From the sequence record ON185586.1: DNA of 50,477 nt. One strand, written 5' to 3'. This DNA is from Escherichia phage EC125. A program made the translations under genes and the position numbers. The notes under the pieces were generated by a model that made no database searches, had not been told where the DNA came from, and worked only from the letters and a program-made list of their open reading frames with translations. Every line of letters begins with the position of its first letter. The first letter of the stretch is position 1. Of the stretch, positions 1 through 50,477 are shown piece by piece.

Positions 1-528
1 ATGGCTAAAAATGTTGAGCCTGCTGTAAAGGCATTAAATTTCAAAGAGTTATATAATAAAACTTATGGCGATATTGTCACGCTAAACAACCGCCACAAGT
101 ACACGCCGGAACAGGTTTTTGATATGGCTATCCGCTATTTCACTTGGGCCGAAGAGAATCACATCCAGGCGGCTGAAACTGCTTCCTTTCAGGGTGACGT
201 GTACGAGAGCAGAGTTTACAAGCCTCGCGTTTTCACGGTTAACGGATTCAGCTTGTATCTCGGCGTGACTGAGGCTGCCGTAAGCAAATGGCGTAAAGAG
301 CCTGGATTCTGCGATGTGATGGAGTTTGTTGATAAAGTAATTTACGAGCAAAAATTCCAGCTTGCGGCAAATAACATGATTAATGCTGGATTTATCGGTA
401 AAGAGATCGGCGTAGAGAAGCCAGCAACAGTGAGCGTTGAAGCTAGCGCGGCAGCTAATGCAAGCATTGACGCAGTAACTGCCGATGAGGTGAAAGAGGC
501 TGTTATTGATATTCTGGAGCAACTTTAA
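1..528 (+). CDS. terS: terminase small subunit (putative)
   Basis: 175-aa ORF immediately upstream of and overlapping (TAATG) the terminase large subunit; HTH-like segment; AGGAGG at 50465-50470 sits 7 nt before this ATG if the sequence is circular. Confidence 0.55.
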   Translation: MAKNVEPAVKALNFKELYNKTYGDIVTLNNRHKYTPEQVFDMAIRYFTWAEENHIQAAETASFQGDVYESRVYKPRVFTVNGFSLYLGVTEAAVSKWRKEPGFCDVMEFVDKVIYEQKFQLAANNMINAGFIGKEIGVEKPATVSVEASAAANASIDAVTADEVKEAVIDILEQL

Positions 529-2096
529 TGATCATATGGGAAGATTTGACGGCGGCGCAAAAGCGAGCCATTAAAGAAATCAGTGAGCATTCATTCGAAA
601 AGATGATCAGAATCTGGTTTCAGTTATTGCAGGGGCAAAAATTCCAGAGCAACTGGCATTTTAGCTTATTGTGCAGTGAGGTAGAGAAGATCATCAATGG
701 AGAGTCGCAGAATGTGATTTTCAACATTACGCCAGGTAGCGGTAAGACTGAGATTTTCTCGATCCACATGTCACCCTACGCGTCATTGAAAAGTCGGAAG
801 GTGAGAAACCTTAACCTTTCGTTTAGTGATGGACTTGTCCAGCAAAACAGCAACAGGATAAAGGAGATTATCGGTTCTCCTGAGTGGCAAGAGCTATGGC
901 CAGGAAAACTGGCAAAGGCGAGCGCAAAAGATCTCATAGTTACGGATGGCGGCAAGGTTAAATTGCAAGTTAACTCACGTTCTATTGGCGGACAGGTAAC
1001 AGGTTTGCGTGGCGGCTATATGGATGATGGTTTTACTGGTATGCTGGTTCTGGACGATCCAGACAAGCCTGATGATATGCTTTCTAAGGTCAAGCGTGAG
1101 GCGATCCACATGAGGTTAAAAAACACAGTGCGATCTCGTCGAATGAAAGACACCACGCCAATTGTTATGGTGCAACAGCGACTACACGTTAATGATTCCA
1201 CCTGGTTCATGCTTAATGGCGGGATGGGCGGTATTGAGTTTAAAGTTGTGAGCATTCCTGCGCTTGTTACGAAAGAATACCGCGAAACGCTTCCTGATTG
1301 GTTGAAGCCTGAATTTGATCGTGATGTGTTGTCAAGTAAGCCAGTGATGATAGATGGAGTTGCTCATTATTCATTTTGGCCTGCAAAGGAAAGCGCGGAG
1401 GAATTGCTTGCATTGCGCAATGCAGATCCTTACACGTTCGCCAGCCAATACCAACAACAACCCATCGCGCTTGGCGGCAACGTGTTTAAAACAGAGTGGT
1501 TCCAGTATTACGGCAGCGGCGAAAAATGCGCACTTCCTAAACCGGATCGCTTTGAATACACATTTATTACTGGAGATACAGCACAGAAGGCCGGAGAGCT
1601 TAACGACTATTCAGTTTTTTGTTATTGGGGGATGTATAAAAATCGCGTTTACTTCATTGATGGCATTCGCGGCAAGTGGGAAGCGCCAGATCTTGAATTA
1701 AATTTTATTGCCTTCGTTAATCAGTGCTGGAAGCGCAATAAGGAGTGTGGCAGCTTGCGACGTATTCACATTGAGGATAAGGCCAGCGGCACGGGTTTGA
1801 TTCAGGGGGCCAAAAAGAAGATCCCGATTGATATAAATCCCGTTCAGCGAAGCAATGACAAGGTAACGCGAGCAATGGACGCCGCGCCAGTAATGAGGGC
1901 AGGACGTGTGGCACTGCCAGAAAGTCATCCCATGTTACCTGAGATACTGGCAGAGGTTGCAGCGTTCACTTTTGACGATTCTCATCCCCATGATGATATT
2001 GTCGATAATATAGTTGATGCTGTTAACGTCGAAATGAACTTGGCAGATGATCCGGTAGCAAGGATGAAAAAGCTGGCTGGTCTACGCAATAAATAG
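528..2096 (+). CDS. terL: terminase large subunit
   Basis: 522-aa ORF; ATPase N-terminal and nuclease C-terminal regions typical of phage TerL; position before portal. Confidence 0.85.
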   Translation: MIIWEDLTAAQKRAIKEISEHSFEKMIRIWFQLLQGQKFQSNWHFSLLCSEVEKIINGESQNVIFNITPGSGKTEIFSIHMSPYASLKSRKVRNLNLSFSDGLVQQNSNRIKEIIGSPEWQELWPGKLAKASAKDLIVTDGGKVKLQVNSRSIGGQVTGLRGGYMDDGFTGMLVLDDPDKPDDMLSKVKREAIHMRLKNTVRSRRMKDTTPIVMVQQRLHVNDSTWFMLNGGMGGIEFKVVSIPALVTKEYRETLPDWLKPEFDRDVLSSKPVMIDGVAHYSFWPAKESAEELLALRNADPYTFASQYQQQPIALGGNVFKTEWFQYYGSGEKCALPKPDRFEYTFITGDTAQKAGELNDYSVFCYWGMYKNRVYFIDGIRGKWEAPDLELNFIAFVNQCWKRNKECGSLRRIHIEDKASGTGLIQGAKKKIPIDINPVQRSNDKVTRAMDAAPVMRAGRVALPESHPMLPEILAEVAAFTFDDSHPHDDIVDNIVDAVNVEMNLADDPVARMKKLAGLRNK

Positions 2097-2112
2097 CACT
2101 AATTGCTAAAAA
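2092..2112 (+). promoter_or_regulatory. 21-bp element, variant AATAGCACTAATTGCTAAAAA, at terL/portal junction
   Basis: overlaps terL stop TAG; followed by TATAAT and hairpin plus T-run. Confidence 0.5.
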
Positions 2113-2125
2113 GTTATATAATCAA

Positions 2126-2150
2126 GGCTGGATTTTTCCAGCCTTTTTTA
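2126..2150 (+). terminator. hairpin plus T-run between terL and portal
   Basis: GGCTGGATTTTTCCAGCC then TTTTTTATT. Confidence 0.45.
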
Positions 2151-2166
2151 TTATGGAGATTTGACG

Positions 2167-3459
2167 ATGAGCGAAAAAACAAGGCTAGTTAAGGCCGATG
2201 GATACAACGAGATTTTCAAGGGTAGTAAGGGCAATGGGCGTGTAGAGTTGCCTTTCTTTATGCAAGGGTTCGAATACACCACGCACGCTGATTTTTACAT
2301 TCGCGACGGCCTAGCAAAACGAATTATCGACGTTGTTCCAGAAGAAATGGTGACGCCTGGATTTAATATTGATGGAGTGGAAGATGAGGAGAGTTTTAGA
2401 TCTTTGTGGGATGAGAAGCGACTAAACGATAAAATCATTGATGCGCTTTGCTGGTCGCGTCTTTTTGGTGGCGCTGCAATCGTGGCAATCGTTCAGGATG
2501 GCAGGTCGTTAAAGTCACCTGTAGCGCCTGGTGCAATCCTTGAAGATGTTCGCGTTTACGATCGCTTTCAGGTTAGGGTAGAAAAGCGCGAAACTAATCC
2601 ACGCAAGGTAAGATATGGTGAGCCATTAATTTACACCATTTCACCTGGTGCCGACTTGCCAGAATACCAGGTTCACTATTCGCGAGTCTGTATTATCGAC
2701 GGTGAGCGGCTACCAAATCAGCGGCGTCAATCAAATGATGGGTGGGGTGAGTCGATCCTGAATAAGAGACTTGTTGAGGCTATTTGTGATTATAACTACT
2801 GCGAAAACTTAGCAACTCAATTGTTGCGACGTAAGCAACAGGCGGTATGGAAAGTTAAAGGTCTTGCTGATCTTTGTGATGATGATGATGGTGTTAGTGC
2901 CGCACGTTTGCGACTTGCTCAAGTTGATGATGAGGGTGGCGTAGGCCGTGCGATCGGCATTGATGCGGAAGATGAGGAATATGATGTTTTAAATTCTGAT
3001 ATTTCTGCCGTCGATTCGTTCTTGGAAAAGAAGATGGATCGCATTGTATCTCTTTCCGGCATCCATGAAATCATCCTCAAAAACAAGAACGTTGGCGGTG
3101 TTAGCGCGAGCCAAAACACGGCGCTTGAAACCTTCTACAAGCTGATCGACCGAAAGCGAAAGGAAGAATACAAACCAATCCTTGAATTTCTGATCCCGTT
3201 CCTTATTCAAGAGGAAGAATGGAGCATTCAGTTTGCGCCGTTAAGCGTTCCAAGCGAAAAGGACCAGGCCGAAATCTTGAACAAGAACATTGATTCTTTG
3301 AGTAAGGCTATTGACGGTCAATTCATGGATGCAGAAGAGGCGCGCGACACATTGCGAGCCATTGCGCCTAACGTTAAACTAAAAGACGGCAATGACATTA
3401 AATTACCTGAGCAAGACGTAGAGCCGGAGCCAGGAACAACAGAGGGTAGCAATCAATGA
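2167..3459 (+). CDS. portal protein
   Basis: ORF track starts at a TTG (2161); first ATG at 2167 preceded by GGAG; about 430 aa between TerL and head morphogenesis gene. Confidence 0.75.
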   Translation: MSEKTRLVKADGYNEIFKGSKGNGRVELPFFMQGFEYTTHADFYIRDGLAKRIIDVVPEEMVTPGFNIDGVEDEESFRSLWDEKRLNDKIIDALCWSRLFGGAAIVAIVQDGRSLKSPVAPGAILEDVRVYDRFQVRVEKRETNPRKVRYGEPLIYTISPGADLPEYQVHYSRVCIIDGERLPNQRRQSNDGWGESILNKRLVEAICDYNYCENLATQLLRRKQQAVWKVKGLADLCDDDDGVSAARLRLAQVDDEGGVGRAIGIDAEDEEYDVLNSDISAVDSFLEKKMDRIVSLSGIHEIILKNKNVGGVSASQNTALETFYKLIDRKRKEEYKPILEFLIPFLIQEEEWSIQFAPLSVPSEKDQAEILNKNIDSLSKAIDGQFMDAEEARDTLRAIAPNVKLKDGNDIKLPEQDVEPEPGTTEGSNQ

Positions 3460-4211
3460 TAGTGAAAGGCGTCGTTAAACAATGGCGCTTTCCTGAAGCA
3501 AGCGAGCGGCAATTGCGCCGCTCAATTCAGGAGGCGATAAGGGATCTTGTTGTGCTGATGCGCAGCAAAACAAAGGAAATGAAATTTGACGCGGACACCG
3601 AAGAAATCAACGCCGCAGAGGATGAGATTAGTAGCTTCGCGTTAAAGCTAATAGCTGGCATCGCCGCATCACTTCCGGCTATCGGTCTTGCTGTTTATAA
3701 ATTCAACGCGAAGCAATTTATTAACGTAGCCAAATCAACGGGAGGCAAGTCAAATTCAGCCGTTATCATCCTTATGGCTATTGGGGCCAATGCGAATGAG
3801 AGTTGGTATAGGACGCTATACGGTCAATGGCATGACATGACGATCGCATCTCTTCAAAAGCTATTTGGAAACATCGTGTCTGACTGGTCAACCAATATTA
3901 GATTGGCAAACTTTCGCGGAATGAGAGATAGCCAGGTTAATGAATTGGCTGGTAAGAGGTTCGCAGTGTATAGCTCTTGGGGTAAGACAAGGGCGGAAAA
4001 CATCATAGGCGCTTGGAATAGTAGACTCATGCGCCAGCGTCTTTATGATTCAAAAGTAACTCATTATTTTTGGCATGGTATGCTTGATGACAGAGAGCGA
4101 TTGCAGCATGTACAATGGGAAGGTAAGCGCATTGCGCTAGATTCTGAACATGATTTTCCTGGTGAGCCTTTCGGTTGTCGTTGTTGGGCCATACCAGATT
4201 GGAACAGTTAA
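3456..4211 (+). CDS. head morphogenesis / minor capsid protein (Mu F / SPP1 gp7-like)
   Basis: 251 aa; C-terminal ...GCRCW... motif typical of Mu F-like proteins; ATGA overlap with portal stop. Confidence 0.7.
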   Translation: MIVKGVVKQWRFPEASERQLRRSIQEAIRDLVVLMRSKTKEMKFDADTEEINAAEDEISSFALKLIAGIAASLPAIGLAVYKFNAKQFINVAKSTGGKSNSAVIILMAIGANANESWYRTLYGQWHDMTIASLQKLFGNIVSDWSTNIRLANFRGMRDSQVNELAGKRFAVYSSWGKTRAENIIGAWNSRLMRQRLYDSKVTHYFWHGMLDDRERLQHVQWEGKRIALDSEHDFPGEPFGCRCWAIPDWNS

Positions 4212-4221
4212 GAGGTATTAA

Positions 4222-5337
4222 ATGAAGGCAAAACAAAGATTTGATAGCGCCAAAGTAAAGGCGCACTTTGATGATAACGGGTTTTTAGTTGATCGCCCTA
4301 TCGTGGCGCGAATTGGTTTACAAGTCTATCAGACTCCTTTCGGTGAGCGCCGAGAATTTCGCCCTGCGTCAGAAGTATTCAAGGCCGACTCGCTCGCCAC
4401 CTTTGCAGGGAAGCCGGTCACGGTTGGTCACGTCACGGTAACGCCAGAAAACGCCGAAAAGGTTGTAGTTGGTTCTTGTGCTGGCGCTGGTGTGCCGAAC
4501 GGGATCGGCGTAGAGGTTCCGTTAAGCATTTACTCAAAACGAGCAATCGAAAGCGCAAAGAAGCGAGACACGGCGGAAATTTCAGTTGGTTATACATCGG
4601 TTGATATTGATAAACCAGGCTGGGGCAATAATAAAACTGGTGAGTACGTTTTCGATGAGGACGTTAGCGAAGACTGGAAACCTGATTCTCCTGATTGGGT
4701 TAAGTTTGATGCAATCCAGACTGAAATCAAGGTAAACCACATCGCGTTAGTTTTCCGAGGTCGAGCTGGCATTGCAAAATTAAACCTTGATAGCCAGCAA
4801 GATTTTCCGTATAGTGACGACGTTATTAACAACAAAGAGGATCAAATCATGACTGTAAAAATTAAACTTGATGGCGCTGTAGAATTTGATGTGCCGAAGG
4901 CGGTTGCGGATCACATTGAGACGCTTAAAGATGATGCCAAAGCACAGAAAGAAAAGGCTGACGGCCTGGAAGCTGAGCGCGATGCGCTGCAATCCAAAGT
5001 AGATGGCATTCAGGATCAGATTGATGCCGCAGTCAAGAAGGCCAAAGAAGATGCCGAGCAATATGCTCAATTAGTGGCAGACGCTAAAGAGTTAGGCATC
5101 AAGTGCGACGGCCTGGATGCGAAAGCAATCAAGGTTGCATACATCAAAGAAGTTATGGGTAATGACGTTTCTGATAAAGCTGATGCCTATATCGAAACAG
5201 CTTTCGACATCGCCAAAAACTCTGATAAAATGGCTGCGCAGCGTAAGAGTATTAAAGGTGACTCTTTCGCGAATGAAAAGCAGGATGATGCAGGTTCTAA
5301 GCTGAATCCTAACGCTCGTTTTGAGAAACTGAAATAA
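4222..5337 (+). CDS. putative capsid scaffolding / maturation protein
   Basis: 371 aa; C-terminal charged coiled-coil-like region (KDDAKAQKEKADGLEAERDALQSK...); position between head morphogenesis and capsid genes. Confidence 0.4.
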   Translation: MKAKQRFDSAKVKAHFDDNGFLVDRPIVARIGLQVYQTPFGERREFRPASEVFKADSLATFAGKPVTVGHVTVTPENAEKVVVGSCAGAGVPNGIGVEVPLSIYSKRAIESAKKRDTAEISVGYTSVDIDKPGWGNNKTGEYVFDEDVSEDWKPDSPDWVKFDAIQTEIKVNHIALVFRGRAGIAKLNLDSQQDFPYSDDVINNKEDQIMTVKIKLDGAVEFDVPKAVADHIETLKDDAKAQKEKADGLEAERDALQSKVDGIQDQIDAAVKKAKEDAEQYAQLVADAKELGIKCDGLDAKAIKVAYIKEVMGNDVSDKADAYIETAFDIAKNSDKMAAQRKSIKGDSFANEKQDDAGSKLNPNARFEKLK

Positions 5338-5349
5338 GGAGTAATTAAA

Positions 5350-5841
5350 ATGGCTAAAATTGGAGCAAGTTATTTTGAAACTATGGCGCGTGCACTTCCT
5401 GGTCAGGTGTCTGATACTTCCGCTTATAACATTGACGGAGCTTGTGTTCTTGAAAAAGACGATGGTGTTCCGATCTTTGTTGGCGTAGCTGTTAAGCTAA
5501 AAGGCGTTGACTCTATGGGTAACAAAATCATTAATGCCATTTCAAGTGCTGGTGACAATCCTTATGGTGTAGCTGTTCGATCTCACTTCCAGACAACCAC
5601 AAATGATGGTAGAATGGTTTATGAGGCTGGTGGTGGAATCAACGTAATGACAGAGGGGCGTTGCTGGATGATTGCGGCGGATGAATCCGCGCCAGAATAC
5701 GGCAAGCCAATCAAGATCAAGCACGAAAACGGCATTGTTGACACGTCAACAGGAGACATCGCAACTAACTGGGTTGCAACTGGTGATTATACTAAGTTTG
5801 GCGACCTTAAACTGGTTGAGGTTCAGGTTTTGCCTTCATAA
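5350..5841 (+). CDS. capsid-associated protein, paralog A (possible decoration protein)
   Basis: 163 aa; N-terminal region similar to next ORF (LPGQVSDTSAYNIDGACV vs LPGCLVDTTRYNIDGCCV); followed by terminator. Confidence 0.35.
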   Translation: MAKIGASYFETMARALPGQVSDTSAYNIDGACVLEKDDGVPIFVGVAVKLKGVDSMGNKIINAISSAGDNPYGVAVRSHFQTTTNDGRMVYEAGGGINVMTEGRCWMIAADESAPEYGKPIKIKHENGIVDTSTGDIATNWVATGDYTKFGDLKLVEVQVLPS

Positions 5842-5860
5842 TTCAAAGGCTTTATAATTC

Positions 5861-5887
5861 AGGCATCCTTTATGGATGCCTTTTTTA
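5861..5887 (+). terminator. intrinsic terminator
   Basis: AGGCATCCTTTATGGATGCCT then TTTTTT. Confidence 0.6.
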
Positions 5888-5903
5888 TTATAGGAGACAA
5901 AAA

Positions 5904-6689
5904 ATGAGCGATTATAGTGTAGTTATGGGTAAGTCACTTCCTGGCTGCCTTGTTGATACGACGCGTTACAATATTGATGGTTGCTGCGTATGCACTGATG
6001 AATCAATTCTCGTCGGTAAAGCTGTATTTATTACAAAAAATGAGAATGGTTATAAGATGATTACCACAAACAAGACTGGTGATTCTGTTTTAATGGGTGT
6101 ATCAATCAGATCTCAAATTGTCACAAGCATGAATGAAGAAGATGGATATACAGACTATAAGGAAGGAGATCCAATTAGCGTAGCAACTATGGGTAAAGTA
6201 TGGGCGCTAACAGAAAGCATTGATTCAGCACCAAAGCCAGGGGATAAGGTTTATGTTGATAATGATGGTTTTATTGCAACAGTTGGAGACAACCTCGCTG
6301 ACGGCTGGAGCTTTACAGGAGACTTTGAAAAACTTGATGAAACATTCAATATTGTTGGTGTGTACGTTCGACGAAAGATTGTGCATATCCACAAATTAAC
6401 AGCAGCAATTATTGAAGACACAGAAGGAAACAAGCCAGACGGGAACAGATTTAATAATAGCCCAGTGACACTAAAGGTCACCGTTGAGCCTGATTGGGCA
6501 ACTGATAAATCAGGCAGATGGGAAATTTCTATAGGTAGTGAGCATGCTTCACTTGAAGAAATTGAGGGTGGTTCGAAGGCAAAAATCACACCTAACGGTA
6601 CGACAGGTGAGGTTTATATTAACTGGACTTCAAACGATGGTTCAGGAGTTGCAGATACGTTTCTGATAAACTTTATCGACCAAAGCTAA
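5904..6689 (+). CDS. capsid-associated protein, paralog B with C-terminal Ig-like extension
   Basis: 261 aa; shares N-terminal region with 5350-5841; beta-rich Ig-like C-terminal region. Confidence 0.35.
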   Translation: MSDYSVVMGKSLPGCLVDTTRYNIDGCCVCTDESILVGKAVFITKNENGYKMITTNKTGDSVLMGVSIRSQIVTSMNEEDGYTDYKEGDPISVATMGKVWALTESIDSAPKPGDKVYVDNDGFIATVGDNLADGWSFTGDFEKLDETFNIVGVYVRRKIVHIHKLTAAIIEDTEGNKPDGNRFNNSPVTLKVTVEPDWATDKSGRWEISIGSEHASLEEIEGGSKAKITPNGTTGEVYINWTSNDGSGVADTFLINFIDQS

Positions 6690-6710
6690 TAACAAAAAAT
6701 AGATTTGCAC

Positions 6711-6729
6711 GTTTAACAAAAAGTGCTAT
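6711..6729 (-). promoter_or_regulatory. 21-bp element, inverted copy in 5' UTR of major capsid gene
   Basis: TTTAACAAAAAGTGCTAT followed by hairpin and RBS. Confidence 0.5.
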
Positions 6730-6773
6730 CATCTAGGCCGTTACATTTAACGGCCTTTTATGGAGGAAACAAA

Positions 6774-7745
6774 ATGGCTAAAAAATATGATGAACTAGAT
6801 GCTACGATTGTAGCAAATCATTTACAGGTTCAGGGCGTTAAGGGTGATGCTTCTGATATGGGCATTTGGACCGCTCAAGAGCTACACAAGATCCGCTCTA
6901 CCGCATACGAGAAAGAGTATCCGGCAGGTTCCGCGCTTCGCGTATTCCCTGTAACAAACGAGCTTTCTGATACTGACAAGACTTTCGAATATCAGACTTT
7001 TGATAAGGTTGGATACGCGAAAATTATCGCCGACTACACCGATGATCTGCCGACTGTGGACGCGTTGATGACTTCTGAGTTTGGTAAAGTGTTCCGCCTG
7101 GGTAACGCTTACCTGATCTCCATTGATGAGATTAAAGCAGGTCAGCGAACTGGCAAGAGCCTGTCAACTCGCAAGGCTAACGCTGCGCAAAATGCGCATG
7201 ATCAGTTGATTAACTTCCTGGTGTTCAAAGGTTCCAAGCCTCATAAGATCGTTTCCGTTTTCGATCACCCTAACCTTACGAAAATTGTTTCTAAAGGATG
7301 GATGAGCAAGGATGGAAACACCAAGTTCCCTGATGTGGCAAGCGATGAACTGGAGGCTGCAATCGAAACGATCGAGGAAGTAACCAAAGGTCAGCACCGA
7401 GCGACTAACATCCTGATCCCGCCGTCCATGCGCAAAGTCCTGACGGTTCGAATGGAAAATACCACTGAAAGTTATCTGGAATACTTCCAGAAGCAAAACG
7501 GCGGTATCACTATCGACTCTATCGCAGAGCTTGAGGATATTGACGGCAAAGGTACGAAAGGTTGCTTGGTTTACGAAAAAGATCCAATGAACATGAGCAT
7601 TGAGATTCCAGAAGCGTTTAACATGCTTCCGGCGCAGCCAAAAGACCTTCACTTCAAGGTTCCTTGCACTTCCAAGTGTACTGGCCTTACGATTTACCGT
7701 CCGTTTACGATGGTGCTTATTACTGGCTTGAAAAAGGCTGAGTAA
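6774..7745 (+). CDS. major capsid protein
   Basis: ORF track extends to 6723, but ATG at 6774 follows GGAGGAAACAAA; 323 aa; followed by strong terminator. Confidence 0.7.
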   Translation: MAKKYDELDATIVANHLQVQGVKGDASDMGIWTAQELHKIRSTAYEKEYPAGSALRVFPVTNELSDTDKTFEYQTFDKVGYAKIIADYTDDLPTVDALMTSEFGKVFRLGNAYLISIDEIKAGQRTGKSLSTRKANAAQNAHDQLINFLVFKGSKPHKIVSVFDHPNLTKIVSKGWMSKDGNTKFPDVASDELEAAIETIEEVTKGQHRATNILIPPSMRKVLTVRMENTTESYLEYFQKQNGGITIDSIAELEDIDGKGTKGCLVYEKDPMNMSIEIPEAFNMLPAQPKDLHFKVPCTSKCTGLTIYRPFTMVLITGLKKAE

Positions 7746-7756
7746 TTAGATAACAT

Positions 7757-7785
7757 GGGGAGCCTTAATGGTTCCCCTTTTTTTA
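7757..7785 (+). terminator. intrinsic terminator after major capsid gene
   Basis: GGGGAGCCTTAATGGTTCCCC then T-run. Confidence 0.6.
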
Positions 7786-7802
7786 TTTATGGAGCACACA
7801 AA

Positions 7803-8069
7803 ATGAGCAAAAATTTAAAACTTAAAGTAACTGGCGTTTGCATGATTGTTATGGACGGCAAGCGTTATCATCCTGGTGATGAGATTGAAATTGAATCTGA
7901 TCGCATTAATGATTCCGCAATTGAATACCTGATCGCTCGCGGCGATGTGGAAGTTAAAGACAATTCCGAAATTAACGAGCAAATCAAGGAGAAAGCGGAG
8001 AAGAAGCGCAAAAAAGATCCTACCGAGGGCAAGAGCCGCAAAGAGCTAGAGGATGGCGGCGAATATTAA
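7803..8069 (+). CDS. hypothetical protein (small, charged C-terminus)
   Basis: track ORF begins inside terminator hairpin; ATG at 7803 after GGAG; 88 aa. Confidence 0.45.
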
Positions 8070-8115
8070 TAATTGGGGCGCTTATGCGCCCCTTGTCATA
8101 TCTGGAGAAAACAAA

Positions 8116-8535
8116 ATGGTAGATGAATTTTACACAGACGCTGAAATCGTTCAGCAAATCGTAAAGTTGGCCCCACCAATGCAGCAGGTTGATCCCGATT
8201 TAATTGTGGCATGGATTGAGCTTGCTAAAGAATTTGTTTGCAAAAAACGGTTTAAAAACTCATACCCGAAAGCGGTTGCGCTTTACACTCTTCACCTTAT
8301 GACCTTAGACTGGGCAATGAAACAGGAAGGTGAAAGCGTAGAAAGCTATTCCCGCCGCGTTGCATCGTTCACTCTGACTGGTGAGTTTAGTCAGACGTTT
8401 GATCGAATTTCTTCCGATACAAGCGGAAAGCAGATCCGACAAACGCCGTGGGGCAAAATGTACGAAGTGTTAAACCGTAAGCACGGTGGCGGCTTTGGAC
8501 TTGTAACTGGATTGCGCCGGAGATGTTGCCGATGA
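8116..8535 (+). CDS. putative head-tail connector / adaptor protein
   Basis: ATG at 8116 after GGAGAAAACAAA; 139 aa; position in head-tail joining region. Confidence 0.4.
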
Positions 8536-8906
8536 ATTACAATGAGATTGCAAGAATGGCTACTGCTGGGATTAACTTTTTCAGCGACGCTAACGGTATG
8601 TTTAAGTGCATCACGCAGCAGGGAGGGGTTGATATTATCGGCGGAGAGGAAGTTACCAAGCCTGAGATTTCAGTGATGATAAAGGGGCTTGTTAGATCTC
8701 CGAGGACTAGAGAGGTTGACGGTGAAACGATCCGAGTAACCGACAAGTTGGGGGTATTCACCAATGAAACTGAGATCAAAAATGGTTATCAGATTGAAAT
8801 TGATGGCGATCGTTATGTTGTCGTTGAAGCAAGACCAGTCAGACAGACTAACATCACGGCAGCTTATCGTCCGATATTAAGGAGGATTGCAGTGCATGGA
8901 GGATAA
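8532..8906 (+). CDS. putative head-tail joining protein
   Basis: about 124 aa; overlaps neighbours; position. Confidence 0.35.
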
Positions 8907-9339
8907 TTATAAGATCAGGGAATTTCACGGTGATATAAGCAGGTGGATTGATTCAGTAAGCAGCGGCCTTGTTGATTGCGTTGAAATGTTCGCGACAAAC
9001 GTCCACGAGGATCTTGTAAAGCGTTCGCCAGTTGATACGGGCCGATATAAAGCTAACTGGCAGGTAACAGCAAACAAGCCGCCGCTATATGCTCTCAATC
9101 AATACGATCGCGATGGTAGTAAAACCATTGCAGAAGGCAAGCGAGCAATATATGCAATCATGCGGGGCGGTGGAGCGGTGCGGTCAATCTATTTTTCAAA
9201 CATGCTTATTTACGCCAATGCGCTTGAATACGGGCATTCAAAACAAGCGCCGTCCGGCGTGCTGGGAATCGTGGCGGTAAAGCTGCGATCCTATATGACT
9301 AAGGCAATAAAGGATTCGAGGGCAAAAAATGCACTATGA
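8896..9339 (+). CDS. HK97 gp10-like tail component / neck protein
   Basis: ATG at 8896 downstream of AAGGAGG; ...VDTGRYKANWQV... resembles HK97 gp10 family. Confidence 0.55.
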   Translation: MEDNYKIREFHGDISRWIDSVSSGLVDCVEMFATNVHEDLVKRSPVDTGRYKANWQVTANKPPLYALNQYDRDGSKTIAEGKRAIYAIMRGGGAVRSIYFSNMLIYANALEYGHSKQAPSGVLGIVAVKLRSYMTKAIKDSRAKNAL

Positions 9340-9730
9340 TTTAATGTTAGCGGCAAGAAAGGCGCTGGCGGCGGAATATGAATCACGATTCAAGATCGCC
9401 TATGAAAACGTTGATTTTGTTCCGCCTGGTGATGGTTCGATGTGGTTAAAATTTGACTACATGGAAGCCGACACAGATCGCATATCTCTTGATAGAAAAT
9501 GCGTTTCTTATATCGGATTGGTTCAGGTTGGAATTGTTATGCCTCCTGGCGGCGGCACTGATAAAGCGCGTTTGCTGGCTAAAGAGATTGCGAGATTTTT
9601 CTATGATGGTAGAATGTTTGAAACTGGCTATATTAGCGATGGGGCAAAGGTCCACACATTACTAAAAAGTGAAACAGGTTGGTTCTTACCGATCCGTTTC
9701 AGTGTTAGGCTTGACACAAAGGAGGAATAA
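9329..9730 (+). CDS. putative tail terminator / tail completion protein
   Basis: 133 aa immediately upstream of major tail protein. Confidence 0.35.
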   Translation: MHYDLMLAARKALAAEYESRFKIAYENVDFVPPGDGSMWLKFDYMEADTDRISLDRKCVSYIGLVQVGIVMPPGGGTDKARLLAKEIARFFYDGRMFETGYISDGAKVHTLLKSETGWFLPIRFSVRLDTKEE

Positions 9731-9732
9731 TC

Positions 9733-10395
9733 ATGCACTTGCCTAATGGTTCTCAAATTTTCATCGGCGTTAATATGGGTGAGCCAATTAGCGCTACTGA
9801 TATTTCAAACGCTAAAGATCCGGTTTTTACTGTTAGTAATTCACAGCAGATCAAAAAAGGTGCTTATGTTCTGATTGAAACGTCTTCCTGGGGTAAACTG
9901 GTTAGTCGTGTGTTGCGGGTAAAAGAAGTATCTGATAACGCAAGCGTAACTCTTGAAGGTGTAGACACAACCGATCAAAACGTATTTCCGGCTGGTTCTA
10001 ATACAGCAACTTTCCGAGAGGTGAAATCTTGGGTAGAGGTTCCTTGCGTACAGGATCTTGCGCAGGACGGCGGCGAGCAACAGTATTACACTTATCAGTG
10101 TTTGGCTGATGACCAGGAACAGCAGTTGCCGACCTACAAGAGCGCCGTTTCTCTTACCTATACTTTCGCGCATGAATATGATAATCCGATTTATCCGATC
10201 TTGCGCGAGGCTGAGGAATCCGGCGACGTAACCGCTTTGCGTATGTACGTGCCGAAAGCTAAAGAGATGCGTTGCTGGGCTGGCGTATTGTCTTTTAATG
10301 ACATTCCGCAAACAACTATGAACGAAATGGAAACTGTTTCCCTTTCTGTATCTCTGAAAGGCCGATTCACGTTCTTACCTTCCGACGTTAAGTAA
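9733..10395 (+). CDS. major tail (tube) protein
   Basis: 220 aa; GGAGG RBS; followed by terminator and chaperone G/G-T pair. Confidence 0.55.
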   Translation: MHLPNGSQIFIGVNMGEPISATDISNAKDPVFTVSNSQQIKKGAYVLIETSSWGKLVSRVLRVKEVSDNASVTLEGVDTTDQNVFPAGSNTATFREVKSWVEVPCVQDLAQDGGEQQYYTYQCLADDQEQQLPTYKSAVSLTYTFAHEYDNPIYPILREAEESGDVTALRMYVPKAKEMRCWAGVLSFNDIPQTTMNEMETVSLSVSLKGRFTFLPSDVK

Positions 10396-10400
10396 AACAA

Positions 10401-10421
10401 GGGGCGTTGCGCCCCTTTTTT
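10401..10421 (+). terminator. intrinsic terminator after major tail gene
   Basis: GGGGCGTTGCGCCCC then TTTTTT. Confidence 0.6.
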
Positions 10422-10460
10422 CATTCCTGTAAAATCAATCTATCAAATAAATTAATTCCA

Positions 10461-10480
10461 CTTTTAACAAAAAGTGCTAT
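10461..10480 (-). promoter_or_regulatory. 21-bp element, inverted copy abutting RBS of tail chaperone gene
   Basis: TTTTAACAAAAAGTGCTAT directly followed by AAGGAG. Confidence 0.5.
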
Positions 10481-10494
10481 AAGGAGATCTTAAG

Positions 10495-10812
10495 ATGGCA
10501 AAGATGAAACTAACGTTAGGCCCACTGCCTGATTTTAAGCTGCCTGTTTCTTTCGTGCTTCCAAATGGTGATGAGCAAGTTATTGTTTTTACCGTGCGCC
10601 ACAAGAAGGCAAGCGAAATTCACGAACGATACACGGCAGAAAAGCCGATGAGCGACGTAGAAATGATCACCTTCCTTGCTTCCGGTTGGGATCTGGAAGA
10701 TGAATTTAACGAGGAAAACGTTGCTAAATTGCTGGATTATTACCCGTCTGCGTCATTATCGCTGACTGGTCATTATATGAAAGCACTTGCGGGGCAGCGG
10801 GTAAAAAACTAA
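10495..10812 (+). CDS. tail assembly chaperone (lambda gpG-like)
   Basis: 105 aa directly upstream of tape measure; ends 3 nt after slippery A_AAA_AAC. Confidence 0.65.
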   Translation: MAKMKLTLGPLPDFKLPVSFVLPNGDEQVIVFTVRHKKASEIHERYTAEKPMSDVEMITFLASGWDLEDEFNEENVAKLLDYYPSASLSLTGHYMKALAGQRVKN

Positions 10813-11129
10813 AGCGGGCGGTTTACCTGTTTTACCTCAAGCCGCCAACTGACGCACAATTAGAGGCCGTCGGCCTATCCCGTTCAGACTACGAAGGGGA
10901 GGAGCCGCCGGAGGTAATTTTTGATGAATCAATGTTTCAATCTTGGGATCTGTTTTGCGCTATGCAGACGCAATGGAGATCGACTAGCGGCAGTGTGTAT
11001 GGGTTCGACTATAACGTTTTGCCTATGCTTTTTGACATTTACAAGATTGAGGATCGGGAGATGGCGCTAAATGATTTGCGCATCATGGAACAAAAGGCGC
11101 TAGAAATGATTCATTCAAACAAAACATAA
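10495..11129 (+). CDS. tail assembly chaperone fusion (gpGT-like) via programmed -1 frameshift
   Basis: heptamer AAAAAAC at 10803-10809; the -1 frame is open from there to 11129 and includes the 65-aa track ORF 10932-11129. Confidence 0.55.
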
Positions 11130-11150
11130 GCGCCGCGAGGCGCTTTTTTA
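11129..11150 (+). terminator. intrinsic terminator / attenuator before tape measure gene
   Basis: AGCGCCGCGAGGCGCT then TTTTTT. Confidence 0.5.
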
Positions 11151-11168
11151 ATATCTGGAGGTTTTAAA

Positions 11169-13850
11169 ATGGCTGAAAAATACGCTGGCCTAACGCTAGG
11201 CGTTGACGTGTCGCAGGTCAACAATGCTGTTAAATCATTGCAGCAATTCAAGAAGGCAAACGACGACGCAAAAAAAAGCGTTAATGAATTTGTTGATTCT
11301 GAGGTTGTGGCCCGACAGCAAGCAAAACAGCTTGCCGAAGAACTGGCGCGCCAGAAAGCAGAATTTAAGAAAATCCAGGAGTCAATTGATCCCACTGCAT
11401 CAAAGATGGATAAGCTGCGAAAGGCAGCGACACAGCTTGATGCGCTATGGAAAAAGGGCGTTGTTCCTGATCAGACTTTTTTTGAGCTTGGGGCAATTCT
11501 TGAGACGCAGCAAAACAAGCTGATCGCAACCAAAAAAGCGATGACAGAGGAAGGCCGCGCGGCGCTTGAGGAATCAAAGAACAAGGCGCGTGCAGCGGAA
11601 GAGGCTAAAAAATTCGTCCAGGCTTTGCGTGAGCAGGAAGAAGCAGCAGGAAAAAGCAAGTCTGAATTGCTGGAAATGAAAGCGGCACAGCTTGGAGTTA
11701 GCCAGGAGGCAGCACCTTACATCGCAAGGCTGAAAGAGCAGGAAAAGCAGATCCAGAAACTTGGGATTTCTACAGGCCAATACAAACAAGCAATGGCGCA
11801 ATTGCCAATGCAGATCACAGACGTGGTGACTTCACTTGCTTCTGGTATGCCAGTTTGGTTGGTCGCAGTCCAGCAGGGTGGACAGATCAAGGATTCTTTT
11901 GGTGGTGCATCCAATGCTTTAAAAGCGTTGCTATCTTTCCTGAATCCGGTAAACGTGGCGTTTGGCTTGCTTTCCGGCACGCTGGCAATTGCTGCATATA
12001 ATGCCTACAAAGCACAGACAGAGTTTGAGGCAATTAAAAAAACCGTTCAGGAAACAACAGGCTTGACTGGTGATTTTGCCGAAAAGATTGCTACCGGAAT
12101 CCAGGAGCTTTCCGACAAGACAGGCGAAAGCGCCGAAGATCTGGCAAAGGCTTACATCACCACGAAAGACGGCGTGAGCGAGGCGATTAAAAAACTGGTT
12201 GACGTTGGCATGACTTATGATGACGCAAAAAAGAAAGTCAACGAGTACAAAGGCGCATCTAGCTTTGTCAGCTTGAATAACGAAATTGCAAACCACAAAA
12301 ACAAAGTCCTTGAGTTGGGCGATTCGTGGTATGAGGTTTTGAAAGCGAAGCGTGATTACGCTTCCCCGTCCGGCGGCCTGTTAGGTAAGGAGCTTGGCTA
12401 TGTTAACCCTATGCTTAAGTTTGCACTTAACACTTATGAAGACATTGGAAAGGTCGTAAAAGATGCGAATAAGGACATGGCTGAACGAGCGGAGCGAATC
12501 GACAAAGAAAACCTGGCCTTAAACAGAGTGCGCGCAGCACAGGAGGCTTTAAACAAAGCCATTGAGGATCAGAAAAATGTGGCGCGTTCGGCTGATGAAG
12601 AACTGAAAAAGCGAGCGGCTGAAAACGTGGAGTTTAGGCGCAAAGAGCTTGAGGAAATCAAGAAGCAGGAGCAGAAAAAGAAAGAGGCTAAAGGTGGAAT
12701 AGTTCGCGGCCCGACTGAGCAGCTTGATAAAGAGTTGTACGTTTTAAAAGCGCAACTGGAGATGCTTAAAGAGCATCGCACTGTTAACGATGTTATTTCT
12801 CGCCAGCGTAAATCATTATGGAGTATCGAAAAGCAGATCGAGATCCTGGAGGAAGCGCAGAGCAAGCGTAAATTGACCGGAGCGGAACAGGCGCTACTAA
12901 ACGAGCAAAAAGCCGTTCTTGAAATGGCAAGGCAAAAAGCGGAGCTAGGGGATCAGATTGTTTTACAGGAGCGCAAAAACAAGCTGGAGCAAGATAGCAT
13001 TAAGTTTATCCGTGAAACTCAGGCGGCTATTGATGTGCTTGGCCTTAAGCAACTTGGCTACACTGAAAAGCAGATCGAGCGTGAGCTAGAGTTACGCAAG
13101 CTGCGCACCGACTACGAGGCGCAAGGCGGAAGCGTTAGCGATGAAGTTTTTCAGCAAATGGAGGCGAAACTTAAGCAGTATTATCAGACACAGGATGAGG
13201 TTCAAGGCAACTGGTTGGCAGGAGCAAAAAACGCATGGGAGATGTTCGCGGAAGATGCAAACAATGCCTATGGCAATGTTCAGCAGATCGCAAGCGAGGC
13301 GTTAAACGGCCTTACAAACCAATTAGCGAATTTTATCGCTACTGGCAAGGCAAACTTTAAAGACTTCTCGACGGCTATCATCAAAATGATTATTCAGATG
13401 ATCACGAAAATGGTCGTCTTTAATGCGTTATCTGGCCTGATGGGTGGTCAAACCTGGACGATGGGGAGCTTGCTTAAGAATATTGGCGGATTTGCTGGCG
13501 GTGGATACACTGGAGACGGCGGGAAGTATGAGCCAGCCGGAATTGTCCATAAAGGTGAATTTGTCATGACGAAGGAGGCGACGCAGCGTATCGGGGTAGG
13601 AAACTTGTACCGCATGATGCGAGGCTATGCTAACGGCGGCGTTGTTGGTAGTTCCGGCTATACTGGCGGTGGCGCTGTAACTGGTGGAGCACCTCAATTT
13701 AACATCGGCGGGATTGATGTTAGCATCACTAACGGAAACGATCCGAAGGGCATCGAAACTGGTGTTAAGATGATCTTTACTGATATGATTAAACGTTCCT
13801 GTATGCAGGGCGGCGATGTTTACGAATTTGTTATGAGCAAGCGAGGTTGA
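11169..13850 (+). CDS. tail tape measure protein
   Basis: 893 aa; long coiled-coil-rich N-terminal region, Gly-rich C-terminal region; canonical position. Confidence 0.85.
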   Translation: MAEKYAGLTLGVDVSQVNNAVKSLQQFKKANDDAKKSVNEFVDSEVVARQQAKQLAEELARQKAEFKKIQESIDPTASKMDKLRKAATQLDALWKKGVVPDQTFFELGAILETQQNKLIATKKAMTEEGRAALEESKNKARAAEEAKKFVQALREQEEAAGKSKSELLEMKAAQLGVSQEAAPYIARLKEQEKQIQKLGISTGQYKQAMAQLPMQITDVVTSLASGMPVWLVAVQQGGQIKDSFGGASNALKALLSFLNPVNVAFGLLSGTLAIAAYNAYKAQTEFEAIKKTVQETTGLTGDFAEKIATGIQELSDKTGESAEDLAKAYITTKDGVSEAIKKLVDVGMTYDDAKKKVNEYKGASSFVSLNNEIANHKNKVLELGDSWYEVLKAKRDYASPSGGLLGKELGYVNPMLKFALNTYEDIGKVVKDANKDMAERAERIDKENLALNRVRAAQEALNKAIEDQKNVARSADEELKKRAAENVEFRRKELEEIKKQEQKKKEAKGGIVRGPTEQLDKELYVLKAQLEMLKEHRTVNDVISRQRKSLWSIEKQIEILEEAQSKRKLTGAEQALLNEQKAVLEMARQKAELGDQIVLQERKNKLEQDSIKFIRETQAAIDVLGLKQLGYTEKQIERELELRKLRTDYEAQGGSVSDEVFQQMEAKLKQYYQTQDEVQGNWLAGAKNAWEMFAEDANNAYGNVQQIASEALNGLTNQLANFIATGKANFKDFSTAIIKMIIQMITKMVVFNALSGLMGGQTWTMGSLLKNIGGFAGGGYTGDGGKYEPAGIVHKGEFVMTKEATQRIGVGNLYRMMRGYANGGVVGSSGYTGGGAVTGGAPQFNIGGIDVSITNGNDPKGIETGVKMIFTDMIKRSCMQGGDVYEFVMSKRG

Positions 13851-13852
13851 TA

Positions 13853-14203
13853 ATGAAGCTGGATCAGTTTAAGTGGTGTACGCAGGTTCAGAATGGTGGC
13901 GGGGCCATGACGTCATCGAATAACGATCGAGAGATTGCATTCGGTAACGGATACACACAGGTAGCATCTGGAGGTTTTAACACAATCCGGCGAGAGTTCA
14001 GCATTGTTTACGCTGGGCTTGATTACAGAGATGTTGTCAAGTTCCTGAATGAGCACAGGATAAAACCTTTCTTGTGGATCATGCCAGATGGAAGCCCTGG
14101 ATTGTTTAGGGTGAAAAGCGGTAGTGTCGGCCTTACTCCATTGTCGCCAACCGTTCAGGAAGTAAAAGCCACTTTTACGGAACAATTTACATCAATGCAG
14201 TAA
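13853..14203 (+). CDS. minor tail protein (lambda gpM-like)
   Basis: ATG at 13853 after GAGG; about 116 aa; order M-L-K-I-J. Confidence 0.7.
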   Translation: MKLDQFKWCTQVQNGGGAMTSSNNDREIAFGNGYTQVASGGFNTIRREFSIVYAGLDYRDVVKFLNEHRIKPFLWIMPDGSPGLFRVKSGSVGLTPLSPTVQEVKATFTEQFTSMQ

Positions 14204-14207
14204 TTTA

Positions 14208-14231
14208 AAGCCGCCTTTGTGCGGCTTTTTT
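14208..14231 (+). terminator. intrinsic terminator
   Basis: AAGCCGCCTTTGTGCGGCTT then TTTTT. Confidence 0.55.
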
Positions 14232-14265
14232 CTTGATGTTACAATGAGCAAAAAGGAGGTAGAAA

Positions 14266-15027
14266 ATGGCTAATAAAGAATCAGGTAGAGTTGAATTTGA
14301 GAACTGCCTACAAAGTTTGTACCCAGGCGAAATTATAACGCTTGTAGAGATTGACGGGACGAAGTTCGGAGCAAATATTTACCGATTTCACAATGAGAAC
14401 ATCTCTTATACTGCCGAAGAATTAATGCAAGCGCAGCAAACCGGAATATTGCCGCCGAAAGATATTATTTTTCAGGGTGAGGTTTACGGAGCGCGGCCTT
14501 TCGGTGTGAGCGGTATTAACTTCACAAGTAACGGCAGGGCAGATAAGCCTCAGCTTATAGTGTCAAACCTTGACAGCAGGGTGAGCGCCATGATCAGAAA
14601 TTACAATGGCATGATGCAAGCAAAGGTGACTTTCTGGATAACGGCAAAGGAATTTATCGGAGAAGGCGGAGCAATCAAAGATGGCGCTTACAGAAAATTG
14701 GTTTATTACATTGAGCGCCCAAGCCAGTACAATAGAGAGATAGCGAAATTTGATCTAACATCGCCTTACGATATGGATGGACTGATGATCCCGCCGCGCA
14801 TCACTCAAAGCGTTTGCTATTGGGCGCAAAGGGGATGGTACAGGAGCGGAAAGGGTTGCTCTTATAACGGATCGGCAATGTTCGATAAAGACAATAAGCC
14901 AGTAACAGATCCATCACAAGACTATTGCGCCGGAACTGTAACGGCTTGCAAATTGAGATTCGGTCAGCAAAACGAGTTGGATTTCGGCGGTTGCGCGGTG
15001 GCGTCACTGCTACGGAGGAATCAATAA
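14266..15027 (+). CDS. minor tail protein (lambda gpL-like)
   Basis: 253 aa; position. Confidence 0.75.
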   Translation: MANKESGRVEFENCLQSLYPGEIITLVEIDGTKFGANIYRFHNENISYTAEELMQAQQTGILPPKDIIFQGEVYGARPFGVSGINFTSNGRADKPQLIVSNLDSRVSAMIRNYNGMMQAKVTFWITAKEFIGEGGAIKDGAYRKLVYYIERPSQYNREIAKFDLTSPYDMDGLMIPPRITQSVCYWAQRGWYRSGKGCSYNGSAMFDKDNKPVTDPSQDYCAGTVTACKLRFGQQNELDFGGCAVASLLRRNQ

Positions 15028-15758
15028 TGATTAGTGCAAAAATTAAACTTGAAATAATGCAGCACGTTAAAGAGGAATACCCTAAAGAGGCTTGCGGCGT
15101 CATAACTCAAAAGTCACGGGTACAGAAATATCACCGCATAACCAACGTGCATGACGATCCAGAAAATCATTTTGAAATGGACGCCGTAGAATACGCTGAA
15201 TCGCTCGACAAAGGCGAATTAATCGCGGTGGTGCATTCCCATTGCGGGGATGGTGCTAGTACGATACCGAGCGCGCACGACTCATGTATGTGCGATGAAA
15301 TGGGTGTATCGTGGATTATAGTTTCATGGCCCGAAGGTGATATGAGAATTGTCGAGCCGCAGGAGAGGCCGCTTATCGGTCGCCCGTGGTCGCTGGGGTC
15401 GTTCGATTGCTGGGGTCTTATCATGGCATGGCATAAACAGCACGGAGTAGTATTGAATGACTTCCGAAAACCTTACGAGTGGTGGAAGTCAGAATATGGT
15501 GAAAATCTTTACCAGGATAATTATTTGAAAGAGGGATTTATTGAAACTAACGAGCCTCCAAAACCTGGTGATATGGTGATTATGCAGCTATCATCGCCAG
15601 TCTGGAATCATGCGGGGATTTATTTGGGTAACAATCAGCTATTACATCATGCGTTTGGAAAGCTATCTCGCATTGACTTGTATTCTGGATGGTATCAGGA
15701 GCACACTGTAAAAATTTGCCGACATAAGGATCTGAAATATGACATTGAAAGTAATTAA
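15027..15758 (+). CDS. tail assembly protein (lambda gpK-like, MPN/JAB + NlpC/P60)
   Basis: ATG overlapping gpL stop (TAATG); HSHCGDG...SAHDSCMCD metal-site-like motif; Cys/His peptidase-like C-terminal half. Confidence 0.75.
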   Translation: MISAKIKLEIMQHVKEEYPKEACGVITQKSRVQKYHRITNVHDDPENHFEMDAVEYAESLDKGELIAVVHSHCGDGASTIPSAHDSCMCDEMGVSWIIVSWPEGDMRIVEPQERPLIGRPWSLGSFDCWGLIMAWHKQHGVVLNDFRKPYEWWKSEYGENLYQDNYLKEGFIETNEPPKPGDMVIMQLSSPVWNHAGIYLGNNQLLHHAFGKLSRIDLYSGWYQEHTVKICRHKDLKYDIESN

Positions 15759-16335
15759 ACTATCTGGTTCCCTGGGGCGTAGATTTGGCGTCTTTCACAA
15801 AATGGCGGTTGACTCATACCCCGAAGCAATACGAGCGTTATCTTCCCAGGTTGATGGGTTCAAAGACTACATGCAAAGCGAAGTAGGATCGCGAATGAAG
15901 TATGCTGTATTTGTTGATGGAAAAAACGTTAGTCAGCATGATGAAAAATCATGGAAGTGCGCGCGAGAGGTTCGAATAGTTCCCGTTCCAACTGGTTCTA
16001 AGTCCGGCGGCCTGTTCAATGTTGTTTTTGGTGCTGTAATTATGGCTACTGCGTTCTTTACTGGTGGTGCAAGCCTGGCGGCTATGGGCGCTTTTGCATC
16101 TTCCGCATTTATGATGGGTGGGGCTATCGCGTTGGGCGGTGTAATGCAAATGATCTCACCGCAGCAGGGAGGAATGAAACTGCAAAGCCAATCAGCAGAA
16201 AACAAGCCTTCTTACGCTTTCGGCGGTGCTGTAAATACCACGGCGGCAGGTTATCCGGTTCCTTTGCCATATGGATATAGGACAGTAGGCGGCGCAATCT
16301 GGTCGGCTGGTAGCTACGCAGAAGATAAAGCATAA
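15739..16335 (+). CDS. tail assembly protein (lambda gpI-like)
   Basis: 198 aa; Gly/Ala-rich hydrophobic C-terminal half; position. Confidence 0.65.
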   Translation: MTLKVIKLSGSLGRRFGVFHKMAVDSYPEAIRALSSQVDGFKDYMQSEVGSRMKYAVFVDGKNVSQHDEKSWKCAREVRIVPVPTGSKSGGLFNVVFGAVIMATAFFTGGASLAAMGAFASSAFMMGGAIALGGVMQMISPQQGGMKLQSQSAENKPSYAFGGAVNTTAAGYPVPLPYGYRTVGGAIWSAGSYAEDKA

Positions 16336-16341
16336 AAAAAT

Positions 16342-16364
16342 ACCCGCCTTGCGCGGGTTTTTTT
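16342..16364 (+). terminator. intrinsic terminator before gene J
   Basis: ACCCGC...GCGGGT then TTTTTTT. Confidence 0.55.
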
Positions 16365-16377
16365 GTGCATTTATAAT
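16349..16377 (+). promoter_or_regulatory. possible promoter upstream of gene J (TTGCGC-17-TATAAT)
   Basis: -10 TATAAT inside palindrome TGCATTTATAATGTGCA; weak -35. Confidence 0.3.
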
Positions 16378-16413
16378 GTGCAAACCAAGAAACAGCACAA
16401 AAGGTTAAAAGTC

Positions 16414-19400
16414 ATGGCTAAATATATGATAAGCGGCAGTAAGGGCGGAAGCAAAAAGCCATACGTGCCAAAAGAGATGGAAGATAACCTGATCTCGATA
16501 AACAAGATTAAAGTTTTGCTGGCTGTATCTGATGGCGAGTGCGATCCAGATTTCACGTTGCGCGATCTTTATCTTGATGATGTTCCGGTTATTGCCAGCG
16601 ATGGCACTGTTAACTACGAGGGTGTTACTGCTGAATATCGACCAGGTACGCAGACGCAAGATTACATCCAGGGGTTTACTGACACATCAAGCGAGGTGAC
16701 AGTTGCAAGAGATATTACCGGAGACAATCCTTATGTTATTTCTGTTACAAATAAAAATCTATCTGCGGTAAGAATAAAGATCCTGATGCCAGTAGGCATT
16801 AAAACAGAGGATAACGGCGATCTTGTTGGCGTAAGGGTTGAGTATGCCGTAGATATGGCTGTTGATGGCGGTTCTTATAGCGAGGTTATGAGAGATGTAA
16901 TTGACGGCAAGACAAGATCAGGATACGACCGCAGCAGAAGGATTGATCTTCCTAAGTTTGATGAGCGCGTTTTAATCCGAGTAAAGCGACTGACTCCAGA
17001 CAGCACATCTTCAAAGGTGACTGATAAAATCAAGCTGCAAAGTTACGCTGAGGTTGTTGATGCAAAATTCCGCTATCCTCTGACTGGACTTGTATTCGTA
17101 GAATTTGACAGCGAATTGTTTCCTACGCAAATCCCTAACATTTCTATAAAAAAGAAATGGAAGATTATTAATGTGCCAAGCAACTATGATCCAATATCAA
17201 GAGAATATCACGGGTCATGGGATGGGACTTTTAAAAAAGCGTGGTCAAATAATCCTGCTTGGGTTCTTTATGATCTGGTGACAAATCAGCGTTATGGACT
17301 TGATCAGCGAGAGTTAGGAATACAGATCGACAAGTGGAGCTTATACGAGGCTGGCGTTTACTGCGATCAGAAAGTTCCAGACGGTAAAGGCGGCACTGAG
17401 CCTCGCTACCTATGCGATGTGGTGATTCAGAATCAAGTTGAGGCTTATCAGCTAATCCGTGACATTTGCTCAATCTTTCGCGGAATGAGTTTTTGGAATG
17501 GTGAGAGCTTATCAATCGTGATTGATAAGCCGCGCGATCCATCATACGTGTTTACTAATGAAAACGTCATCAACGGTGATTTTCAGTACACAAACGCAAG
17601 CGAAAAAAGCATGTACACGCAGTGTAACGTGACGTTTGACGACGAACAAAACATGTATCAGCAGGACGTAGAGGGGGTTTTTGATACTGAGGCGGCATTA
17701 CGATTTGGATACAACCCAACAAGCATTACAGCGATCGGGTGTACGCGCAGGAGCGAAGCGAATCGTCGCGGTCGTTGGGTTTTGAAAACAAACCTTAGAA
17801 GCACTACTGTAAACTTTGCTACCGGACTAGAGGGGATGATTCCATCAATAGGTGATGTTATTGCTATCGCTGATAATTTTCAGAGTAGCAACCTAACGTT
17901 AAACCTATCGGGCCGAGTAATGGAAGTTTCAGGGCTGCAGGTTTTCGTTCCGTTTAAGGTTGATGCTCGCCCTGGTGATTTTATTATCATCAACAAGCCG
18001 GACGGCAAGCCAGTTAAGCGCACGATCTCAAAGGTTAGCGCAGACGGAAAAACCATTGAGTTAAATATTGGATTTGGTTTTGATGTTAATCCTGATACTG
18101 TTTTTGCGATTGACCGTACTGATCTTGCGTTGCAGCAATACGTTGTGACAACCATCAGCAAGGGTGATGACGAAAACGAGTTTACCTATTCAATCACGGC
18201 TGTAGAGTACGATCCGAACAAATACGACGAGATTGATTATGGAGTAAACATTGATGACAGACCGACTTCAATTGTTCAGCCTGACGTGATGGCAGCGCCT
18301 GAGAACGTTAAGATCTCATCTTATTCTCGCGTCGTGCAGGGTGTTAGCGTTGAGACTATGGTTGTTTCATGGGATAAGGTTCCTTACGCATCGCTTTATG
18401 AAATGCAGTGGCGAAAAGGTGATGGTAACTGGCTGAATACGCCGCAGACCGCTAACAAAGAGATAGAGGTAGAAGGGATTTACTCTGGCAACTACCAAGT
18501 AAGGGTGAGATCCGTTTCTGCAAGCGGTAACGCTTCCCCGTGGTCAAAGATTGCAACCGCCACTCTGACAGGTAAAGTTGGCGAGCCAGGAGCGCCGATT
18601 AATCTTACGGCTTCTGATAATGAAGTTTTTGGCATTCGTGTCAAATGGGGTATGCCGGAAGGATCAGGCGATACGGCTTACATTGAGCTTCACCAATCGC
18701 CAGACGGAACGGTTGAAAACTCAAGTCTGCTTACGCTGATTCCATATCCTCAATATGAGTATTGGCATAGCACGTTACCAGCGGGGCAAGTTGTATGGTA
18801 TAGAATCCGCAGCGTTGACAGAATAGGCAACGTTTCAAGCTGGACTGACTTTGTTCGCGGCATGGCGTCAGATGACGTTGAATCTGTTTTGGGCGACATT
18901 CTGGACAAGATTTTTGATACAGAAGCTGGTCAAGAAATCAAAGAGAACGCCATAGACAGTGCCAATAAAATCAAAGACCAGGCGCAATCAATCATACAGA
19001 ACGCGTTGGCAAATGATGCAGATGTGAAGTGGACGCGAGTGCAAAACGGAAAGCGCAAGGCTGAATATGGTCATGCTCTTGAGCTTATCGCCAATGAAAC
19101 AGAAGCGCGCGTAACTCAAATCGAAGAGTTAAGGGCTTCAATTGATGGCGAGATAACATCAAGCATCAAGACAGTGCAGGAGGCAATTGCCACTGAATCA
19201 GAGACGCGAGCGACTCAAATTCAGCAGCTTGATTCTAAATTCACAAAAGAAATCGACGGCGTGCGCAAGGATACTTCTGCAAGCATTAGCGATGTAAGGC
19301 AGACAATCACTAACGAGTCAGAAGCGCGCGCTCAGGCCGTTCAGCAGCTTGACGCTAAGTTCACGAAAGAGATAAACGACCTTGACGGAGTTATCAAAAC

Positions 19401-19992
19401 AGAAGTCGAGGCTAACATCTCAGAAGTGAAACAGGCGATCGCCAATGAGACAGAGGCAAGGGTTCAGGCTGACCAGGCATTAACAGCACGATTTGGCGAC
19501 GTTGAATCTGCATTGGTTGAAAAGTTGGATTCTTGGGCGAGCGTTGATTCAGTTGGGGCTAAATACGCTATGAAACTTGGCCTTACTTACAAAGGCCAGC
19601 AATACAGCGCAGGAATGGTGATGCAGCTTTCGCAGGGTTCATCCGGCCTTATCTCGCAAATTTTGTTTGATGCTAACAGGTTCGCCATTATGACTAGCTC
19701 TACTGGAGGGACTTTTACTTTGCCTTTCGTGGTTGAGAATAATCAGGTTTTCATTAATAGTCTTTTGGTGAAGAACGGTTCAATCACTAATGCGATGATT
19801 GGTAATGTGATTCAGTCAAACAACTTTGTTCAAAACCAGCAAGGATGGAGGCTTGATAAAAACGGAATCTTTGAGAATTACGGATCAACGCCAGGAGAAG
19901 GAGCTACTAAATTCACCAATGAGGGATTGAAGGTAAAAGATGCAAACGGAGTATTGAGGGTTGAAGTCGGAAGGATTACCGGAAGCTGGTAA
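16414..19992 (+). CDS. central tail fibre / host specificity protein (lambda gpJ-like)
   Basis: track ORF starts at 16363; ATG at 16414; about 1190 aa; FN3-like region; followed by bidirectional terminator. Confidence 0.85.
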   Translation: MAKYMISGSKGGSKKPYVPKEMEDNLISINKIKVLLAVSDGECDPDFTLRDLYLDDVPVIASDGTVNYEGVTAEYRPGTQTQDYIQGFTDTSSEVTVARDITGDNPYVISVTNKNLSAVRIKILMPVGIKTEDNGDLVGVRVEYAVDMAVDGGSYSEVMRDVIDGKTRSGYDRSRRIDLPKFDERVLIRVKRLTPDSTSSKVTDKIKLQSYAEVVDAKFRYPLTGLVFVEFDSELFPTQIPNISIKKKWKIINVPSNYDPISREYHGSWDGTFKKAWSNNPAWVLYDLVTNQRYGLDQRELGIQIDKWSLYEAGVYCDQKVPDGKGGTEPRYLCDVVIQNQVEAYQLIRDICSIFRGMSFWNGESLSIVIDKPRDPSYVFTNENVINGDFQYTNASEKSMYTQCNVTFDDEQNMYQQDVEGVFDTEAALRFGYNPTSITAIGCTRRSEANRRGRWVLKTNLRSTTVNFATGLEGMIPSIGDVIAIADNFQSSNLTLNLSGRVMEVSGLQVFVPFKVDARPGDFIIINKPDGKPVKRTISKVSADGKTIELNIGFGFDVNPDTVFAIDRTDLALQQYVVTTISKGDDENEFTYSITAVEYDPNKYDEIDYGVNIDDRPTSIVQPDVMAAPENVKISSYSRVVQGVSVETMVVSWDKVPYASLYEMQWRKGDGNWLNTPQTANKEIEVEGIYSGNYQVRVRSVSASGNASPWSKIATATLTGKVGEPGAPINLTASDNEVFGIRVKWGMPEGSGDTAYIELHQSPDGTVENSSLLTLIPYPQYEYWHSTLPAGQVVWYRIRSVDRIGNVSSWTDFVRGMASDDVESVLGDILDKIFDTEAGQEIKENAIDSANKIKDQAQSIIQNALANDADVKWTRVQNGKRKAEYGHALELIANETEARVTQIEELRASIDGEITSSIKTVQEAIATESETRATQIQQLDSKFTKEIDGVRKDTSASISDVRQTITNESEARAQAVQQLDAKFTKEINDLDGVIKTEVEANISEVKQAIANETEARVQADQALTARFGDVESALVEKLDSWASVDSVGAKYAMKLGLTYKGQQYSAGMVMQLSQGSSGLISQILFDANRFAIMTSSTGGTFTLPFVVENNQVFINSLLVKNGSITNAMIGNVIQSNNFVQNQQGWRLDKNGIFENYGSTPGEGATKFTNEGLKVKDANGVLRVEVGRITGSW

Positions 19993-19996
19993 AAAA

Positions 19997-20014
19997 GGGG
20001 GCATAGCCCCCTTT
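19997..20014. terminator. bidirectional terminator between J and the leftward operon
   Basis: A-run, GGGGGCATAGCCCCC, T-run. Confidence 0.6.
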
Positions 20015-20018
20015 AATT

Positions 20019-20633
20019 TTAATCATAGTGTGATGCATTTATAACCAAAACAGATGAAGCGGTGTAAATACCAACAGGTCCAGGAGTTTGTGCAACCTGC
20101 CTAGAAAAAGAGTAGATCCCGTTACCATACGCGGCAGCTTGAGACTCAAAAATCATGAATCCACCTAAAGCCGGATTAGGAACAGAGTTTAATGCTGTCA
20201 GTGATGGCATTATGGCGCAAGGATAGCCCATGTTAACATCAAATGCGATCCCGCTTACGCCTACTTGCTTTGCATCTAGCGGCCTCATTTTTCCATGATA
20301 AACCATTTCACCATGAGCATTATAAAACGCTATGCCGTGACTACCTGGGGGAGTCACCATATTACTAAAAGCATAAACAATAACCTCACCCTGATTATCA
20401 GATCTATCAAGTCTTATTGCGTGCCTTCCACCATTGTTAAATTGCGTGAATGATATGTATGATTTAGCGGTCAATCTAACAAAGAAAAAACATACCCTAT
20501 CAACAGGAATTGACGAAGTAAAAACGGTTCCGGTATTAGCAGATATTACGGCCCGATCAATTAGATTAACTGGAGTGAAATCTGGACTTAACCATAACGA
20601 TCCGTCTGATTTTTTTATACTCATCCCGTACAT
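20019..20633 (-). CDS. hypothetical protein (third gene of lipoprotein-led operon)
   Basis: track start is TTG; ATG at 20633 follows GGGGG; about 204 aa; no motif recognised. Confidence 0.5.
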   Translation of the reverse strand: MYGMSIKKSDGSLWLSPDFTPVNLIDRAVISANTGTVFTSSIPVDRVCFFFVRLTAKSYISFTQFNNGGRHAIRLDRSDNQGEVIVYAFSNMVTPPGSHGIAFYNAHGEMVYHGKMRPLDAKQVGVSGIAFDVNMGYPCAIMPSLTALNSVPNPALGGFMIFESQAAAYGNGIYSFSRQVAQTPGPVGIYTASSVLVINASHYD

Positions 20634-20635
20634 TA

Positions 20636-20914
20636 TCACCCCCAAAAAGTATATATATATCTTGAATCAGATCCAGAAAGCCCACTCCATGTAACGGTGT
20701 CGCCACTCACCCCTAAGTTTGGTGCGCCAGGGTCGCCACCACGCCAGGAATTCATGCCAACATATATTGCTTTCAATGATTTACCTGGCGGCCTGTTTTG
20801 GTAAGTCTTGCTACCTGATGGCTGAGTGAATTTATCAAGGAAGAAAACAGGCGTTAAAAGTCCTGTAACTTCCCTTCCTCGATCGTCATATATTGCATAA
20901 CCATATTGCGCCAT
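20636..20914 (-). CDS. hypothetical protein
   Basis: 92 aa; stop/start overlap with the lipoprotein gene (TAATG on minus strand). Confidence 0.5.
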   Translation of the reverse strand: MAQYGYAIYDDRGREVTGLLTPVFFLDKFTQPSGSKTYQNRPPGKSLKAIYVGMNSWRGGDPGAPNLGVSGDTVTWSGLSGSDSRYIYTFWG

Positions 20915-21183
20915 TAATTACACCTCAAATCAATAAATTTACTTTCATTTTGCCAACGGTTGATAAATTTAACTTCTTTATTGTCAACGCTCAACCTGTA
21001 TTGCTTTTGGCTGAATCTGTTTTCGCGGACTGCATTAATTTTGACTTCATGGAATCCGTTAACAGGGAATGTTTTAACGTTAAATTTTGCCGTGCAATCG
21101 ATCTCCTTGAAGTTGCCAGTAGGCGACGCTGCGCATCCTGTCAGAGCGGCTACAGTGGCGATAACTGCGATTAACTTTTTCAT
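20914..21183 (-). CDS. small lipoprotein, candidate Cor/Llp-like superinfection exclusion protein
   Basis: 89 aa; signal peptide with lipobox LTGC; two further Cys; adjacent to receptor-binding gene J. Confidence 0.5.
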   Translation of the reverse strand: MKKLIAVIATVAALTGCAASPTGNFKEIDCTAKFNVKTFPVNGFHEVKINAVRENRFSQKQYRLSVDNKEVKFINRWQNESKFIDLRCN

Positions 21184-21238
21184 CTTTATATCTCCTTAGT
21201 TGTTGTTGTTTTCAACTATACACGATCTTGGGCATCGC

Positions 21239-21259
21239 GTTTAGCAAAAAGTGCTATTT
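21239..21259 (-). promoter_or_regulatory. 21-bp element with promoter-like module for leftward lipoprotein operon
   Basis: minus-strand reading AATAGCACTTTTTGCTAAAC, then TATAGT at the fixed distance. Confidence 0.5.
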
Positions 21260-21626
21260 GTTATTTTTTGTTTTCCGGTGTTATCGAATTTAAGTCGGCG
21301 TAAATTTAGCGCAAATTTTATACAACATAAGATCAATAAACAATCAATAAAATAGATATATACATATAAAATCAATAGTTTATTTATTTATGTATGTATA
21401 TTTGTTTTTTCTTGTTATCTGCGTTTCTTGTGGTTTTGGTTGTTTGTGGTGATTTTTCTTTCTGAGTATCTGTATGTGCCATCATTCATGTGTATGTATA
21501 TAATCCGGCGTATCTGAGAGAACAGGGGAACAAGAAAAATAACACATATTAATCATTAACTTATGAGTCAAATCTGTTTTCTTGCCATCTGAGAACGTTT
21601 AGAAAACAGAAAAAACAAAACAGCTA

Positions 21627-21654
21627 TTGACTAAATCAACCAAATGGCTACAAT
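21627..21654 (+). promoter_or_regulatory. near-consensus sigma70 promoter (TTGACT-16-TACAAT) for the recombination operon
   Basis: hexamers read directly about 30 nt upstream of the exonuclease ATG. Confidence 0.5.
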
Positions 21655-21684
21655 GCACGCATAAAGCAACAAGGAGCATTAAAG

Positions 21685-22740
21685 ATGAGTGATTTTAACG
21701 CCTACACTAGCGAAGAAATGAGCAACGAGCTTTATCATGATCCTAACGCGTGGACGGCTGAATATGTCAGCGGTTCCAGCCTGGCGGAGATTTACAGCAC
21801 TTGCCCGGCGTACTGGAAGTACAAGCCGCGCCAGGAAACTAAAGCACTTGTTTTCGGTACGCAGTCGCATACCAACTTTGAAAGCAAGGAGCTATTCGAA
21901 AAAACATATCGCCGCGCACCGTCGCAGGATGATTTTAAAGATCTGATCACTAGCCAAACGGCGTTAGCATCAAAGCTGAAATCTTTTGGCCTGAAAGGTA
22001 CGACGGGTAAACAATACCCTGAATTACTGGAAATGCTGTACAAGTGCGGCGAGGATCTCAATGTGTGGTGGCTTATCGAAATGATGGCAGAATGCCAGGC
22101 CGCAGCGGACGGAGTGCAGTTAATAGACGCTAAAGATTATGATGCCTGTGTAGCGATGCGGCGCGTACTTGAGGCCATACCGGAGCATAACGCTTGCATG
22201 AACAGCCCAACCGCGCAGCGTGAAATGTCAATATTTGGGATCATCAACGGCGTAAAAGTAAAAGTGCGTCTTGATCACGTTGACGTAAACAAGGATGTAA
22301 AGGCAACAATCATTAACGGTTACGACGAAAAAGGCAGGCCGATTTATGAAGAAGTCACCTATCCAGAAGCGGTGATTATCACTGACTACAAAACAACGGT
22401 TAGCGCAAATCCGGTTGACTTCCAGCGACTGGCTTACAATCACGGCTATTATCTTAAAATGGCTTTGCAACATGACTTATTCAAAAAGGCTTATCCAGAC
22501 GAGGAAAGGCCAGTAATTGTAAGATTGCTTGCGCAGGAGAAGAAAGAGCCTTACTTGCCGCTTGCTTTCCGCATGAATATTGAGCAATTGAAGATCGGGC
22601 GCATCCAGTACATGAGCGTGATCAACAAGTTCAACGTTTGCCAGCAGTTATACGAATGGCCTTCGTATGCAAACGGGCAACCGGAAATTGATCTTGATAC
22701 TCCTGATTGGGTTCGTGCTCAATTCAGGCATTATCTTTGA
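21685..22740 (+). CDS. PD-(D/E)XK recombination exonuclease (putative)
   Basis: 351 aa; ...IITDYKTT... and ...YYLKMALQ... motifs; first gene after a strong promoter; followed by Erf-like and SSB. Confidence 0.6.
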   Translation: MSDFNAYTSEEMSNELYHDPNAWTAEYVSGSSLAEIYSTCPAYWKYKPRQETKALVFGTQSHTNFESKELFEKTYRRAPSQDDFKDLITSQTALASKLKSFGLKGTTGKQYPELLEMLYKCGEDLNVWWLIEMMAECQAAADGVQLIDAKDYDACVAMRRVLEAIPEHNACMNSPTAQREMSIFGIINGVKVKVRLDHVDVNKDVKATIINGYDEKGRPIYEEVTYPEAVIITDYKTTVSANPVDFQRLAYNHGYYLKMALQHDLFKKAYPDEERPVIVRLLAQEKKEPYLPLAFRMNIEQLKIGRIQYMSVINKFNVCQQLYEWPSYANGQPEIDLDTPDWVRAQFRHYL

Positions 22741-22815
22741 TAAACTAAACAAATAGCTAAACTTTTATAATGGTTGGTGATATAATTCGCCAACCAGATA
22801 ACGGGAGAATGAGAA

Positions 22816-23073
22816 ATGACAGACAAAGACAATGCCACATTATTGCATTTAGAACGATTCATTGATCGAGTAACCATTGCAATGAAAGAATTTATTAAGC
22901 CGATGAACATTAAAGAGTCGGAAGAAATGAAGACTTACATCAAGGACGTGGTTGCATCCATTGACAACGTTATCCTTGTTGCAACGATGAGCAAGGGAAA
23001 CAAAGAGCGCGAGAGGTTGGTTGCTGAATCAACAGAAGAATTTATTAAAATGCTTGAAAGCGAGAAGGAATAA
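22816..23073 (+). CDS. hypothetical protein
   Basis: 85 aa, helical and charged. Confidence 0.45.
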   Translation: MTDKDNATLLHLERFIDRVTIAMKEFIKPMNIKESEEMKTYIKDVVASIDNVILVATMSKGNKERERLVAESTEEFIKMLESEKE

Positions 23074-23730
<657 letters not shown>

Positions 23731-23773
23731 TAAACGTGGCGCTTGCGCCCCTTTTGTCATAGGAGAAAACAAA

Positions 23774-24226
23774 ATGCACGTTATTACAGGTGAGATTAGA
23801 AAAGAGCCAAAAGTAAAGCAAATGCCTAACGGCAGCACGCTATATGTTATTGAGCTTTCCGAACGATACAAAGACCGAGAAGGAAATTGGCAGTATACAA
23901 ACTATGTGTTTTTCTTTAACGCGAAAACAGACGGCCTGAATGGTTGGTATGCTGAGGCGTTCCAGGTGGGCAAGGTTATTTCTGTTTCCTGCGATACCTT
24001 GCGAGTTGAAACGCGAGAATACAACGGAAAGATTTACAGTACCGTGCAGCCTGGCGGATTTGCAAACTTGCTATTTAGCCAGAGAGGTGAAAGCCAGCAA
24101 CAATATCAGCAGCGAACGCAAGGAGGATGGGGGCAACCACAACAGCAACAGCAACAAAATACTCAACAGCAGCCGCAGCAAAGCAATCAGCCTCCGATTG
24201 ACTTTGACGACGATATACCATTCTGA
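23774..24226 (+). CDS. ssb: single-stranded DNA-binding protein
   Basis: ATG at 23774; OB-fold-like N-terminal region, Gln-rich linker, acidic tail DFDDDIPF. Confidence 0.8.
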   Translation: MHVITGEIRKEPKVKQMPNGSTLYVIELSERYKDREGNWQYTNYVFFFNAKTDGLNGWYAEAFQVGKVISVSCDTLRVETREYNGKIYSTVQPGGFANLLFSQRGESQQQYQQRTQGGWGQPQQQQQQNTQQQPQQSNQPPIDFDDDIPF

Positions 24227-24236
24227 TAACAAAAAG

Positions 24237-24258
24237 CCCCGCATATGCGGGGAATTTT
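24237..24258. terminator. bidirectional terminator between ssb and tail-fibre cassette
   Basis: A-run, CCCCGCATATGCGGGG, T-run. Confidence 0.6.
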
Positions 24259-24261
24259 TTA

Positions 24262-24471
24262 GTCTAACGTGGTTGGTTTGTTTACCAGTGCCGCTACAAC
24301 CGCTTTTAGCTCGTCAATTTCTTTTCTCATCTCATCGTTTTCCGCTTTCAGTTTCTTAACGTGGTGAATCAGTGGAACAGTGAGGCGGTCATACATAACG
24401 CCTTCCGCCACCATGCCATTACTTGAAGCAATGGCAGGATCTTCTCCTTCTTGCAGCGGTCGCCAGTGAAC
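24262..24471 (-). pseudogene. in-frame continuation of the chaperone domain downstream of the TAA at 24472-24474
   Basis: same frame stays open for 70 codons (VHWRPLQEGEDPAIASSNGMVAEGVMYDRLTVPLIHHVKKLKAENDEMRKEIDELKA...) up to a TAA just before the terminator. Confidence 0.5.
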
Positions 24472-24996
24472 TTACTCCGGCGCAATTTCTCCAACCTCTT
24501 CCGCGATTAGCCCGTACCATCCCCAATCTTTACGGTCGCTTTCACAAGTTGACCGATACCAAACAGGACGCATTTCAAGCATCAGATCCGCATATTCATC
24601 AATAACCGATTCTACGCTGCTCTTATAACGAGAAGAGGAAGTGGAGCGTAAAACTTGCGACACTCCAGCATTTGGATCAAGCCATAAGTTTGCTGATTGA
24701 GCGGTTGTGCTTAGTCTAAACAAATAAAATTTCTCGTTACCAGTCAGGGGGTAAAAACTGCCACCATACCTTCCGCTACCCAACTCGGACGATAGATCAT
24801 TTTGTTTTAGATACAACTTCAACTTATTGTCAACATCAGTAGTTGATGCTTTTCCTGCAACATCCTGTTTTAGTGTCGAAACATCACTTTTCAGCTTCGT
24901 TATATCACCAGGAATAGTAGCAACATCCTGTTTTAGTGTTGAAACGTCATTTTTCAGATTCGTTATATCACTAGGTATAACAGTGACTGTAGCCAT
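24472..24996 (-). CDS. tail-fibre-like protein with C-terminal S74-type intramolecular chaperone domain (truncated by TAA)
   Basis: 174 aa; AAGGAG RBS; repeats DITNLKNDVSTLKQDVA x2; ...YGLIAEEVGEIAPE then stop where chaperone domains have PELV. Confidence 0.6.
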   Translation of the reverse strand: MATVTVIPSDITNLKNDVSTLKQDVATIPGDITKLKSDVSTLKQDVAGKASTTDVDNKLKLYLKQNDLSSELGSGRYGGSFYPLTGNEKFYLFRLSTTAQSANLWLDPNAGVSQVLRSTSSSRYKSSVESVIDEYADLMLEMRPVWYRSTCESDRKDWGWYGLIAEEVGEIAPE

Positions 24997-25008
24997 TTTC
25001 CTAACTCC

Positions 25009-25287
25009 TTAAGCCCATTCTCTAATAGGCTGATCTAACTCAACCACGTATCCATTAAAAATTACGGCATCAAACTTATCATCAATGATTCGCAAATTGA
25101 CGAAATAGCCGTCGTTCTTTCGCGCAATCTCATCGCCATCGTCAGATCGTGCAATTACTGTGTAAGTATTGCCGATTACATCGAGCATGATTGCATCCTG
25201 AATGGATTCGTTTTCGTTCCATTCAATTTCTTCCAGAAAGGCGGAAAACTCCGCCTTGTCTACAAATTTCAGTGTTAAATCACGCAT
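25009..25287 (-). CDS. hypothetical protein (possible tail-fibre accessory)
   Basis: 92 aa; start overlaps tail-fibre stop (TAATG). Confidence 0.45.
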   Translation of the reverse strand: MRDLTLKFVDKAEFSAFLEEIEWNENESIQDAIMLDVIGNTYTVIARSDDGDEIARKNDGYFVNLRIIDDKFDAVIFNGYVVELDQPIREWA

Positions 25288-27263
25288 TATACAATTTCCC
25301 CCAATTGATGATCTGTTAGTGCCTTGTGCCATATACGGAAGTTTCTAACGTGCCCGAAAAGATGGCGTTCGCCTGTACTTGTTTGTCCGCCAATCCTTAT
25401 AGTAGCCGTTGATACTATATATCTCCATTCCGTTTTTGTTTCGCTTGATATTCTGGCATTACTTACACAACAAGTATTGTAATCACTCTTTACTCTCATT
25501 CCTATGATCATCTTTTTTAGTTTCGCATTCTCGTTAACCCTTCTGTTTGATTTACCTATATCGCAATAAGGGAATCCATCATTATCGCCCTCGGCAGATC
25601 CGAAAGCAAGAATAATTGCCGCACCAGATTGATGACCTCCAGTATCAAAAACACGAGGAGCAGCATTTGGCGTTATACTCCAGTTTTTATTAGCTTCCAC
25701 AAGTAATGTAAACGGCAAATTGTAAAGGTTGTTTTTTATTGGTAATGTAACCATATCGCTTGCCCGTGTTACTGGAGTCCCTTCTGTAATAATAAAGGAT
25801 GAAGCGCACGCCCCACCTTCAACTTGAGGTGTCGCAATATAAATATAATCATCCGCGCCAGTGCCCACTCCTTTTGCCGGGGCATACTGAATCATTCCAC
25901 CTATCATATTTTCTGTATCAAGTGCCTTAATTGTCGCCTCAAGAAAGATCCATTTGCTTGCTTCATCTTTAACAGCCCTTGCAGTAATACGATTTGCAGC
26001 GACGCCAGTTTTTTCAATTGATAAATCTGTCAGATTTACGTAAGCATCACCCAAAAATGTATAAGCAGATCCATCGTAGTTTTCAAATCGTAATCGGCAT
26101 CTTAAATTTGGAGTCCCACTTTGCGCCCTGCATGATATGGTTACATACTTTTCATTTCCTGTTACATCAAAACCTCTACTGCTGGAAACGGTTACTATGT
26201 TAATCGCTGAAGTTTGTCCTACCATTTCTGGTTTTAATGTAAATTTTGCGTACTGGAATCCGAAATCATCTACACCTGATCTATCTAAGATCATATTTGA
26301 TGACTTGTTCCATTTTGAAGGATTGGTACTATTTATAAGAAGGTTTGTTCTTTGCCCCTCAATGAGCAGACCATCCTTTTCAAATCTAGGTTCATCAATA
26401 GCAGCATTAGTAAGCACCCCAGACTTATTAATGTAAGTAGCGGTTGATGCGCGTTTAAACTTAACAATCTTGTCACCTGGCATCGTGATCTCATCGTCAC
26501 CTATAACAATCTTTTTATATGACGGAGAGAATCCGGTGATCATATCCAGGGAATCATTAAACGGTATCCACACGTCCGGCAACGGTTGCAATAAATCTTT
26601 GTAAGGTTCTGCGGCCTGCTTTGCGTATTCCTCCGCTTGATCTCGCGCACTTTCAGCTCCTGCCTTTGCAGTGTTCGCAGCGTCACGCGCTGATTCAGCG
26701 CCAGACTTTGCTGCTTCAGCGCCAGTCTTTGCAGTGTTTGCAGCGTCGCGCGCGGATTCAGCGGCAGCCTTTGCAGTATCAGCACCTTTCTTGCTATTCG
26801 CTGCATTTGTTTCGCTTGTCTTCGCTTTATTCTCGCTGGTTTTAGCTGCCTGCTGGCTTGCTGCTGCTGCGTCAGCATTTGTCTTTACGTCTTCCTGGAT
26901 CTTCTGTAGCTTATCCCAATCAAAATCCTTGATGATCTCAATAAATCCAGCAAACTCCGATTCCTTCCCATGGTAATAACGCAGCGTTTCCGCTACGTCT
27001 TGCGCAAGACCGTCAACCGTTAACGAGTCATGAAGCAAGATCAGGTAATTTGTCTTCTGGACTACAGCGCCGCCAGTAGTAATTGCGCGAATGCTTGTAT
27101 CGCTAATCACTTCTGTAATCACAGCAGCTTGCAAAGGTTGAGCAAGAAAGAAAATAGTTGCGCCTGGGCGAATCAATGTTAATTGCTCACGCCATTTTGT
27201 ACCGTAACCAGTTACATAACCTTGCGCGTCCATAGACGCTTGGCCTTGTCTGTAAATCGCCAT
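25287..27263 (-). CDS. tail fibre protein (Ala-rich repeat region, LamG-like C-terminus)
   Basis: track start is GTG at 27287; ATG at 27263 after AGGAGG; about 658 aa; ...RNFRIWHKALTDHQL... C-terminus. Confidence 0.7.
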   Translation of the reverse strand: MAIYRQGQASMDAQGYVTGYGTKWREQLTLIRPGATIFFLAQPLQAAVITEVISDTSIRAITTGGAVVQKTNYLILLHDSLTVDGLAQDVAETLRYYHGKESEFAGFIEIIKDFDWDKLQKIQEDVKTNADAAAASQQAAKTSENKAKTSETNAANSKKGADTAKAAAESARDAANTAKTGAEAAKSGAESARDAANTAKAGAESARDQAEEYAKQAAEPYKDLLQPLPDVWIPFNDSLDMITGFSPSYKKIVIGDDEITMPGDKIVKFKRASTATYINKSGVLTNAAIDEPRFEKDGLLIEGQRTNLLINSTNPSKWNKSSNMILDRSGVDDFGFQYAKFTLKPEMVGQTSAINIVTVSSSRGFDVTGNEKYVTISCRAQSGTPNLRCRLRFENYDGSAYTFLGDAYVNLTDLSIEKTGVAANRITARAVKDEASKWIFLEATIKALDTENMIGGMIQYAPAKGVGTGADDYIYIATPQVEGGACASSFIITEGTPVTRASDMVTLPIKNNLYNLPFTLLVEANKNWSITPNAAPRVFDTGGHQSGAAIILAFGSAEGDNDGFPYCDIGKSNRRVNENAKLKKMIIGMRVKSDYNTCCVSNARISSETKTEWRYIVSTATIRIGGQTSTGERHLFGHVRNFRIWHKALTDHQLGEIV

Positions 27264-27278
27264 TTGTAAAATCCTCCT

Positions 27279-27299
27279 AAATAGCACTTTTTGCTAATG
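27279..27299 (+). promoter_or_regulatory. 21-bp element, inverted relative to and abutting RBS of the leftward tail-fibre gene
   Basis: AATAGCACTTTTTGCTAATGA next to CCTCCT (AGGAGG on minus strand). Confidence 0.5.
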
Positions 27300-27327
27300 A
27301 CAATGCAGATAATAGCATTTTCAAGTG

Positions 27328-27352
27328 CAAAAAAAAACCCCGCATAAGCGGG
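27328..27352 (-). terminator. terminator after primase (leftward)
   Basis: A-run on plus strand then CCCCGCATAAGCGGGG. Confidence 0.55.
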
Positions 27353-27369
27353 GCAATACTAGCGGAGTT

Positions 27370-28299
27370 TTATAGCAGTGATTCGGGATTGTAGAGTTTT
27401 CTTTCTACTCCCTGTTTAAAATTATCGTTAACATGCATCATTATGTCAAGCCCTCTTTCCTCTGCCGCGATTATCACATCACGATCATCTTTCCGGCAGA
27501 CTACGCGCATTCTTCTTTCTCCTTTATATCTATGCGCAACCATTTCAAGATTTGAAGGAGTAAAACAGGCCCACACCTCTTGACCAGTTGATAAATGAAC
27601 ATGCTGAGAATCAACCCAATCAAGGCACAAATAGATCGTCTTATCTGTGCTACCTGTTTTAACAACAGATCCGCGCGTGTAGTCGCGAGCTAAAAACCAA
27701 TCATTTCCATCCTCATCAATGAAAAGCACGTTACACATTTCATCATCCAGCCCGTCATCATGCACCAGGTGACAAGGTAGCGCGTGAATGTATCGACCAT
27801 CCTTGACGCCGCAATCATAATGACAATCTTCCGGCGGATATATCCCCTCATAAACGCTTAAAGGTGTGCGATCGAATTTTAATGTTTTTGCCATCACTTT
27901 TTCGCAACATTCATGACTTGCCTGTTTCCCGAACGAGTAACCAGAAGAACGCGAAGCGCGTTTGTTTGCTCTGATCCTGTAATCTTGTGGCACTTTTCCG
28001 AGGAAGCGGCCCAAAATGTTGATGGCCTCGCTGTAAGGTTCGCCAGTTAATTTCATTAACCAACCGATCCCCGTGTCGTTTCCGCATACGTTGCAGATCG
28101 CGCCGCCGTCGCCATCTTCATTTAGCTTATCAGTCCATCTAAAACGATCCTTACCGCCGCAGTGTGGGCAAGGTTGATGCTTTTTGTTGAAAACATCGCT
28201 ATGCAGTCCGCAAATGCTTTGTAGTGCTTCACGCCATAACCCCTTCATATATGGCAAAACATCTTCTTTCTGATAGGTCATAAAGTTTTCAGTATTCAT
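27370..28299 (-). CDS. DNA primase (zinc-binding, putative)
   Basis: track start GTG at 28377; ATG at 28299 after GAGG; CPHCGG...CNVCG zinc-finger-like motif. Confidence 0.65.
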   Translation of the reverse strand: MNTENFMTYQKEDVLPYMKGLWREALQSICGLHSDVFNKKHQPCPHCGGKDRFRWTDKLNEDGDGGAICNVCGNDTGIGWLMKLTGEPYSEAINILGRFLGKVPQDYRIRANKRASRSSGYSFGKQASHECCEKVMAKTLKFDRTPLSVYEGIYPPEDCHYDCGVKDGRYIHALPCHLVHDDGLDDEMCNVLFIDEDGNDWFLARDYTRGSVVKTGSTDKTIYLCLDWVDSQHVHLSTGQEVWACFTPSNLEMVAHRYKGERRMRVVCRKDDRDVIIAAEERGLDIMMHVNDNFKQGVERKLYNPESLL

Positions 28300-28354
28300 G
28301 GCAAACCTCAATAAAAAAGCCCAGCAAATATTATCATTTCGCTGAGCCTTATCA

Positions 28355-28831
28355 TTAGCTATTTGTGCTGTTATCACCTTTGTAGAATCGTCCGCCTGGT
28401 TCGTAGTCTGAATTTTTGACTACGCGCAACATCTCGTATTTGTCGCAACGGGTAGTAAGAGGCTTACCGTTAGAATCAAACCGCAGATCTGGACGACAAA
28501 ATGATGCGCGGTATCCTTTGCATCCATTATATTTGTAGTCGTTATGCACCTTTTGTGCTCCAGCGGCTGAAATCATACCACGCTTTCGCCATTGGTTAAC
28601 GACTTGCTGAGATACGCGTAGACGTCGAGCCATAGCAGGAACACCGCCATAATACTCGATCAGAATATCCAGGCGAGATTTCAGGCTTGCTTTTACCTCA
28701 TCTCGCAGGATAAGAAATCCGGTTCGGTGTTTTCGTGGCTTTTTGTCTTTACCTCGTCGCGTTCCGTTGTTACCGTTAATAGTGCGCTTGTCGATCTCAC
28801 CCGTAGACACTGCAATTCGTGCATCTTTCAT
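28355..28831 (-). CDS. putative DNA-binding protein (HTH)
   Basis: 158 aa; ...MARRLRVSQQVVNQWRKRG... helix-turn-helix-like; basic N-terminus. Confidence 0.4.
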   Translation of the reverse strand: MKDARIAVSTGEIDKRTINGNNGTRRGKDKKPRKHRTGFLILRDEVKASLKSRLDILIEYYGGVPAMARRLRVSQQVVNQWRKRGMISAAGAQKVHNDYKYNGCKGYRASFCRPDLRFDSNGKPLTTRCDKYEMLRVVKNSDYEPGGRFYKGDNSTNS

Positions 28832-28841
28832 CTAGTCACCT

Positions 28842-28862
28842 CATAGCATTTTTTGTTAAAAC
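28842..28862 (+). promoter_or_regulatory. 21-bp element with promoter-like module upstream of helicase
   Basis: CATAGCATTTTTTGTTAAAAC then TATTAT 22 nt after TTGTTA. Confidence 0.55.
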
Positions 28863-28918
28863 AGTTTATTGTAATGAGTCTATTATATACTCCAAATGGC
28901 ATTTTTTAAAGGTTTAAG

Positions 28919-30916
28919 ATGATTCTAAATATCGAAAAACAAATATCAGCGTTAGGCGAGGCAGTAATAAAAAGCATCCAAGAGCGATTCACGGTTGGCA
29001 ATATAGTGCCTTATCCTTATCAGTGCGTTGCGTATGCTGAGATCGCAAAGCGCATGAAAAACTATGAGCATCCTTTCTTTGTTAAGGCTTCTGTGTCGGC
29101 TGGCAAAACATTGATGTTTGCGATGGTTGCGGCGCAATGCCGCAAAATGGGATTGAAAATGATGGTCCTTGCTCGCCAGGCTGAAATTGTTGATCAGGAT
29201 TCGGAAGAGATCAGCAATCTTGGAGTGCCAAACTCAATCTATTGCGCCGGACTGAAAACAAAAAGCGCATACTTTCCGATCGTGGTCGGTTCTGAGGGCA
29301 CTGTAGTAAACGGATTGTTTAAGTCGTTAGGTGATTATGTTCCGCACGTTATCGGTATTGATGAATGTCACCAGGTGGATTGGGAGGATCTCGCGGACGC
29401 GATAGAAAATAATGAATCTTACCAGCAGATGACCACTAAGAAGGATTTGCCTGTACTGATTGGAGAAGAACAGCAATTTGATTCCAATGGCGATCCAATG
29501 TTCGGAACAGGGCGCACACAGTACACCGTAATAATCATGGAAATGATGCGTAGGTGTCGCGAGGCATACGGGCACGAATTGCGAATATTCGGCATGACTG
29601 GATCTGAGTTTCGCGGCGTGGTTCCAATACTGGTTGAAGATAAGAACAAAAAGGGATTCTGGCGTGAGCAGGTGACTAACATAGACACAAACTACTTAAT
29701 CAAATTCGGTTCGGTAGTGCCAACAAACTTCGGCGACGTAGGCGACCTGGGTTATGACCTTTCAGAGTTCGAAGCCAGTAGCGAGGATGGCGTTTCAGAC
29801 TTTGACGCTAAAACATTGCGCAAGATGGAAGAAAAGATCCATCAAGACGCAACAATGACACAGAAAATCATGGCTAAAGTCCATGAGATATGCAAAGACA
29901 GGAACGGAGTTTTAGTTACATGCGCAGGGGAAAGGCACTGCAAGGAGGCCGCCGCCGCACTGCCGCCAGGCGTTGAATACAGGATCATAACTGGCAAGAC
30001 TGGAGATAATCAGCGTAAAGAGTGGCTGAGGGAGGCATACGAGGGAAAAGTAAAATACATCTTCCAGGTACAGGCGCTTACCACTGGCGTTAACGTTCCG
30101 TTTTGGGATACTTCTGTAATACTGAGAAAGATAGGATCTCTAACATTGCTTATCCAGCTTTTGGGGCGCGGCATGCGACTGCTTAAGCAATGGCACATTG
30201 AGCAGGGATTCAAGAAAAAAGATCATCTTGTATTGGATTTTGCAGGTACTATGGATGAGTTAGGTGATTTGTATTTCGATCCAATCCTTGAGCAAGCGCA
30301 ATTCCAAAAGAGATTTACAAACGGGAAAGAGCCTAAGACTTGTCCGATATGTGGAACGCTAAACAGCTTTTACGCTCGCCGATGTATGCACGTAGACGAT
30401 AACGGGAAGCGATGTGAGCATTTTTGGACTTACAGAATTTGCGAGGACCAGGTAGATCAGAGAACGAAAAAGATAATCAAGCGCGGTTGCGGAACAAAAA
30501 ACGACGTAGTGGCGAGAGTATGCCGTTGTTGCGATATTTCTCTTGTCGATCCTAACGAGAAGTTAAGCGGTAAGCACTACACCAAAAACGATTGGTGCAA
30601 CGTTAAATCTTTCCGCGTTGATATGACGAAAAACCAGAAAGGAATTATTTTTTGCTATGAGCTTGAGGCCAACGGCGACACGTTCAAGGCATACGAAAGA
30701 TTTTTCCCTGAGTCAGAAAGCAACATTTGCCGGACGATATGGAGAAAAATAGCATTGCAGCACATACCGGATCGCAAGATTGCTGGTATGGTGGCGAGCT
30801 ATAGAAATGCTCGTAAAATAATGTCATACGCTCATCACATCATGCCGCCTGTACGCGTAACGCATCGCAAAAACGGCAAAGGTGAGGATAACATTGCAAA
30901 ACGGGAGTTTGTTTAA
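28919..30916 (+). CDS. SF2 helicase with C-terminal zinc-ribbon region
   Basis: 665 aa; Walker A-like SAGKT, DECH box, Cys clusters near C-terminus. Confidence 0.8.
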   Translation: MILNIEKQISALGEAVIKSIQERFTVGNIVPYPYQCVAYAEIAKRMKNYEHPFFVKASVSAGKTLMFAMVAAQCRKMGLKMMVLARQAEIVDQDSEEISNLGVPNSIYCAGLKTKSAYFPIVVGSEGTVVNGLFKSLGDYVPHVIGIDECHQVDWEDLADAIENNESYQQMTTKKDLPVLIGEEQQFDSNGDPMFGTGRTQYTVIIMEMMRRCREAYGHELRIFGMTGSEFRGVVPILVEDKNKKGFWREQVTNIDTNYLIKFGSVVPTNFGDVGDLGYDLSEFEASSEDGVSDFDAKTLRKMEEKIHQDATMTQKIMAKVHEICKDRNGVLVTCAGERHCKEAAAALPPGVEYRIITGKTGDNQRKEWLREAYEGKVKYIFQVQALTTGVNVPFWDTSVILRKIGSLTLLIQLLGRGMRLLKQWHIEQGFKKKDHLVLDFAGTMDELGDLYFDPILEQAQFQKRFTNGKEPKTCPICGTLNSFYARRCMHVDDNGKRCEHFWTYRICEDQVDQRTKKIIKRGCGTKNDVVARVCRCCDISLVDPNEKLSGKHYTKNDWCNVKSFRVDMTKNQKGIIFCYELEANGDTFKAYERFFPESESNICRTIWRKIALQHIPDRKIAGMVASYRNARKIMSYAHHIMPPVRVTHRKNGKGEDNIAKREFV

Positions 30917-31335
30917 TGGCTATAACTGATAAAGGAGATTATCTTGAGTTTTACGAAAGAGATCCAACCGACACGAGAAAGGAAGTTAATCACCAGATAG
31001 ATAGCTTTCAGTGGTTGACTTATGCTCATCCTTATTTGCTAGCGTGGCATACGGTAAACGAGAATGAGAAGTCGAAAGTAACGGCGATGATTGATCAGCA
31101 GTCCGGCTTGGTTAAGGGGGTAAGCGATTTCATCATCCTGATTGGTTCAAACGGAAAATACCCCTTTGCAGCGATTGAGATCAAACGAGTTAATAAATCA
31201 GGCAAGGGGAAAGCATCACCAGTCAGCGATGAACAAAAGGCTTTTTTGCGTCGCGTTCGCAGTTTAGGAGGATTCGCTGCGGTCGCCTACGGATTTAATC
31301 AGTTTAAGTTAGCTATTGAATACATGCTTAAATAG
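30916..31335 (+). CDS. VRR-NUC domain nuclease
   Basis: 139 aa; ...SDFIILIGSNGKYPFAAIEIKR... PD-(D/E)XK-like core; ATGA overlap with helicase stop. Confidence 0.65.
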   Translation: MAITDKGDYLEFYERDPTDTRKEVNHQIDSFQWLTYAHPYLLAWHTVNENEKSKVTAMIDQQSGLVKGVSDFIILIGSNGKYPFAAIEIKRVNKSGKGKASPVSDEQKAFLRRVRSLGGFAAVAYGFNQFKLAIEYMLK

Positions 31336-31351
31336 CACTTTTTGTTAAAAC
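31331..31351 (+). promoter_or_regulatory. 21-bp element with promoter-like module upstream of dam
   Basis: overlaps stop TAG of VRR-NUC gene; hairpin GGCGC...GCGCC; CATAAT at fixed distance. Confidence 0.55.
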
Positions 31352-31414
31352 TGGCGCGATGGATTGCGCCATAATTCAATAACACGAGATAGCTTTTAAT
31401 AGCGGAGAAATGAA

Positions 31415-32140
31415 ATGGCTAAAGATATTTTAGATAAAGACACCCATGACGCATTCGTTAGCTTTGAGCAGTTGGAGAGAGAAACATTTATAGGGAATGC
31501 CCTTGCAACTGGAGGCCATTACCAGGCAGTAAAGCCAAATCAATATTATAAGGTAAGCGGCAACCGATACGCTGGAAGCACTACGCCGGACGTTGTGCGC
31601 GATATGTGGAGCACGCCTCAAGAGATCGTGGAGTGGATGGAATCAGAATTTGGTGAATACGATCTCGACGCGGCAGCAAGCCATGAAAACGCAGTTTGCG
31701 AGAAGTTCTATAGCAAGGAAACAAACTGCTTAAAGCGTTGGTGGGGTAGCAACAAGCACGTATGGCTTAACCCGCCGTACAGCAACCCAACTCCATTTAT
31801 CAAGAAAGCAATTGAGCAAATGGAGCACAACAACCAAATTGATGTTTTGTTGCCATCCGACAACTCTACAGCATGGTTTTATGAGGCGCAGAAAAACGCG
31901 GCTGAAATCATCTGGATCACTGGCGAGGTTTACGAAGAGGGGGGAGTGGAATATTCCCGCACCGGAAGAATCGCCTTTGTGTCTGGATTGACTGGCGAGC
32001 CTGTACAGGGCAACAATAAGGGAAGCGTGATTTTTGTCATGCGCAAACTTAAAGAAGGCGAGGAGCAGAAAACGCGATACGTTAAGATCAGCGATATTTG
32101 CCCCTCTGTAACCGAACGCCGCGCGCGCAAACGGAGCTAA
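31415..32140 (+). CDS. dam: DNA N6-adenine methyltransferase (phage Dam family)
   Basis: 241 aa; NPPY motif (WLNPPYS); DLDAAAS motif. Confidence 0.8.
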   Translation: MAKDILDKDTHDAFVSFEQLERETFIGNALATGGHYQAVKPNQYYKVSGNRYAGSTTPDVVRDMWSTPQEIVEWMESEFGEYDLDAAASHENAVCEKFYSKETNCLKRWWGSNKHVWLNPPYSNPTPFIKKAIEQMEHNNQIDVLLPSDNSTAWFYEAQKNAAEIIWITGEVYEEGGVEYSRTGRIAFVSGLTGEPVQGNNKGSVIFVMRKLKEGEEQKTRYVKISDICPSVTERRARKRS

Positions 32141-32144
32141 CACG

Positions 32145-32402
32145 ATGAAAAAAGAGAGAAGCGTTTATTTAAATGAAACTGGCGAGTGGTTGTTATTTCG
32201 CGCTATGGTGTGCGATGCACTTGATAAAAACCCTAACGTGAAAAAGATGATTGATTGCGATCCGTGGGAATTTTCAAGCGCATTAGATATGAGCTTTGAT
32301 GAGACAAGGAAACTCCCTCTTGAAAAATGGCACGAACAAATCAGAAATGATATGCAAGAGTTTGTAGATTCGTGGAATTTTCAGAACGGAATGATACACT
32401 AA
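32145..32402 (+). CDS. hypothetical protein
   Basis: 85 aa; GGAG RBS. Confidence 0.5.
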   Translation: MKKERSVYLNETGEWLLFRAMVCDALDKNPNVKKMIDCDPWEFSSALDMSFDETRKLPLEKWHEQIRNDMQEFVDSWNFQNGMIH

Positions 32403-32421
32403 TAGCACTTTTTGTTAAAAC
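32401..32421 (+). promoter_or_regulatory. 21-bp element with promoter-like module
   Basis: overlaps stop TAA; hairpin CCCGGC...GTCGGG; CATAAT at fixed distance. Confidence 0.55.
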
Positions 32422-32477
32422 GCCCGGCATTTTGTCGGGCATAATTATTTCATCGAAACGAACGTGAGGAAATGAAA

Positions 32478-32657
32478 ATGGTAGTATATAGCAAGAAAGC
32501 ATTTGACCAGGCGCAACAAGCCGCACGCGAGGCGGTAAAAGGTGGAACGAAAAACAATATGCAGCTTGATTGGGGCGCTGCAATGATTCTACTTCGCGTT
32601 GCATATGGTCACTACCCATTAGAATTTGCGGAGGCATATTATAAGCATGAAGGTTGA
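32478..32657 (+). CDS. hypothetical protein
   Basis: second in-frame ATG chosen for RBS spacing; about 59 aa. Confidence 0.4.
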   Translation: MVVYSKKAFDQAQQAAREAVKGGTKNNMQLDWGAAMILLRVAYGHYPLEFAEAYYKHEG

Positions 32658-32889
32658 GCAAGGTAGAGAGGCGGTATGGAATCACGCTAAAGAATGCGGA
32701 ATAGCCGACGATATAAAGAAGATCGCGCAATACTTTGATATTGCAGATGTGAGCATAATTAGCGGAGATAAGATGACTTTCCTCAAGGAAAGGCCGCGAA
32801 AAATGGTAAGAGTTCCAGCAGTTCCAACAAAAATTGATTTCAAAGAGGCAATGGCTAAAATCCGAGAGCCTCGCAAATATTATAAATGA
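32647..32889 (+). CDS. hypothetical protein
   Basis: about 80 aa; track start is TTG; start uncertain. Confidence 0.4.
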   Translation: MKVEQGREAVWNHAKECGIADDIKKIAQYFDIADVSIISGDKMTFLKERPRKMVRVPAVPTKIDFKEAMAKIREPRKYYK

Positions 32890-32983
32890 GGATAGTTATC
32901 ATGTGGCGCTTGTTTGTTCTACCGTTACCCGTTATCATCGCTGTTACAGTTATGTACCATATAGTGATGAGATAGGTAGCAGA

Positions 32984-34099
32984 ATGAAAAATGTAAAAAT
33001 TACAGATGAGCAATTCAAGATCGAACGGGCGGCGGGTAAGACATATAAACAGATCGCTCAAGAGTACGGAATGAATGTGAGAAGCGTCGAGCGTCGCGCG
33101 GCGCGACTTGCAAAGCAAGGCCAAGTATCCACAATTGGAGCGCCTGGTTTTGGCGTTCATGGTGAGTCAGTAATGACTGACAAAGAAGGCAACATAATCC
33201 TAAAGTGGACTAAAACCAGCAAGGATAAAGAGCAATTAGAAGCATTAATGCGCGCAGCAATGGAGGCATTTAGCGAGGAAGTGCCGCGATTAGATCCGGT
33301 TCCATTACAGGAGCGCGACTATAACGAAACGCTTTCCTTGTATCCGATCTTTGACATGCACTTAGGCGCTATGGCCCATAAGCACGAATGCGGCGAAAAT
33401 TGGGATACTGCCACAGCAGAGCGCGTTATGAATAACTTTATCGACTATGCTTTAATGTGCGCACCGGATAGCGAAAAGGCTGTCATCCTGATTGGTGGCG
33501 ATATGCTGCATAGCGACGGCCTGGAGGCGGTTACACCTGCAAGCGGTCACGTACTGGATCAAGATAGTCGATATGCAAAATTGGTTTACGTTGCCATCCG
33601 TGCAATGCGACGCGCAATCAATAAAATGTTGTTAAAGCATAAACATGTTGAAGTCCAGATCGTAGAGGGCAATCATGACCAATCAGGAATGATTTGGCTA
33701 CGCGCAGCAATGGCGGCAGCATATGAAAACGAGCCGCGCGTTTACGTTGATGTTTCCCCTCGCGTTGTGCACCACACGCAATACGGAAAAACTTTCCTTG
33801 CGTACCATCACGGGCACACAGTGCGTAAACCGGAGGCTTTGCTAATGATGTGCGCGTCAGATTGGCGGGAGGACTTCGGAAACTCAAAAACGATGTATGC
33901 GCACGTAGGGCACTGGCATCACCAGACCGTGACAGAAACGTCGCTTGGCATCGTTGAGGTGCATAGCACCCTGGCGGCAAAAGACGCATACGCAGCGCGC
34001 GGTGGCTGGCGATCTCTACGCCGTGCGGCGGTTATCATTTACGACAAAGAGCATGGAGAGGTTGGGCGATTTGTTCACTATCCAGAAATGATGAATTGA
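32984..34099 (+). CDS. calcineurin-like metallophosphatase with N-terminal HTH-like region
   Basis: ATG at 32984; motifs IFDMHLG, GGDMLH, GNHD; N-terminal ...KTYKQIAQEYGMNVRSVERR... Confidence 0.7.
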   Translation: MKNVKITDEQFKIERAAGKTYKQIAQEYGMNVRSVERRAARLAKQGQVSTIGAPGFGVHGESVMTDKEGNIILKWTKTSKDKEQLEALMRAAMEAFSEEVPRLDPVPLQERDYNETLSLYPIFDMHLGAMAHKHECGENWDTATAERVMNNFIDYALMCAPDSEKAVILIGGDMLHSDGLEAVTPASGHVLDQDSRYAKLVYVAIRAMRRAINKMLLKHKHVEVQIVEGNHDQSGMIWLRAAMAAAYENEPRVYVDVSPRVVHHTQYGKTFLAYHHGHTVRKPEALLMMCASDWREDFGNSKTMYAHVGHWHHQTVTETSLGIVEVHSTLAAKDAYAARGGWRSLRRAAVIIYDKEHGEVGRFVHYPEMMN

Positions 34100-34244
34100 T
34101 GAATTTTTATTTAAATCAATGACAAATTAAATCAAAAACTTGCAAAGGGGCGGCGTTTGTCGCCTCTTTTTTTTGTTTAATTTTTTACCATGTACGTTTA
34201 TCATGCGGTCAATATATTGACTTTAATTAATATGGAGAATAAAA

Positions 34245-34460
34245 ATGAAAGATTTTATTAACGCAGCTACCGCTGGATCTGGCGGTTCATCTATCGCAAG
34301 CGCCGCTACAGGGCAGTTAACCATTGCTATTGCCAGCTTTGTTTTAATGGCTGCATTCGGTGCATGGGGCGCTTACCTTCGCTGGCGTGATAGTAAAAAA
34401 TTCCACGAGGCGATCGAAAAAGGTGATATTCAAAAAGCTATTGAAATCAGGGGCAAGTAA
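34245..34460 (+). CDS. holin (putative)
   Basis: 71 aa; hydrophobic segment and charged C-terminus; directly upstream of endolysin. Confidence 0.6.
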
Positions 34461-34951
34461 TGAGCATAAAGAACAGGGTAGCGGCGGCGGCCTTTGGCGT
34501 TGCGGTTGCCTTGACTTCTCCACTTCTTGAAGAGATCGAAGGGGTAAGATACAAGCCATACAAAGATATTGCTGGAGTATGGACGGTTTGCGCAGGAATC
34601 ACCGGACCAGATGTTATCCTGGGGAAAACGTACACTAAAAAAGAGTGTGATGCTTTGTTGGCTAAGCATATCCAGGTTGCTAAAAAGGAAGTTGACAAGC
34701 AAGTTAAGGTTGATATTCCTGATAGTATGCGTGCAGCAATGTACTCATTCACTTACAATGCAGGTGTGGGAGCTTTCAGAAATTCAACAATGCTGAAACT
34801 CATCAACCAGGGGAAATTAAACGAGGCTTGCGATCAGCTTTATCGTTGGACTTATTACCATAACCCAAAAACAGGAAAGCGCGAGAAGTCTAAAGGCTTA
34901 CTTAACAGGCGCAAGGTCGAATACAAATATTGCACAATGGATCTGAAATGA
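34460..34951 (+). CDS. endolysin (lysozyme-like muramidase)
   Basis: 163 aa; lysozyme-like sequence; TAATG overlap with holin. Confidence 0.8.
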
Positions 34952-35343
34952 TGAAGAAATTTTTAATCGCACCAATCGCAATGGCGGTGATCTTGTCTGG
35001 ATGTTCAAGCGTTACGCCACTGACCGGATTAATCGGCAGTAAGCCGGAAATCACAGCGCAGGCTGGCGCGGAGAACGTGAAGCAGACAGTTGGCATTACA
35101 GCAAGGCAGGACGCCAGCACAAAACAGGAAACCACAATAAAGGAATCTGCGGTTGACAAGGTGGACACGTCCAGCAAGAAGGATTTCACAACATCAACTA
35201 TTCAGGCCAATACCATCAAGGCAGACAAAATTCAGGTCGTGCAGGGTAATAACGGCAGATGGTACGATCCGGTAATCATATGCGTGGTTGTGTTAATTGT
35301 GCTGATTTGTCTTTACTGGAGAGAAAAGAAAAAGGAGGCTTAA
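34948..35343 (+). CDS. unimolecular spanin (T1 gp11-like)
   Basis: N-terminal lipoprotein signal (LSGC) plus C-terminal transmembrane segment; ATGA overlap with endolysin; followed by terminator. Confidence 0.65.
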
Positions 35344-35358
35344 TGCCTCCTTTATTTT
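35332..35358. terminator. bidirectional terminator between lysis cassette and leftward early block
   Basis: AGGAGGCTTAATGCCTCCT flanked by A-run and T-run. Confidence 0.55.
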
Positions 35359-35582
35359 TATGCGTCGGGCCACATATGAGTTTCGTTTGTTGGCTTGTTC
35401 GATTCGTCGTACTGCCTTACTTCAATGCTGCAAGTGTCGCCGTACATTTCTGCAATCTTGCGCTCATTTTCAACCGCCGATTGCTCACTCCAGCCTGAAT
35501 CATTATCGTAAACTGTCGGGATTTCAGAAGAAGATCCATTTGCATGATTGTATACGCGAACTACTAAAAACTTGCTGGACAT
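35358..35582 (-). CDS. hypothetical protein
   Basis: about 74 aa; internal ATG chosen after AAGGAAAAA. Confidence 0.45.
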   Translation of the reverse strand: MSSKFLVVRVYNHANGSSSEIPTVYDNDSGWSEQSAVENERKIAEMYGDTCSIEVRQYDESNKPTNETHMWPDA

Positions 35583-35645
35583 AATTTTTCCTTTTTTGTT
35601 GGTTCGTTTCGATGAAACAAATATACCCGACACAAGGTCGGGAGT

Positions 35646-35666
35646 TTTAACAAAAAATGCTATTCC
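35646..35666 (-). promoter_or_regulatory. 21-bp element with promoter-like module (leftward)
   Basis: minus-strand reading AATAGCATTTTTTGTTAAAAC, hairpin, TATATT. Confidence 0.5.
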
Positions 35667-35780
35667 ATACGCTTTACTGTAACCAATAACACACCATCAT
35701 CATTGCATAAAACGTGTTCAGTGGTGCTAAAAGCTCGCATATCTGAATAAAGTAGCGTAAGTAAAGCATGAATAAAATCA

Positions 35781-36176
35781 TCATGTGATATTGAATTTAC
35801 GGCGCAGTGCTTCAAGATCTTGTCTATTAGCTTTTGCCTGCAACAATTCATCATCGCCCATCTCCCCTATTCTAGCCATATCCCTGATCCAGTCGTTGCG
35901 CATACCATCCAGGCTATAAAATTCGAATCCGAAAGGCCGCTTTGACGATCCTTTGGACCAGTATTTACCGCATACCCCATCTATATAGCCAGCCGTCATC
36001 ATTCTTGCGCAAAATTCCTTAGATGCAAGGCTGGCGAACATTCGCGGAGTAAGTCCGGCGGCCCGTGCGAGCCGCTCACATTCTCTATGCTGATAGATAA
36101 ATTTGGCTATGTGCTGCCTGTTAAACCAGTCGTATGACTCACACCATTTATACAGATCAAGCAAAAACATAATCAT
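35781..36176 (-). CDS. hypothetical protein
   Basis: 131 aa; ATGA overlap with upstream gene. Confidence 0.45.
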   Translation of the reverse strand: MIMFLLDLYKWCESYDWFNRQHIAKFIYQHRECERLARAAGLTPRMFASLASKEFCARMMTAGYIDGVCGKYWSKGSSKRPFGFEFYSLDGMRNDWIRDMARIGEMGDDELLQAKANRQDLEALRRKFNIT

Positions 36177-37753
36177 CCCAGCAGTATTGGATTGACAAAA
36201 ATAACACCATTAATCACACAAACATAATTTCTCTCTTCCAGCATTGGCAGTAAGTGCCCTTCTATCCTTTTCATTACGCCAGCCTGACCAACGAAAGGTT
36301 TTACCTTTCTCGCTGATTCGTACAGGGCGCGGATATTCAGAATCCCTTTATTAGCCTTGCCGTGCCTCGTGATCAATTCAATCAATTTACCCATTTCAGC
36401 ATCATCACCAGCATAACCAGAAGCATTGGCGGCGCTAATGTATGTTTTGCTCAATTCCTGAAACATGATCAACGCCTCTTGCATTGTTTCCACGTCGATC
36501 TCTTTCGACTTCTGCGGGTATCCGGCAGGATTAAACCAGTTACGGATAACATGCAGGACGGAAGCAAGCCTGATCACCTGTTTATCAATTTTACCCAGCG
36601 CACCGCGTAACATTGTATGAGAATACTTTCCTCCGTCTGCAAGATGCGGTTCCATATCCTGGCGAGCAATGTTGAGCACTCGCATAGCTGAACGGCTTAT
36701 TTTCAGCGATATATTTGATTCGCTCATGATGTTATGCACCAATTGATAATATTGGGCTTTCAATTCAGAATCCACCGCCTCATAGGTAGAATCACCATTT
36801 TCATCAATGAATGAGCGACGGCCTAAGAATGATTCCTCTCGGACCAACAAAAAACGCTCACTAACACCGATTCCTCGCGATCCAGCGTCCATGATTCCGC
36901 TTATCGTTTCATCCTGGGCTATGACGCTCATACATCCAAGCGCGCGAAAACTCATATTATTGTCAGCATTAGCACGGGCAATTGATACGTGACCATTATC
37001 CCACGCCTTAAGCACTAACTCACTGTTAGTCTTCCTTTCGCTATTTGCATAGGTCAAGCCTAACAGACTGTTAATACTTGTTGCTTCATCAGATATTACG
37101 GCAAAGTTACCTTGCTTGTTGTTGATTTTCGCCAAGCCTTCTGGAGTTGTATCTGAAACAGGAAAAGTTATATCACACATTTTTTCCAGCTTTTCCTCCA
37201 GATCCTCTTTTTCCTGGTATAGAGATTCCATATCAGCGCCGGATCTTTCGCTTTTCATCTCCTTTGCAAGACCTGCCAGCTTTGCCTGTATTTTCTTTCT
37301 TTCCTTGCGGCGTTGCTCGTTGATCTTCTCAACTTCCGCAATCATCGGAGCAATAGCCATGCTGTTGATCGCAGATTTACCAGTTGACGGCGGCTGGCTT
37401 GTAACGACGTAAAGCGCAGTCGGCTGATCGGTTCCGTGATAGTCAACCGTAAAGCGTCCAAGCATAGCGGCAGAAATGCAGCCGATAAAGTGCATGTAAG
37501 CCGATGATTCAGGGAATTGAACGGATCGCGCAATGCTGCGTGATAACTTGCCGACAACATCAATATCATTACCAAGAGAAATAACGGGGTAGCGATCGTG
37601 ACCGCTATTCACATCCTTTACGTCGCCCCAAAAGCTGGACGACTGGCGATAGCCGTTAGCCTGAATTGATACGCGAACTGGCGAAAGGTTCTGGCTTTCA
37701 GCCATAGCGATTATTTGTTGTGGAGTTAATTTGTTCGTTTCTAATGAAAACAT
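36173..37753 (-). CDS. large hypothetical protein with deviant P-loop (possible DUF3987-type replication NTPase)
   Basis: 526 aa; ...SQPPSTGKS...; AGGAG RBS; family assignment from memory only. Confidence 0.45.
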   Translation of the reverse strand: MFSLETNKLTPQQIIAMAESQNLSPVRVSIQANGYRQSSSFWGDVKDVNSGHDRYPVISLGNDIDVVGKLSRSIARSVQFPESSAYMHFIGCISAAMLGRFTVDYHGTDQPTALYVVTSQPPSTGKSAINSMAIAPMIAEVEKINEQRRKERKKIQAKLAGLAKEMKSERSGADMESLYQEKEDLEEKLEKMCDITFPVSDTTPEGLAKINNKQGNFAVISDEATSINSLLGLTYANSERKTNSELVLKAWDNGHVSIARANADNNMSFRALGCMSVIAQDETISGIMDAGSRGIGVSERFLLVREESFLGRRSFIDENGDSTYEAVDSELKAQYYQLVHNIMSESNISLKISRSAMRVLNIARQDMEPHLADGGKYSHTMLRGALGKIDKQVIRLASVLHVIRNWFNPAGYPQKSKEIDVETMQEALIMFQELSKTYISAANASGYAGDDAEMGKLIELITRHGKANKGILNIRALYESARKVKPFVGQAGVMKRIEGHLLPMLEERNYVCVINGVIFVNPILLG

Positions 37754-37805
37754 TCGTTAGCTTCTCCTTTGTGGGCCGTAAATTTTAACGGCCCAATACT
37801 ACCCC

Positions 37806-37826
37806 GTTTTGTCAAAAAGTGCTATT
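37806..37826 (-). promoter_or_regulatory. 21-bp element with promoter-like module upstream of 526-aa gene (leftward)
   Basis: variant with TTGACA; hairpin GGGCCG...CGGCCC; TAAAAT. Confidence 0.5.
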
Positions 37827-38043
37827 TGATCCGCTCTATTGCAACCAGGAGTCGATCAGGCTGGCGGTCGCTGTAGCATTCTCCTGTAATCCCATCCTTA
37901 AACGTAAAGTAAAGCGCCTTATGATATGAAAAACCAATCAGCCAACCTACCGCCGTTTTTTTGATGGGCCTGACTATATCGCCAGGCTTGAAAGTCTTTG
38001 TGGTAGAATGCGTTACTTTGTAACGGTTTTCACTGTTTATCAC
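37822..38043 (-). CDS. hypothetical protein
   Basis: 73 aa; apparent GTG start overlapping upstream stop. Confidence 0.4.
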   Translation of the reverse strand: MINSENRYKVTHSTTKTFKPGDIVRPIKKTAVGWLIGFSYHKALYFTFKDGITGECYSDRQPDRLLVAIERIK

Positions 38044-38426
38044 AGATATTTGCCCTCAAACAGATAACAGCCGCCAGCAGAGAATCCGACCTCTTCACGG
38101 TACATGTTCCAGCGGTCGCCGCACTCATCAAAAACATAACCCGCAACGCTTCCAAGCGGTCGCCCTTTCTCGATCTGGTATCGCTTGCCCTGCTTAAAGT
38201 GCTTTTTGCACGGCATGTTATGATCTACAAACGTGCAAAGAACGGTCTTTGTGTTAATGGAGCGGTAATCATCTCGGTTTGCTGGAAGCCAACGGCTACC
38301 CTTAACAAGCGTCTTAACCTGGAACTCTTCCACCTCGATCATATCATTACTTCCTGCAATCTTCTGATAAACCGTTTTAAAACGGCCTTTCATCAATACG
38401 TTGGTTTCATTACAGATAACATTCAT
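38040..38426 (-). CDS. hypothetical protein
   Basis: 128 aa; AAGGAG RBS. Confidence 0.5.
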   Translation of the reverse strand: MNVICNETNVLMKGRFKTVYQKIAGSNDMIEVEEFQVKTLVKGSRWLPANRDDYRSINTKTVLCTFVDHNMPCKKHFKQGKRYQIEKGRPLGSVAGYVFDECGDRWNMYREEVGFSAGGCYLFEGKYL

Positions 38427-38480
38427 GATTAGATCTCCTTTGTTTGTTCGATGTGATTATGCCAGGTTTTTACACCTGGC

Positions 38481-38500
38481 TTTTAACAAAAAGTGCTATT
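38481..38500 (-). promoter_or_regulatory. 21-bp element with promoter-like module (leftward)
   Basis: overlaps stop of C5-MTase gene; hairpin CCAGGTG...; CATAAT. Confidence 0.55.
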
Positions 38501-39206
38501 TTGAGTTTGACTCAAAGACTGCGCGAGCAAAGCCGCGCGGAGTGAGGGAGCGGATCATCTTTGTGCGCGATGACTTGCCGCCAGTTTTGGCCCAGCCTGG
38601 ATTATCTTTGTCTTCCTCTTTCGGCAGGATTAAAGCGCGTGGAGGAATAACAAAGCCGTTGCCAGTCCAGAGGCACGTTTTCTTAAAATAGCGATCACGC
38701 GCCGGAATAATATCAGGGAAGTCGGGATGTTTATCATCTTCCGGCAGATAGCCAGCGTAATCGCACGGATGGAACGTATAATCAGGCTTACGCCATAACG
38801 TTGACAACTTGCCAACCGGATTTTCGATCATGTAAGGAACACCGAAATAATCAGCTATATCAGCCGCGATTCTGCAAGTGTCGGCGGCCTCATCCTGGAA
38901 CGATGGATTCTCAAGGCGTTTTTTGACCCAATGGCGAGATCCGCTATTTGCAAGGTCGGTGCAAGGAGGGAACGCCATAATAAAATCAGGATTGCCCCAC
39001 TCATTATTGATTGCCTTAACATAAAAAGCATCATCAATCCAGACGTTAACGTATTCGATATTCTCATGCTGTATGCGCACTGACTGGTAATCACCGTGAT
39101 CGCCACCGTCAGCATTAAAGCAAATGCACTTATATCCATTATCAGCCCAATCTTTAACGGCTTTACCAGATCCATCAAATAGGGAGAATATTAAACCTTT
39201 ATACAT
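38496..39206 (-). CDS. DNA cytosine-C5 methyltransferase
   Basis: ATG at 39206 chosen for RBS spacing; motifs LFDGSG (SAM binding), FPPC (catalytic Cys), ENP (ENV-like). Confidence 0.7.
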   Translation of the reverse strand: MYKGLIFSLFDGSGKAVKDWADNGYKCICFNADGGDHGDYQSVRIQHENIEYVNVWIDDAFYVKAINNEWGNPDFIMAFPPCTDLANSGSRHWVKKRLENPSFQDEAADTCRIAADIADYFGVPYMIENPVGKLSTLWRKPDYTFHPCDYAGYLPEDDKHPDFPDIIPARDRYFKKTCLWTGNGFVIPPRALILPKEEDKDNPGWAKTGGKSSRTKMIRSLTPRGFARAVFESNSK

Positions 39207-39216
39207 CGTCATTACC

Positions 39217-39441
39217 TCAAAACGGAAAACAGCGCGGACAACCAGGATCGAAATCGCATCCACAATCATTAACAATCATAGTGGGATCTGCAAATATTGC
39301 GCTTGATTCAAGATCCATATCCATATCACCTAAAGCCTCATCAAGACTCTTAATTTTATATGCCACTTCAAGCGCCGCCTCTTTATTTAGTCCGGCATCT
39401 TCTGCCATTTGAAGGCGCTCAAAAAATCCGTCTTGACTCAT
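39217..39441 (-). CDS. hypothetical acidic protein with C-terminal Cys cluster
   Basis: 74 aa; D/E-rich; ...CGCDFDPGCPRC... Confidence 0.45.
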   Translation of the reverse strand: MSQDGFFERLQMAEDAGLNKEAALEVAYKIKSLDEALGDMDMDLESSAIFADPTMIVNDCGCDFDPGCPRCFPF

Positions 39442-39554
39442 CGTATAATCCCCTTAATAACAGCCAATATAATAGCCAGGCCAGCAGCAGTAACCAAAAA
39501 GCCAACCGCGCCAATAATCGAATAAAAAAAGAAATCAATAGCCTTATCTATCAT
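39438..39554 (-). CDS. small hydrophobic membrane protein (38 aa, not in ORF track)
   Basis: ATG after GAGGTGGAA; MIDKAIDFFFYSIIGAVGFLVTAAGLAIILAVIKGIIR; stop overlaps next start (ATGA). Confidence 0.4.
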   Translation of the reverse strand: MIDKAIDFFFYSIIGAVGFLVTAAGLAIILAVIKGIIR

Positions 39555-39595
39555 TTCCACCTCATTTAAAAGGCGGCAAAACGCCGCCATATTAA

Positions 39596-39823
39596 TTAAA
39601 GAGCACGCCAACTTTGAATATAGAAAGCGTTTTCTTCCAGTAATTCTTTTAACTGATCTTTATTGTATTTGCGCACCTTACCGCCTGGATGGATACCAAT
39701 AAGATAGCCGCCTTTGCCCTCGGTGATAGTGATTTGGCTAATTCCACAAGACTTATCAAGTTTTACAGCCACGCGGTGATGAGCGTCAATAGTTGACATA
39801 ATGTTTAAAACTTTTGCTTTCAT
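39596..39823 (-). CDS. hypothetical protein
   Basis: 75 aa; GAGGA RBS. Confidence 0.45.
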   Translation of the reverse strand: MKAKVLNIMSTIDAHHRVAVKLDKSCGISQITITEGKGGYLIGIHPGGKVRKYNKDQLKELLEENAFYIQSWRAL

Positions 39824-39930
39824 TTAAATATCCTCAATTGAAATATGAATGGCGTCGTGCTCTTTTTCCGTCGCCGCCGTAATGGTCATTTGCAACCGCT
39901 ACCATCCAGGCATTTTGAAAATAAATAGCC

Positions 39931-40143
39931 TCATTTCTTATTTTTCATCTTAAATTTATGGCCTGGAACACCGGCACCAATATAGCCATCGTTGTATTCC
40001 ATTAAATAAAGGTGAAGGCCATTATCTGAAATTACATGAGGATCTTCTTTGAGATTTCCCATTAGCGGGTATTCTTTTCCGCGCGTAAATCTCCAAGTTG
40101 AGTTATAAGTTTCTACGCATTTAAGTTTTAATTGCTTTGCCAT
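39931..40143 (-). CDS. hypothetical protein
   Basis: 70 aa; GGAG RBS. Confidence 0.45.
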   Translation of the reverse strand: MAKQLKLKCVETYNSTWRFTRGKEYPLMGNLKEDPHVISDNGLHLYLMEYNDGYIGAGVPGHKFKMKNKK

Positions 40144-40385
40144 TAGATGATCTCCATGTATGTTTCAAAGCCATTTAACTTGAACAGGCCGTTTTCACAT
40201 TTGCGAACGTTCCAAGTTAGCCATGAGTGGTACGCCTCCATATCATCAAGGTCAATGGTTATTTCAGCACCTTTCTTAAACAAACCTTTTTCGTGAGACT
40301 TGTCGCGCTTAACAACTTTAACATCAACCTGATTTTCCATCTTTAAATCCTCGTTTGTTGTCGATGCGCTTACTATACCAATCAT
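40143..40385 (-). CDS. hypothetical protein
   Basis: 80 aa; preceded by motif-type promoter. Confidence 0.45.
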   Translation of the reverse strand: MIGIVSASTTNEDLKMENQVDVKVVKRDKSHEKGLFKKGAEITIDLDDMEAYHSWLTWNVRKCENGLFKLNGFETYMEII

Positions 40386-40396
40386 CAGCGCATCGT

Positions 40397-40416
40397 TTTT
40401 AACAAAAAGTGCTATT
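40397..40416 (-). promoter_or_regulatory. 21-bp element with promoter-like module (leftward)
   Basis: overlaps upstream stop; TATAGT at fixed distance. Confidence 0.55.
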
Positions 40417-40679
40417 TAGTCCAGAAATTCGATTTCACGCTCTCCAGTTAACGGATCTACAAGCCAGAATCCGAGCGGTTCGCCGTGAACACCGCCATAG
40501 AATCCAAGAGCCGTCAGATCTTCACCTTTAACGAATACCAGGTTTCCGCTACGGCTTACGTGAGACACGTTAACGATAACCGGAAATGTGCGAGCCTTAA
40601 ATGCAGGCCGCAGGGCGTAACACCCGTTATTGAGCAAACGTGCTTTGCGCTTAACTGGAATAGGTGCATTAATTTTCAT
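40416..40679 (-). CDS. hypothetical protein
   Basis: 87 aa; AAGGAG RBS. Confidence 0.45.
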   Translation of the reverse strand: MKINAPIPVKRKARLLNNGCYALRPAFKARTFPVIVNVSHVSRSGNLVFVKGEDLTALGFYGGVHGEPLGFWLVDPLTGEREIEFLD

Positions 40680-40905
40680 GGTTATTACTCCTTATCGTAA
40701 AGATTTAAAGACGTATAGTTTATTGCGGTAACTATATATCCGCATTGTTATTTCTCGCAGCGCAATATATTCCTTCCTGTTTTCCGGCAGACTGGCGAGC
40801 AACAACAGGCAGTATTTATAAGCGCGGTCAAGATTCCTTTCCGTGCCCCTGCAATATCCCTTATTGCTCCTGGAGCGGTACAGCCATAACAATTTCTTGA
40901 ACATT

Positions 40906-41115
40906 TCAGATCCGCCCATACAGATCGCAAACTTCGTTGATAAAACAGCGTTGAGACTCTTTATCCTGCTTCTCAAACATCGCACGGCACTCATAGCGGT
41001 GATTATGCACGATGACAACAACCATATTTTCAGGCGCTGACGGGTGACGCGCGGAAGCGTCGCAGATTGAAACATCCATACCCATCTCATGTGCTTTCTT
41101 GATCACATCCAACAT
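40906..41115 (-). CDS. hypothetical protein
   Basis: about 69 aa; ATG at 41115 after AGGAG; preferred over overlapping 132-aa ORF 40692-41090. Confidence 0.4.
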   Translation of the reverse strand: MLDVIKKAHEMGMDVSICDASARHPSAPENMVVVIVHNHRYECRAMFEKQDKESQRCFINEVCDLYGRI

Positions 41116-41369
41116 TTTTTCTTCTCCTGCAATAAGCAAACATCATTGATAAAATCAGCACGGCCCTTAATGTTGCTGATGTGGAACGTCTTTTCAGCGT
41201 ACAGGCCATCACCTTCAATCACGATCATTACGCTAGTCGGTTTATTCACGGGCGCACGAGAAAAGGGTTGGCGCACCGGAAGAAATTTAGTCATCACATC
41301 CAGGTTAGACCTGGCGGCCCTGCAAAATGCCTCCGCCAGATCCAAATCATTTTCTGTAATCACCGCCAT
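41103..41369 (-). CDS. hypothetical protein
   Basis: 88 aa; AAGGAG RBS. Confidence 0.45.
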   Translation of the reverse strand: MAVITENDLDLAEAFCRAARSNLDVMTKFLPVRQPFSRAPVNKPTSVMIVIEGDGLYAEKTFHISNIKGRADFINDVCLLQEKKKCWM

Positions 41370-41641
41370 TACTTTTTGATCTCCTTACTGATAAATTTCA
41401 GCACCTGGCGCAAGTAAACTTCGTTGTTGATAGTCGCTGGCAATTCTTCTTTCACTTCTTGCGGCAGATAGATATTGCCGTGCCAGGTCAAGCAATCGTA
41501 GTTGATACGATAAGAGCAAAGCCACTCGCAATCGTTATCTGCTTCCCAAATGCAGAGTTGCAGAACATCGCCAAAATCTTCAACAGTCAGTTCCAGACCG
41601 TGACGCTTAGCGAAATTGAAAGTGGTTTTGCTGATGTTCAT
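41369..41641 (-). CDS. hypothetical protein (first gene of leftward early operon)
   Basis: 90 aa; preceded by motif-type promoter at about 41702. Confidence 0.45.
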   Translation of the reverse strand: MNISKTTFNFAKRHGLELTVEDFGDVLQLCIWEADNDCEWLCSYRINYDCLTWHGNIYLPQEVKEELPATINNEVYLRQVLKFISKEIKK

Positions 41642-41701
41642 TTACTATCTCCTGAGCGGTTCGTTTCGATGTGTGTAATGTACCCGATCAGGTGGCATGA
41701 G

Positions 41702-41721
41702 TTTTAACAAAAGGTGCTATT
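41702..41721 (-). promoter_or_regulatory. 21-bp element with promoter-like module heading the leftward early operon
   Basis: variant ...CACCTTTTGTTAAAAC; TACATT at fixed distance. Confidence 0.5.
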
Positions 41722-42275
41722 TGACGGTTATCGCCAGGATTGCGATCGAAATAATCAAAAGTAATCATTAGTAATCAAATCACGTCAAAATGATGATTGC
41801 CTTTGCAAATTTGATGAGAAAAGCAATCACGTTTAATCATTGGTTGCAGGGGAGATAGTGAAACCTTCCCCTCTTGCCTCACTTTTCCGCCTGGCTGTCA
41901 GCGGTTGTTGTCTTTTGTTCACCCCTGTTACCGATTTCAGGCGGCGTGTTTCCGCGCGGTTTTCCGGTGTATCGAAAACGGAAAAAACAAAAAAAATCCT
42001 TTATAATACATTGAAAATAAAGATTATTTATTTATATATATCTATAATGTTTTCTTTTTGTTCTCACTGTTACAGTGCTTTTTGTTGGGTGTGGTGTGGT
42101 TGTGTGTTGGTATATATGGATAGTTGCGCGCGCGGCGGATTGCATATGTATATATACTTTTTCCGGCGGATTGCGTTAACAGCGTGAACAGAAAAATAAC
42201 AGCCCTGAAATCAATAACTTGCGCATGATTTTGTAGTTTTTCGATATTGGTAACGTTTTGAATACAACAAAAACA

Positions 42276-42303
42276 TTGACACGCACCAAATAGCTTTTAT
42301 AAT
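42276..42303 (+). promoter_or_regulatory. near-consensus sigma70 promoter (TTGACA-16-TATAAT) for the rightward early operon
   Basis: hexamers read directly; homologous in layout to the promoter at 21627. Confidence 0.55.
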
Positions 42304-42334
42304 GCGCCAACAGTCAACAACTGGAGGAAAGGAA

Positions 42335-42799
42335 ATGGAACAGAAGACCACTAAGGACTATTGCGATTGGCTTCGCGAGCTTGGTCGCCGCCTGGCTAGT
42401 GGCGATATTGAAGAGTATAAAATGTCACTAATTGACCTGGCCGGAATGTTAAGCGGTGACGACTGCTACAAGATCACGCGCAGTTCATCCTACAGCCGGA
42501 CCATTATCAACCGCGTTCCAGAAGTAAGGGCCGCAGGTCGGGTAAGCATCAAGGTAGAGGAAACGGAAGATGATAAATTTTACGTTTTCCGCATGGTCCG
42601 CGAATCGAAAAGGAAAATCATCACACCCGAAGAATTGCCAGCCATCAAGGCAAGGGCGATCAAAAAGTTTGCCGATCGCATACTGGCAGCAATCCCGAAT
42701 ATCGTGGACCTGGAAGGGGATAAACTGGCTGGGGCTTGCGAGGGCGTAAGCCGCTACCAGGATATGATCCGCGAAATCATCAAAGAGGAAGAGCAATGA
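42335..42799 (+). CDS. hypothetical protein (first gene after strong early promoter)
   Basis: ATG at 42335 after GGAGGAAAGG; about 154 aa. Confidence 0.5.
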   Translation: MEQKTTKDYCDWLRELGRRLASGDIEEYKMSLIDLAGMLSGDDCYKITRSSSYSRTIINRVPEVRAAGRVSIKVEETEDDKFYVFRMVRESKRKIITPEELPAIKARAIKKFADRILAAIPNIVDLEGDKLAGACEGVSRYQDMIREIIKEEEQ

Positions 42800-43068
42800 A
42801 AAAGGCATTAATCAGCGTTTTGGCGGCAATGGCATTCCTGACCGGATGTAAAGAAGATGGCGCGCATGTTGGCAATGTGCAGATGGCTAACCCTGGCGAT
42901 GACTACAGCGTAAGGGAGCTATTCACCGCTGACGGTTGCACCGTTTACCGATTCTATGACGATCGCACTGTTTACTTCACCAACTGTAAGGGCACGACTA
43001 GCTGGGAAGTGTCGAAAAGCAATGGCAAAGGCACGAAGACAGAACATATGACCGTCGAGACAAAATAG
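42796..43068 (+). CDS. small lipoprotein (second candidate superinfection-exclusion factor)
   Basis: ATG at 42796 overlapping upstream stop; signal peptide with lipobox LTGC; CTVYRFYDDRTVYFTNC. Confidence 0.5.
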   Translation: MKKALISVLAAMAFLTGCKEDGAHVGNVQMANPGDDYSVRELFTADGCTVYRFYDDRTVYFTNCKGTTSWEVSKSNGKGTKTEHMTVETK

Positions 43069-43084
43069 CACTTTTTGTTAAAGC
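43064..43084 (+). promoter_or_regulatory. 21-bp element with promoter-like module
   Basis: overlaps lipoprotein stop TAG; CATAAT at fixed distance. Confidence 0.55.
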
Positions 43085-43162
43085 TCGAAAACGATAACCA
43101 GGCATAATAAATCACATAGGGCGGCACGGCGTCGCCCACAAAACCAATCAGGAGAAAGCACC

Positions 43163-44056
43163 ATGTTAAAACTTGCTGACATTAAATTCCCGATCACCTT
43201 CGAATCTCGCGGCATTGGTCATTACATTTTTACTGATGAAAAAACATGCCATAAAGTTGATCTTCATAGCTACAAGCGTGCGCCATCAGACATGGAGATT
43301 GAACACTTTATTGATGCGCACAATACGCAGTACAACGCACTTAAAGACTATGGCTATGCAATGCCAGGCTACACATGTTTGCACTACAAGCCATATAAGG
43401 GCCAAGTTTTACCAGTGCGCTCACCGGAACGCGCAGAGATTCCGATGGTTCATATGAAAACCTGCGACTACAAAAAGCTGTGGTGCTTAAGTCTGGACAA
43501 TATCAAGTATCCGATCACGTTCCGCACGACTGCTAAGTCAACGATTCGCTACACATCGCGCGAAAATGGCGTTTATAGCGATGGTACGAAATCAGGGTTG
43601 AAAGTTGATTTCTTTGTCAACGGTCACAATAGATACAATCCGCACAACGAAGAGGATAAAGTGTACTACGTGGAAGACATTACAAAACACTTATTTGGAG
43701 AAACTCCATTCGGCGGCGGTAAGACGTCAATTCAAAAAATCATTGGCGATGAGATCCACAAAGCGGCTGCCGAAATGAAAGCGCCTGGAGGCTGGCGTAT
43801 TGACAAGAGCGCATTTGCAAATCAAGAAATCGTAACGCAGGGCGCAATTGAAGATATGCCAGTTGCAGCCACTCTAAAAGGAGTCCGGCTTGATGACGGC
43901 ACCTGGTATGAAGTAACGGCTACACCAAAGACGATCGAGATTCATGATGACGTTGTTATCCTTCTGCTTCACTACGGCGGCTATAAAAACCGGACGATTG
44001 CAGGTGAGATCAGCATTAAGCGCGGAACGATGGTTAAGTGGAAGGTGAAGATTTGA
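43163..44056 (+). CDS. hypothetical protein with internal duplication
   Basis: 297 aa; LADIKFPITFESRG... repeated as LDNIKYPITFRTTA... Confidence 0.5.
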   Translation: MLKLADIKFPITFESRGIGHYIFTDEKTCHKVDLHSYKRAPSDMEIEHFIDAHNTQYNALKDYGYAMPGYTCLHYKPYKGQVLPVRSPERAEIPMVHMKTCDYKKLWCLSLDNIKYPITFRTTAKSTIRYTSRENGVYSDGTKSGLKVDFFVNGHNRYNPHNEEDKVYYVEDITKHLFGETPFGGGKTSIQKIIGDEIHKAAAEMKAPGGWRIDKSAFANQEIVTQGAIEDMPVAATLKGVRLDDGTWYEVTATPKTIEIHDDVVILLLHYGGYKNRTIAGEISIKRGTMVKWKVKI

Positions 44057-44132
44057 GTTTTCTCACTGCGGCGCACGTCGCCGCATGGATCGGATTGTTT
44101 TCCTACCTGTTTAGCTTTTATTGAGGTGAGAG

Positions 44133-44285
44133 ATGGCTACCTGGATTTTGCTGATTCTTATGATTGATGGCGGCGTTGACAATATCGAAATGAATAGCCA
44201 GCAATCTTGCATTGAGGCACGAGAGCAGATCAAGAACAACAACAGGTTTTATGCGTACACTCACACGCTATGTATTAAGAAATAG
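44133..44285 (+). CDS. small membrane protein (50 aa, not in ORF track)
   Basis: ATG after GAGGTGAGAG; MATWILLILMIDGG...; stop TAG lies inside motif copy at 44281. Confidence 0.35.
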   Translation: MATWILLILMIDGGVDNIEMNSQQSCIEAREQIKNNNRFYAYTHTLCIKK

Positions 44286-44301
44286 CACTTTTTGTTAAAA
44301 C
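44281..44301 (+). promoter_or_regulatory. 21-bp element with promoter-like module
   Basis: overlaps stop of 50-aa ORF; TATAAT 21 nt after TTGTTA. Confidence 0.55.
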
Positions 44302-44354
44302 TCAAATGTGGGTCCAGGTATAATGGCCTCACTTTCAACGAAGGAGATAAAACG

Positions 44355-44576
44355 ATGTACATTAAAAAGAAGATGAAATGCGTTTCCGTTAACTATGCTT
44401 GCTCTGGCATGTTCAAGCCTGGCGAAATCTATACGGCGCAAAAACTGAAAACATCAACCGGATCTTTTTACGTGAGCAATAGTAAGGGGCATCGCATGTT
44501 CCTGAACGGCGGCGAAGGCACTAAGGTTATGGCACACGCTATGGTATTGGCTGAATTTGAGGAAGTGAAACAATGA
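44355..44576 (+). CDS. hypothetical protein, tandem paralog 1
   Basis: ATG after AAGGAG; shares ...FYVSNSKGHRMFLNGGEGT...AEFEEVK pattern with next ORF. Confidence 0.5.
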   Translation: MYIKKKMKCVSVNYACSGMFKPGEIYTAQKLKTSTGSFYVSNSKGHRMFLNGGEGTKVMAHAMVLAEFEEVKQ

Positions 44577-44818
44577 TCATTGAAAACAATTTTCTTTGCG
44601 TTAAGAGCAATAGACCATTCTTCACACCTGGCAAGGTGTACCAGGGCAAGAAGGACACAAGAGATGGTCACTCTTATCATGTTCACTGCAACAACGGATA
44701 CAAGTTTTACCTTAACGGCGAGAATGGAACTGAGATTGTTGCGTTTGAAAACGTAGTTGCCGAGTTCGAGCAGATTACAGACGCGGAATTTGAGGAAGTG
44801 AAAGATGAAAACAAATAA
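44573..44818 (+). CDS. hypothetical protein, tandem paralog 2
   Basis: 81 aa; ...YHVHCNNGYKFYLNGENGT...AEFE...AEFEEVK; ATGA overlap. Confidence 0.5.
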   Translation: MIIENNFLCVKSNRPFFTPGKVYQGKKDTRDGHSYHVHCNNGYKFYLNGENGTEIVAFENVVAEFEQITDAEFEEVKDENK

Positions 44819-45026
44819 GCGCGTCAAGCACAGGTTTACTGATAACCACGGCGACGCGATTGATGTATACAAGTTCGGCGATCGCGTGTTTATTGATGGC
44901 ACGTTTGAAGGTGGTCGTAGGCCGGATTTTAGGTCGATACTTACCGTTGACCAAGTGCGCAAGCTGGCAGATAAGTTAAATGATCTGGCAGATGAAATAG
45001 AATACAAGCAAATCCATTTTAATTGA
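44805..45026 (+). CDS. hypothetical protein
   Basis: 73 aa. Confidence 0.45.
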   Translation: MKTNKRVKHRFTDNHGDAIDVYKFGDRVFIDGTFEGGRRPDFRSILTVDQVRKLADKLNDLADEIEYKQIHFN

Positions 45027-45037
45027 TAGGTTTTATA

Positions 45038-45748
45038 ATGAAAAAATACACTTTCGAACTATGGGGCAATAAGTACGAATTTACGACAAGCAAGCCTATT
45101 GTTGTGTGCGATCTCGACGGCACACTATCGGACGGATCGCATCGTTTGCATTTGCTGCCAACTGAAAACTTACACCTTACGGAATCGTGGAGCGAATTTA
45201 ACAGGGCCGCCGCCGGAGATTCACCGATTAAAAGCACGATCGCGGTTATTAACGGTTTATGGGTGTCGGGATTTGCCATCGTCATCTTGACCGGACGCAG
45301 CGACGAGGTTCGCTACGAAACCTGCAAATGGTTGAATGAGAACGGCGTGAAGTTTGACGAAATCATCATGCGCCGCCAGGATGACAACCGAAAGGATACG
45401 GTTATTAAAGAGGAAGCCTTGCGCGCTATTTGCCTGGACAACATTGTTTGCGCCTTTGACGATTCGCCGAACGTGGTTAAGCACTTCCGCAGCTTGGGGA
45501 TCACAACCTATCAGGTCACGGAATACGACAAGCCACACGCTCACATACAATCTCACGGCGTGGAATCAATAAAGATCACGAAGCGCGCCCGATTCGTCGG
45601 CAGCAAAGACAGCCTGGTTAATGCCAGCTTTATCAAAGGCAAGGTTTATGATGTTAATAGCCATGATAAAAACCGATTCTTTTTGTGGGATGAAAAAGGT
45701 TTTGGCTGGTGCTTTGAACACGACGACGGCGATTTTGTTAATGCGTAA
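45038..45748 (+). CDS. HAD-superfamily phosphatase (putative nucleotidase / polynucleotide 3'-phosphatase)
   Basis: ATG at 45038; motif VVCDLDGTL (DxDGT), later ILTGR and FDDS; about 236 aa. Confidence 0.55.
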   Translation: MKKYTFELWGNKYEFTTSKPIVVCDLDGTLSDGSHRLHLLPTENLHLTESWSEFNRAAAGDSPIKSTIAVINGLWVSGFAIVILTGRSDEVRYETCKWLNENGVKFDEIIMRRQDDNRKDTVIKEEALRAICLDNIVCAFDDSPNVVKHFRSLGITTYQVTEYDKPHAHIQSHGVESIKITKRARFVGSKDSLVNASFIKGKVYDVNSHDKNRFFLWDEKGFGWCFEHDDGDFVNA

Positions 45749-45767
45749 TAGCACTTTTTGTTAAAAC
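45747..45767 (+). promoter_or_regulatory. 21-bp element with promoter-like module
   Basis: overlaps stop of HAD phosphatase; hairpin GGGCTT...AAGCCC; TATAGT. Confidence 0.55.
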
Positions 45768-45822
45768 ATCTTAACGGGCTTGCGGTATAGTAAGCCCATC
45801 AACAACAAGCGAGGATTAAATC

Positions 45823-46086
45823 ATGGCTAACAAGATCGAATTTTTCAAAGCGGTAGACATTATTGATGGCGCTCCTAGCTTCTTTGCCATCCATTCCATT
45901 GACGGCAAGGATATTGGGTACAACGTTATCCGTCGAGATGGAATCTCAAAACTTAGCGATCTGGTAGGGAATATTGTGTCAAACGGGAAATGCGCATGGC
46001 CCGATTCGCCACGAGAGCCACGCCGCCGCGACATGGTAGAGCCTGTTCTGCTTTACACTCTGGTAGTAGAAGGAGAAAATAAATGA
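45823..46086 (+). CDS. hypothetical protein
   Basis: 87 aa; GAGGA RBS; preceded by motif-type promoter. Confidence 0.5.
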   Translation: MANKIEFFKAVDIIDGAPSFFAIHSIDGKDIGYNVIRRDGISKLSDLVGNIVSNGKCAWPDSPREPRRRDMVEPVLLYTLVVEGENK

Positions 46087-46327
46087 TTTGGTTACTTGCT
46101 TTTTTGGTTGTTTTTCTTTACATTTAAGGCTTGTTTACGTTCCGCGCGTTGGTGAAATATTCTGACGCGACAGACAAAGACGATAAAATCGTTCTCGCTT
46201 TCTGGTTTGTTTGGGTGTGGTTAGCAATTTACGAGATCATCAGAGACAAACAGAAATTTGAGTGGTGATTCTTGCTATGGCGCATTCATGCAGTGCGCCA
46301 TGTTGAGAAAACCTAAATGGGGAGACG

Positions 46328-46477
46328 ATGCGTAACTTTGAAAAAATCATTACCAAAAAGAAGCGTCGCGGGTACGATGAGCATGTGGAGCTTGTGAAAA
46401 AGCAACGCAAGAAGCGCAACGAAGACAAGAAGCGCGGGAAAAAATTTAATGCGATTTTTCGCTATGGAGATCATTAA
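46328..46477 (+). CDS. small highly basic protein (49 aa, not in ORF track)
   Basis: MRNFEKIITKKKRRGYDEHVELVKKQRKKRNEDKKRGKKFNAIFRYGDH; GGAG 3 nt upstream. Confidence 0.3.
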   Translation: MRNFEKIITKKKRRGYDEHVELVKKQRKKRNEDKKRGKKFNAIFRYGDH

Positions 46478-46479
46478 TC

Positions 46480-47070
46480 ATGAAGCGAGACATTATCATC
46501 CTTAATGGGCCGCCAGGTTGCGGGAAGGACACTATTGCAGCTTACCTAACGGGCCATCGTTACCCAGCGGTTAAGGCGTCATTCAAACAGCCGATGTTCG
46601 ATATTGCGTTTTCCATGCTTGGCCCGACTCGATATGATGAGTTTATTGACCTGTACAACGACCGAGAGCAAAAAGAAAAGCCTCAAGTTATCTTAGGCGG
46701 CAAGTCACCTCGACAATTCATGATCTGGATTAGCGAGGATGTAATGAAGCCAGTCTTTGGGGAGCAGTATTTCGGGCGTCGAATGGTTGAAAAGATTAAC
46801 GAGATGTACCGAGATTTGGCGGTTGTGATCAGTGATGGCGGATTCCCCGAAGAAATCAAGCCGCTTGTTAAGGCAGGGCATGAAGTGCATATTTGCCGAT
46901 TGCATCGCGACGGCTTCACGTTTGCTGGCGATTCGAGAGACTACATTGACCTGAGCGGTTATCACTATAGAATCCATCACTATGACTTCCACTTGCAGGA
47001 CGGCAAGCCGGAACTGGCTGTAAACGAGATCGTCAATGCTGTCAAATGGAAGCACACACAGATTAAATAG
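46480..47070 (+). CDS. P-loop kinase (resembles T4 gp1 dNMP-kinase family; nucleotide or polynucleotide kinase)
   Basis: 196 aa; Walker A GPPGCGKDT; family assignment from memory of the GKDT-type P-loop. Confidence 0.5.
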   Translation: MKRDIIILNGPPGCGKDTIAAYLTGHRYPAVKASFKQPMFDIAFSMLGPTRYDEFIDLYNDREQKEKPQVILGGKSPRQFMIWISEDVMKPVFGEQYFGRRMVEKINEMYRDLAVVISDGGFPEEIKPLVKAGHEVHICRLHRDGFTFAGDSRDYIDLSGYHYRIHHYDFHLQDGKPELAVNEIVNAVKWKHTQIK

Positions 47071-47086
47071 CACGAATTGCTAAACG
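47066..47086 (+). promoter_or_regulatory. 21-bp element (variant AATAGCACGAATTGCTAAACG) with promoter-like module
   Basis: overlaps kinase stop TAG; TATAAT at fixed distance. Confidence 0.5.
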
Positions 47087-47140
47087 CGGGGCGCAATGCC
47101 TCGCTATAATGCAAACACCAATCAACGAGAGGAAACAATC

Positions 47141-47542
47141 ATGGTGGAGTTAAACGACATTCGCGTTGGAACAAAATTTCGCGTAACCTGGGCAGATAAA
47201 TATTGTGGCGTTAGCAAGGGCCAGGTTGTTGCGGTGGATAGTATTTATCGTGGTGTTAGTGGTGACTTTTGCCGTCCGCGCATCAATAATGGCTATATCA
47301 TTACTCGCCGTATTGGCTTTGATAATTATTGCGTAGTGGCGACTCAAGGAGTTTTGATTGAGCTTAAGAGAATCAGCGATCATCTCGGTCGTCATGTTAA
47401 GGCAATGAAAACACCATTTCAGCGAGCGAGATACGATGCGCGACGTATGCGCCGACTTGCGCGAAATGCGATCAAGTTCAAAAAGCCTGGCGATGATTTT
47501 TACGGCATGTATAAGGGGATTGCGCGCAATGCTGGGAAATAA
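47141..47542 (+). CDS. hypothetical protein
   Basis: ATG at 47141 after GAGAGGAAA; about 133 aa; preceded by motif-type promoter. Confidence 0.5.
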   Translation: MVELNDIRVGTKFRVTWADKYCGVSKGQVVAVDSIYRGVSGDFCRPRINNGYIITRRIGFDNYCVVATQGVLIELKRISDHLGRHVKAMKTPFQRARYDARRMRRLARNAIKFKKPGDDFYGMYKGIARNAGK

Positions 47543-47641
47543 CAATAACGCAACGAATCCTAAGCCACCTTTTGATTTTCATTCCGCAATGATTGCGGTA
47601 TTATCAATGCTACTTTTTCTTTATAGCATGAGGGCGCTACT

Positions 47642-47890
47642 ATGGTTTTTAACGCATTGAAACGACTGTTTAAGCCGGAATACCGGATCGTATTTTGCCG
47701 CGACTGTTCTACTTATCATGTGCAGCGACGCAGCTTAGGCGGCAATTGGCACTATGTTACAGACGACTTTTTCGGCATCATTGCCACTGAATTTAAGTAT
47801 TACAGCGATGCTTATATGTACGTCAAGAAGCGCCACCGCTTACGCAAGTGTCGTTTTTCCGTGCTGATTCACGTTAATGATTGTTACTGA
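47642..47890 (+). CDS. hypothetical protein
   Basis: 82 aa. Confidence 0.4.
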   Translation: MVFNALKRLFKPEYRIVFCRDCSTYHVQRRSLGGNWHYVTDDFFGIIATEFKYYSDAYMYVKKRHRLRKCRFSVLIHVNDCY

Positions 47891-47897
47891 GGTGAAA

Positions 47898-48080
47898 ATG
47901 AAAACTGGTATTATTATTCTTTTCCTGATTTTTTTCGGCAGTCATTTAACCATTAACTATGAGGGCATTATGGCCTTTTGGGGCAACTTGATGATGTTTG
48001 TCGCTGGTTCAATTGCTGGCTACTCTGACGGGAAAAAGGATGGTGTGCGCAAGATGCTGATGGGGCTTAAACAAAAATAA
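47898..48080 (+). CDS. small membrane protein
   Basis: about 60 aa; two hydrophobic segments; GAGG RBS. Confidence 0.4.
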   Translation: MKTGIIILFLIFFGSHLTINYEGIMAFWGNLMMFVAGSIAGYSDGKKDGVRKMLMGLKQK

Positions 48081-48091
48081 GGGGATATGAA

Positions 48092-48382
48092 ATGGCAAAC
48101 AAAACTTACCGCAAGCTACTGGTTAACGCTTTTGAAAACATCGCGCAGTGTAACAAGTGGAACGACTCTAAACACTCGCCAATCACAATGAAGCGCGCCG
48201 GATTCAAAAATACTCGTTCATGGGCGCGAGCTTTCGCAGCTTGCTATATGCCGGATGGCGGACTAGGGGTGATGAACGATTTTTTGATCAACATGATAGA
48301 GGAAGCGGCGCGAGAGGATCGACCGCTGACACAGCGAGATTTTGACGGCTTCGCGCGCGATGAGCTTTACTATCTGAGTTAA
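48092..48382 (+). CDS. hypothetical protein
   Basis: 96 aa; stop overlaps motif copy. Confidence 0.5.
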   Translation: MANKTYRKLLVNAFENIAQCNKWNDSKHSPITMKRAGFKNTRSWARAFAACYMPDGGLGVMNDFLINMIEEAAREDRPLTQRDFDGFARDELYYLS

Positions 48383-48401
48383 TAGCACTTTTTGTTAAAA
48401 C
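48381..48401 (+). promoter_or_regulatory. 21-bp element with promoter-like module
   Basis: overlaps stop TAA; hairpin AAGGGCA...TGCCCTT; TAAAGT. Confidence 0.55.
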
Positions 48402-48457
48402 TTCCGCAAGGGCATTTGGTAAAGTGCCCTTATTGAAGCGAAACAGAGGAAAGCGCA

Positions 48458-48670
48458 ATGAAAATCAAAATCACCAAAATCGACACTATCAACGGCGACG
48501 GATCAATCACTCTTGAGCAATGTGGCTTGGTTGTTGGTGATGTGCTGGAAGTTGACGGACATTTCAGCGACGGATCTTATTGTGTTATTGCGCCGCGCAA
48601 CAGCGAGTTTATCAAGGCTGGCGACAATATTAGTGTTAACCATGACGAATGCGAGGTAGTAGAAGAATGA
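48458..48670 (+). CDS. hypothetical protein
   Basis: 70 aa; preceded by motif-type promoter. Confidence 0.5.
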   Translation: MKIKITKIDTINGDGSITLEQCGLVVGDVLEVDGHFSDGSYCVIAPRNSEFIKAGDNISVNHDECEVVEE

Positions 48671-48900
48671 TCACGATTAACCTTTCAGAGAAGCAAGCAT
48701 ATCAAGTGATGCGCTACATTTCTGGCTTTGGTATGGAAGGCGCTATGGGTGAAGTTGCGGATCAGATTTGCCGTCAACTTACACCAGCACCAACGCGAGC
48801 GGCAGAAACTGCCGCATGGCGCAACGAGGCTGGATACATCCAGAAAGCTATTGAAGACTGGAAGCGCATAAACGAGACTATGGAGGAATCAGGTTTATGA
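48667..48900 (+). CDS. hypothetical protein
   Basis: about 77 aa; ATGA overlap. Confidence 0.45.
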   Translation: MITINLSEKQAYQVMRYISGFGMEGAMGEVADQICRQLTPAPTRAAETAAWRNEAGYIQKAIEDWKRINETMEESGL

Positions 48901-49211
48901 TTTATATTCACTACTACCAAATCGGAACTAACGAGAACAAGAAAGAGCATCGTTTCATCCATGATGATTTGGACAAGGCAAAGGCACAGCAACAGGTTTT
49001 AGGCGGTGTCATTCAGGCTTTTGAGCCTGTAGAAGATATTGAGTACCGCGAGCATTTAAAAGATGTTGTTATTGATGAGATCTCTTGCTTGATTGATGAT
49101 ATGACAAATCACGGCCCTGGTTCCCCGTGGGAAGATGCAGGATCTGTAACGTGGGATAAGGCCAAAGTTAAGACGCTAAACAACTTTCGAGAGATTCTCG
49201 ACGGTTTTTAA
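48897..49211 (+). CDS. hypothetical protein
   Basis: 104 aa. Confidence 0.45.
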   Translation: MIYIHYYQIGTNENKKEHRFIHDDLDKAKAQQQVLGGVIQAFEPVEDIEYREHLKDVVIDEISCLIDDMTNHGPGSPWEDAGSVTWDKAKVKTLNNFREILDGF

Positions 49212-49281
49212 TTAAAAACGCATAGCCGTTAGAGCGCCTAAATCGCATTCTAACGAGCTATTTTTCTGGTAAGGTGATTTA

Positions 49282-49410
49282 ATGGATGAGTACAAACAAC
49301 CCTCGCAATGGTGCAAAGAGAAGCAGGAGGAAGCACTTGAGCGCGGAGATGTAGAAGAAGCTATGAACTATTTCAAACTTGCGGAAGAATGGAAGGGGAG
49401 AGGATACTGA
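49282..49410 (+). CDS. small protein (42 aa, not in ORF track)
   Basis: MDEYKQPSQWCKEKQEEALERGDVEEAMNYFKLAEEWKGRGY; stop overlaps next ATG (TGATG). Confidence 0.3.
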   Translation: MDEYKQPSQWCKEKQEEALERGDVEEAMNYFKLAEEWKGRGY

Positions 49411-49640
49411 TGTTCGGCATGAACGAGGCGCAATTCAACGCAGCTAAACGCCAGGCTAAAAAGTGCGGCGAGGCAATGAAAGCGGATGTGGAAAAGCGCG
49501 GGAAGTATGTTGATGAAGTAATGAAGGGCATCATTGCAGAACACTACCAGCCAATCGCGCCAATGTTGACGATCACTCAATTCATTTGGCTATGTGGTTA
49601 CTTGCGCGGACGTTGGGGGAACGCTTTCGACAGGGAATGA
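49410..49640 (+). CDS. hypothetical protein
   Basis: ATG at 49410 after GGGGAGAGGA; about 76 aa. Confidence 0.45.
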   Translation: MFGMNEAQFNAAKRQAKKCGEAMKADVEKRGKYVDEVMKGIIAEHYQPIAPMLTITQFIWLCGYLRGRWGNAFDRE

Positions 49641-49802
49641 TTGACAACTCTTTCCTGATTGGTTAGCATGGCGTCGTTTACATAAGAGCGGCTTTGTCCG
49701 AACGCGTGACGCGATAGTCACACAACAACGGCGATATGCAGGAGGTTTTTGCAATGCAAAATAATCCGTAAGACGTATCGCCTTTTTTAATGTAGATCCA
49801 AA

Positions 49803-50036
49803 ATGATTAAATACAAATTAACCGTTTCTTTCCGTGATACCGTTATTCATTCTTTCTACAATAGCTTTGTTAACAGCTTTACAGTAGAAGCGACAAGTGA
49901 TCAGCTTGGCGGTGACGAAACTTGCATTTCTATCGGCAATGTTGCTTATCCGATTCACAACATTACCAGCATTAAGCGTGAGGTTGTCGCTGATGAATTA
50001 CAAAGTGAAGATGACGATCCGGCGAATGGGGCGTAA
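49803..50036 (+). CDS. hypothetical protein with acidic C-terminus
   Basis: 77 aa. Confidence 0.4.
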   Translation: MIKYKLTVSFRDTVIHSFYNSFVNSFTVEATSDQLGGDETCISIGNVAYPIHNITSIKREVVADELQSEDDDPANGA

Positions 50037-50178
50037 CTGCCAATCATGCAAACAGGAATATGAATGCGTAGTTGATGCTCTTGATGAACTGGAAGCAGTA
50101 GCAAAAGCAAAAGAGCAATCGGGCGCTAATCCTGAAACACATCAATTTTCAATTAATCTTGTGAGGGCTTTACAATGA
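50011..50178 (+). CDS. hypothetical Cys-containing protein (start uncertain)
   Basis: ...CQSCKQEYECVVDALDELEAVAKAK...; internal ATG chosen, alternative ATG at 49993. Confidence 0.35.
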   Translation: MTIRRMGRNCQSCKQEYECVVDALDELEAVAKAKEQSGANPETHQFSINLVRALQ

Positions 50179-50399
50179 TCGCATTATCTTTCTGCATTGG
50201 TTTTATCATGGCTATCATTATCTTTTCCGTTGTCATGCGCTTTGCTTATAAGTTCGTGATTAATAAAGGTTGGTACGCTTCTGCAATCTGTAGCGAAAAA
50301 CAAAAGAAATGGCTTGTACGTGGTCAATACCTGATGATCGGCAGCAAGATCCTAAATTCCATTCGAGCCAAAGATGGAAAAGTAAAATATACAGCTTAA
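50175..50399 (+). CDS. small membrane protein
   Basis: 74 aa; N-terminal hydrophobic segment; ATGA overlap; followed by terminator. Confidence 0.45.
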   Translation: MIALSFCIGFIMAIIIFSVVMRFAYKFVINKGWYASAICSEKQKKWLVRGQYLMIGSKILNSIRAKDGKVKYTA

Positions 50400-50404
50400 A
50401 AATT

Positions 50405-50427
50405 ACCCGCCGCACGGCGGGTTTTTT
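50405..50427 (+). terminator. intrinsic terminator at end of rightward early block
   Basis: ACCCGCCGCACGGCGGGT then TTTTTT. Confidence 0.6.
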
Positions 50428-50440
50428 ATTGCCCGTTGTC

Positions 50441-50449
50441 TGGTATAAT
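50441..50449 (+). promoter_or_regulatory. extended -10 element TGgTATAAT upstream of terS (across the circular junction)
   Basis: lies between terminator at about 50405-50427 and the AGGAGG RBS. Confidence 0.35.
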
Positions 50450-50477
50450 CAGGCATCTAACCAAAGGAGGATTAATA

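What the first reader, a model, noticed from the sequence alone, without database searches (positions are those of the whole stretch)
42796..43068. Second small lipoprotein, encoded in the first early operon
A 90-aa protein with lipobox LTGC and a two-Cys motif (CTVYRFYDDRTVYFTNC) is the second gene after the strong early promoter at 42276. A phage carrying two unrelated lipoproteins suggests two different envelope targets, for example receptor masking and another exclusion or lysis-timing function. Early expression would suit protecting an infected cell from superinfection or from debris-bound phage.
Basis: partly seen in the sequence, partly recalled or inferred. Interest (0 to 1): 0.5.

Follow-up and report, generated by a model that had tools for sequence, protein, structure and literature searches.

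The report
Early phage DUF4884 outer-membrane lipoprotein
A T1-like coliphage makes, from its strongest promoter, a small envelope-anchored lipoprotein of a widespread, uncharacterised, mostly phage-borne family; it is separate from the phage's receptor-blocking and lysis lipoproteins, and its exposed part is swapped like a cassette between near-identical phages.

Summary
Window 42796-43068(+) is a real 90-aa gene with a canonical lipoprotein signal (MKK, hydrophobic core, LTG|C18). It has an invariant Cys48/Cys64 pair. It is the second gene after the only 12/12 sigma-70 promoter in the 50-kb genome, a Warwickvirus of the Drexlerviridae, close to phage EC195.

It belongs to Pfam DUF4884, with about 1,800 50%-identity clusters. 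Every context I inspected was an array of small early genes in a phage or prophage.

The phage has three lipobox proteins, not two:
- a Cor-like one in the receptor-binding locus (20914-21183, minus strand);
- the u-spanin (34951-35343);
- this one.

The mature domain resembles Cor, Llp and Rtp45 in neither sequence nor fold. The AlphaFold2 model is a six-stranded beta meander with no PDB match.

The gene is decoupled from the receptor module. Phage FritzSarasin shares 98-99% identical receptor-locus proteins and flanking genes, but its DUF4884 is only 46% identical. The breakpoint falls right after the lipobox, and a natural N/C chimera exists.

Best reading (inferred, about 0.4): a periplasm-facing outer-membrane lipoprotein acting as a stand-alone, receptor-independent exclusion or competition effector. 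The function is untested. Interest is moderate.

The parts
42276..42303 (+). Consensus sigma-70 promoter TTGACA-16 nt-TATAAT that drives the two-gene unit
   Evidence: It scores 12/12. It is the only perfect match in the 50,477-bp window on either strand.
42335..42799 (+). First gene of the unit: DUF7174 protein, 154 aa, with no signal peptide. Its TGA stop overlaps the ATG of the lipoprotein gene.
   Evidence: Pfam PF23796 scores 173 bits. The gene sits next to DUF4884 only in Drexlerviridae.
42785..42789 (+). Shine-Dalgarno sequence GAGGA, 6 nt upstream of the ATG at 42796
   Evidence: Read directly from the sequence.
42796..43068 (+). DUF4884 lipoprotein gene, 90 aa plus the TAG stop
   Evidence: ORF list; Pfam PF16225; homologues.
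42796..42846 (+). Signal peptide, residues 1-17. The lipobox L15-T16-G17 is followed by the lipid-attachment Cys18 (42847-42849). Residue +2 is Lys.
   Evidence: Read directly from the sequence. 153 of the 171 sequences held at that point keep a lipobox, and Asp at +2 occurs in only 9 of those 153.
42847..43065 (+). Mature domain, residues 18-90. AlphaFold2 predicts a six-stranded antiparallel beta meander. Residues about 39-66 form the conserved core; the N- and C-terminal strands vary.
   Evidence: AF2 model with mean pLDDT 78.9; alignments.
42937..42987 (+). The C48...C64 motif (CTVYRFYDDRTVYFTNC). The two Cys bracket the beta3-beta4 hairpin and probably form a periplasmic disulfide. The second Cys pair found in about two thirds of relatives is absent here.
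   Evidence: C48 and C64 are invariant. Mature-domain Cys counts are 4 in 100 and 2 in 46 of the 153 lipobox-bearing sequences.
42837..43095 (+). Cassette-like variable segment relative to phage FritzSarasin. Nucleotide identity is 88-100% per 40-nt window (mostly 95% or more) up to about 42836, which is the end of the signal peptide. It then collapses through the mature domain and resumes at about 43060-43095.
   Evidence: Sliding-window identity on a MAFFT alignment; protein identities.
43065..43082 (+). One copy of the Drexlerviridae intergenic direct repeat ATAGCACTTTTTGTTAAA. It overlaps the TAG stop and marks the end of the two-gene unit.
   Evidence: The window holds 18 copies against 0.56 expected by chance. 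The element was described for phage TLS in PMC11447400.

Best explanation
Shown:
- The gene encodes a member of the DUF4884 family.
- The branch sampled here is carried by phages and prophages of Gram-negative bacteria, in their arrays of small early or accessory genes.
- In this Warwickvirus it is the second, translationally coupled gene of a two-gene unit. That unit is driven by the genome's only perfect sigma-70 promoter.

Inferred from sequence rules:
- The protein is made within minutes of infection by unmodified host RNA polymerase.
- It is exported by Sec, lipidated at Cys18 and cut by signal peptidase II.
- Because residue +2 is Lys rather than Asp, Lol moves it to the inner leaflet of the outer membrane.
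- DsbA then closes the C48-C64 bond across a beta hairpin.
- The product is a roughly 7.7-kDa six-stranded beta sheet hanging below the outer membrane, facing the periplasm.

Inferred function: it is a stand-alone envelope effector that works by binding. The invariant central hairpin is the scaffold or common contact. The variable edge strands, which are shuffled by recombination, set the specificity.

The most likely role is exclusion of, or competition against, other phages at a step that does not depend on this phage's own terminal receptor. One example would be intercepting incoming tail-tip or ejection proteins, or another outer-membrane or periplasmic entry factor. The Cor-like lipoprotein in the receptor-binding locus handles the phage's own receptor.
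For: The gene and the family are real.

Lipoprotein signal: the lipobox is kept in 153 of 171 sequences, and Asp at +2 occurs in only 9 of those 153. C18, C48 and C64 are invariant.

Expression signals: the unique 12/12 promoter, the SD sequence and the ATGA overlap.

Phage-borne and stand-alone:
- All inspected contexts are phage or prophage arrays of small genes. Some sit next to Lar, Gad2, NinX or queuosine genes.
- No neighbouring gene is conserved across lineages.

Not the cognate receptor blocker:
- A Cor-like lipoprotein sits in the locus downstream of gpJ.
- DUF4884 is present in phages with other receptor modules. Examples are JeanPiccard, for which PMC8594841 proposes LptD as the terminal receptor from resistance mutations, and Rtp, which also carries the SE lipoprotein Rtp45.

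Diversification of an arms-race type:
- FritzSarasin has 98.5-98.9% identical receptor-locus proteins, 99.3% identical DUF7174 and 90-96% identical downstream genes. Its DUF4884 is only 46% identical.
- The left breakpoint falls just after the lipobox, and the right one at the intergenic repeat.
- No alleles lie between 60% and 90% identity.
- P0002 is a chimera. Its N-part matches the FritzSarasin allele at 43/44 positions, and its C-part matches the window allele at 22/26.

Precedent: Llp and Rtp45 are about 6-kDa, disulfide-bonded periplasmic lipoproteins that act by binding (PMC9586334; bioRxiv 10.1101/2025.07.07.663478).
Against: - There is no functional data for any DUF4884 protein. Only two papers mention the name, both in tables.
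- The mature domain shows no sequence or fold similarity to any exclusion protein.
- The invariant core is shared by phages of Escherichia, Serratia, Pseudomonas and Xanthomonas. That fits a conserved host target at least as well as a competitor-phage target.
- Early regions of these phages are mosaic in general, so the allele swap could partly reflect a recombination hotspot bounded by the repeat.
- T1 itself lacks the gene, and one metagenomic variant (P0004) has a disrupted mature domain. It is therefore dispensable.
- Early timing, lipidation, outer-membrane sorting and the disulfide are all predictions.
- The AF2 model is of moderate confidence (pLDDT 78.9, pTM 0.49).
Confidence: 0.4

Rival explanations
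1. Host-envelope takeover or anti-defence effector. The lipoprotein binds a conserved host periplasmic or outer-membrane component, for example an envelope biogenesis machine, an envelope-stress sensor or an envelope-located defence. It benefits the phage's own cycle rather than excluding other phages.
For: - The central core (L42 F43 G47 C48 Y51 R52 F53 D55 Y60 C64 G77 K78) is nearly invariant across phages of distant Proteobacteria.
- The genes sit in early arrays beside known counter-defence genes: Lar_restr_allev and Gad2.
- It is expressed first, from the strongest promoter.
Against: - Phages isolated on the same E. coli K-12 host, with near-identical genomes, carry alleles that are only 46% identical, and recombinant chimeras exist. 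That is unexpected for a single fixed host target, unless only the core matters.
- There is no hit in PADLOC and no hit to any known anti-defence family.
- T1 does without it.
Confidence: 0.25
2. Cognate receptor masking of the Cor, Llp or Rtp45 type. The lipoprotein would bind the periplasmic face of this phage's own terminal receptor, stopping re-adsorption to infected cells and debris.
For: - The general build is the same: a small, disulfide-bonded lipoprotein with predicted outer-membrane sorting and predicted early expression.
- Llp and Rtp45 work this way.
Against: - The gene lies 22 kb from the gpJ/RBP locus, which has its own Cor-like lipoprotein.
- Its sequence does not track the receptor module. 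Identity is 46% against 98-99% in FritzSarasin, and there are further examples.
- It occurs in phages with different receptor modules and in myoviruses and large Pseudomonas and Xanthomonas phages.
- There is no mature-domain similarity to Cor or to the Rtp45-like protein.
Confidence: 0.07
3. Lysis-related role. The lipoprotein would tune lysis timing, restrain the u-spanin or endolysin, or protect against lysis from without.
For: - It is envelope-located, and the phage's lysis system also uses a lipoprotein, the u-spanin.
- Periplasmic inhibitors of phage lysozymes are known, for example T4 Spackle (my own knowledge).
Against: - It is not in or near the lysis cassette, which lies at 34245-35343.
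- It is predicted to be made first rather than late.
- It is found in phages with unrelated lysis systems and has no conserved neighbour.
Confidence: 0.08
4. Dispensable passenger with no measurable role under laboratory conditions. It would be a mobile small gene kept by recombination in mosaic early regions.
For: - The distribution is patchy: T1 lacks it.
- One variant has a disrupted mature domain (P0004).
- It sits in a highly mosaic region bounded by a repeat.
Against: - The core and the lipobox are strongly conserved over about 1,800 clusters.
- It occupies the prime position behind the strongest promoter, with a good SD sequence.
Confidence: 0.05

Closest known systems
Llp of phage T5 (superinfection-exclusion lipoprotein that binds FhuA; PMC9586334)
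   Same: - Small phage-encoded lipoprotein with one intramolecular disulfide.
- Periplasm-facing; Llp is expressed early (my own knowledge), and early expression is predicted here.
- Acts, or is proposed to act, purely by binding.
   Different: - No sequence hit to any PDB chain, including Llp entries, and no fold match.
- Llp is encoded next to its RBP gene and is matched to FhuA. This gene is 22 kb from the RBP locus and does not track it.
- It belongs to a different family (DUF4884).
Cor of T1, phi80 and N15 (FhuA-blocking exclusion lipoprotein; NCBIfam NF047972)
   Same: - An outer-membrane lipoprotein of T1-like phages of similar size.
- The signal peptides align (hhalign, residues 1-27 only).
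   Different: - The mature domains are unrelated.
- The Cor-like position and a weak Cor similarity belong to another gene of this window, 20914-21183.
- T1 has Cor but no DUF4884.
Rtp45 of phage Rtp (SE lipoprotein that binds LptDE at the periplasmic outer-membrane interface; bioRxiv 10.1101/2025.07.07.663478)
   Same: - A lipoprotein of about 6 kDa with a single disulfide, from a Drexlerviridae phage.
- Partly binds through a beta-strand pairing with its target. That mode would also be open to an edge-exposed beta sheet.
   Different: - Rtp carries both Rtp45 (at the RBP locus) and a DUF4884 homologue, rtp3 (at the genome's left end). The two are therefore distinct functions.
- The profile matches the Rtp45-like protein of JeanPiccard only over the signal peptide.
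Ltp of Streptococcus thermophilus phage TP-J34 (lipoprotein that blocks DNA injection by binding the incoming tape-measure protein; my own knowledge, not checked here)
   Same: This is the functional model for the favoured reading: a membrane-tethered lipoprotein that excludes other phages at a step after receptor binding, independent of the phage's own receptor.
   Different: - Ltp is from a Gram-positive host and a prophage, and has a helical repeat fold.
- No homology is expected, and none was tested.
Pfam DUF4884 (PF16225)
   Same: - The window protein scores above the gathering threshold, and all 22 close relatives hit the model.
- Some GenBank phage records already annotate the homologue as a 'DUF4884 domain-containing protein'.
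   Different: - The Pfam model aligns only to the N-terminal two thirds (positions 3-35 of 49).
- The one cellular member met here, Bacteroides thetaiotaomicron BT_3183, was detected in a proteomics study. Its genomic context was not examined, so the relation between the phage branch and the Bacteroides members is unresolved.
- The family has no assigned function.

Membership tests
Pfam DUF4884 (PF16225) | Whole-protein HMM score at or above the gathering threshold of 30 bits | tested here: met
   31.8 bits, E 1.2e-7. All 22 members of alignment A2 hit the model, best E 7.4e-10.
Pfam DUF4884 (PF16225) | Small protein of about 80-90 aa sharing the core DGC-x-V-Y-R-F ... Y-F-T-N-C | tested here: met
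   C48, C64, F53, R52 and Y60 are invariant or nearly so across 137-150 relatives. The profile finds 1,795 representatives.
Bacterial lipoproteins (signal peptidase II substrates) | Positively charged n-region, uncharged h-region, lipobox [LVI][ASTVI][GAS]C, with the Cys at residues 15-35 | tested here: met
   MKK-ALISVLAAMAF-LTG-C18, read directly. The same signal is present in 153 of the 171 sequences held at that point.
Bacterial lipoproteins (signal peptidase II substrates) | Actual Lgt/LspA/Lnt processing (globomycin sensitivity, acylation) | not testable with these tools
   This needs an experiment.
Outer-membrane (Lol-sorted) lipoproteins of Enterobacteria | No Asp at position +2 (Lol-avoidance rule; established knowledge) | tested here: met
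   Residue +2 is Lys and +3 is Glu. Asp at +2 occurs in only 9 of 153 lipobox-bearing sequences. Localisation itself was not tested.
Cor exclusion lipoproteins (NCBIfam NF047972) | Match to the Cor model over the mature protein | tested here: not met
   No Cor hit at E<=1 for the target. The other lipoprotein (20914-21183) gives E 0.012 over its full length. hhalign against T1 Cor aligns only residues 1-27.
Receptor-matched SE lipoproteins (Cor, Llp, Rtp45) | Encoded in or next to the RBP locus downstream of gpJ | tested here: not met
   gpJ is at 16414-19992 and the RBP locus at 20019-21183. The target is at 42796.
Receptor-matched SE lipoproteins (Cor, Llp, Rtp45) | Sequence co-varies with the RBP or receptor type | tested here: not met
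   In FritzSarasin the RBP-locus proteins are 98.5-98.9% identical and DUF4884 is 46% identical. DUF4884 is also present in JeanPiccard (LptD proposed as receptor) and in Rtp.
Receptor-matched SE lipoproteins (Cor, Llp, Rtp45) | Sequence or fold similarity to solved Llp or Rtp45 structures | tested here: not met
   - The PDB sequence profile search gave no such hit at E<=10.
- The best Foldseek PDB match had E 0.45.
- hhalign against the Rtp45-like protein of JeanPiccard matched the signal peptide only.
Spanins (o-spanin or u-spanin) | Located in the lysis cassette; a u-spanin has a C-terminal transmembrane helix | tested here: not met
   - The lysis cassette is at 34245-35343, with its own lipobox-plus-TMD protein at 34951-35343.
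- The target has no C-terminal hydrophobic segment.
PQQ-like beta-propeller blade (BamB-type) | Significant profile similarity to a propeller blade | tested here: not met
   - Hits to the designer 'Cake' propellers are sums of identical repeats at about 5.7 bits each, with per-repeat E about 100.
- hhalign against E. coli BamB gives probability 1.7%.
- There is no PQQ Pfam hit.
Known anti-phage defence proteins (PADLOC-DB) | Match to any PADLOC model | tested here: not met
   No family matched at E<=1 for the target or for four homologues.

The most novel reading that the evidence does not exclude
DUF4884 would define a new, very widespread class of phage envelope effectors in Gram-negative hosts. 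These are immediate-early, outer-membrane-tethered mini beta sheets with a fixed disulfide-braced core. Their edge strands are exchanged between phages as cassettes. They would intercept incoming competitor phages in the periplasm (tail-tip, tape-measure or ejection proteins), or block a shared entry factor. That would be receptor-independent superinfection exclusion, a Gram-negative counterpart of Ltp, and different alleles would exclude different competitors.
Probability: 0.15. Interest if true: 0.7.

Novelty: new variant of a known kind. Interest (0 to 1): 0.42.

Why it matters
Small phage lipoproteins such as Llp, Cor and Rtp45 are so far understood only as blockers of the phage's own receptor, and they are encoded beside the receptor-binding protein. 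This gene is a third lipoprotein in the same phage, unrelated in sequence and fold to those blockers. It is expressed from the best promoter and is independent of the receptor module. Its family runs to about 1,800 sequence clusters, and every sampled context was a phage or prophage.

If the family proves to be an exclusion or host-takeover factor, it would:
- assign a role to a common 'hypothetical protein' of T1-like and many other phages;
- bear on the design of phage cocktails, because co-applied phages could exclude each other;
- offer a minimal, naturally modular periplasmic binder scaffold.

The allele swap in near-isogenic BASEL and Warwickvirus phages provides ready-made material for a clean experiment.

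Tried and rejected
1. Beta-propeller blade idea. The PDB sequence search gave E down to 5e-15 against the designer 'Cake' propellers. Each repeat contributes only about 5.7 bits, and the total comes from nine identical repeats. hhalign against E. coli BamB gave probability 1.7%, and Pfam gave no PQQ hit. Rejected.

2. Fold assignment.
- Foldseek against the PDB on the better model gave a best E of 0.45.
- BFVD returned only family members.
- The afdb50 library was unavailable.

3. Guilt by association. All-against-all BLAST of ORFs around 15 DUF4884 loci found no partner conserved across lineages. DUF7174 is a neighbour only in Drexlerviridae.

4. Domain fusions. The longer family members (137-289 aa) carry only DUF4884. 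Where the sequences were read, the signal peptide and lipobox sit internally, so most of these look like upstream read-through or mis-called starts.

5. PADLOC and NCBIfam gave nothing beyond signal-peptide-level matches.

6. T1 was searched for a homologue and none was found. The best 'hit' was Cor's signal peptide.

7. Rfam found no RNA family in 41500-43300. The overlapping minus-strand ORFs are short and unsupported.

8. Literature. 'DUF4884' occurs in only two papers, both as table entries. A search for Drexlerviridae transcriptomics turned up no time-course data.

9. dN/dS between allele classes was considered and not run. At 46% amino-acid identity synonymous sites would be saturated, and the gene is too short.
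Full report
IDENTITY OF THE WINDOW

The window is a complete T1-like siphophage genome of the genus Warwickvirus (Drexlerviridae, Tempevirinae). It has the same length and coordinates as Escherichia phage EC195 (ON185588.1). Over 36200-49200 it differs from that record at 20 positions. Fifteen of these cluster at 43046-43063, which is the 3' end of the gene in question. There the GenBank record carries a local duplication of an intergenic repeat. The window version (…EHMTVETK) agrees with the other phages.

Positions 42796-43068(+) form a 90-aa ORF. Its ATG overlaps the TGA of the upstream gene (ATGA), and GAGGA lies 6 nt upstream.

Residues 1-18 (MKK-ALISVLAAMAF-LTG-C) satisfy the classical lipoprotein signal rule. 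The +2 residue is Lys. Under the E. coli Lol-avoidance rule (established knowledge) that predicts outer-membrane sorting.

The motif C48-x15-C64 is present. TTGACA-16-TATAAT at 42276-42303 is a 12/12 match and the only perfect one in the genome. The gene is the second one downstream, after a DUF7174 gene at 42335-42799.

A copy of the Drexlerviridae intergenic repeat ATAGCACnnnTTGnTAAA overlaps the stop codon at 43065-43082. The window holds 18 copies against 0.56 expected. The element was described for phage TLS in PMC11447400. The promoter, DUF7174, the lipoprotein gene and the repeat therefore form a discrete two-gene unit.

FAMILY

The protein passes the Pfam DUF4884 gathering threshold, 31.8 against 30 bits. 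PHROGs places it only in families of unknown function.

- A word-indexed search found 23 relatives.
- A profile search of 1.84 billion cluster representatives found 1,795 at E<=1e-3 and 752 at E<=1e-10.
- A second profile search found 764, and all of the listed ones carry PF16225.
- Of the 171 sequences held at that point (hits plus the listed representatives), 153 have a clear lipobox. Asp at +2 is rare, 9 of 153.
- The distance from the lipid Cys to the core Cys is 23-35 residues.
- The mature part has four Cys in 100 of the 153 and two in 46. The window protein is of the two-Cys type.
- L42, F43, G47, C48, Y51, R52, F53, D55, Y60, C64, G77 and K78 are invariant or nearly so.

WHERE THE FAMILY LIVES

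In the phage database, tblastn finds the gene in 118 records. These cover many Drexlerviridae genera, Serratia Myosmarvirus, Erwinia and Pantoea phages, Pseudomonas phage Dolphis and the 200-kb Xanthomonas phage X1. Where annotated, the gene is labelled 'hypothetical' or 'DUF4884 domain-containing'.

Metagenomic contexts of homologues lie on contigs of 42-169 kb. They are uniform arrays of small co-directional overlapping genes. Some sit beside T4-type RNA ligase and Lar, queuosine genes, Gad2, or NinX and YAcAr.

The only hits in bacterial genomes using the exact core pattern were mostly Pseudomonas. The single Pseudomonas locus I inspected lies beside a reverse-transcriptase-like ORF, a DNA-methylase-like ORF and an AlpA-type-excisionase-like ORF. 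Those identifications are my reading of the ORF translations, and they suggest a prophage or mobile island.

All-against-all comparison of ORFs around 15 loci found no partner conserved across lineages. DUF7174 is a neighbour only in Drexlerviridae. T1 itself has no homologue. The longer family members carry only DUF4884, and where read their signal peptide is internal, so most look like upstream read-through.

THREE LIPOPROTEINS, NOT TWO

A lipobox scan found three credible genes.

- 20914-21183(-) is the last of three minus-strand genes directly downstream of gpJ (16414-19992). This is the position that the BASEL study assigns to RBPs and their cognate exclusion proteins (PMC8594841). It gives a weak full-length Cor match, E 0.012 and below threshold, and is annotated as Cor in phage Kalemo.
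- 34951-35343(+) follows holin and endolysin and has a C-terminal hydrophobic segment. It is annotated as the u-spanin in relatives.
- The third is the target.

The target shows no BLASTP similarity to the Cor-like protein. Profile comparisons with that protein, with T1 Cor and with the Rtp45-like protein of JeanPiccard align only the signal peptide.

DECOUPLING FROM THE RECEPTOR MODULE, AND CASSETTE-LIKE VARIATION

DUF4884 occurs in phages with different receptor modules. One is JeanPiccard, for which PMC8594841 proposes LptD as the terminal receptor on the basis of resistance mutations. Another is Rtp, which carries both the structurally characterised LptDE-binding SE lipoprotein Rtp45 and the DUF4884 homologue rtp3.

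Conversely, 66 phage records carry a Cor-like lipoprotein at least 95% identical to the window's. Only 43 carry a DUF4884 at least 90% identical, and no alleles fall between 60% and 90%.

The clearest case is FritzSarasin (Bas04), which belongs to the same genus. Identities to the window are:

| Protein | Identity to window |
|---|---|
| RBP-locus proteins | 98.5-98.9% |
| First leftward gene | 96.7% |
| DUF7174 | 99.3% |
| Next two genes downstream | 90% and 96% |
| DUF4884 | 46% |

At the nucleotide level, identity is 88-100% per 40-nt window (mostly 95% or more) up to about 42836, the end of the signal-peptide and lipobox coding. It collapses through the mature domain. FritzSarasin also has two extra 61-aa genes there. 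Identity returns at about 43060-43095, at the intergenic repeat.

A metagenomic allele, P0002, is a chimera. Its N-terminal mature part matches the FritzSarasin allele at 43 of 44 positions. Its C-terminal part matches the window allele at 22 of 26 positions, against 8 of 26 for the FritzSarasin allele. The junction lies at the conserved TNCKG.

STRUCTURE

With 137 sequences, AlphaFold2 gives mean pLDDT 78.9 and pTM 0.49. The model has a signal-peptide helix and six antiparallel strands in a meander: 24-29, 36-45, 48-54, 58-64, 67-75 and 80-88. A shallower alignment gave the same topology.

C48 starts strand 3 and C64 ends strand 4, which is consistent with a disulfide bracing that hairpin. 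The conserved residues fall in strands 2-4, and the variable ones in the two edge regions.

No informative structural relative exists. The apparent sequence hit to designer PQQ-like propellers is an artefact of summed identical repeats.

MECHANISM

Shown:
- a real, conserved gene of a family whose sampled members are phage-borne;
- a canonical lipoprotein signal with an outer-membrane-type +2 residue;
- a prime promoter position;
- independence from the RBP locus and from the lysis cassette;
- cassette-like allelic replacement and intragenic shuffling of the mature domain.

Inferred:
- immediate-early synthesis by host RNA polymerase;
- lipidation and Lol transfer to the inner leaflet of the outer membrane;
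- DsbA-dependent disulfide formation;
- action by binding.

The pattern of a conserved core with shuffled edges, seen in phages that share both host and receptor module, is what one expects of a protein engaged with variable partners. I therefore favour a receptor-independent exclusion or competition function (about 0.4). The precedent is lipoproteins such as Ltp that act on incoming phage components (my own knowledge).

The main rival is a host-envelope takeover or anti-defence role aimed at a conserved host component (about 0.25). It explains the invariance of the core across distant hosts.

Cognate receptor masking (0.07), a lysis-related role (0.08) and a phenotypically silent passenger (0.05) are less likely, for the reasons given under each rival.

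NOVELTY

The protein itself is already in GenBank. It is 100% identical in phages orkinos, tonn, swan01 and others, and the family has a Pfam number. No function is known, and the literature is silent.

Relative to known phage lipoproteins it is a new variant. It has the same general build as Llp, Cor and Rtp45, but a different family, a different genomic logic and a much wider distribution. Interest is moderate (0.42). It would rise considerably if allele-specific exclusion were shown.

Noticed in passing
window, 18 sites, e.g. 43065-43082(+), 44282-44299(+), 45748-45765(+), 47067-47084(+), 48382-48399(+), 41703-41720(-): The window holds 18 copies of the Drexlerviridae intergenic repeat ATAGCACnnnTTGnTAAA, against 0.56 expected by chance. 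Several copies overlap the TAG/TAA stop of the preceding gene and lie 60-80 nt upstream of the next start. One minus-strand copy heads the leftward operon. Their function (promoter, UP element or operator) is unknown and is discussed for phage TLS in PMC11447400.
   Followed up: partly
window 43046-43063 versus ON185588.1: The window and the GenBank EC195 record differ by a 15-mismatch cluster. The record repeats 'ACAAAATAGCACTTTTTGT', which changes the last residues of the lipoprotein (…EHKIALFV instead of …EHMTVETK). The window version matches other phages. The record probably contains a local assembly error at the repeat.
   Followed up: partly
window 20019-21183 (-): This is the RBP-type locus directly downstream of gpJ. 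It has a 203-aa protein, a 92-aa 'putative outer membrane protein' and an 89-aa lipoprotein (MKKLIAVIATVAALTGC…). The lipoprotein has a weak, sub-threshold full-length Cor similarity (E 0.012). It is the likely cognate receptor-blocking exclusion protein and is 98.9% identical in BASEL phage FritzSarasin.
   Followed up: partly
window 34951-35343 (+): This is the third lipobox protein (AVILSGC…). It has a C-terminal hydrophobic segment and follows holin and endolysin. It is a T1 gp11-type unimolecular spanin and is annotated as u-spanin in BASEL relatives.
   Followed up: partly
window 41642-42334: A divergent intergenic region of about 690 bp lies between the leftward and rightward small-gene operons. 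It is AT-rich and contains short palindromes (e.g. 42028-42047) and imperfect inverted repeats. No Rfam family matches. In the T1 record the equivalent place is the genome end and the start of the 2.8-kb terminal repeat, so it may hold pac or regulatory sites.
   Followed up: partly
window 42335-42799 (+): The first gene behind the consensus promoter is a DUF7174 protein (173 bits) with no signal peptide. It is translationally coupled to the lipoprotein gene. Its function is unknown. It neighbours DUF4884 only in Drexlerviridae (Warwickvirus, Rtp rtp1, JeanPiccard bas02_0062).
   Followed up: partly
L029 (FritzSarasin MZ501069.1) 28600-28986 versus window about 43004-43060: FritzSarasin carries two extra 61-aa genes (bas04_0065 and bas04_0066) inserted between the lipoprotein gene and the intergenic repeat. 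The window has none there. The repeat appears to be the right-hand boundary of the exchanged segment.
   Followed up: no
phage database hits: Records named 'Campylobacter phage' (49,946 bp, unannotated, host C. jejuni) match this coliphage: 18 records match the 1-kb early region. Their lipoproteins are 36% (DUF4884) and 52% (Cor-like) identical to the window's. They look like T1-like coliphages filed under another host.
   Followed up: no
P0004 (84 aa, on a 46-kb metagenomic contig): This variant is near-identical to the window protein (three substitutions) through about residue 40 and then diverges completely. It lacks the DGC…NC core, so it is either a frameshift or a replacement. The gene seems to be dispensable in at least one lineage.
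   Followed up: no
L021 (phage Rtp NC_007603.1) 1064-1383: Rtp annotates a 19-aa 'rtp2' immediately upstream of, and overlapping, rtp3, the DUF4884 homologue. This may be an annotation artefact around the lipoprotein start.
   Followed up: no

What the first reader, a model, noticed from the sequence alone, without database searches (positions are those of the whole stretch)
45038..47070. HAD phosphatase and P-loop kinase encoded as separate early genes, with a small basic ORF between them
45038-45748 has the DxDGT signature (VVCDLDGTL) of HAD phosphatases plus a roughly 70-aa C-terminal extension. 46480-47070 has a GKDT-type Walker A (GPPGCGKDT) that, from memory, resembles the T4 gp1 dNMP-kinase family. 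Together they could be a nucleotide-salvage pair or a split polynucleotide kinase/phosphatase (nucleic-acid end repair, for example countering host anticodon nucleases). A 49-aa Lys/Arg-rich ORF (46328-46477) lies just upstream of the kinase.
Basis: partly seen in the sequence, partly recalled or inferred. Interest (0 to 1): 0.45.

Follow-up and report, generated by a model that had tools for sequence, protein, structure and literature searches.

The report
Phage phosphatase plus dNMP-kinase gene pair
A T1-like coliphage carries a nucleotide kinase and a kinase-less phosphatase that always travel together as a two-gene nucleotide-supply cassette; both genes are already annotated and the kinase family is characterised, so this is ordinary apart from the unknown substrate of the phosphatase.

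Summary
The window is the complete genome of Escherichia phage EC195 (Drexlerviridae, Warwickvirus). All three ORFs and both motifs are at the stated coordinates.

Kinase (46480-47070): a phage dNMP kinase (DNK).
- PHROG 139, E 1e-51.
- 82% identical to the KarlJaspers DNK, which triggers the Kongming defence.
- 46.5% identical to Rao1 DNK, which phosphorylates all four dNMPs in vitro.

Phosphatase (45038-45748): a kinase-less PNKP-type HAD phosphatase.
- All catalytic residues are intact.
- It has a conserved cap insert and an extra C-terminal beta domain that only close relatives carry.

Linkage: 79 of 79 viral contigs with a close relative of this phosphatase have a DNK downstream on the same strand. 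In a distant clade of standalone phosphatases the figure is 1 of 80.

Interpretation:
- "Split PNKP" is not supported. The kinase is of the wrong class, the phage has no ligase, and a backbone-binding arginine is replaced.
- Equivalence to T5 Dmp (a 5'-dNMPase) is unlikely. Rao1 carries the same cassette, yet is Kongming-sensitive and is rescued by T5 Dmp supplied in trans.
- Most likely this is a nucleotide-supply module. The phosphatase substrate is unresolved.

The small basic ORF resembles T7 gp1.1. Interest is low to moderate.

The parts
42276..42303 (+). Consensus sigma-70 promoter-like site (TTGACA-16-TATAAT) heading the rightward block of small genes that contains both enzymes
   Evidence: 12 of 12 hexamer matches. 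No terminator-like site lies between it and the kinase on the + strand except weak ones at 42065 and 44912. Function is inferred, not shown.
45038..45748 (+). Kinase-less PNKP-type HAD (DxDxT) phosphatase, 236 aa; GenBank URC25692.1, labelled '3'-phosphatase, 5'-polynucleotide kinase'
45110..45124 (+). HAD motif I, DLDGT (aa 25-29): nucleophile Asp25 and general acid Asp27
   Evidence: Aligns with T4 Pnkp D165-T169 and with T5 Dmp D22-T26.
45146..45217 (+). Conserved cap-like insert after motif I (aa 37-60, LHLLPTENLHLTESWSEFNRAAAG), absent from T4 Pnkp
   Evidence: Invariant residues L37 H38 P41 T42 H46 L47 T48 E49 W51 F54 N55 in 31 homologues. There is no counterpart in T4 PseT; T5 and VPG01 Dmp have an insert at the same place. 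AF2 pLDDT is below 50 for aa 40-61.
45575..45745 (+). C-terminal accessory beta-rich domain (aa 180-236), present only in Warwickvirus-like relatives
   Evidence: Missing from most homologues, which end at about aa 180. AF2 pLDDT is about 90, with five short strands. An HMM of this domain finds standalone ORFs of about 66 aa and tandem copies in 213-aa ORFs of other T1-like phages, at E 1e-5 to 6e-8. One such ORF has a weak, sub-threshold DUF7244 (SH3 clan) match.
45776..45797 (+). Stable hairpin just downstream of the phosphatase gene
   Evidence: -14.9 kcal/mol, z -4.8 against shuffles. No T-run follows. Role unknown.
45823..46086 (+). Conserved 87-aa ORF of unknown function between the two enzymes
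   Evidence: PHROG 25318 at 5e-6. An orthologue sits at the same place in KarlJaspers.
46083..46268 (+). Small two-helix hydrophobic ORF, interrupted in EC195 by an in-frame TAA at 46125-46127
   Evidence: Seven distinct relatives read through with Ser at that codon, giving 61 aa. GenBank annotates only 46152-46268.
46269..46309 (+). Stable hairpin upstream of the small basic ORF and the kinase
   Evidence: -20 kcal/mol, z -4.0. Conserved in KarlJaspers with one compensatory G-C to A-U change. No Rfam match.
46328..46477 (+). 49-aa basic protein resembling T7 gene 1.1 protein; its stop lies 2 nt before the kinase start
   Evidence: Pfam Phage_1_1 PF08200 gives 18.4 bits, E 0.003, below the cut-off of 21. 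The N-terminal MRNFEK is identical to T7 gp1.1. Seven diverged variants in other T1-like contigs sit at the same position, keep MRNFE invariant, and all match PF08200 at E<=0.1.
46480..47070 (+). Deoxynucleoside monophosphate kinase (DNK), 196 aa; GenBank URC25696.1
46507..46533 (+). Walker A / P-loop, GPPGCGKDT (aa 10-18)
   Evidence: G15, K16, D17 and T18 are invariant in 32 homologues. Lys16 aligns with Lys15 of R1DNK, whose K15A mutation abolishes Kongming triggering.
32834..34099 (+). PHROG 704 'DNA repair exonuclease', the usual upstream neighbour of the pair in other phages but unlinked from it in EC195
   Evidence: PHROG 704 at 5e-148. 57.6% id to Rao1 gp56 and 42% to ECBP5_0028. In Rao1, Webervirus and ECBP5 the order is exonuclease, HAD, DNK.

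Best explanation
The two enzymes are a conserved nucleotide-supply cassette of T1-like phages, not a split end-healing enzyme.

Shown:
- 46480-47070 belongs to the phage dNMP-kinase (DNK) family. A 46.5%-identical member (Rao1 R1DNK) converts dAMP, dGMP, dCMP and dTMP to dNDPs with ATP. An 82%-identical member (KarlJaspers) triggers the Kongming defence, which depends on that activity.
- 45038-45748 is a stand-alone HAD phosphomonoesterase of the PNKP type with every catalytic residue intact.
- This phosphatase clade is always followed by a DNK gene.

Inferred:
- Both genes are transcribed early from the host-type promoter at 42276.
- T1-like phages break down the host chromosome and re-use its nucleotides. 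The DNK pushes the resulting 5'-dNMPs to dNDPs, and host NDK makes dNTPs.
- The phosphatase works at the level of nucleotides or short breakdown products. Most likely it removes 3'-phosphates (from 3'-dNMP, pdNp or 3'-P ends) or trims particular nucleotides, so that breakdown products can enter, or be kept out of, the DNK route.
- It has gained a cap insert and lost one of the two arginines that in T4 Pnkp hold the polynucleotide backbone. That fits a small-molecule substrate.
- The C-terminal domain and the upstream gp1.1-like protein are lineage-specific accessories of unknown role.
For: Kinase:
- PHROG 139, E 1e-51.
- 82%, 46.5% and 43% identity to the KarlJaspers, Rao1 and VAC2 DNKs. Family motifs shared with T5 DNK: SFK-P, SPRxxM, SD/TD-x-x-F-x-x-E.
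- Published activity of R1DNK on four dNMPs, and Kongming triggering by the KarlJaspers, VAC2 and T5 DNKs.

Phosphatase:
- HAD_PNKP, E 8.6e-21.
- Catalytic residues conserved.

Linkage:
- 61 of 80 DNK loci have this phosphatase upstream on the same strand.
- 79 of 79 loci with a close phosphatase relative have a DNK downstream, at gaps of -1 to 2158 nt. In the distant short-insert clade it is 1 of 80.
- The genes overlap by 4 nt in Webervirus and in the podovirus ECBP5.
- The order exonuclease, HAD, DNK recurs in Rao1, Webervirus and ECBP5.
- Others have noted the pair and proposed that it enhances nucleotide supply (PMC13164509).
- T1 and TLS degrade host DNA and re-use the nucleotides (PMC11447400).

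Substrate shift:
- The T4 Arg279 equivalent is Ser in 120/120 close homologues, but Arg in 81/120 distant representatives.
- The cap insert is conserved.
Against: - No member of this phosphatase clade has been assayed, so its substrate is inferred only.
- The closest solved relatives are polynucleotide 3'-phosphatases. T4 Pnkp also accepts 3'-dTMP (PMC3592404), so activity on DNA ends is not excluded.
- The role of Arg246/Arg279 in T4 rests on my memory of Zhu et al. 2007 (Virology 366:126). I could not retrieve the paper.
- The cap insert is modelled with low confidence.
- Most linked loci come from one phage family, so the counts are not independent events.
- Deleting dnk in Rao1 had no apparent fitness cost in the laboratory, so the supply role may be dispensable under those conditions.
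- In EC195 the two genes are separated by about 730 nt and three small ORFs, so translational coupling is absent here.
Confidence: 0.55

Rival explanations
1. The phosphatase is a T5 Dmp-like 5'-deoxynucleotidase. It lowers dNMP (especially dAMP) levels and so shields the phage's own DNK from being used by the Kongming defence to make dITP. On this reading the pair is a trigger plus its antidote.
For: - T5 Dmp matches PHROG 415 full-length at 3.6e-57, the same family as the EC195 protein.
- Dmp shares all catalytic residues and also has an insert after motif I.
- The Arg279 equivalent is non-Arg in both: Ser here, His in Dmp.
- Dmps co-occur with DNKs and block Kongming.
Against: - Rao1 carries the same cassette: gp57 is 56% identical to the EC195 core, with the same insert and DDS motif. 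Yet Rao1 is strongly restricted by Kongming, its infection raises dAMP 2-3 fold, and it is rescued by T5 Dmp supplied in trans.
- Direct similarity to Dmp is very weak: 6 bits on the clade HMM and 26 bits on a broad family HMM, against 86 bits for T4 PseT. BLAST finds only the DLDGT motif.
- The Dmps' second insert between motifs II and III is absent.
- A bulk 5'-dNMPase co-expressed with DNK would oppose the nucleotide re-use known for T1-like phages.
Confidence: 0.18
2. The two genes are a split polynucleotide kinase/phosphatase that heals broken nucleic-acid ends (3'-P removed, 5'-OH phosphorylated), for example after attack by anticodon nucleases or nicking defences.
For: - The phosphatase is most similar in sequence and fold to the end-healing phosphatase domains of T4 Pnkp and C. 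gingivalis Pnkp1.
- The pair lies next to a DNA ligase in ECBP5, and the DNK next to a ligase in SKA49.
- Fused HAD-kinase proteins with the same N-to-C order exist in other phages.
Against: - The kinase is a dNMP kinase by fold, by family and by tested orthologues.
- It matches neither Pfam AAA_33, the kinase class found in the fused enzymes, nor the T4 PseT kinase domain beyond the P-loop (7 bits).
- EC195, KarlJaspers and Rao1 show no ligase.
- The Arg279 equivalent is lost in the whole DNK-linked clade.
Confidence: 0.08
3. The linkage is only modular co-inheritance. The phosphatase acts on an unrelated substrate (a sugar phosphate, a phosphoprotein, a signalling nucleotide of another defence system) and has no functional tie to the kinase.
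For: - HAD enzymes are notoriously diverse in substrate.
- Weak matches to acid phosphatase and phosphoheptose-type families.
- In EC195 the genes are not adjacent.
- Most standalone HAD_PNKP relatives have no kinase nearby.
Against: - Order and strand are invariant in 79 of 79 loci, with frequent 4-nt overlaps.
- The pair occupies two different genome positions within Drexlerviridae, and also occurs in an Autographiviridae phage, always together.
Confidence: 0.12

Closest known systems
Rao1 gp57-gp58 and KarlJaspers (Bas06) bas06_0071 / bas06_0076, the DNK-bearing T1-like phages of the Kongming study (bioRxiv 10.1101/2024.12.20.629578)
   Same: Same cassette. The kinase is 82% (KarlJaspers) and 46.5% (Rao1) identical. 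The phosphatase core is 56% identical to Rao1 gp57. The order is phosphatase then kinase on one strand. KarlJaspers also has the gp1.1-like ORF abutting the kinase.
   Different: - In Rao1 the genes are 49 nt apart and follow the exonuclease next to the lysis genes. In EC195 and KarlJaspers they lie in the right-end early block with small ORFs between them.
- Only EC195-like phages have the C-terminal domain on the phosphatase.
- The study characterised the kinase only; gp57 was not examined.
T4 gp1 deoxynucleoside monophosphate kinase (PDB 1DEK) and T5 DNK
   Different: - No match to Pfam DNMK PF21448 or to 1DEK by sequence.
- About 45-50 residues shorter, lacking the long insert of the T5, T4 and XZ1 enzymes.
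T4 Pnkp (PseT) phosphatase domain (PDB 5UJ0, 1LTQ) and C. gingivalis Pnkp1 (4XRP)
   Same: DxDxT HAD core. 31-32% identity over 110-118 aligned residues. All residues needed for T4 3'-phosphatase activity are conserved.
   Different: - No fused kinase domain.
- A conserved insert of about 20 aa after motif I.
- Arg279 equivalent replaced by Ser.
- Extra N-terminal hairpin and C-terminal domain.
- No partner ligase in the genome.
T5 Dmp, deoxynucleoside-5'-monophosphatase and anti-Kongming factor
   Same: Same PHROG (415). Stand-alone. Same catalytic residues. Insert after motif I. Found in DNK-encoding phages.
   Different: - Very low direct similarity.
- Dmp has a second insert and a different C-terminal region.
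- In T5 the dmp gene is in the first-step-transfer DNA, far from dnk.
- The Rao1 orthologue of the EC195 protein does not protect against Kongming in vivo.
T7 gene 1.1 protein (Pfam PF08200)
   Same: Small, basic, N-terminal MRNFEK. Sits in an early region directly upstream of a nucleotide-metabolism gene: 1.2 (dGTPase inhibitor) in T7, DNK here.
   Different: The score is below Pfam's cut-off (18.4 vs 21). Only about 38% identity over 37 residues. The function of gp1.1 is itself unknown.

Membership tests
Phage dNMP kinase (DNK; PHROG 139; T4 gp1 / T5 Dnk) | Match to the family profile | tested here: met
   PHROG 139 at 1.1e-51, aa 1-189.
Phage dNMP kinase (DNK; PHROG 139; T4 gp1 / T5 Dnk) | Match to Pfam DNMK (PF21448) above its gathering score | tested here: not met
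   No DNMK hit at E<=0.1. No sequence-level hit to 1DEK with the single sequence or with a 32-sequence profile.
Phage dNMP kinase (DNK; PHROG 139; T4 gp1 / T5 Dnk) | Fold of T4 gp1 rather than of other P-loop kinases | tested here: met
   [not shown]
Phage dNMP kinase (DNK; PHROG 139; T4 gp1 / T5 Dnk) | GKDT P-loop and the NMP-site motifs shared with T5 DNK | tested here: met
   GPPGCGKDT, SFKQP, SPRQFM and SDGGFPEE align with T5 GSGKDT, SFAKP, SPRKML and TDVRFPNE. These residues are invariant in the clade.
Phage dNMP kinase (DNK; PHROG 139; T4 gp1 / T5 Dnk) | Close homology to a biochemically tested member | tested here: met
   82% to KarlJaspers DNK, 46.5% to R1DNK. Their activities are reported.
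Phage dNMP kinase (DNK; PHROG 139; T4 gp1 / T5 Dnk) | ATP-dependent phosphorylation of dNMPs by this protein | not testable with these tools
   Needs an enzyme assay.
Bifunctional polynucleotide kinase-phosphatase (T4 Pnkp type) | DxDxT HAD phosphatase domain with the essential T4 residues | tested here: met
   HAD_PNKP at 8.6e-21. D25, D27, R36, D61, T85, R87, D120, K124, D141 and D142 are conserved.
Bifunctional polynucleotide kinase-phosphatase (T4 Pnkp type) | PNK-type P-loop kinase domain in the same polypeptide | tested here: not met
   The 236-aa ORF has no P-loop. The GenBank label 'polynucleotide kinase' is a misnomer.
Bifunctional polynucleotide kinase-phosphatase (T4 Pnkp type) | If split, the partner kinase should be of the PNK (AAA_33) class | tested here: not met
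   The partner has no AAA_33 match. It scores 7 bits against the PseT kinase domain. Fused HAD-AAA_33 proteins of other phages do show AAA_33 at 1e-16 to 3e-18.
Bifunctional polynucleotide kinase-phosphatase (T4 Pnkp type) | Arg246/Arg279 pair proposed to bind the penultimate phosphodiester of the polynucleotide (role recalled from Zhu et al. 2007, not re-read) | tested here: not met
   The Arg246 equivalent is kept (R112). The Arg279 equivalent is Ser143, and Ser in 120/120 close homologues, against Arg in 81/120 distant representatives.
Bifunctional polynucleotide kinase-phosphatase (T4 Pnkp type) | Partner RNA or DNA ligase for sealing | tested here: not met
   No ligase is annotated in EC195, and none was found among the nine larger, mostly unannotated ORFs I scanned.
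T5 Dmp-type 5'-deoxynucleotidase | Same profile family and catalytic Asp (T5 D22) | tested here: met
   Both fall in PHROG 415. D25 aligns with D22.
T5 Dmp-type 5'-deoxynucleotidase | Specific sequence relatedness to characterised Dmps (T5, Bas26, VPG01), including their insert between motifs II and III | tested here: not met
   6 bits on the clade HMM, 26 bits on the broad HMM, BLAST E 0.024 on the motif only. The second insert is absent.
T5 Dmp-type 5'-deoxynucleotidase | Depletes dAMP and protects against Kongming | not testable with these tools
   Indirect evidence against. Rao1, with an orthologous phosphatase, is Kongming-sensitive, raises dAMP on infection, and needs T5 Dmp in trans for protection.
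T7 gene 1.1 protein (PF08200), for ORF 46328-46477 | Match to PF08200 above its gathering score | tested here: not met
   18.4 bits against a cut-off of 21. All 8 aligned variants match at E<=0.1, and MRNFE is invariant.

The most novel reading that the evidence does not exclude
The DNK-linked phosphatases (cap insert HRLHLLPTxDLHLTESWxEFN, DDS instead of DDR) are a distinct, uncharacterised enzyme class. On this reading they switched from polynucleotide ends to mononucleotide substrates and work as an obligate partner of the phage dNMP kinase. For example, they could strip 3'-phosphates from pdNp or 3'-dNMP breakdown products, or selectively dephosphorylate non-canonical dNMPs (dIMP, dUMP, methylated dNMPs from host DNA) before a broad-specificity DNK can activate them. 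That would set how visible such phages are to nucleotide-sensing defences such as Kongming.
Probability: 0.3. Interest if true: 0.5.

Novelty: new member of a known kind. Interest (0 to 1): 0.3.

Why it matters
- The kinase family is now known both to feed phage DNA synthesis and to be hijacked by the Kongming defence to make the dITP alarm signal. EC195 therefore carries a known Kongming trigger.
- The partner phosphatase is labelled 'polynucleotide kinase' in many of the roughly 3,100 phage records that match it, although the stand-alone forms have no kinase domain. Its PHROG family mixes it with the T5 5'-deoxynucleotidase.
- Its strict linkage to DNK makes it a cheap, well-defined target for an enzyme assay. 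That assay would correct a widespread annotation. It would also show whether T1-like phages edit their nucleotide pools in a way that matters for defence evasion.
- Beyond that, the locus is ordinary.

Tried and rejected
- Sequence searches of the kinase (single sequence and a 32-sequence profile) against PDB gave only P-loop noise. Pfam and NCBIfam gave nothing above cut-off. Only PHROGs, the fold search and the literature placed it.
- I looked for a residue-level discriminator between T4-type 3'-phosphatase and T5-type 5'-nucleotidase. All catalytic and architectural residues are shared by both, so they do not discriminate. Only the Arg279 position and the inserts differ.
- The 'HRLH' motif after motif I first looked clade-specific. 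It also occurs in bifunctional Pnkp-like proteins such as P0310, so I dropped it as a marker.
- Single-protein scans of IMG/VR with distant representatives found almost nothing. An alignment-based scan was needed.
- I tested whether the C-terminal domain is a paralogue of neighbouring ORF 44573-44818. The result was E 0.018 and 10.6 bits, which is not significant. There are no Pfam hits for the domain and only weak PHROG hits.
- I could not retrieve Zhu et al. 2007 on the T4 phosphatase residues. PMC3592404 does not mention Arg246/Arg279.
- The figures of the Kongming preprint that show which BASEL phages are sensitive and which carry 'Dmp homologues' are images and could not be read.
- Rfam found nothing in the intergenic hairpins. 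The T7 region upstream of gene 1.1 shows no sequence similarity to the EC195 hairpin.
- The retron and DefensePredictor papers mention dNMP kinases only in passing.
Full report
**Origin of the window.** The 3.1-kb stretch I queried (44500-47600) is 99.9% identical, at the same coordinates, to Escherichia phage EC195, whose record is also 50,477 bp long (ON185588.1; Drexlerviridae, Tempevirinae, Warwickvirus). So the window is that complete genome. GenBank already annotates 45038-45748 as '3'-phosphatase, 5'-polynucleotide kinase', 46480-47070 as 'dNMP kinase', and 46328-46477 as hypothetical.

**Observation.**
- The ORFs and both motifs are present as described.
- The phosphatase matches Pfam HAD_PNKP at 8.6e-21 and PHROG 415 at 6e-67. 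The kinase matches PHROG 139 (dNMP kinase) at 1e-51.
- The small ORF is 39% Lys+Arg and ends 2 nt before the kinase start.
- Three ORFs, not one, lie between the enzymes.
- A perfect consensus sigma-70 promoter at 42276-42303 heads this rightward block. No convincing terminator precedes the kinase. This fits, but does not prove, early co-transcription.

**The kinase.**
- Sequence methods alone do not reach 1DEK or Pfam DNMK.
- The decisive evidence is published experiment. Table S1 of the Kongming preprint gives the sequences of tested phage DNKs.
- The EC195 protein is 82% identical to the KarlJaspers (Bas06) DNK, 46.5% to Rao1 R1DNK and 43% to the VAC2 DNK. It shares only the P-loop with the T4 PseT kinase domain.
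- R1DNK phosphorylates dAMP, dGMP, dCMP and dTMP in vitro. The KarlJaspers, VAC2 and T5 enzymes trigger Kongming toxicity.
- The kinase is therefore a DNK with high confidence.

**The phosphatase.**
- Every residue needed for T4 phosphatase activity is conserved.
- The protein has no kinase domain, so the common label 'polynucleotide kinase' is wrong.
- The family is very large: 8,604 representatives at E<=0.001. Most of the best 150 representatives listed are stand-alone proteins of 145-180 aa.
- Unexpectedly, the T5 deoxynucleoside-5'-monophosphatase Dmp falls in the same PHROG 415 (3.6e-57) and shares all the catalytic residues. Conservation of those residues therefore cannot tell a 3'-phosphatase from a 5'-nucleotidase.
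- Quantitatively the EC195 clade is much nearer to T4 PseT than to Dmp: 86 vs 26 bits on a broad family HMM, and 32 vs 6 bits on the clade HMM.
- Three things set the clade apart from T4:
  - a strongly conserved insert of about 20 residues after motif I, where caps of HAD enzymes sit;
  - Ser in place of T4 Arg279 in 120/120 close homologues, where 81/120 distant representatives keep Arg;
  - in EC195-like phages only, a confidently modelled C-terminal beta-rich domain.
- From memory of Zhu et al. 2007, Arg246 and Arg279 hold a sulfate that mimics the penultimate phosphodiester of the polynucleotide. I could not re-read that paper.

**Linkage.**
- Of 80 IMG/VR loci encoding a DNK relative, 61 have this phosphatase within 6 kb, always upstream on the same strand.
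- Of 79 loci encoding a close phosphatase relative, all 79 have a DNK downstream, with gaps from overlap to 2,158 nt.
- In a control set of 80 diverse loci with distant, short-insert standalone phosphatases:
  - only 1 has a DNK nearby;
  - 9 are fused to a C-terminal AAA_33 (PNK-type) kinase;
  - most have no kinase at all.
- The genes overlap by 4 nt in Webervirus and in the podovirus ECBP5.
- In Rao1, Webervirus and ECBP5 the pair directly follows the PHROG 704 'DNA repair exonuclease'. EC195 keeps that exonuclease at 32834-34099, next to the lysis genes, while the pair sits in the right-end block.
- So the pair is found together at two different genome positions.
- Caveat: most of these loci are T1-like phages, so the counts are not independent events.

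**Choosing between mechanisms.**
- Split PNKP is disfavoured. The partner kinase is of the wrong class, real fused HAD-AAA_33 enzymes exist for comparison, no ligase is present in EC195, and the Arg279 equivalent is lost.
- Dmp-equivalence is disfavoured by data on Rao1, the model phage of the Kongming study.
  - Rao1 has the same cassette. Its gp57 is 56% identical to the EC195 core, with the same insert and DDS motif, and lies 49 nt upstream of R1DNK.
  - Yet Rao1 is restricted by Kongming, escapes only through DNK mutations, raises dAMP 2-3 fold on infection, and is protected when T5 Dmp is supplied in trans.
- What remains is a nucleotide-supply role. It matches the known re-use of host DNA by T1 and TLS and the suggestion by others that the pair 'enhances nucleotide supply'.
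- I take the phosphatase to act on nucleotide-level or short breakdown products (3'-phosphates or selected nucleotides). This step is inferred.
- T4 3'-phosphatase has long been linked to DNA metabolism during host DNA breakdown (Depew and Cozzarelli 1974; my own knowledge, not checked here), and it does accept 3'-dTMP.

**The small basic ORF.**
- It begins MRNFEK, like T7 gene 1.1 protein, and matches Pfam PF08200 just below cut-off.
- Seven diverged versions sit at the same place, abutting the DNK, in other T1-like contigs. All keep MRNFE.
- It is a real gene of unknown function. In T7, gene 1.1 likewise precedes a nucleotide-metabolism gene.

**Verdict.** The genes are annotated, the kinase family is characterised, and the pairing has been noted in print. 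The only open point is the substrate of a widely mis-labelled phosphatase clade that is strictly tied to DNK. This is a new member of a known kind, of low to moderate interest.

Noticed in passing
window 46083-46268 (stop at 46125-46127): A conserved 61-aa ORF with two hydrophobic helices is interrupted in EC195 by an in-frame TAA at codon 15. Seven distinct relatives have Ser there. GenBank annotates only the downstream part. This is either a nonsense mutation or a sequencing error.
   Followed up: partly
window 46269-46309 and 45776-45797: Two unusually stable intergenic hairpins: -20 kcal/mol (z -4.0) and -14.9 kcal/mol (z -4.8). Neither has a T-run. The first is conserved in KarlJaspers with a compensatory G-C to A-U change and lies just upstream of the gp1.1-like ORF. 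Rao1 also has a hairpin in the 49-nt gap before its DNK, where Kongming escape mutations map. These may be processing or regulatory sites.
   Followed up: partly
window 45575-45745; L062:1616-1828, L065:3682-4320, L010:5081-5269: The C-terminal domain fused to the EC195 phosphatase recurs as standalone ORFs of about 66 aa and as two tandem copies in 213-aa ORFs in the early regions of other T1-like phages. One such ORF has a weak, sub-threshold match to DUF7244, the SH3-clan family recently described as a standalone Drexlerviridae protein. It may be a mobile small SH3-like domain.
   Followed up: partly
L112:413-1354, L123:159-1202, L163:4905-5987 (IMG/VR contigs): Environmental phages encode fused proteins with the HAD_PNKP phosphatase at the N-terminus and an AAA_33 kinase at the C-terminus. 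This is the reverse of the T4 Pnkp domain order. It was seen in 9 of 80 loci.
   Followed up: partly
PHROG 415; L002:124-858 (T5 dmp): PHROG 415 is labelled 'polynucleotide kinase'. It contains kinase-less phosphatases and the experimentally defined T5 5'-deoxynucleotidase Dmp. The label propagates into many of the roughly 3,100 matching phage records.
   Followed up: yes
window 42276-42303: A perfect TTGACA-16-TATAAT promoter consensus sits at the start of the rightward block of small genes. This is the divergence point from the leftward block that ends near 41.4 kb.
   Followed up: no
window 32834-34099 versus L250:3694-6057, L004:2830-5070, L005:2253-4564: The order exonuclease (PHROG 704), phosphatase, DNK is contiguous in Rao1, Webervirus and the podovirus ECBP5. 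In EC195 and KarlJaspers it is split: the exonuclease stays by the lysis genes and the pair lies about 11 kb away. ECBP5 continues with a DNA ligase, and SKA49 has ligase, DNK, dUTPase.
   Followed up: partly
window 43163-44056: A 297-aa ORF matches PHROG 7116 in two stretches and shows an internal repeat (IKFPITFESRG / IKYPITFRTT). Function unknown.
   Followed up: no
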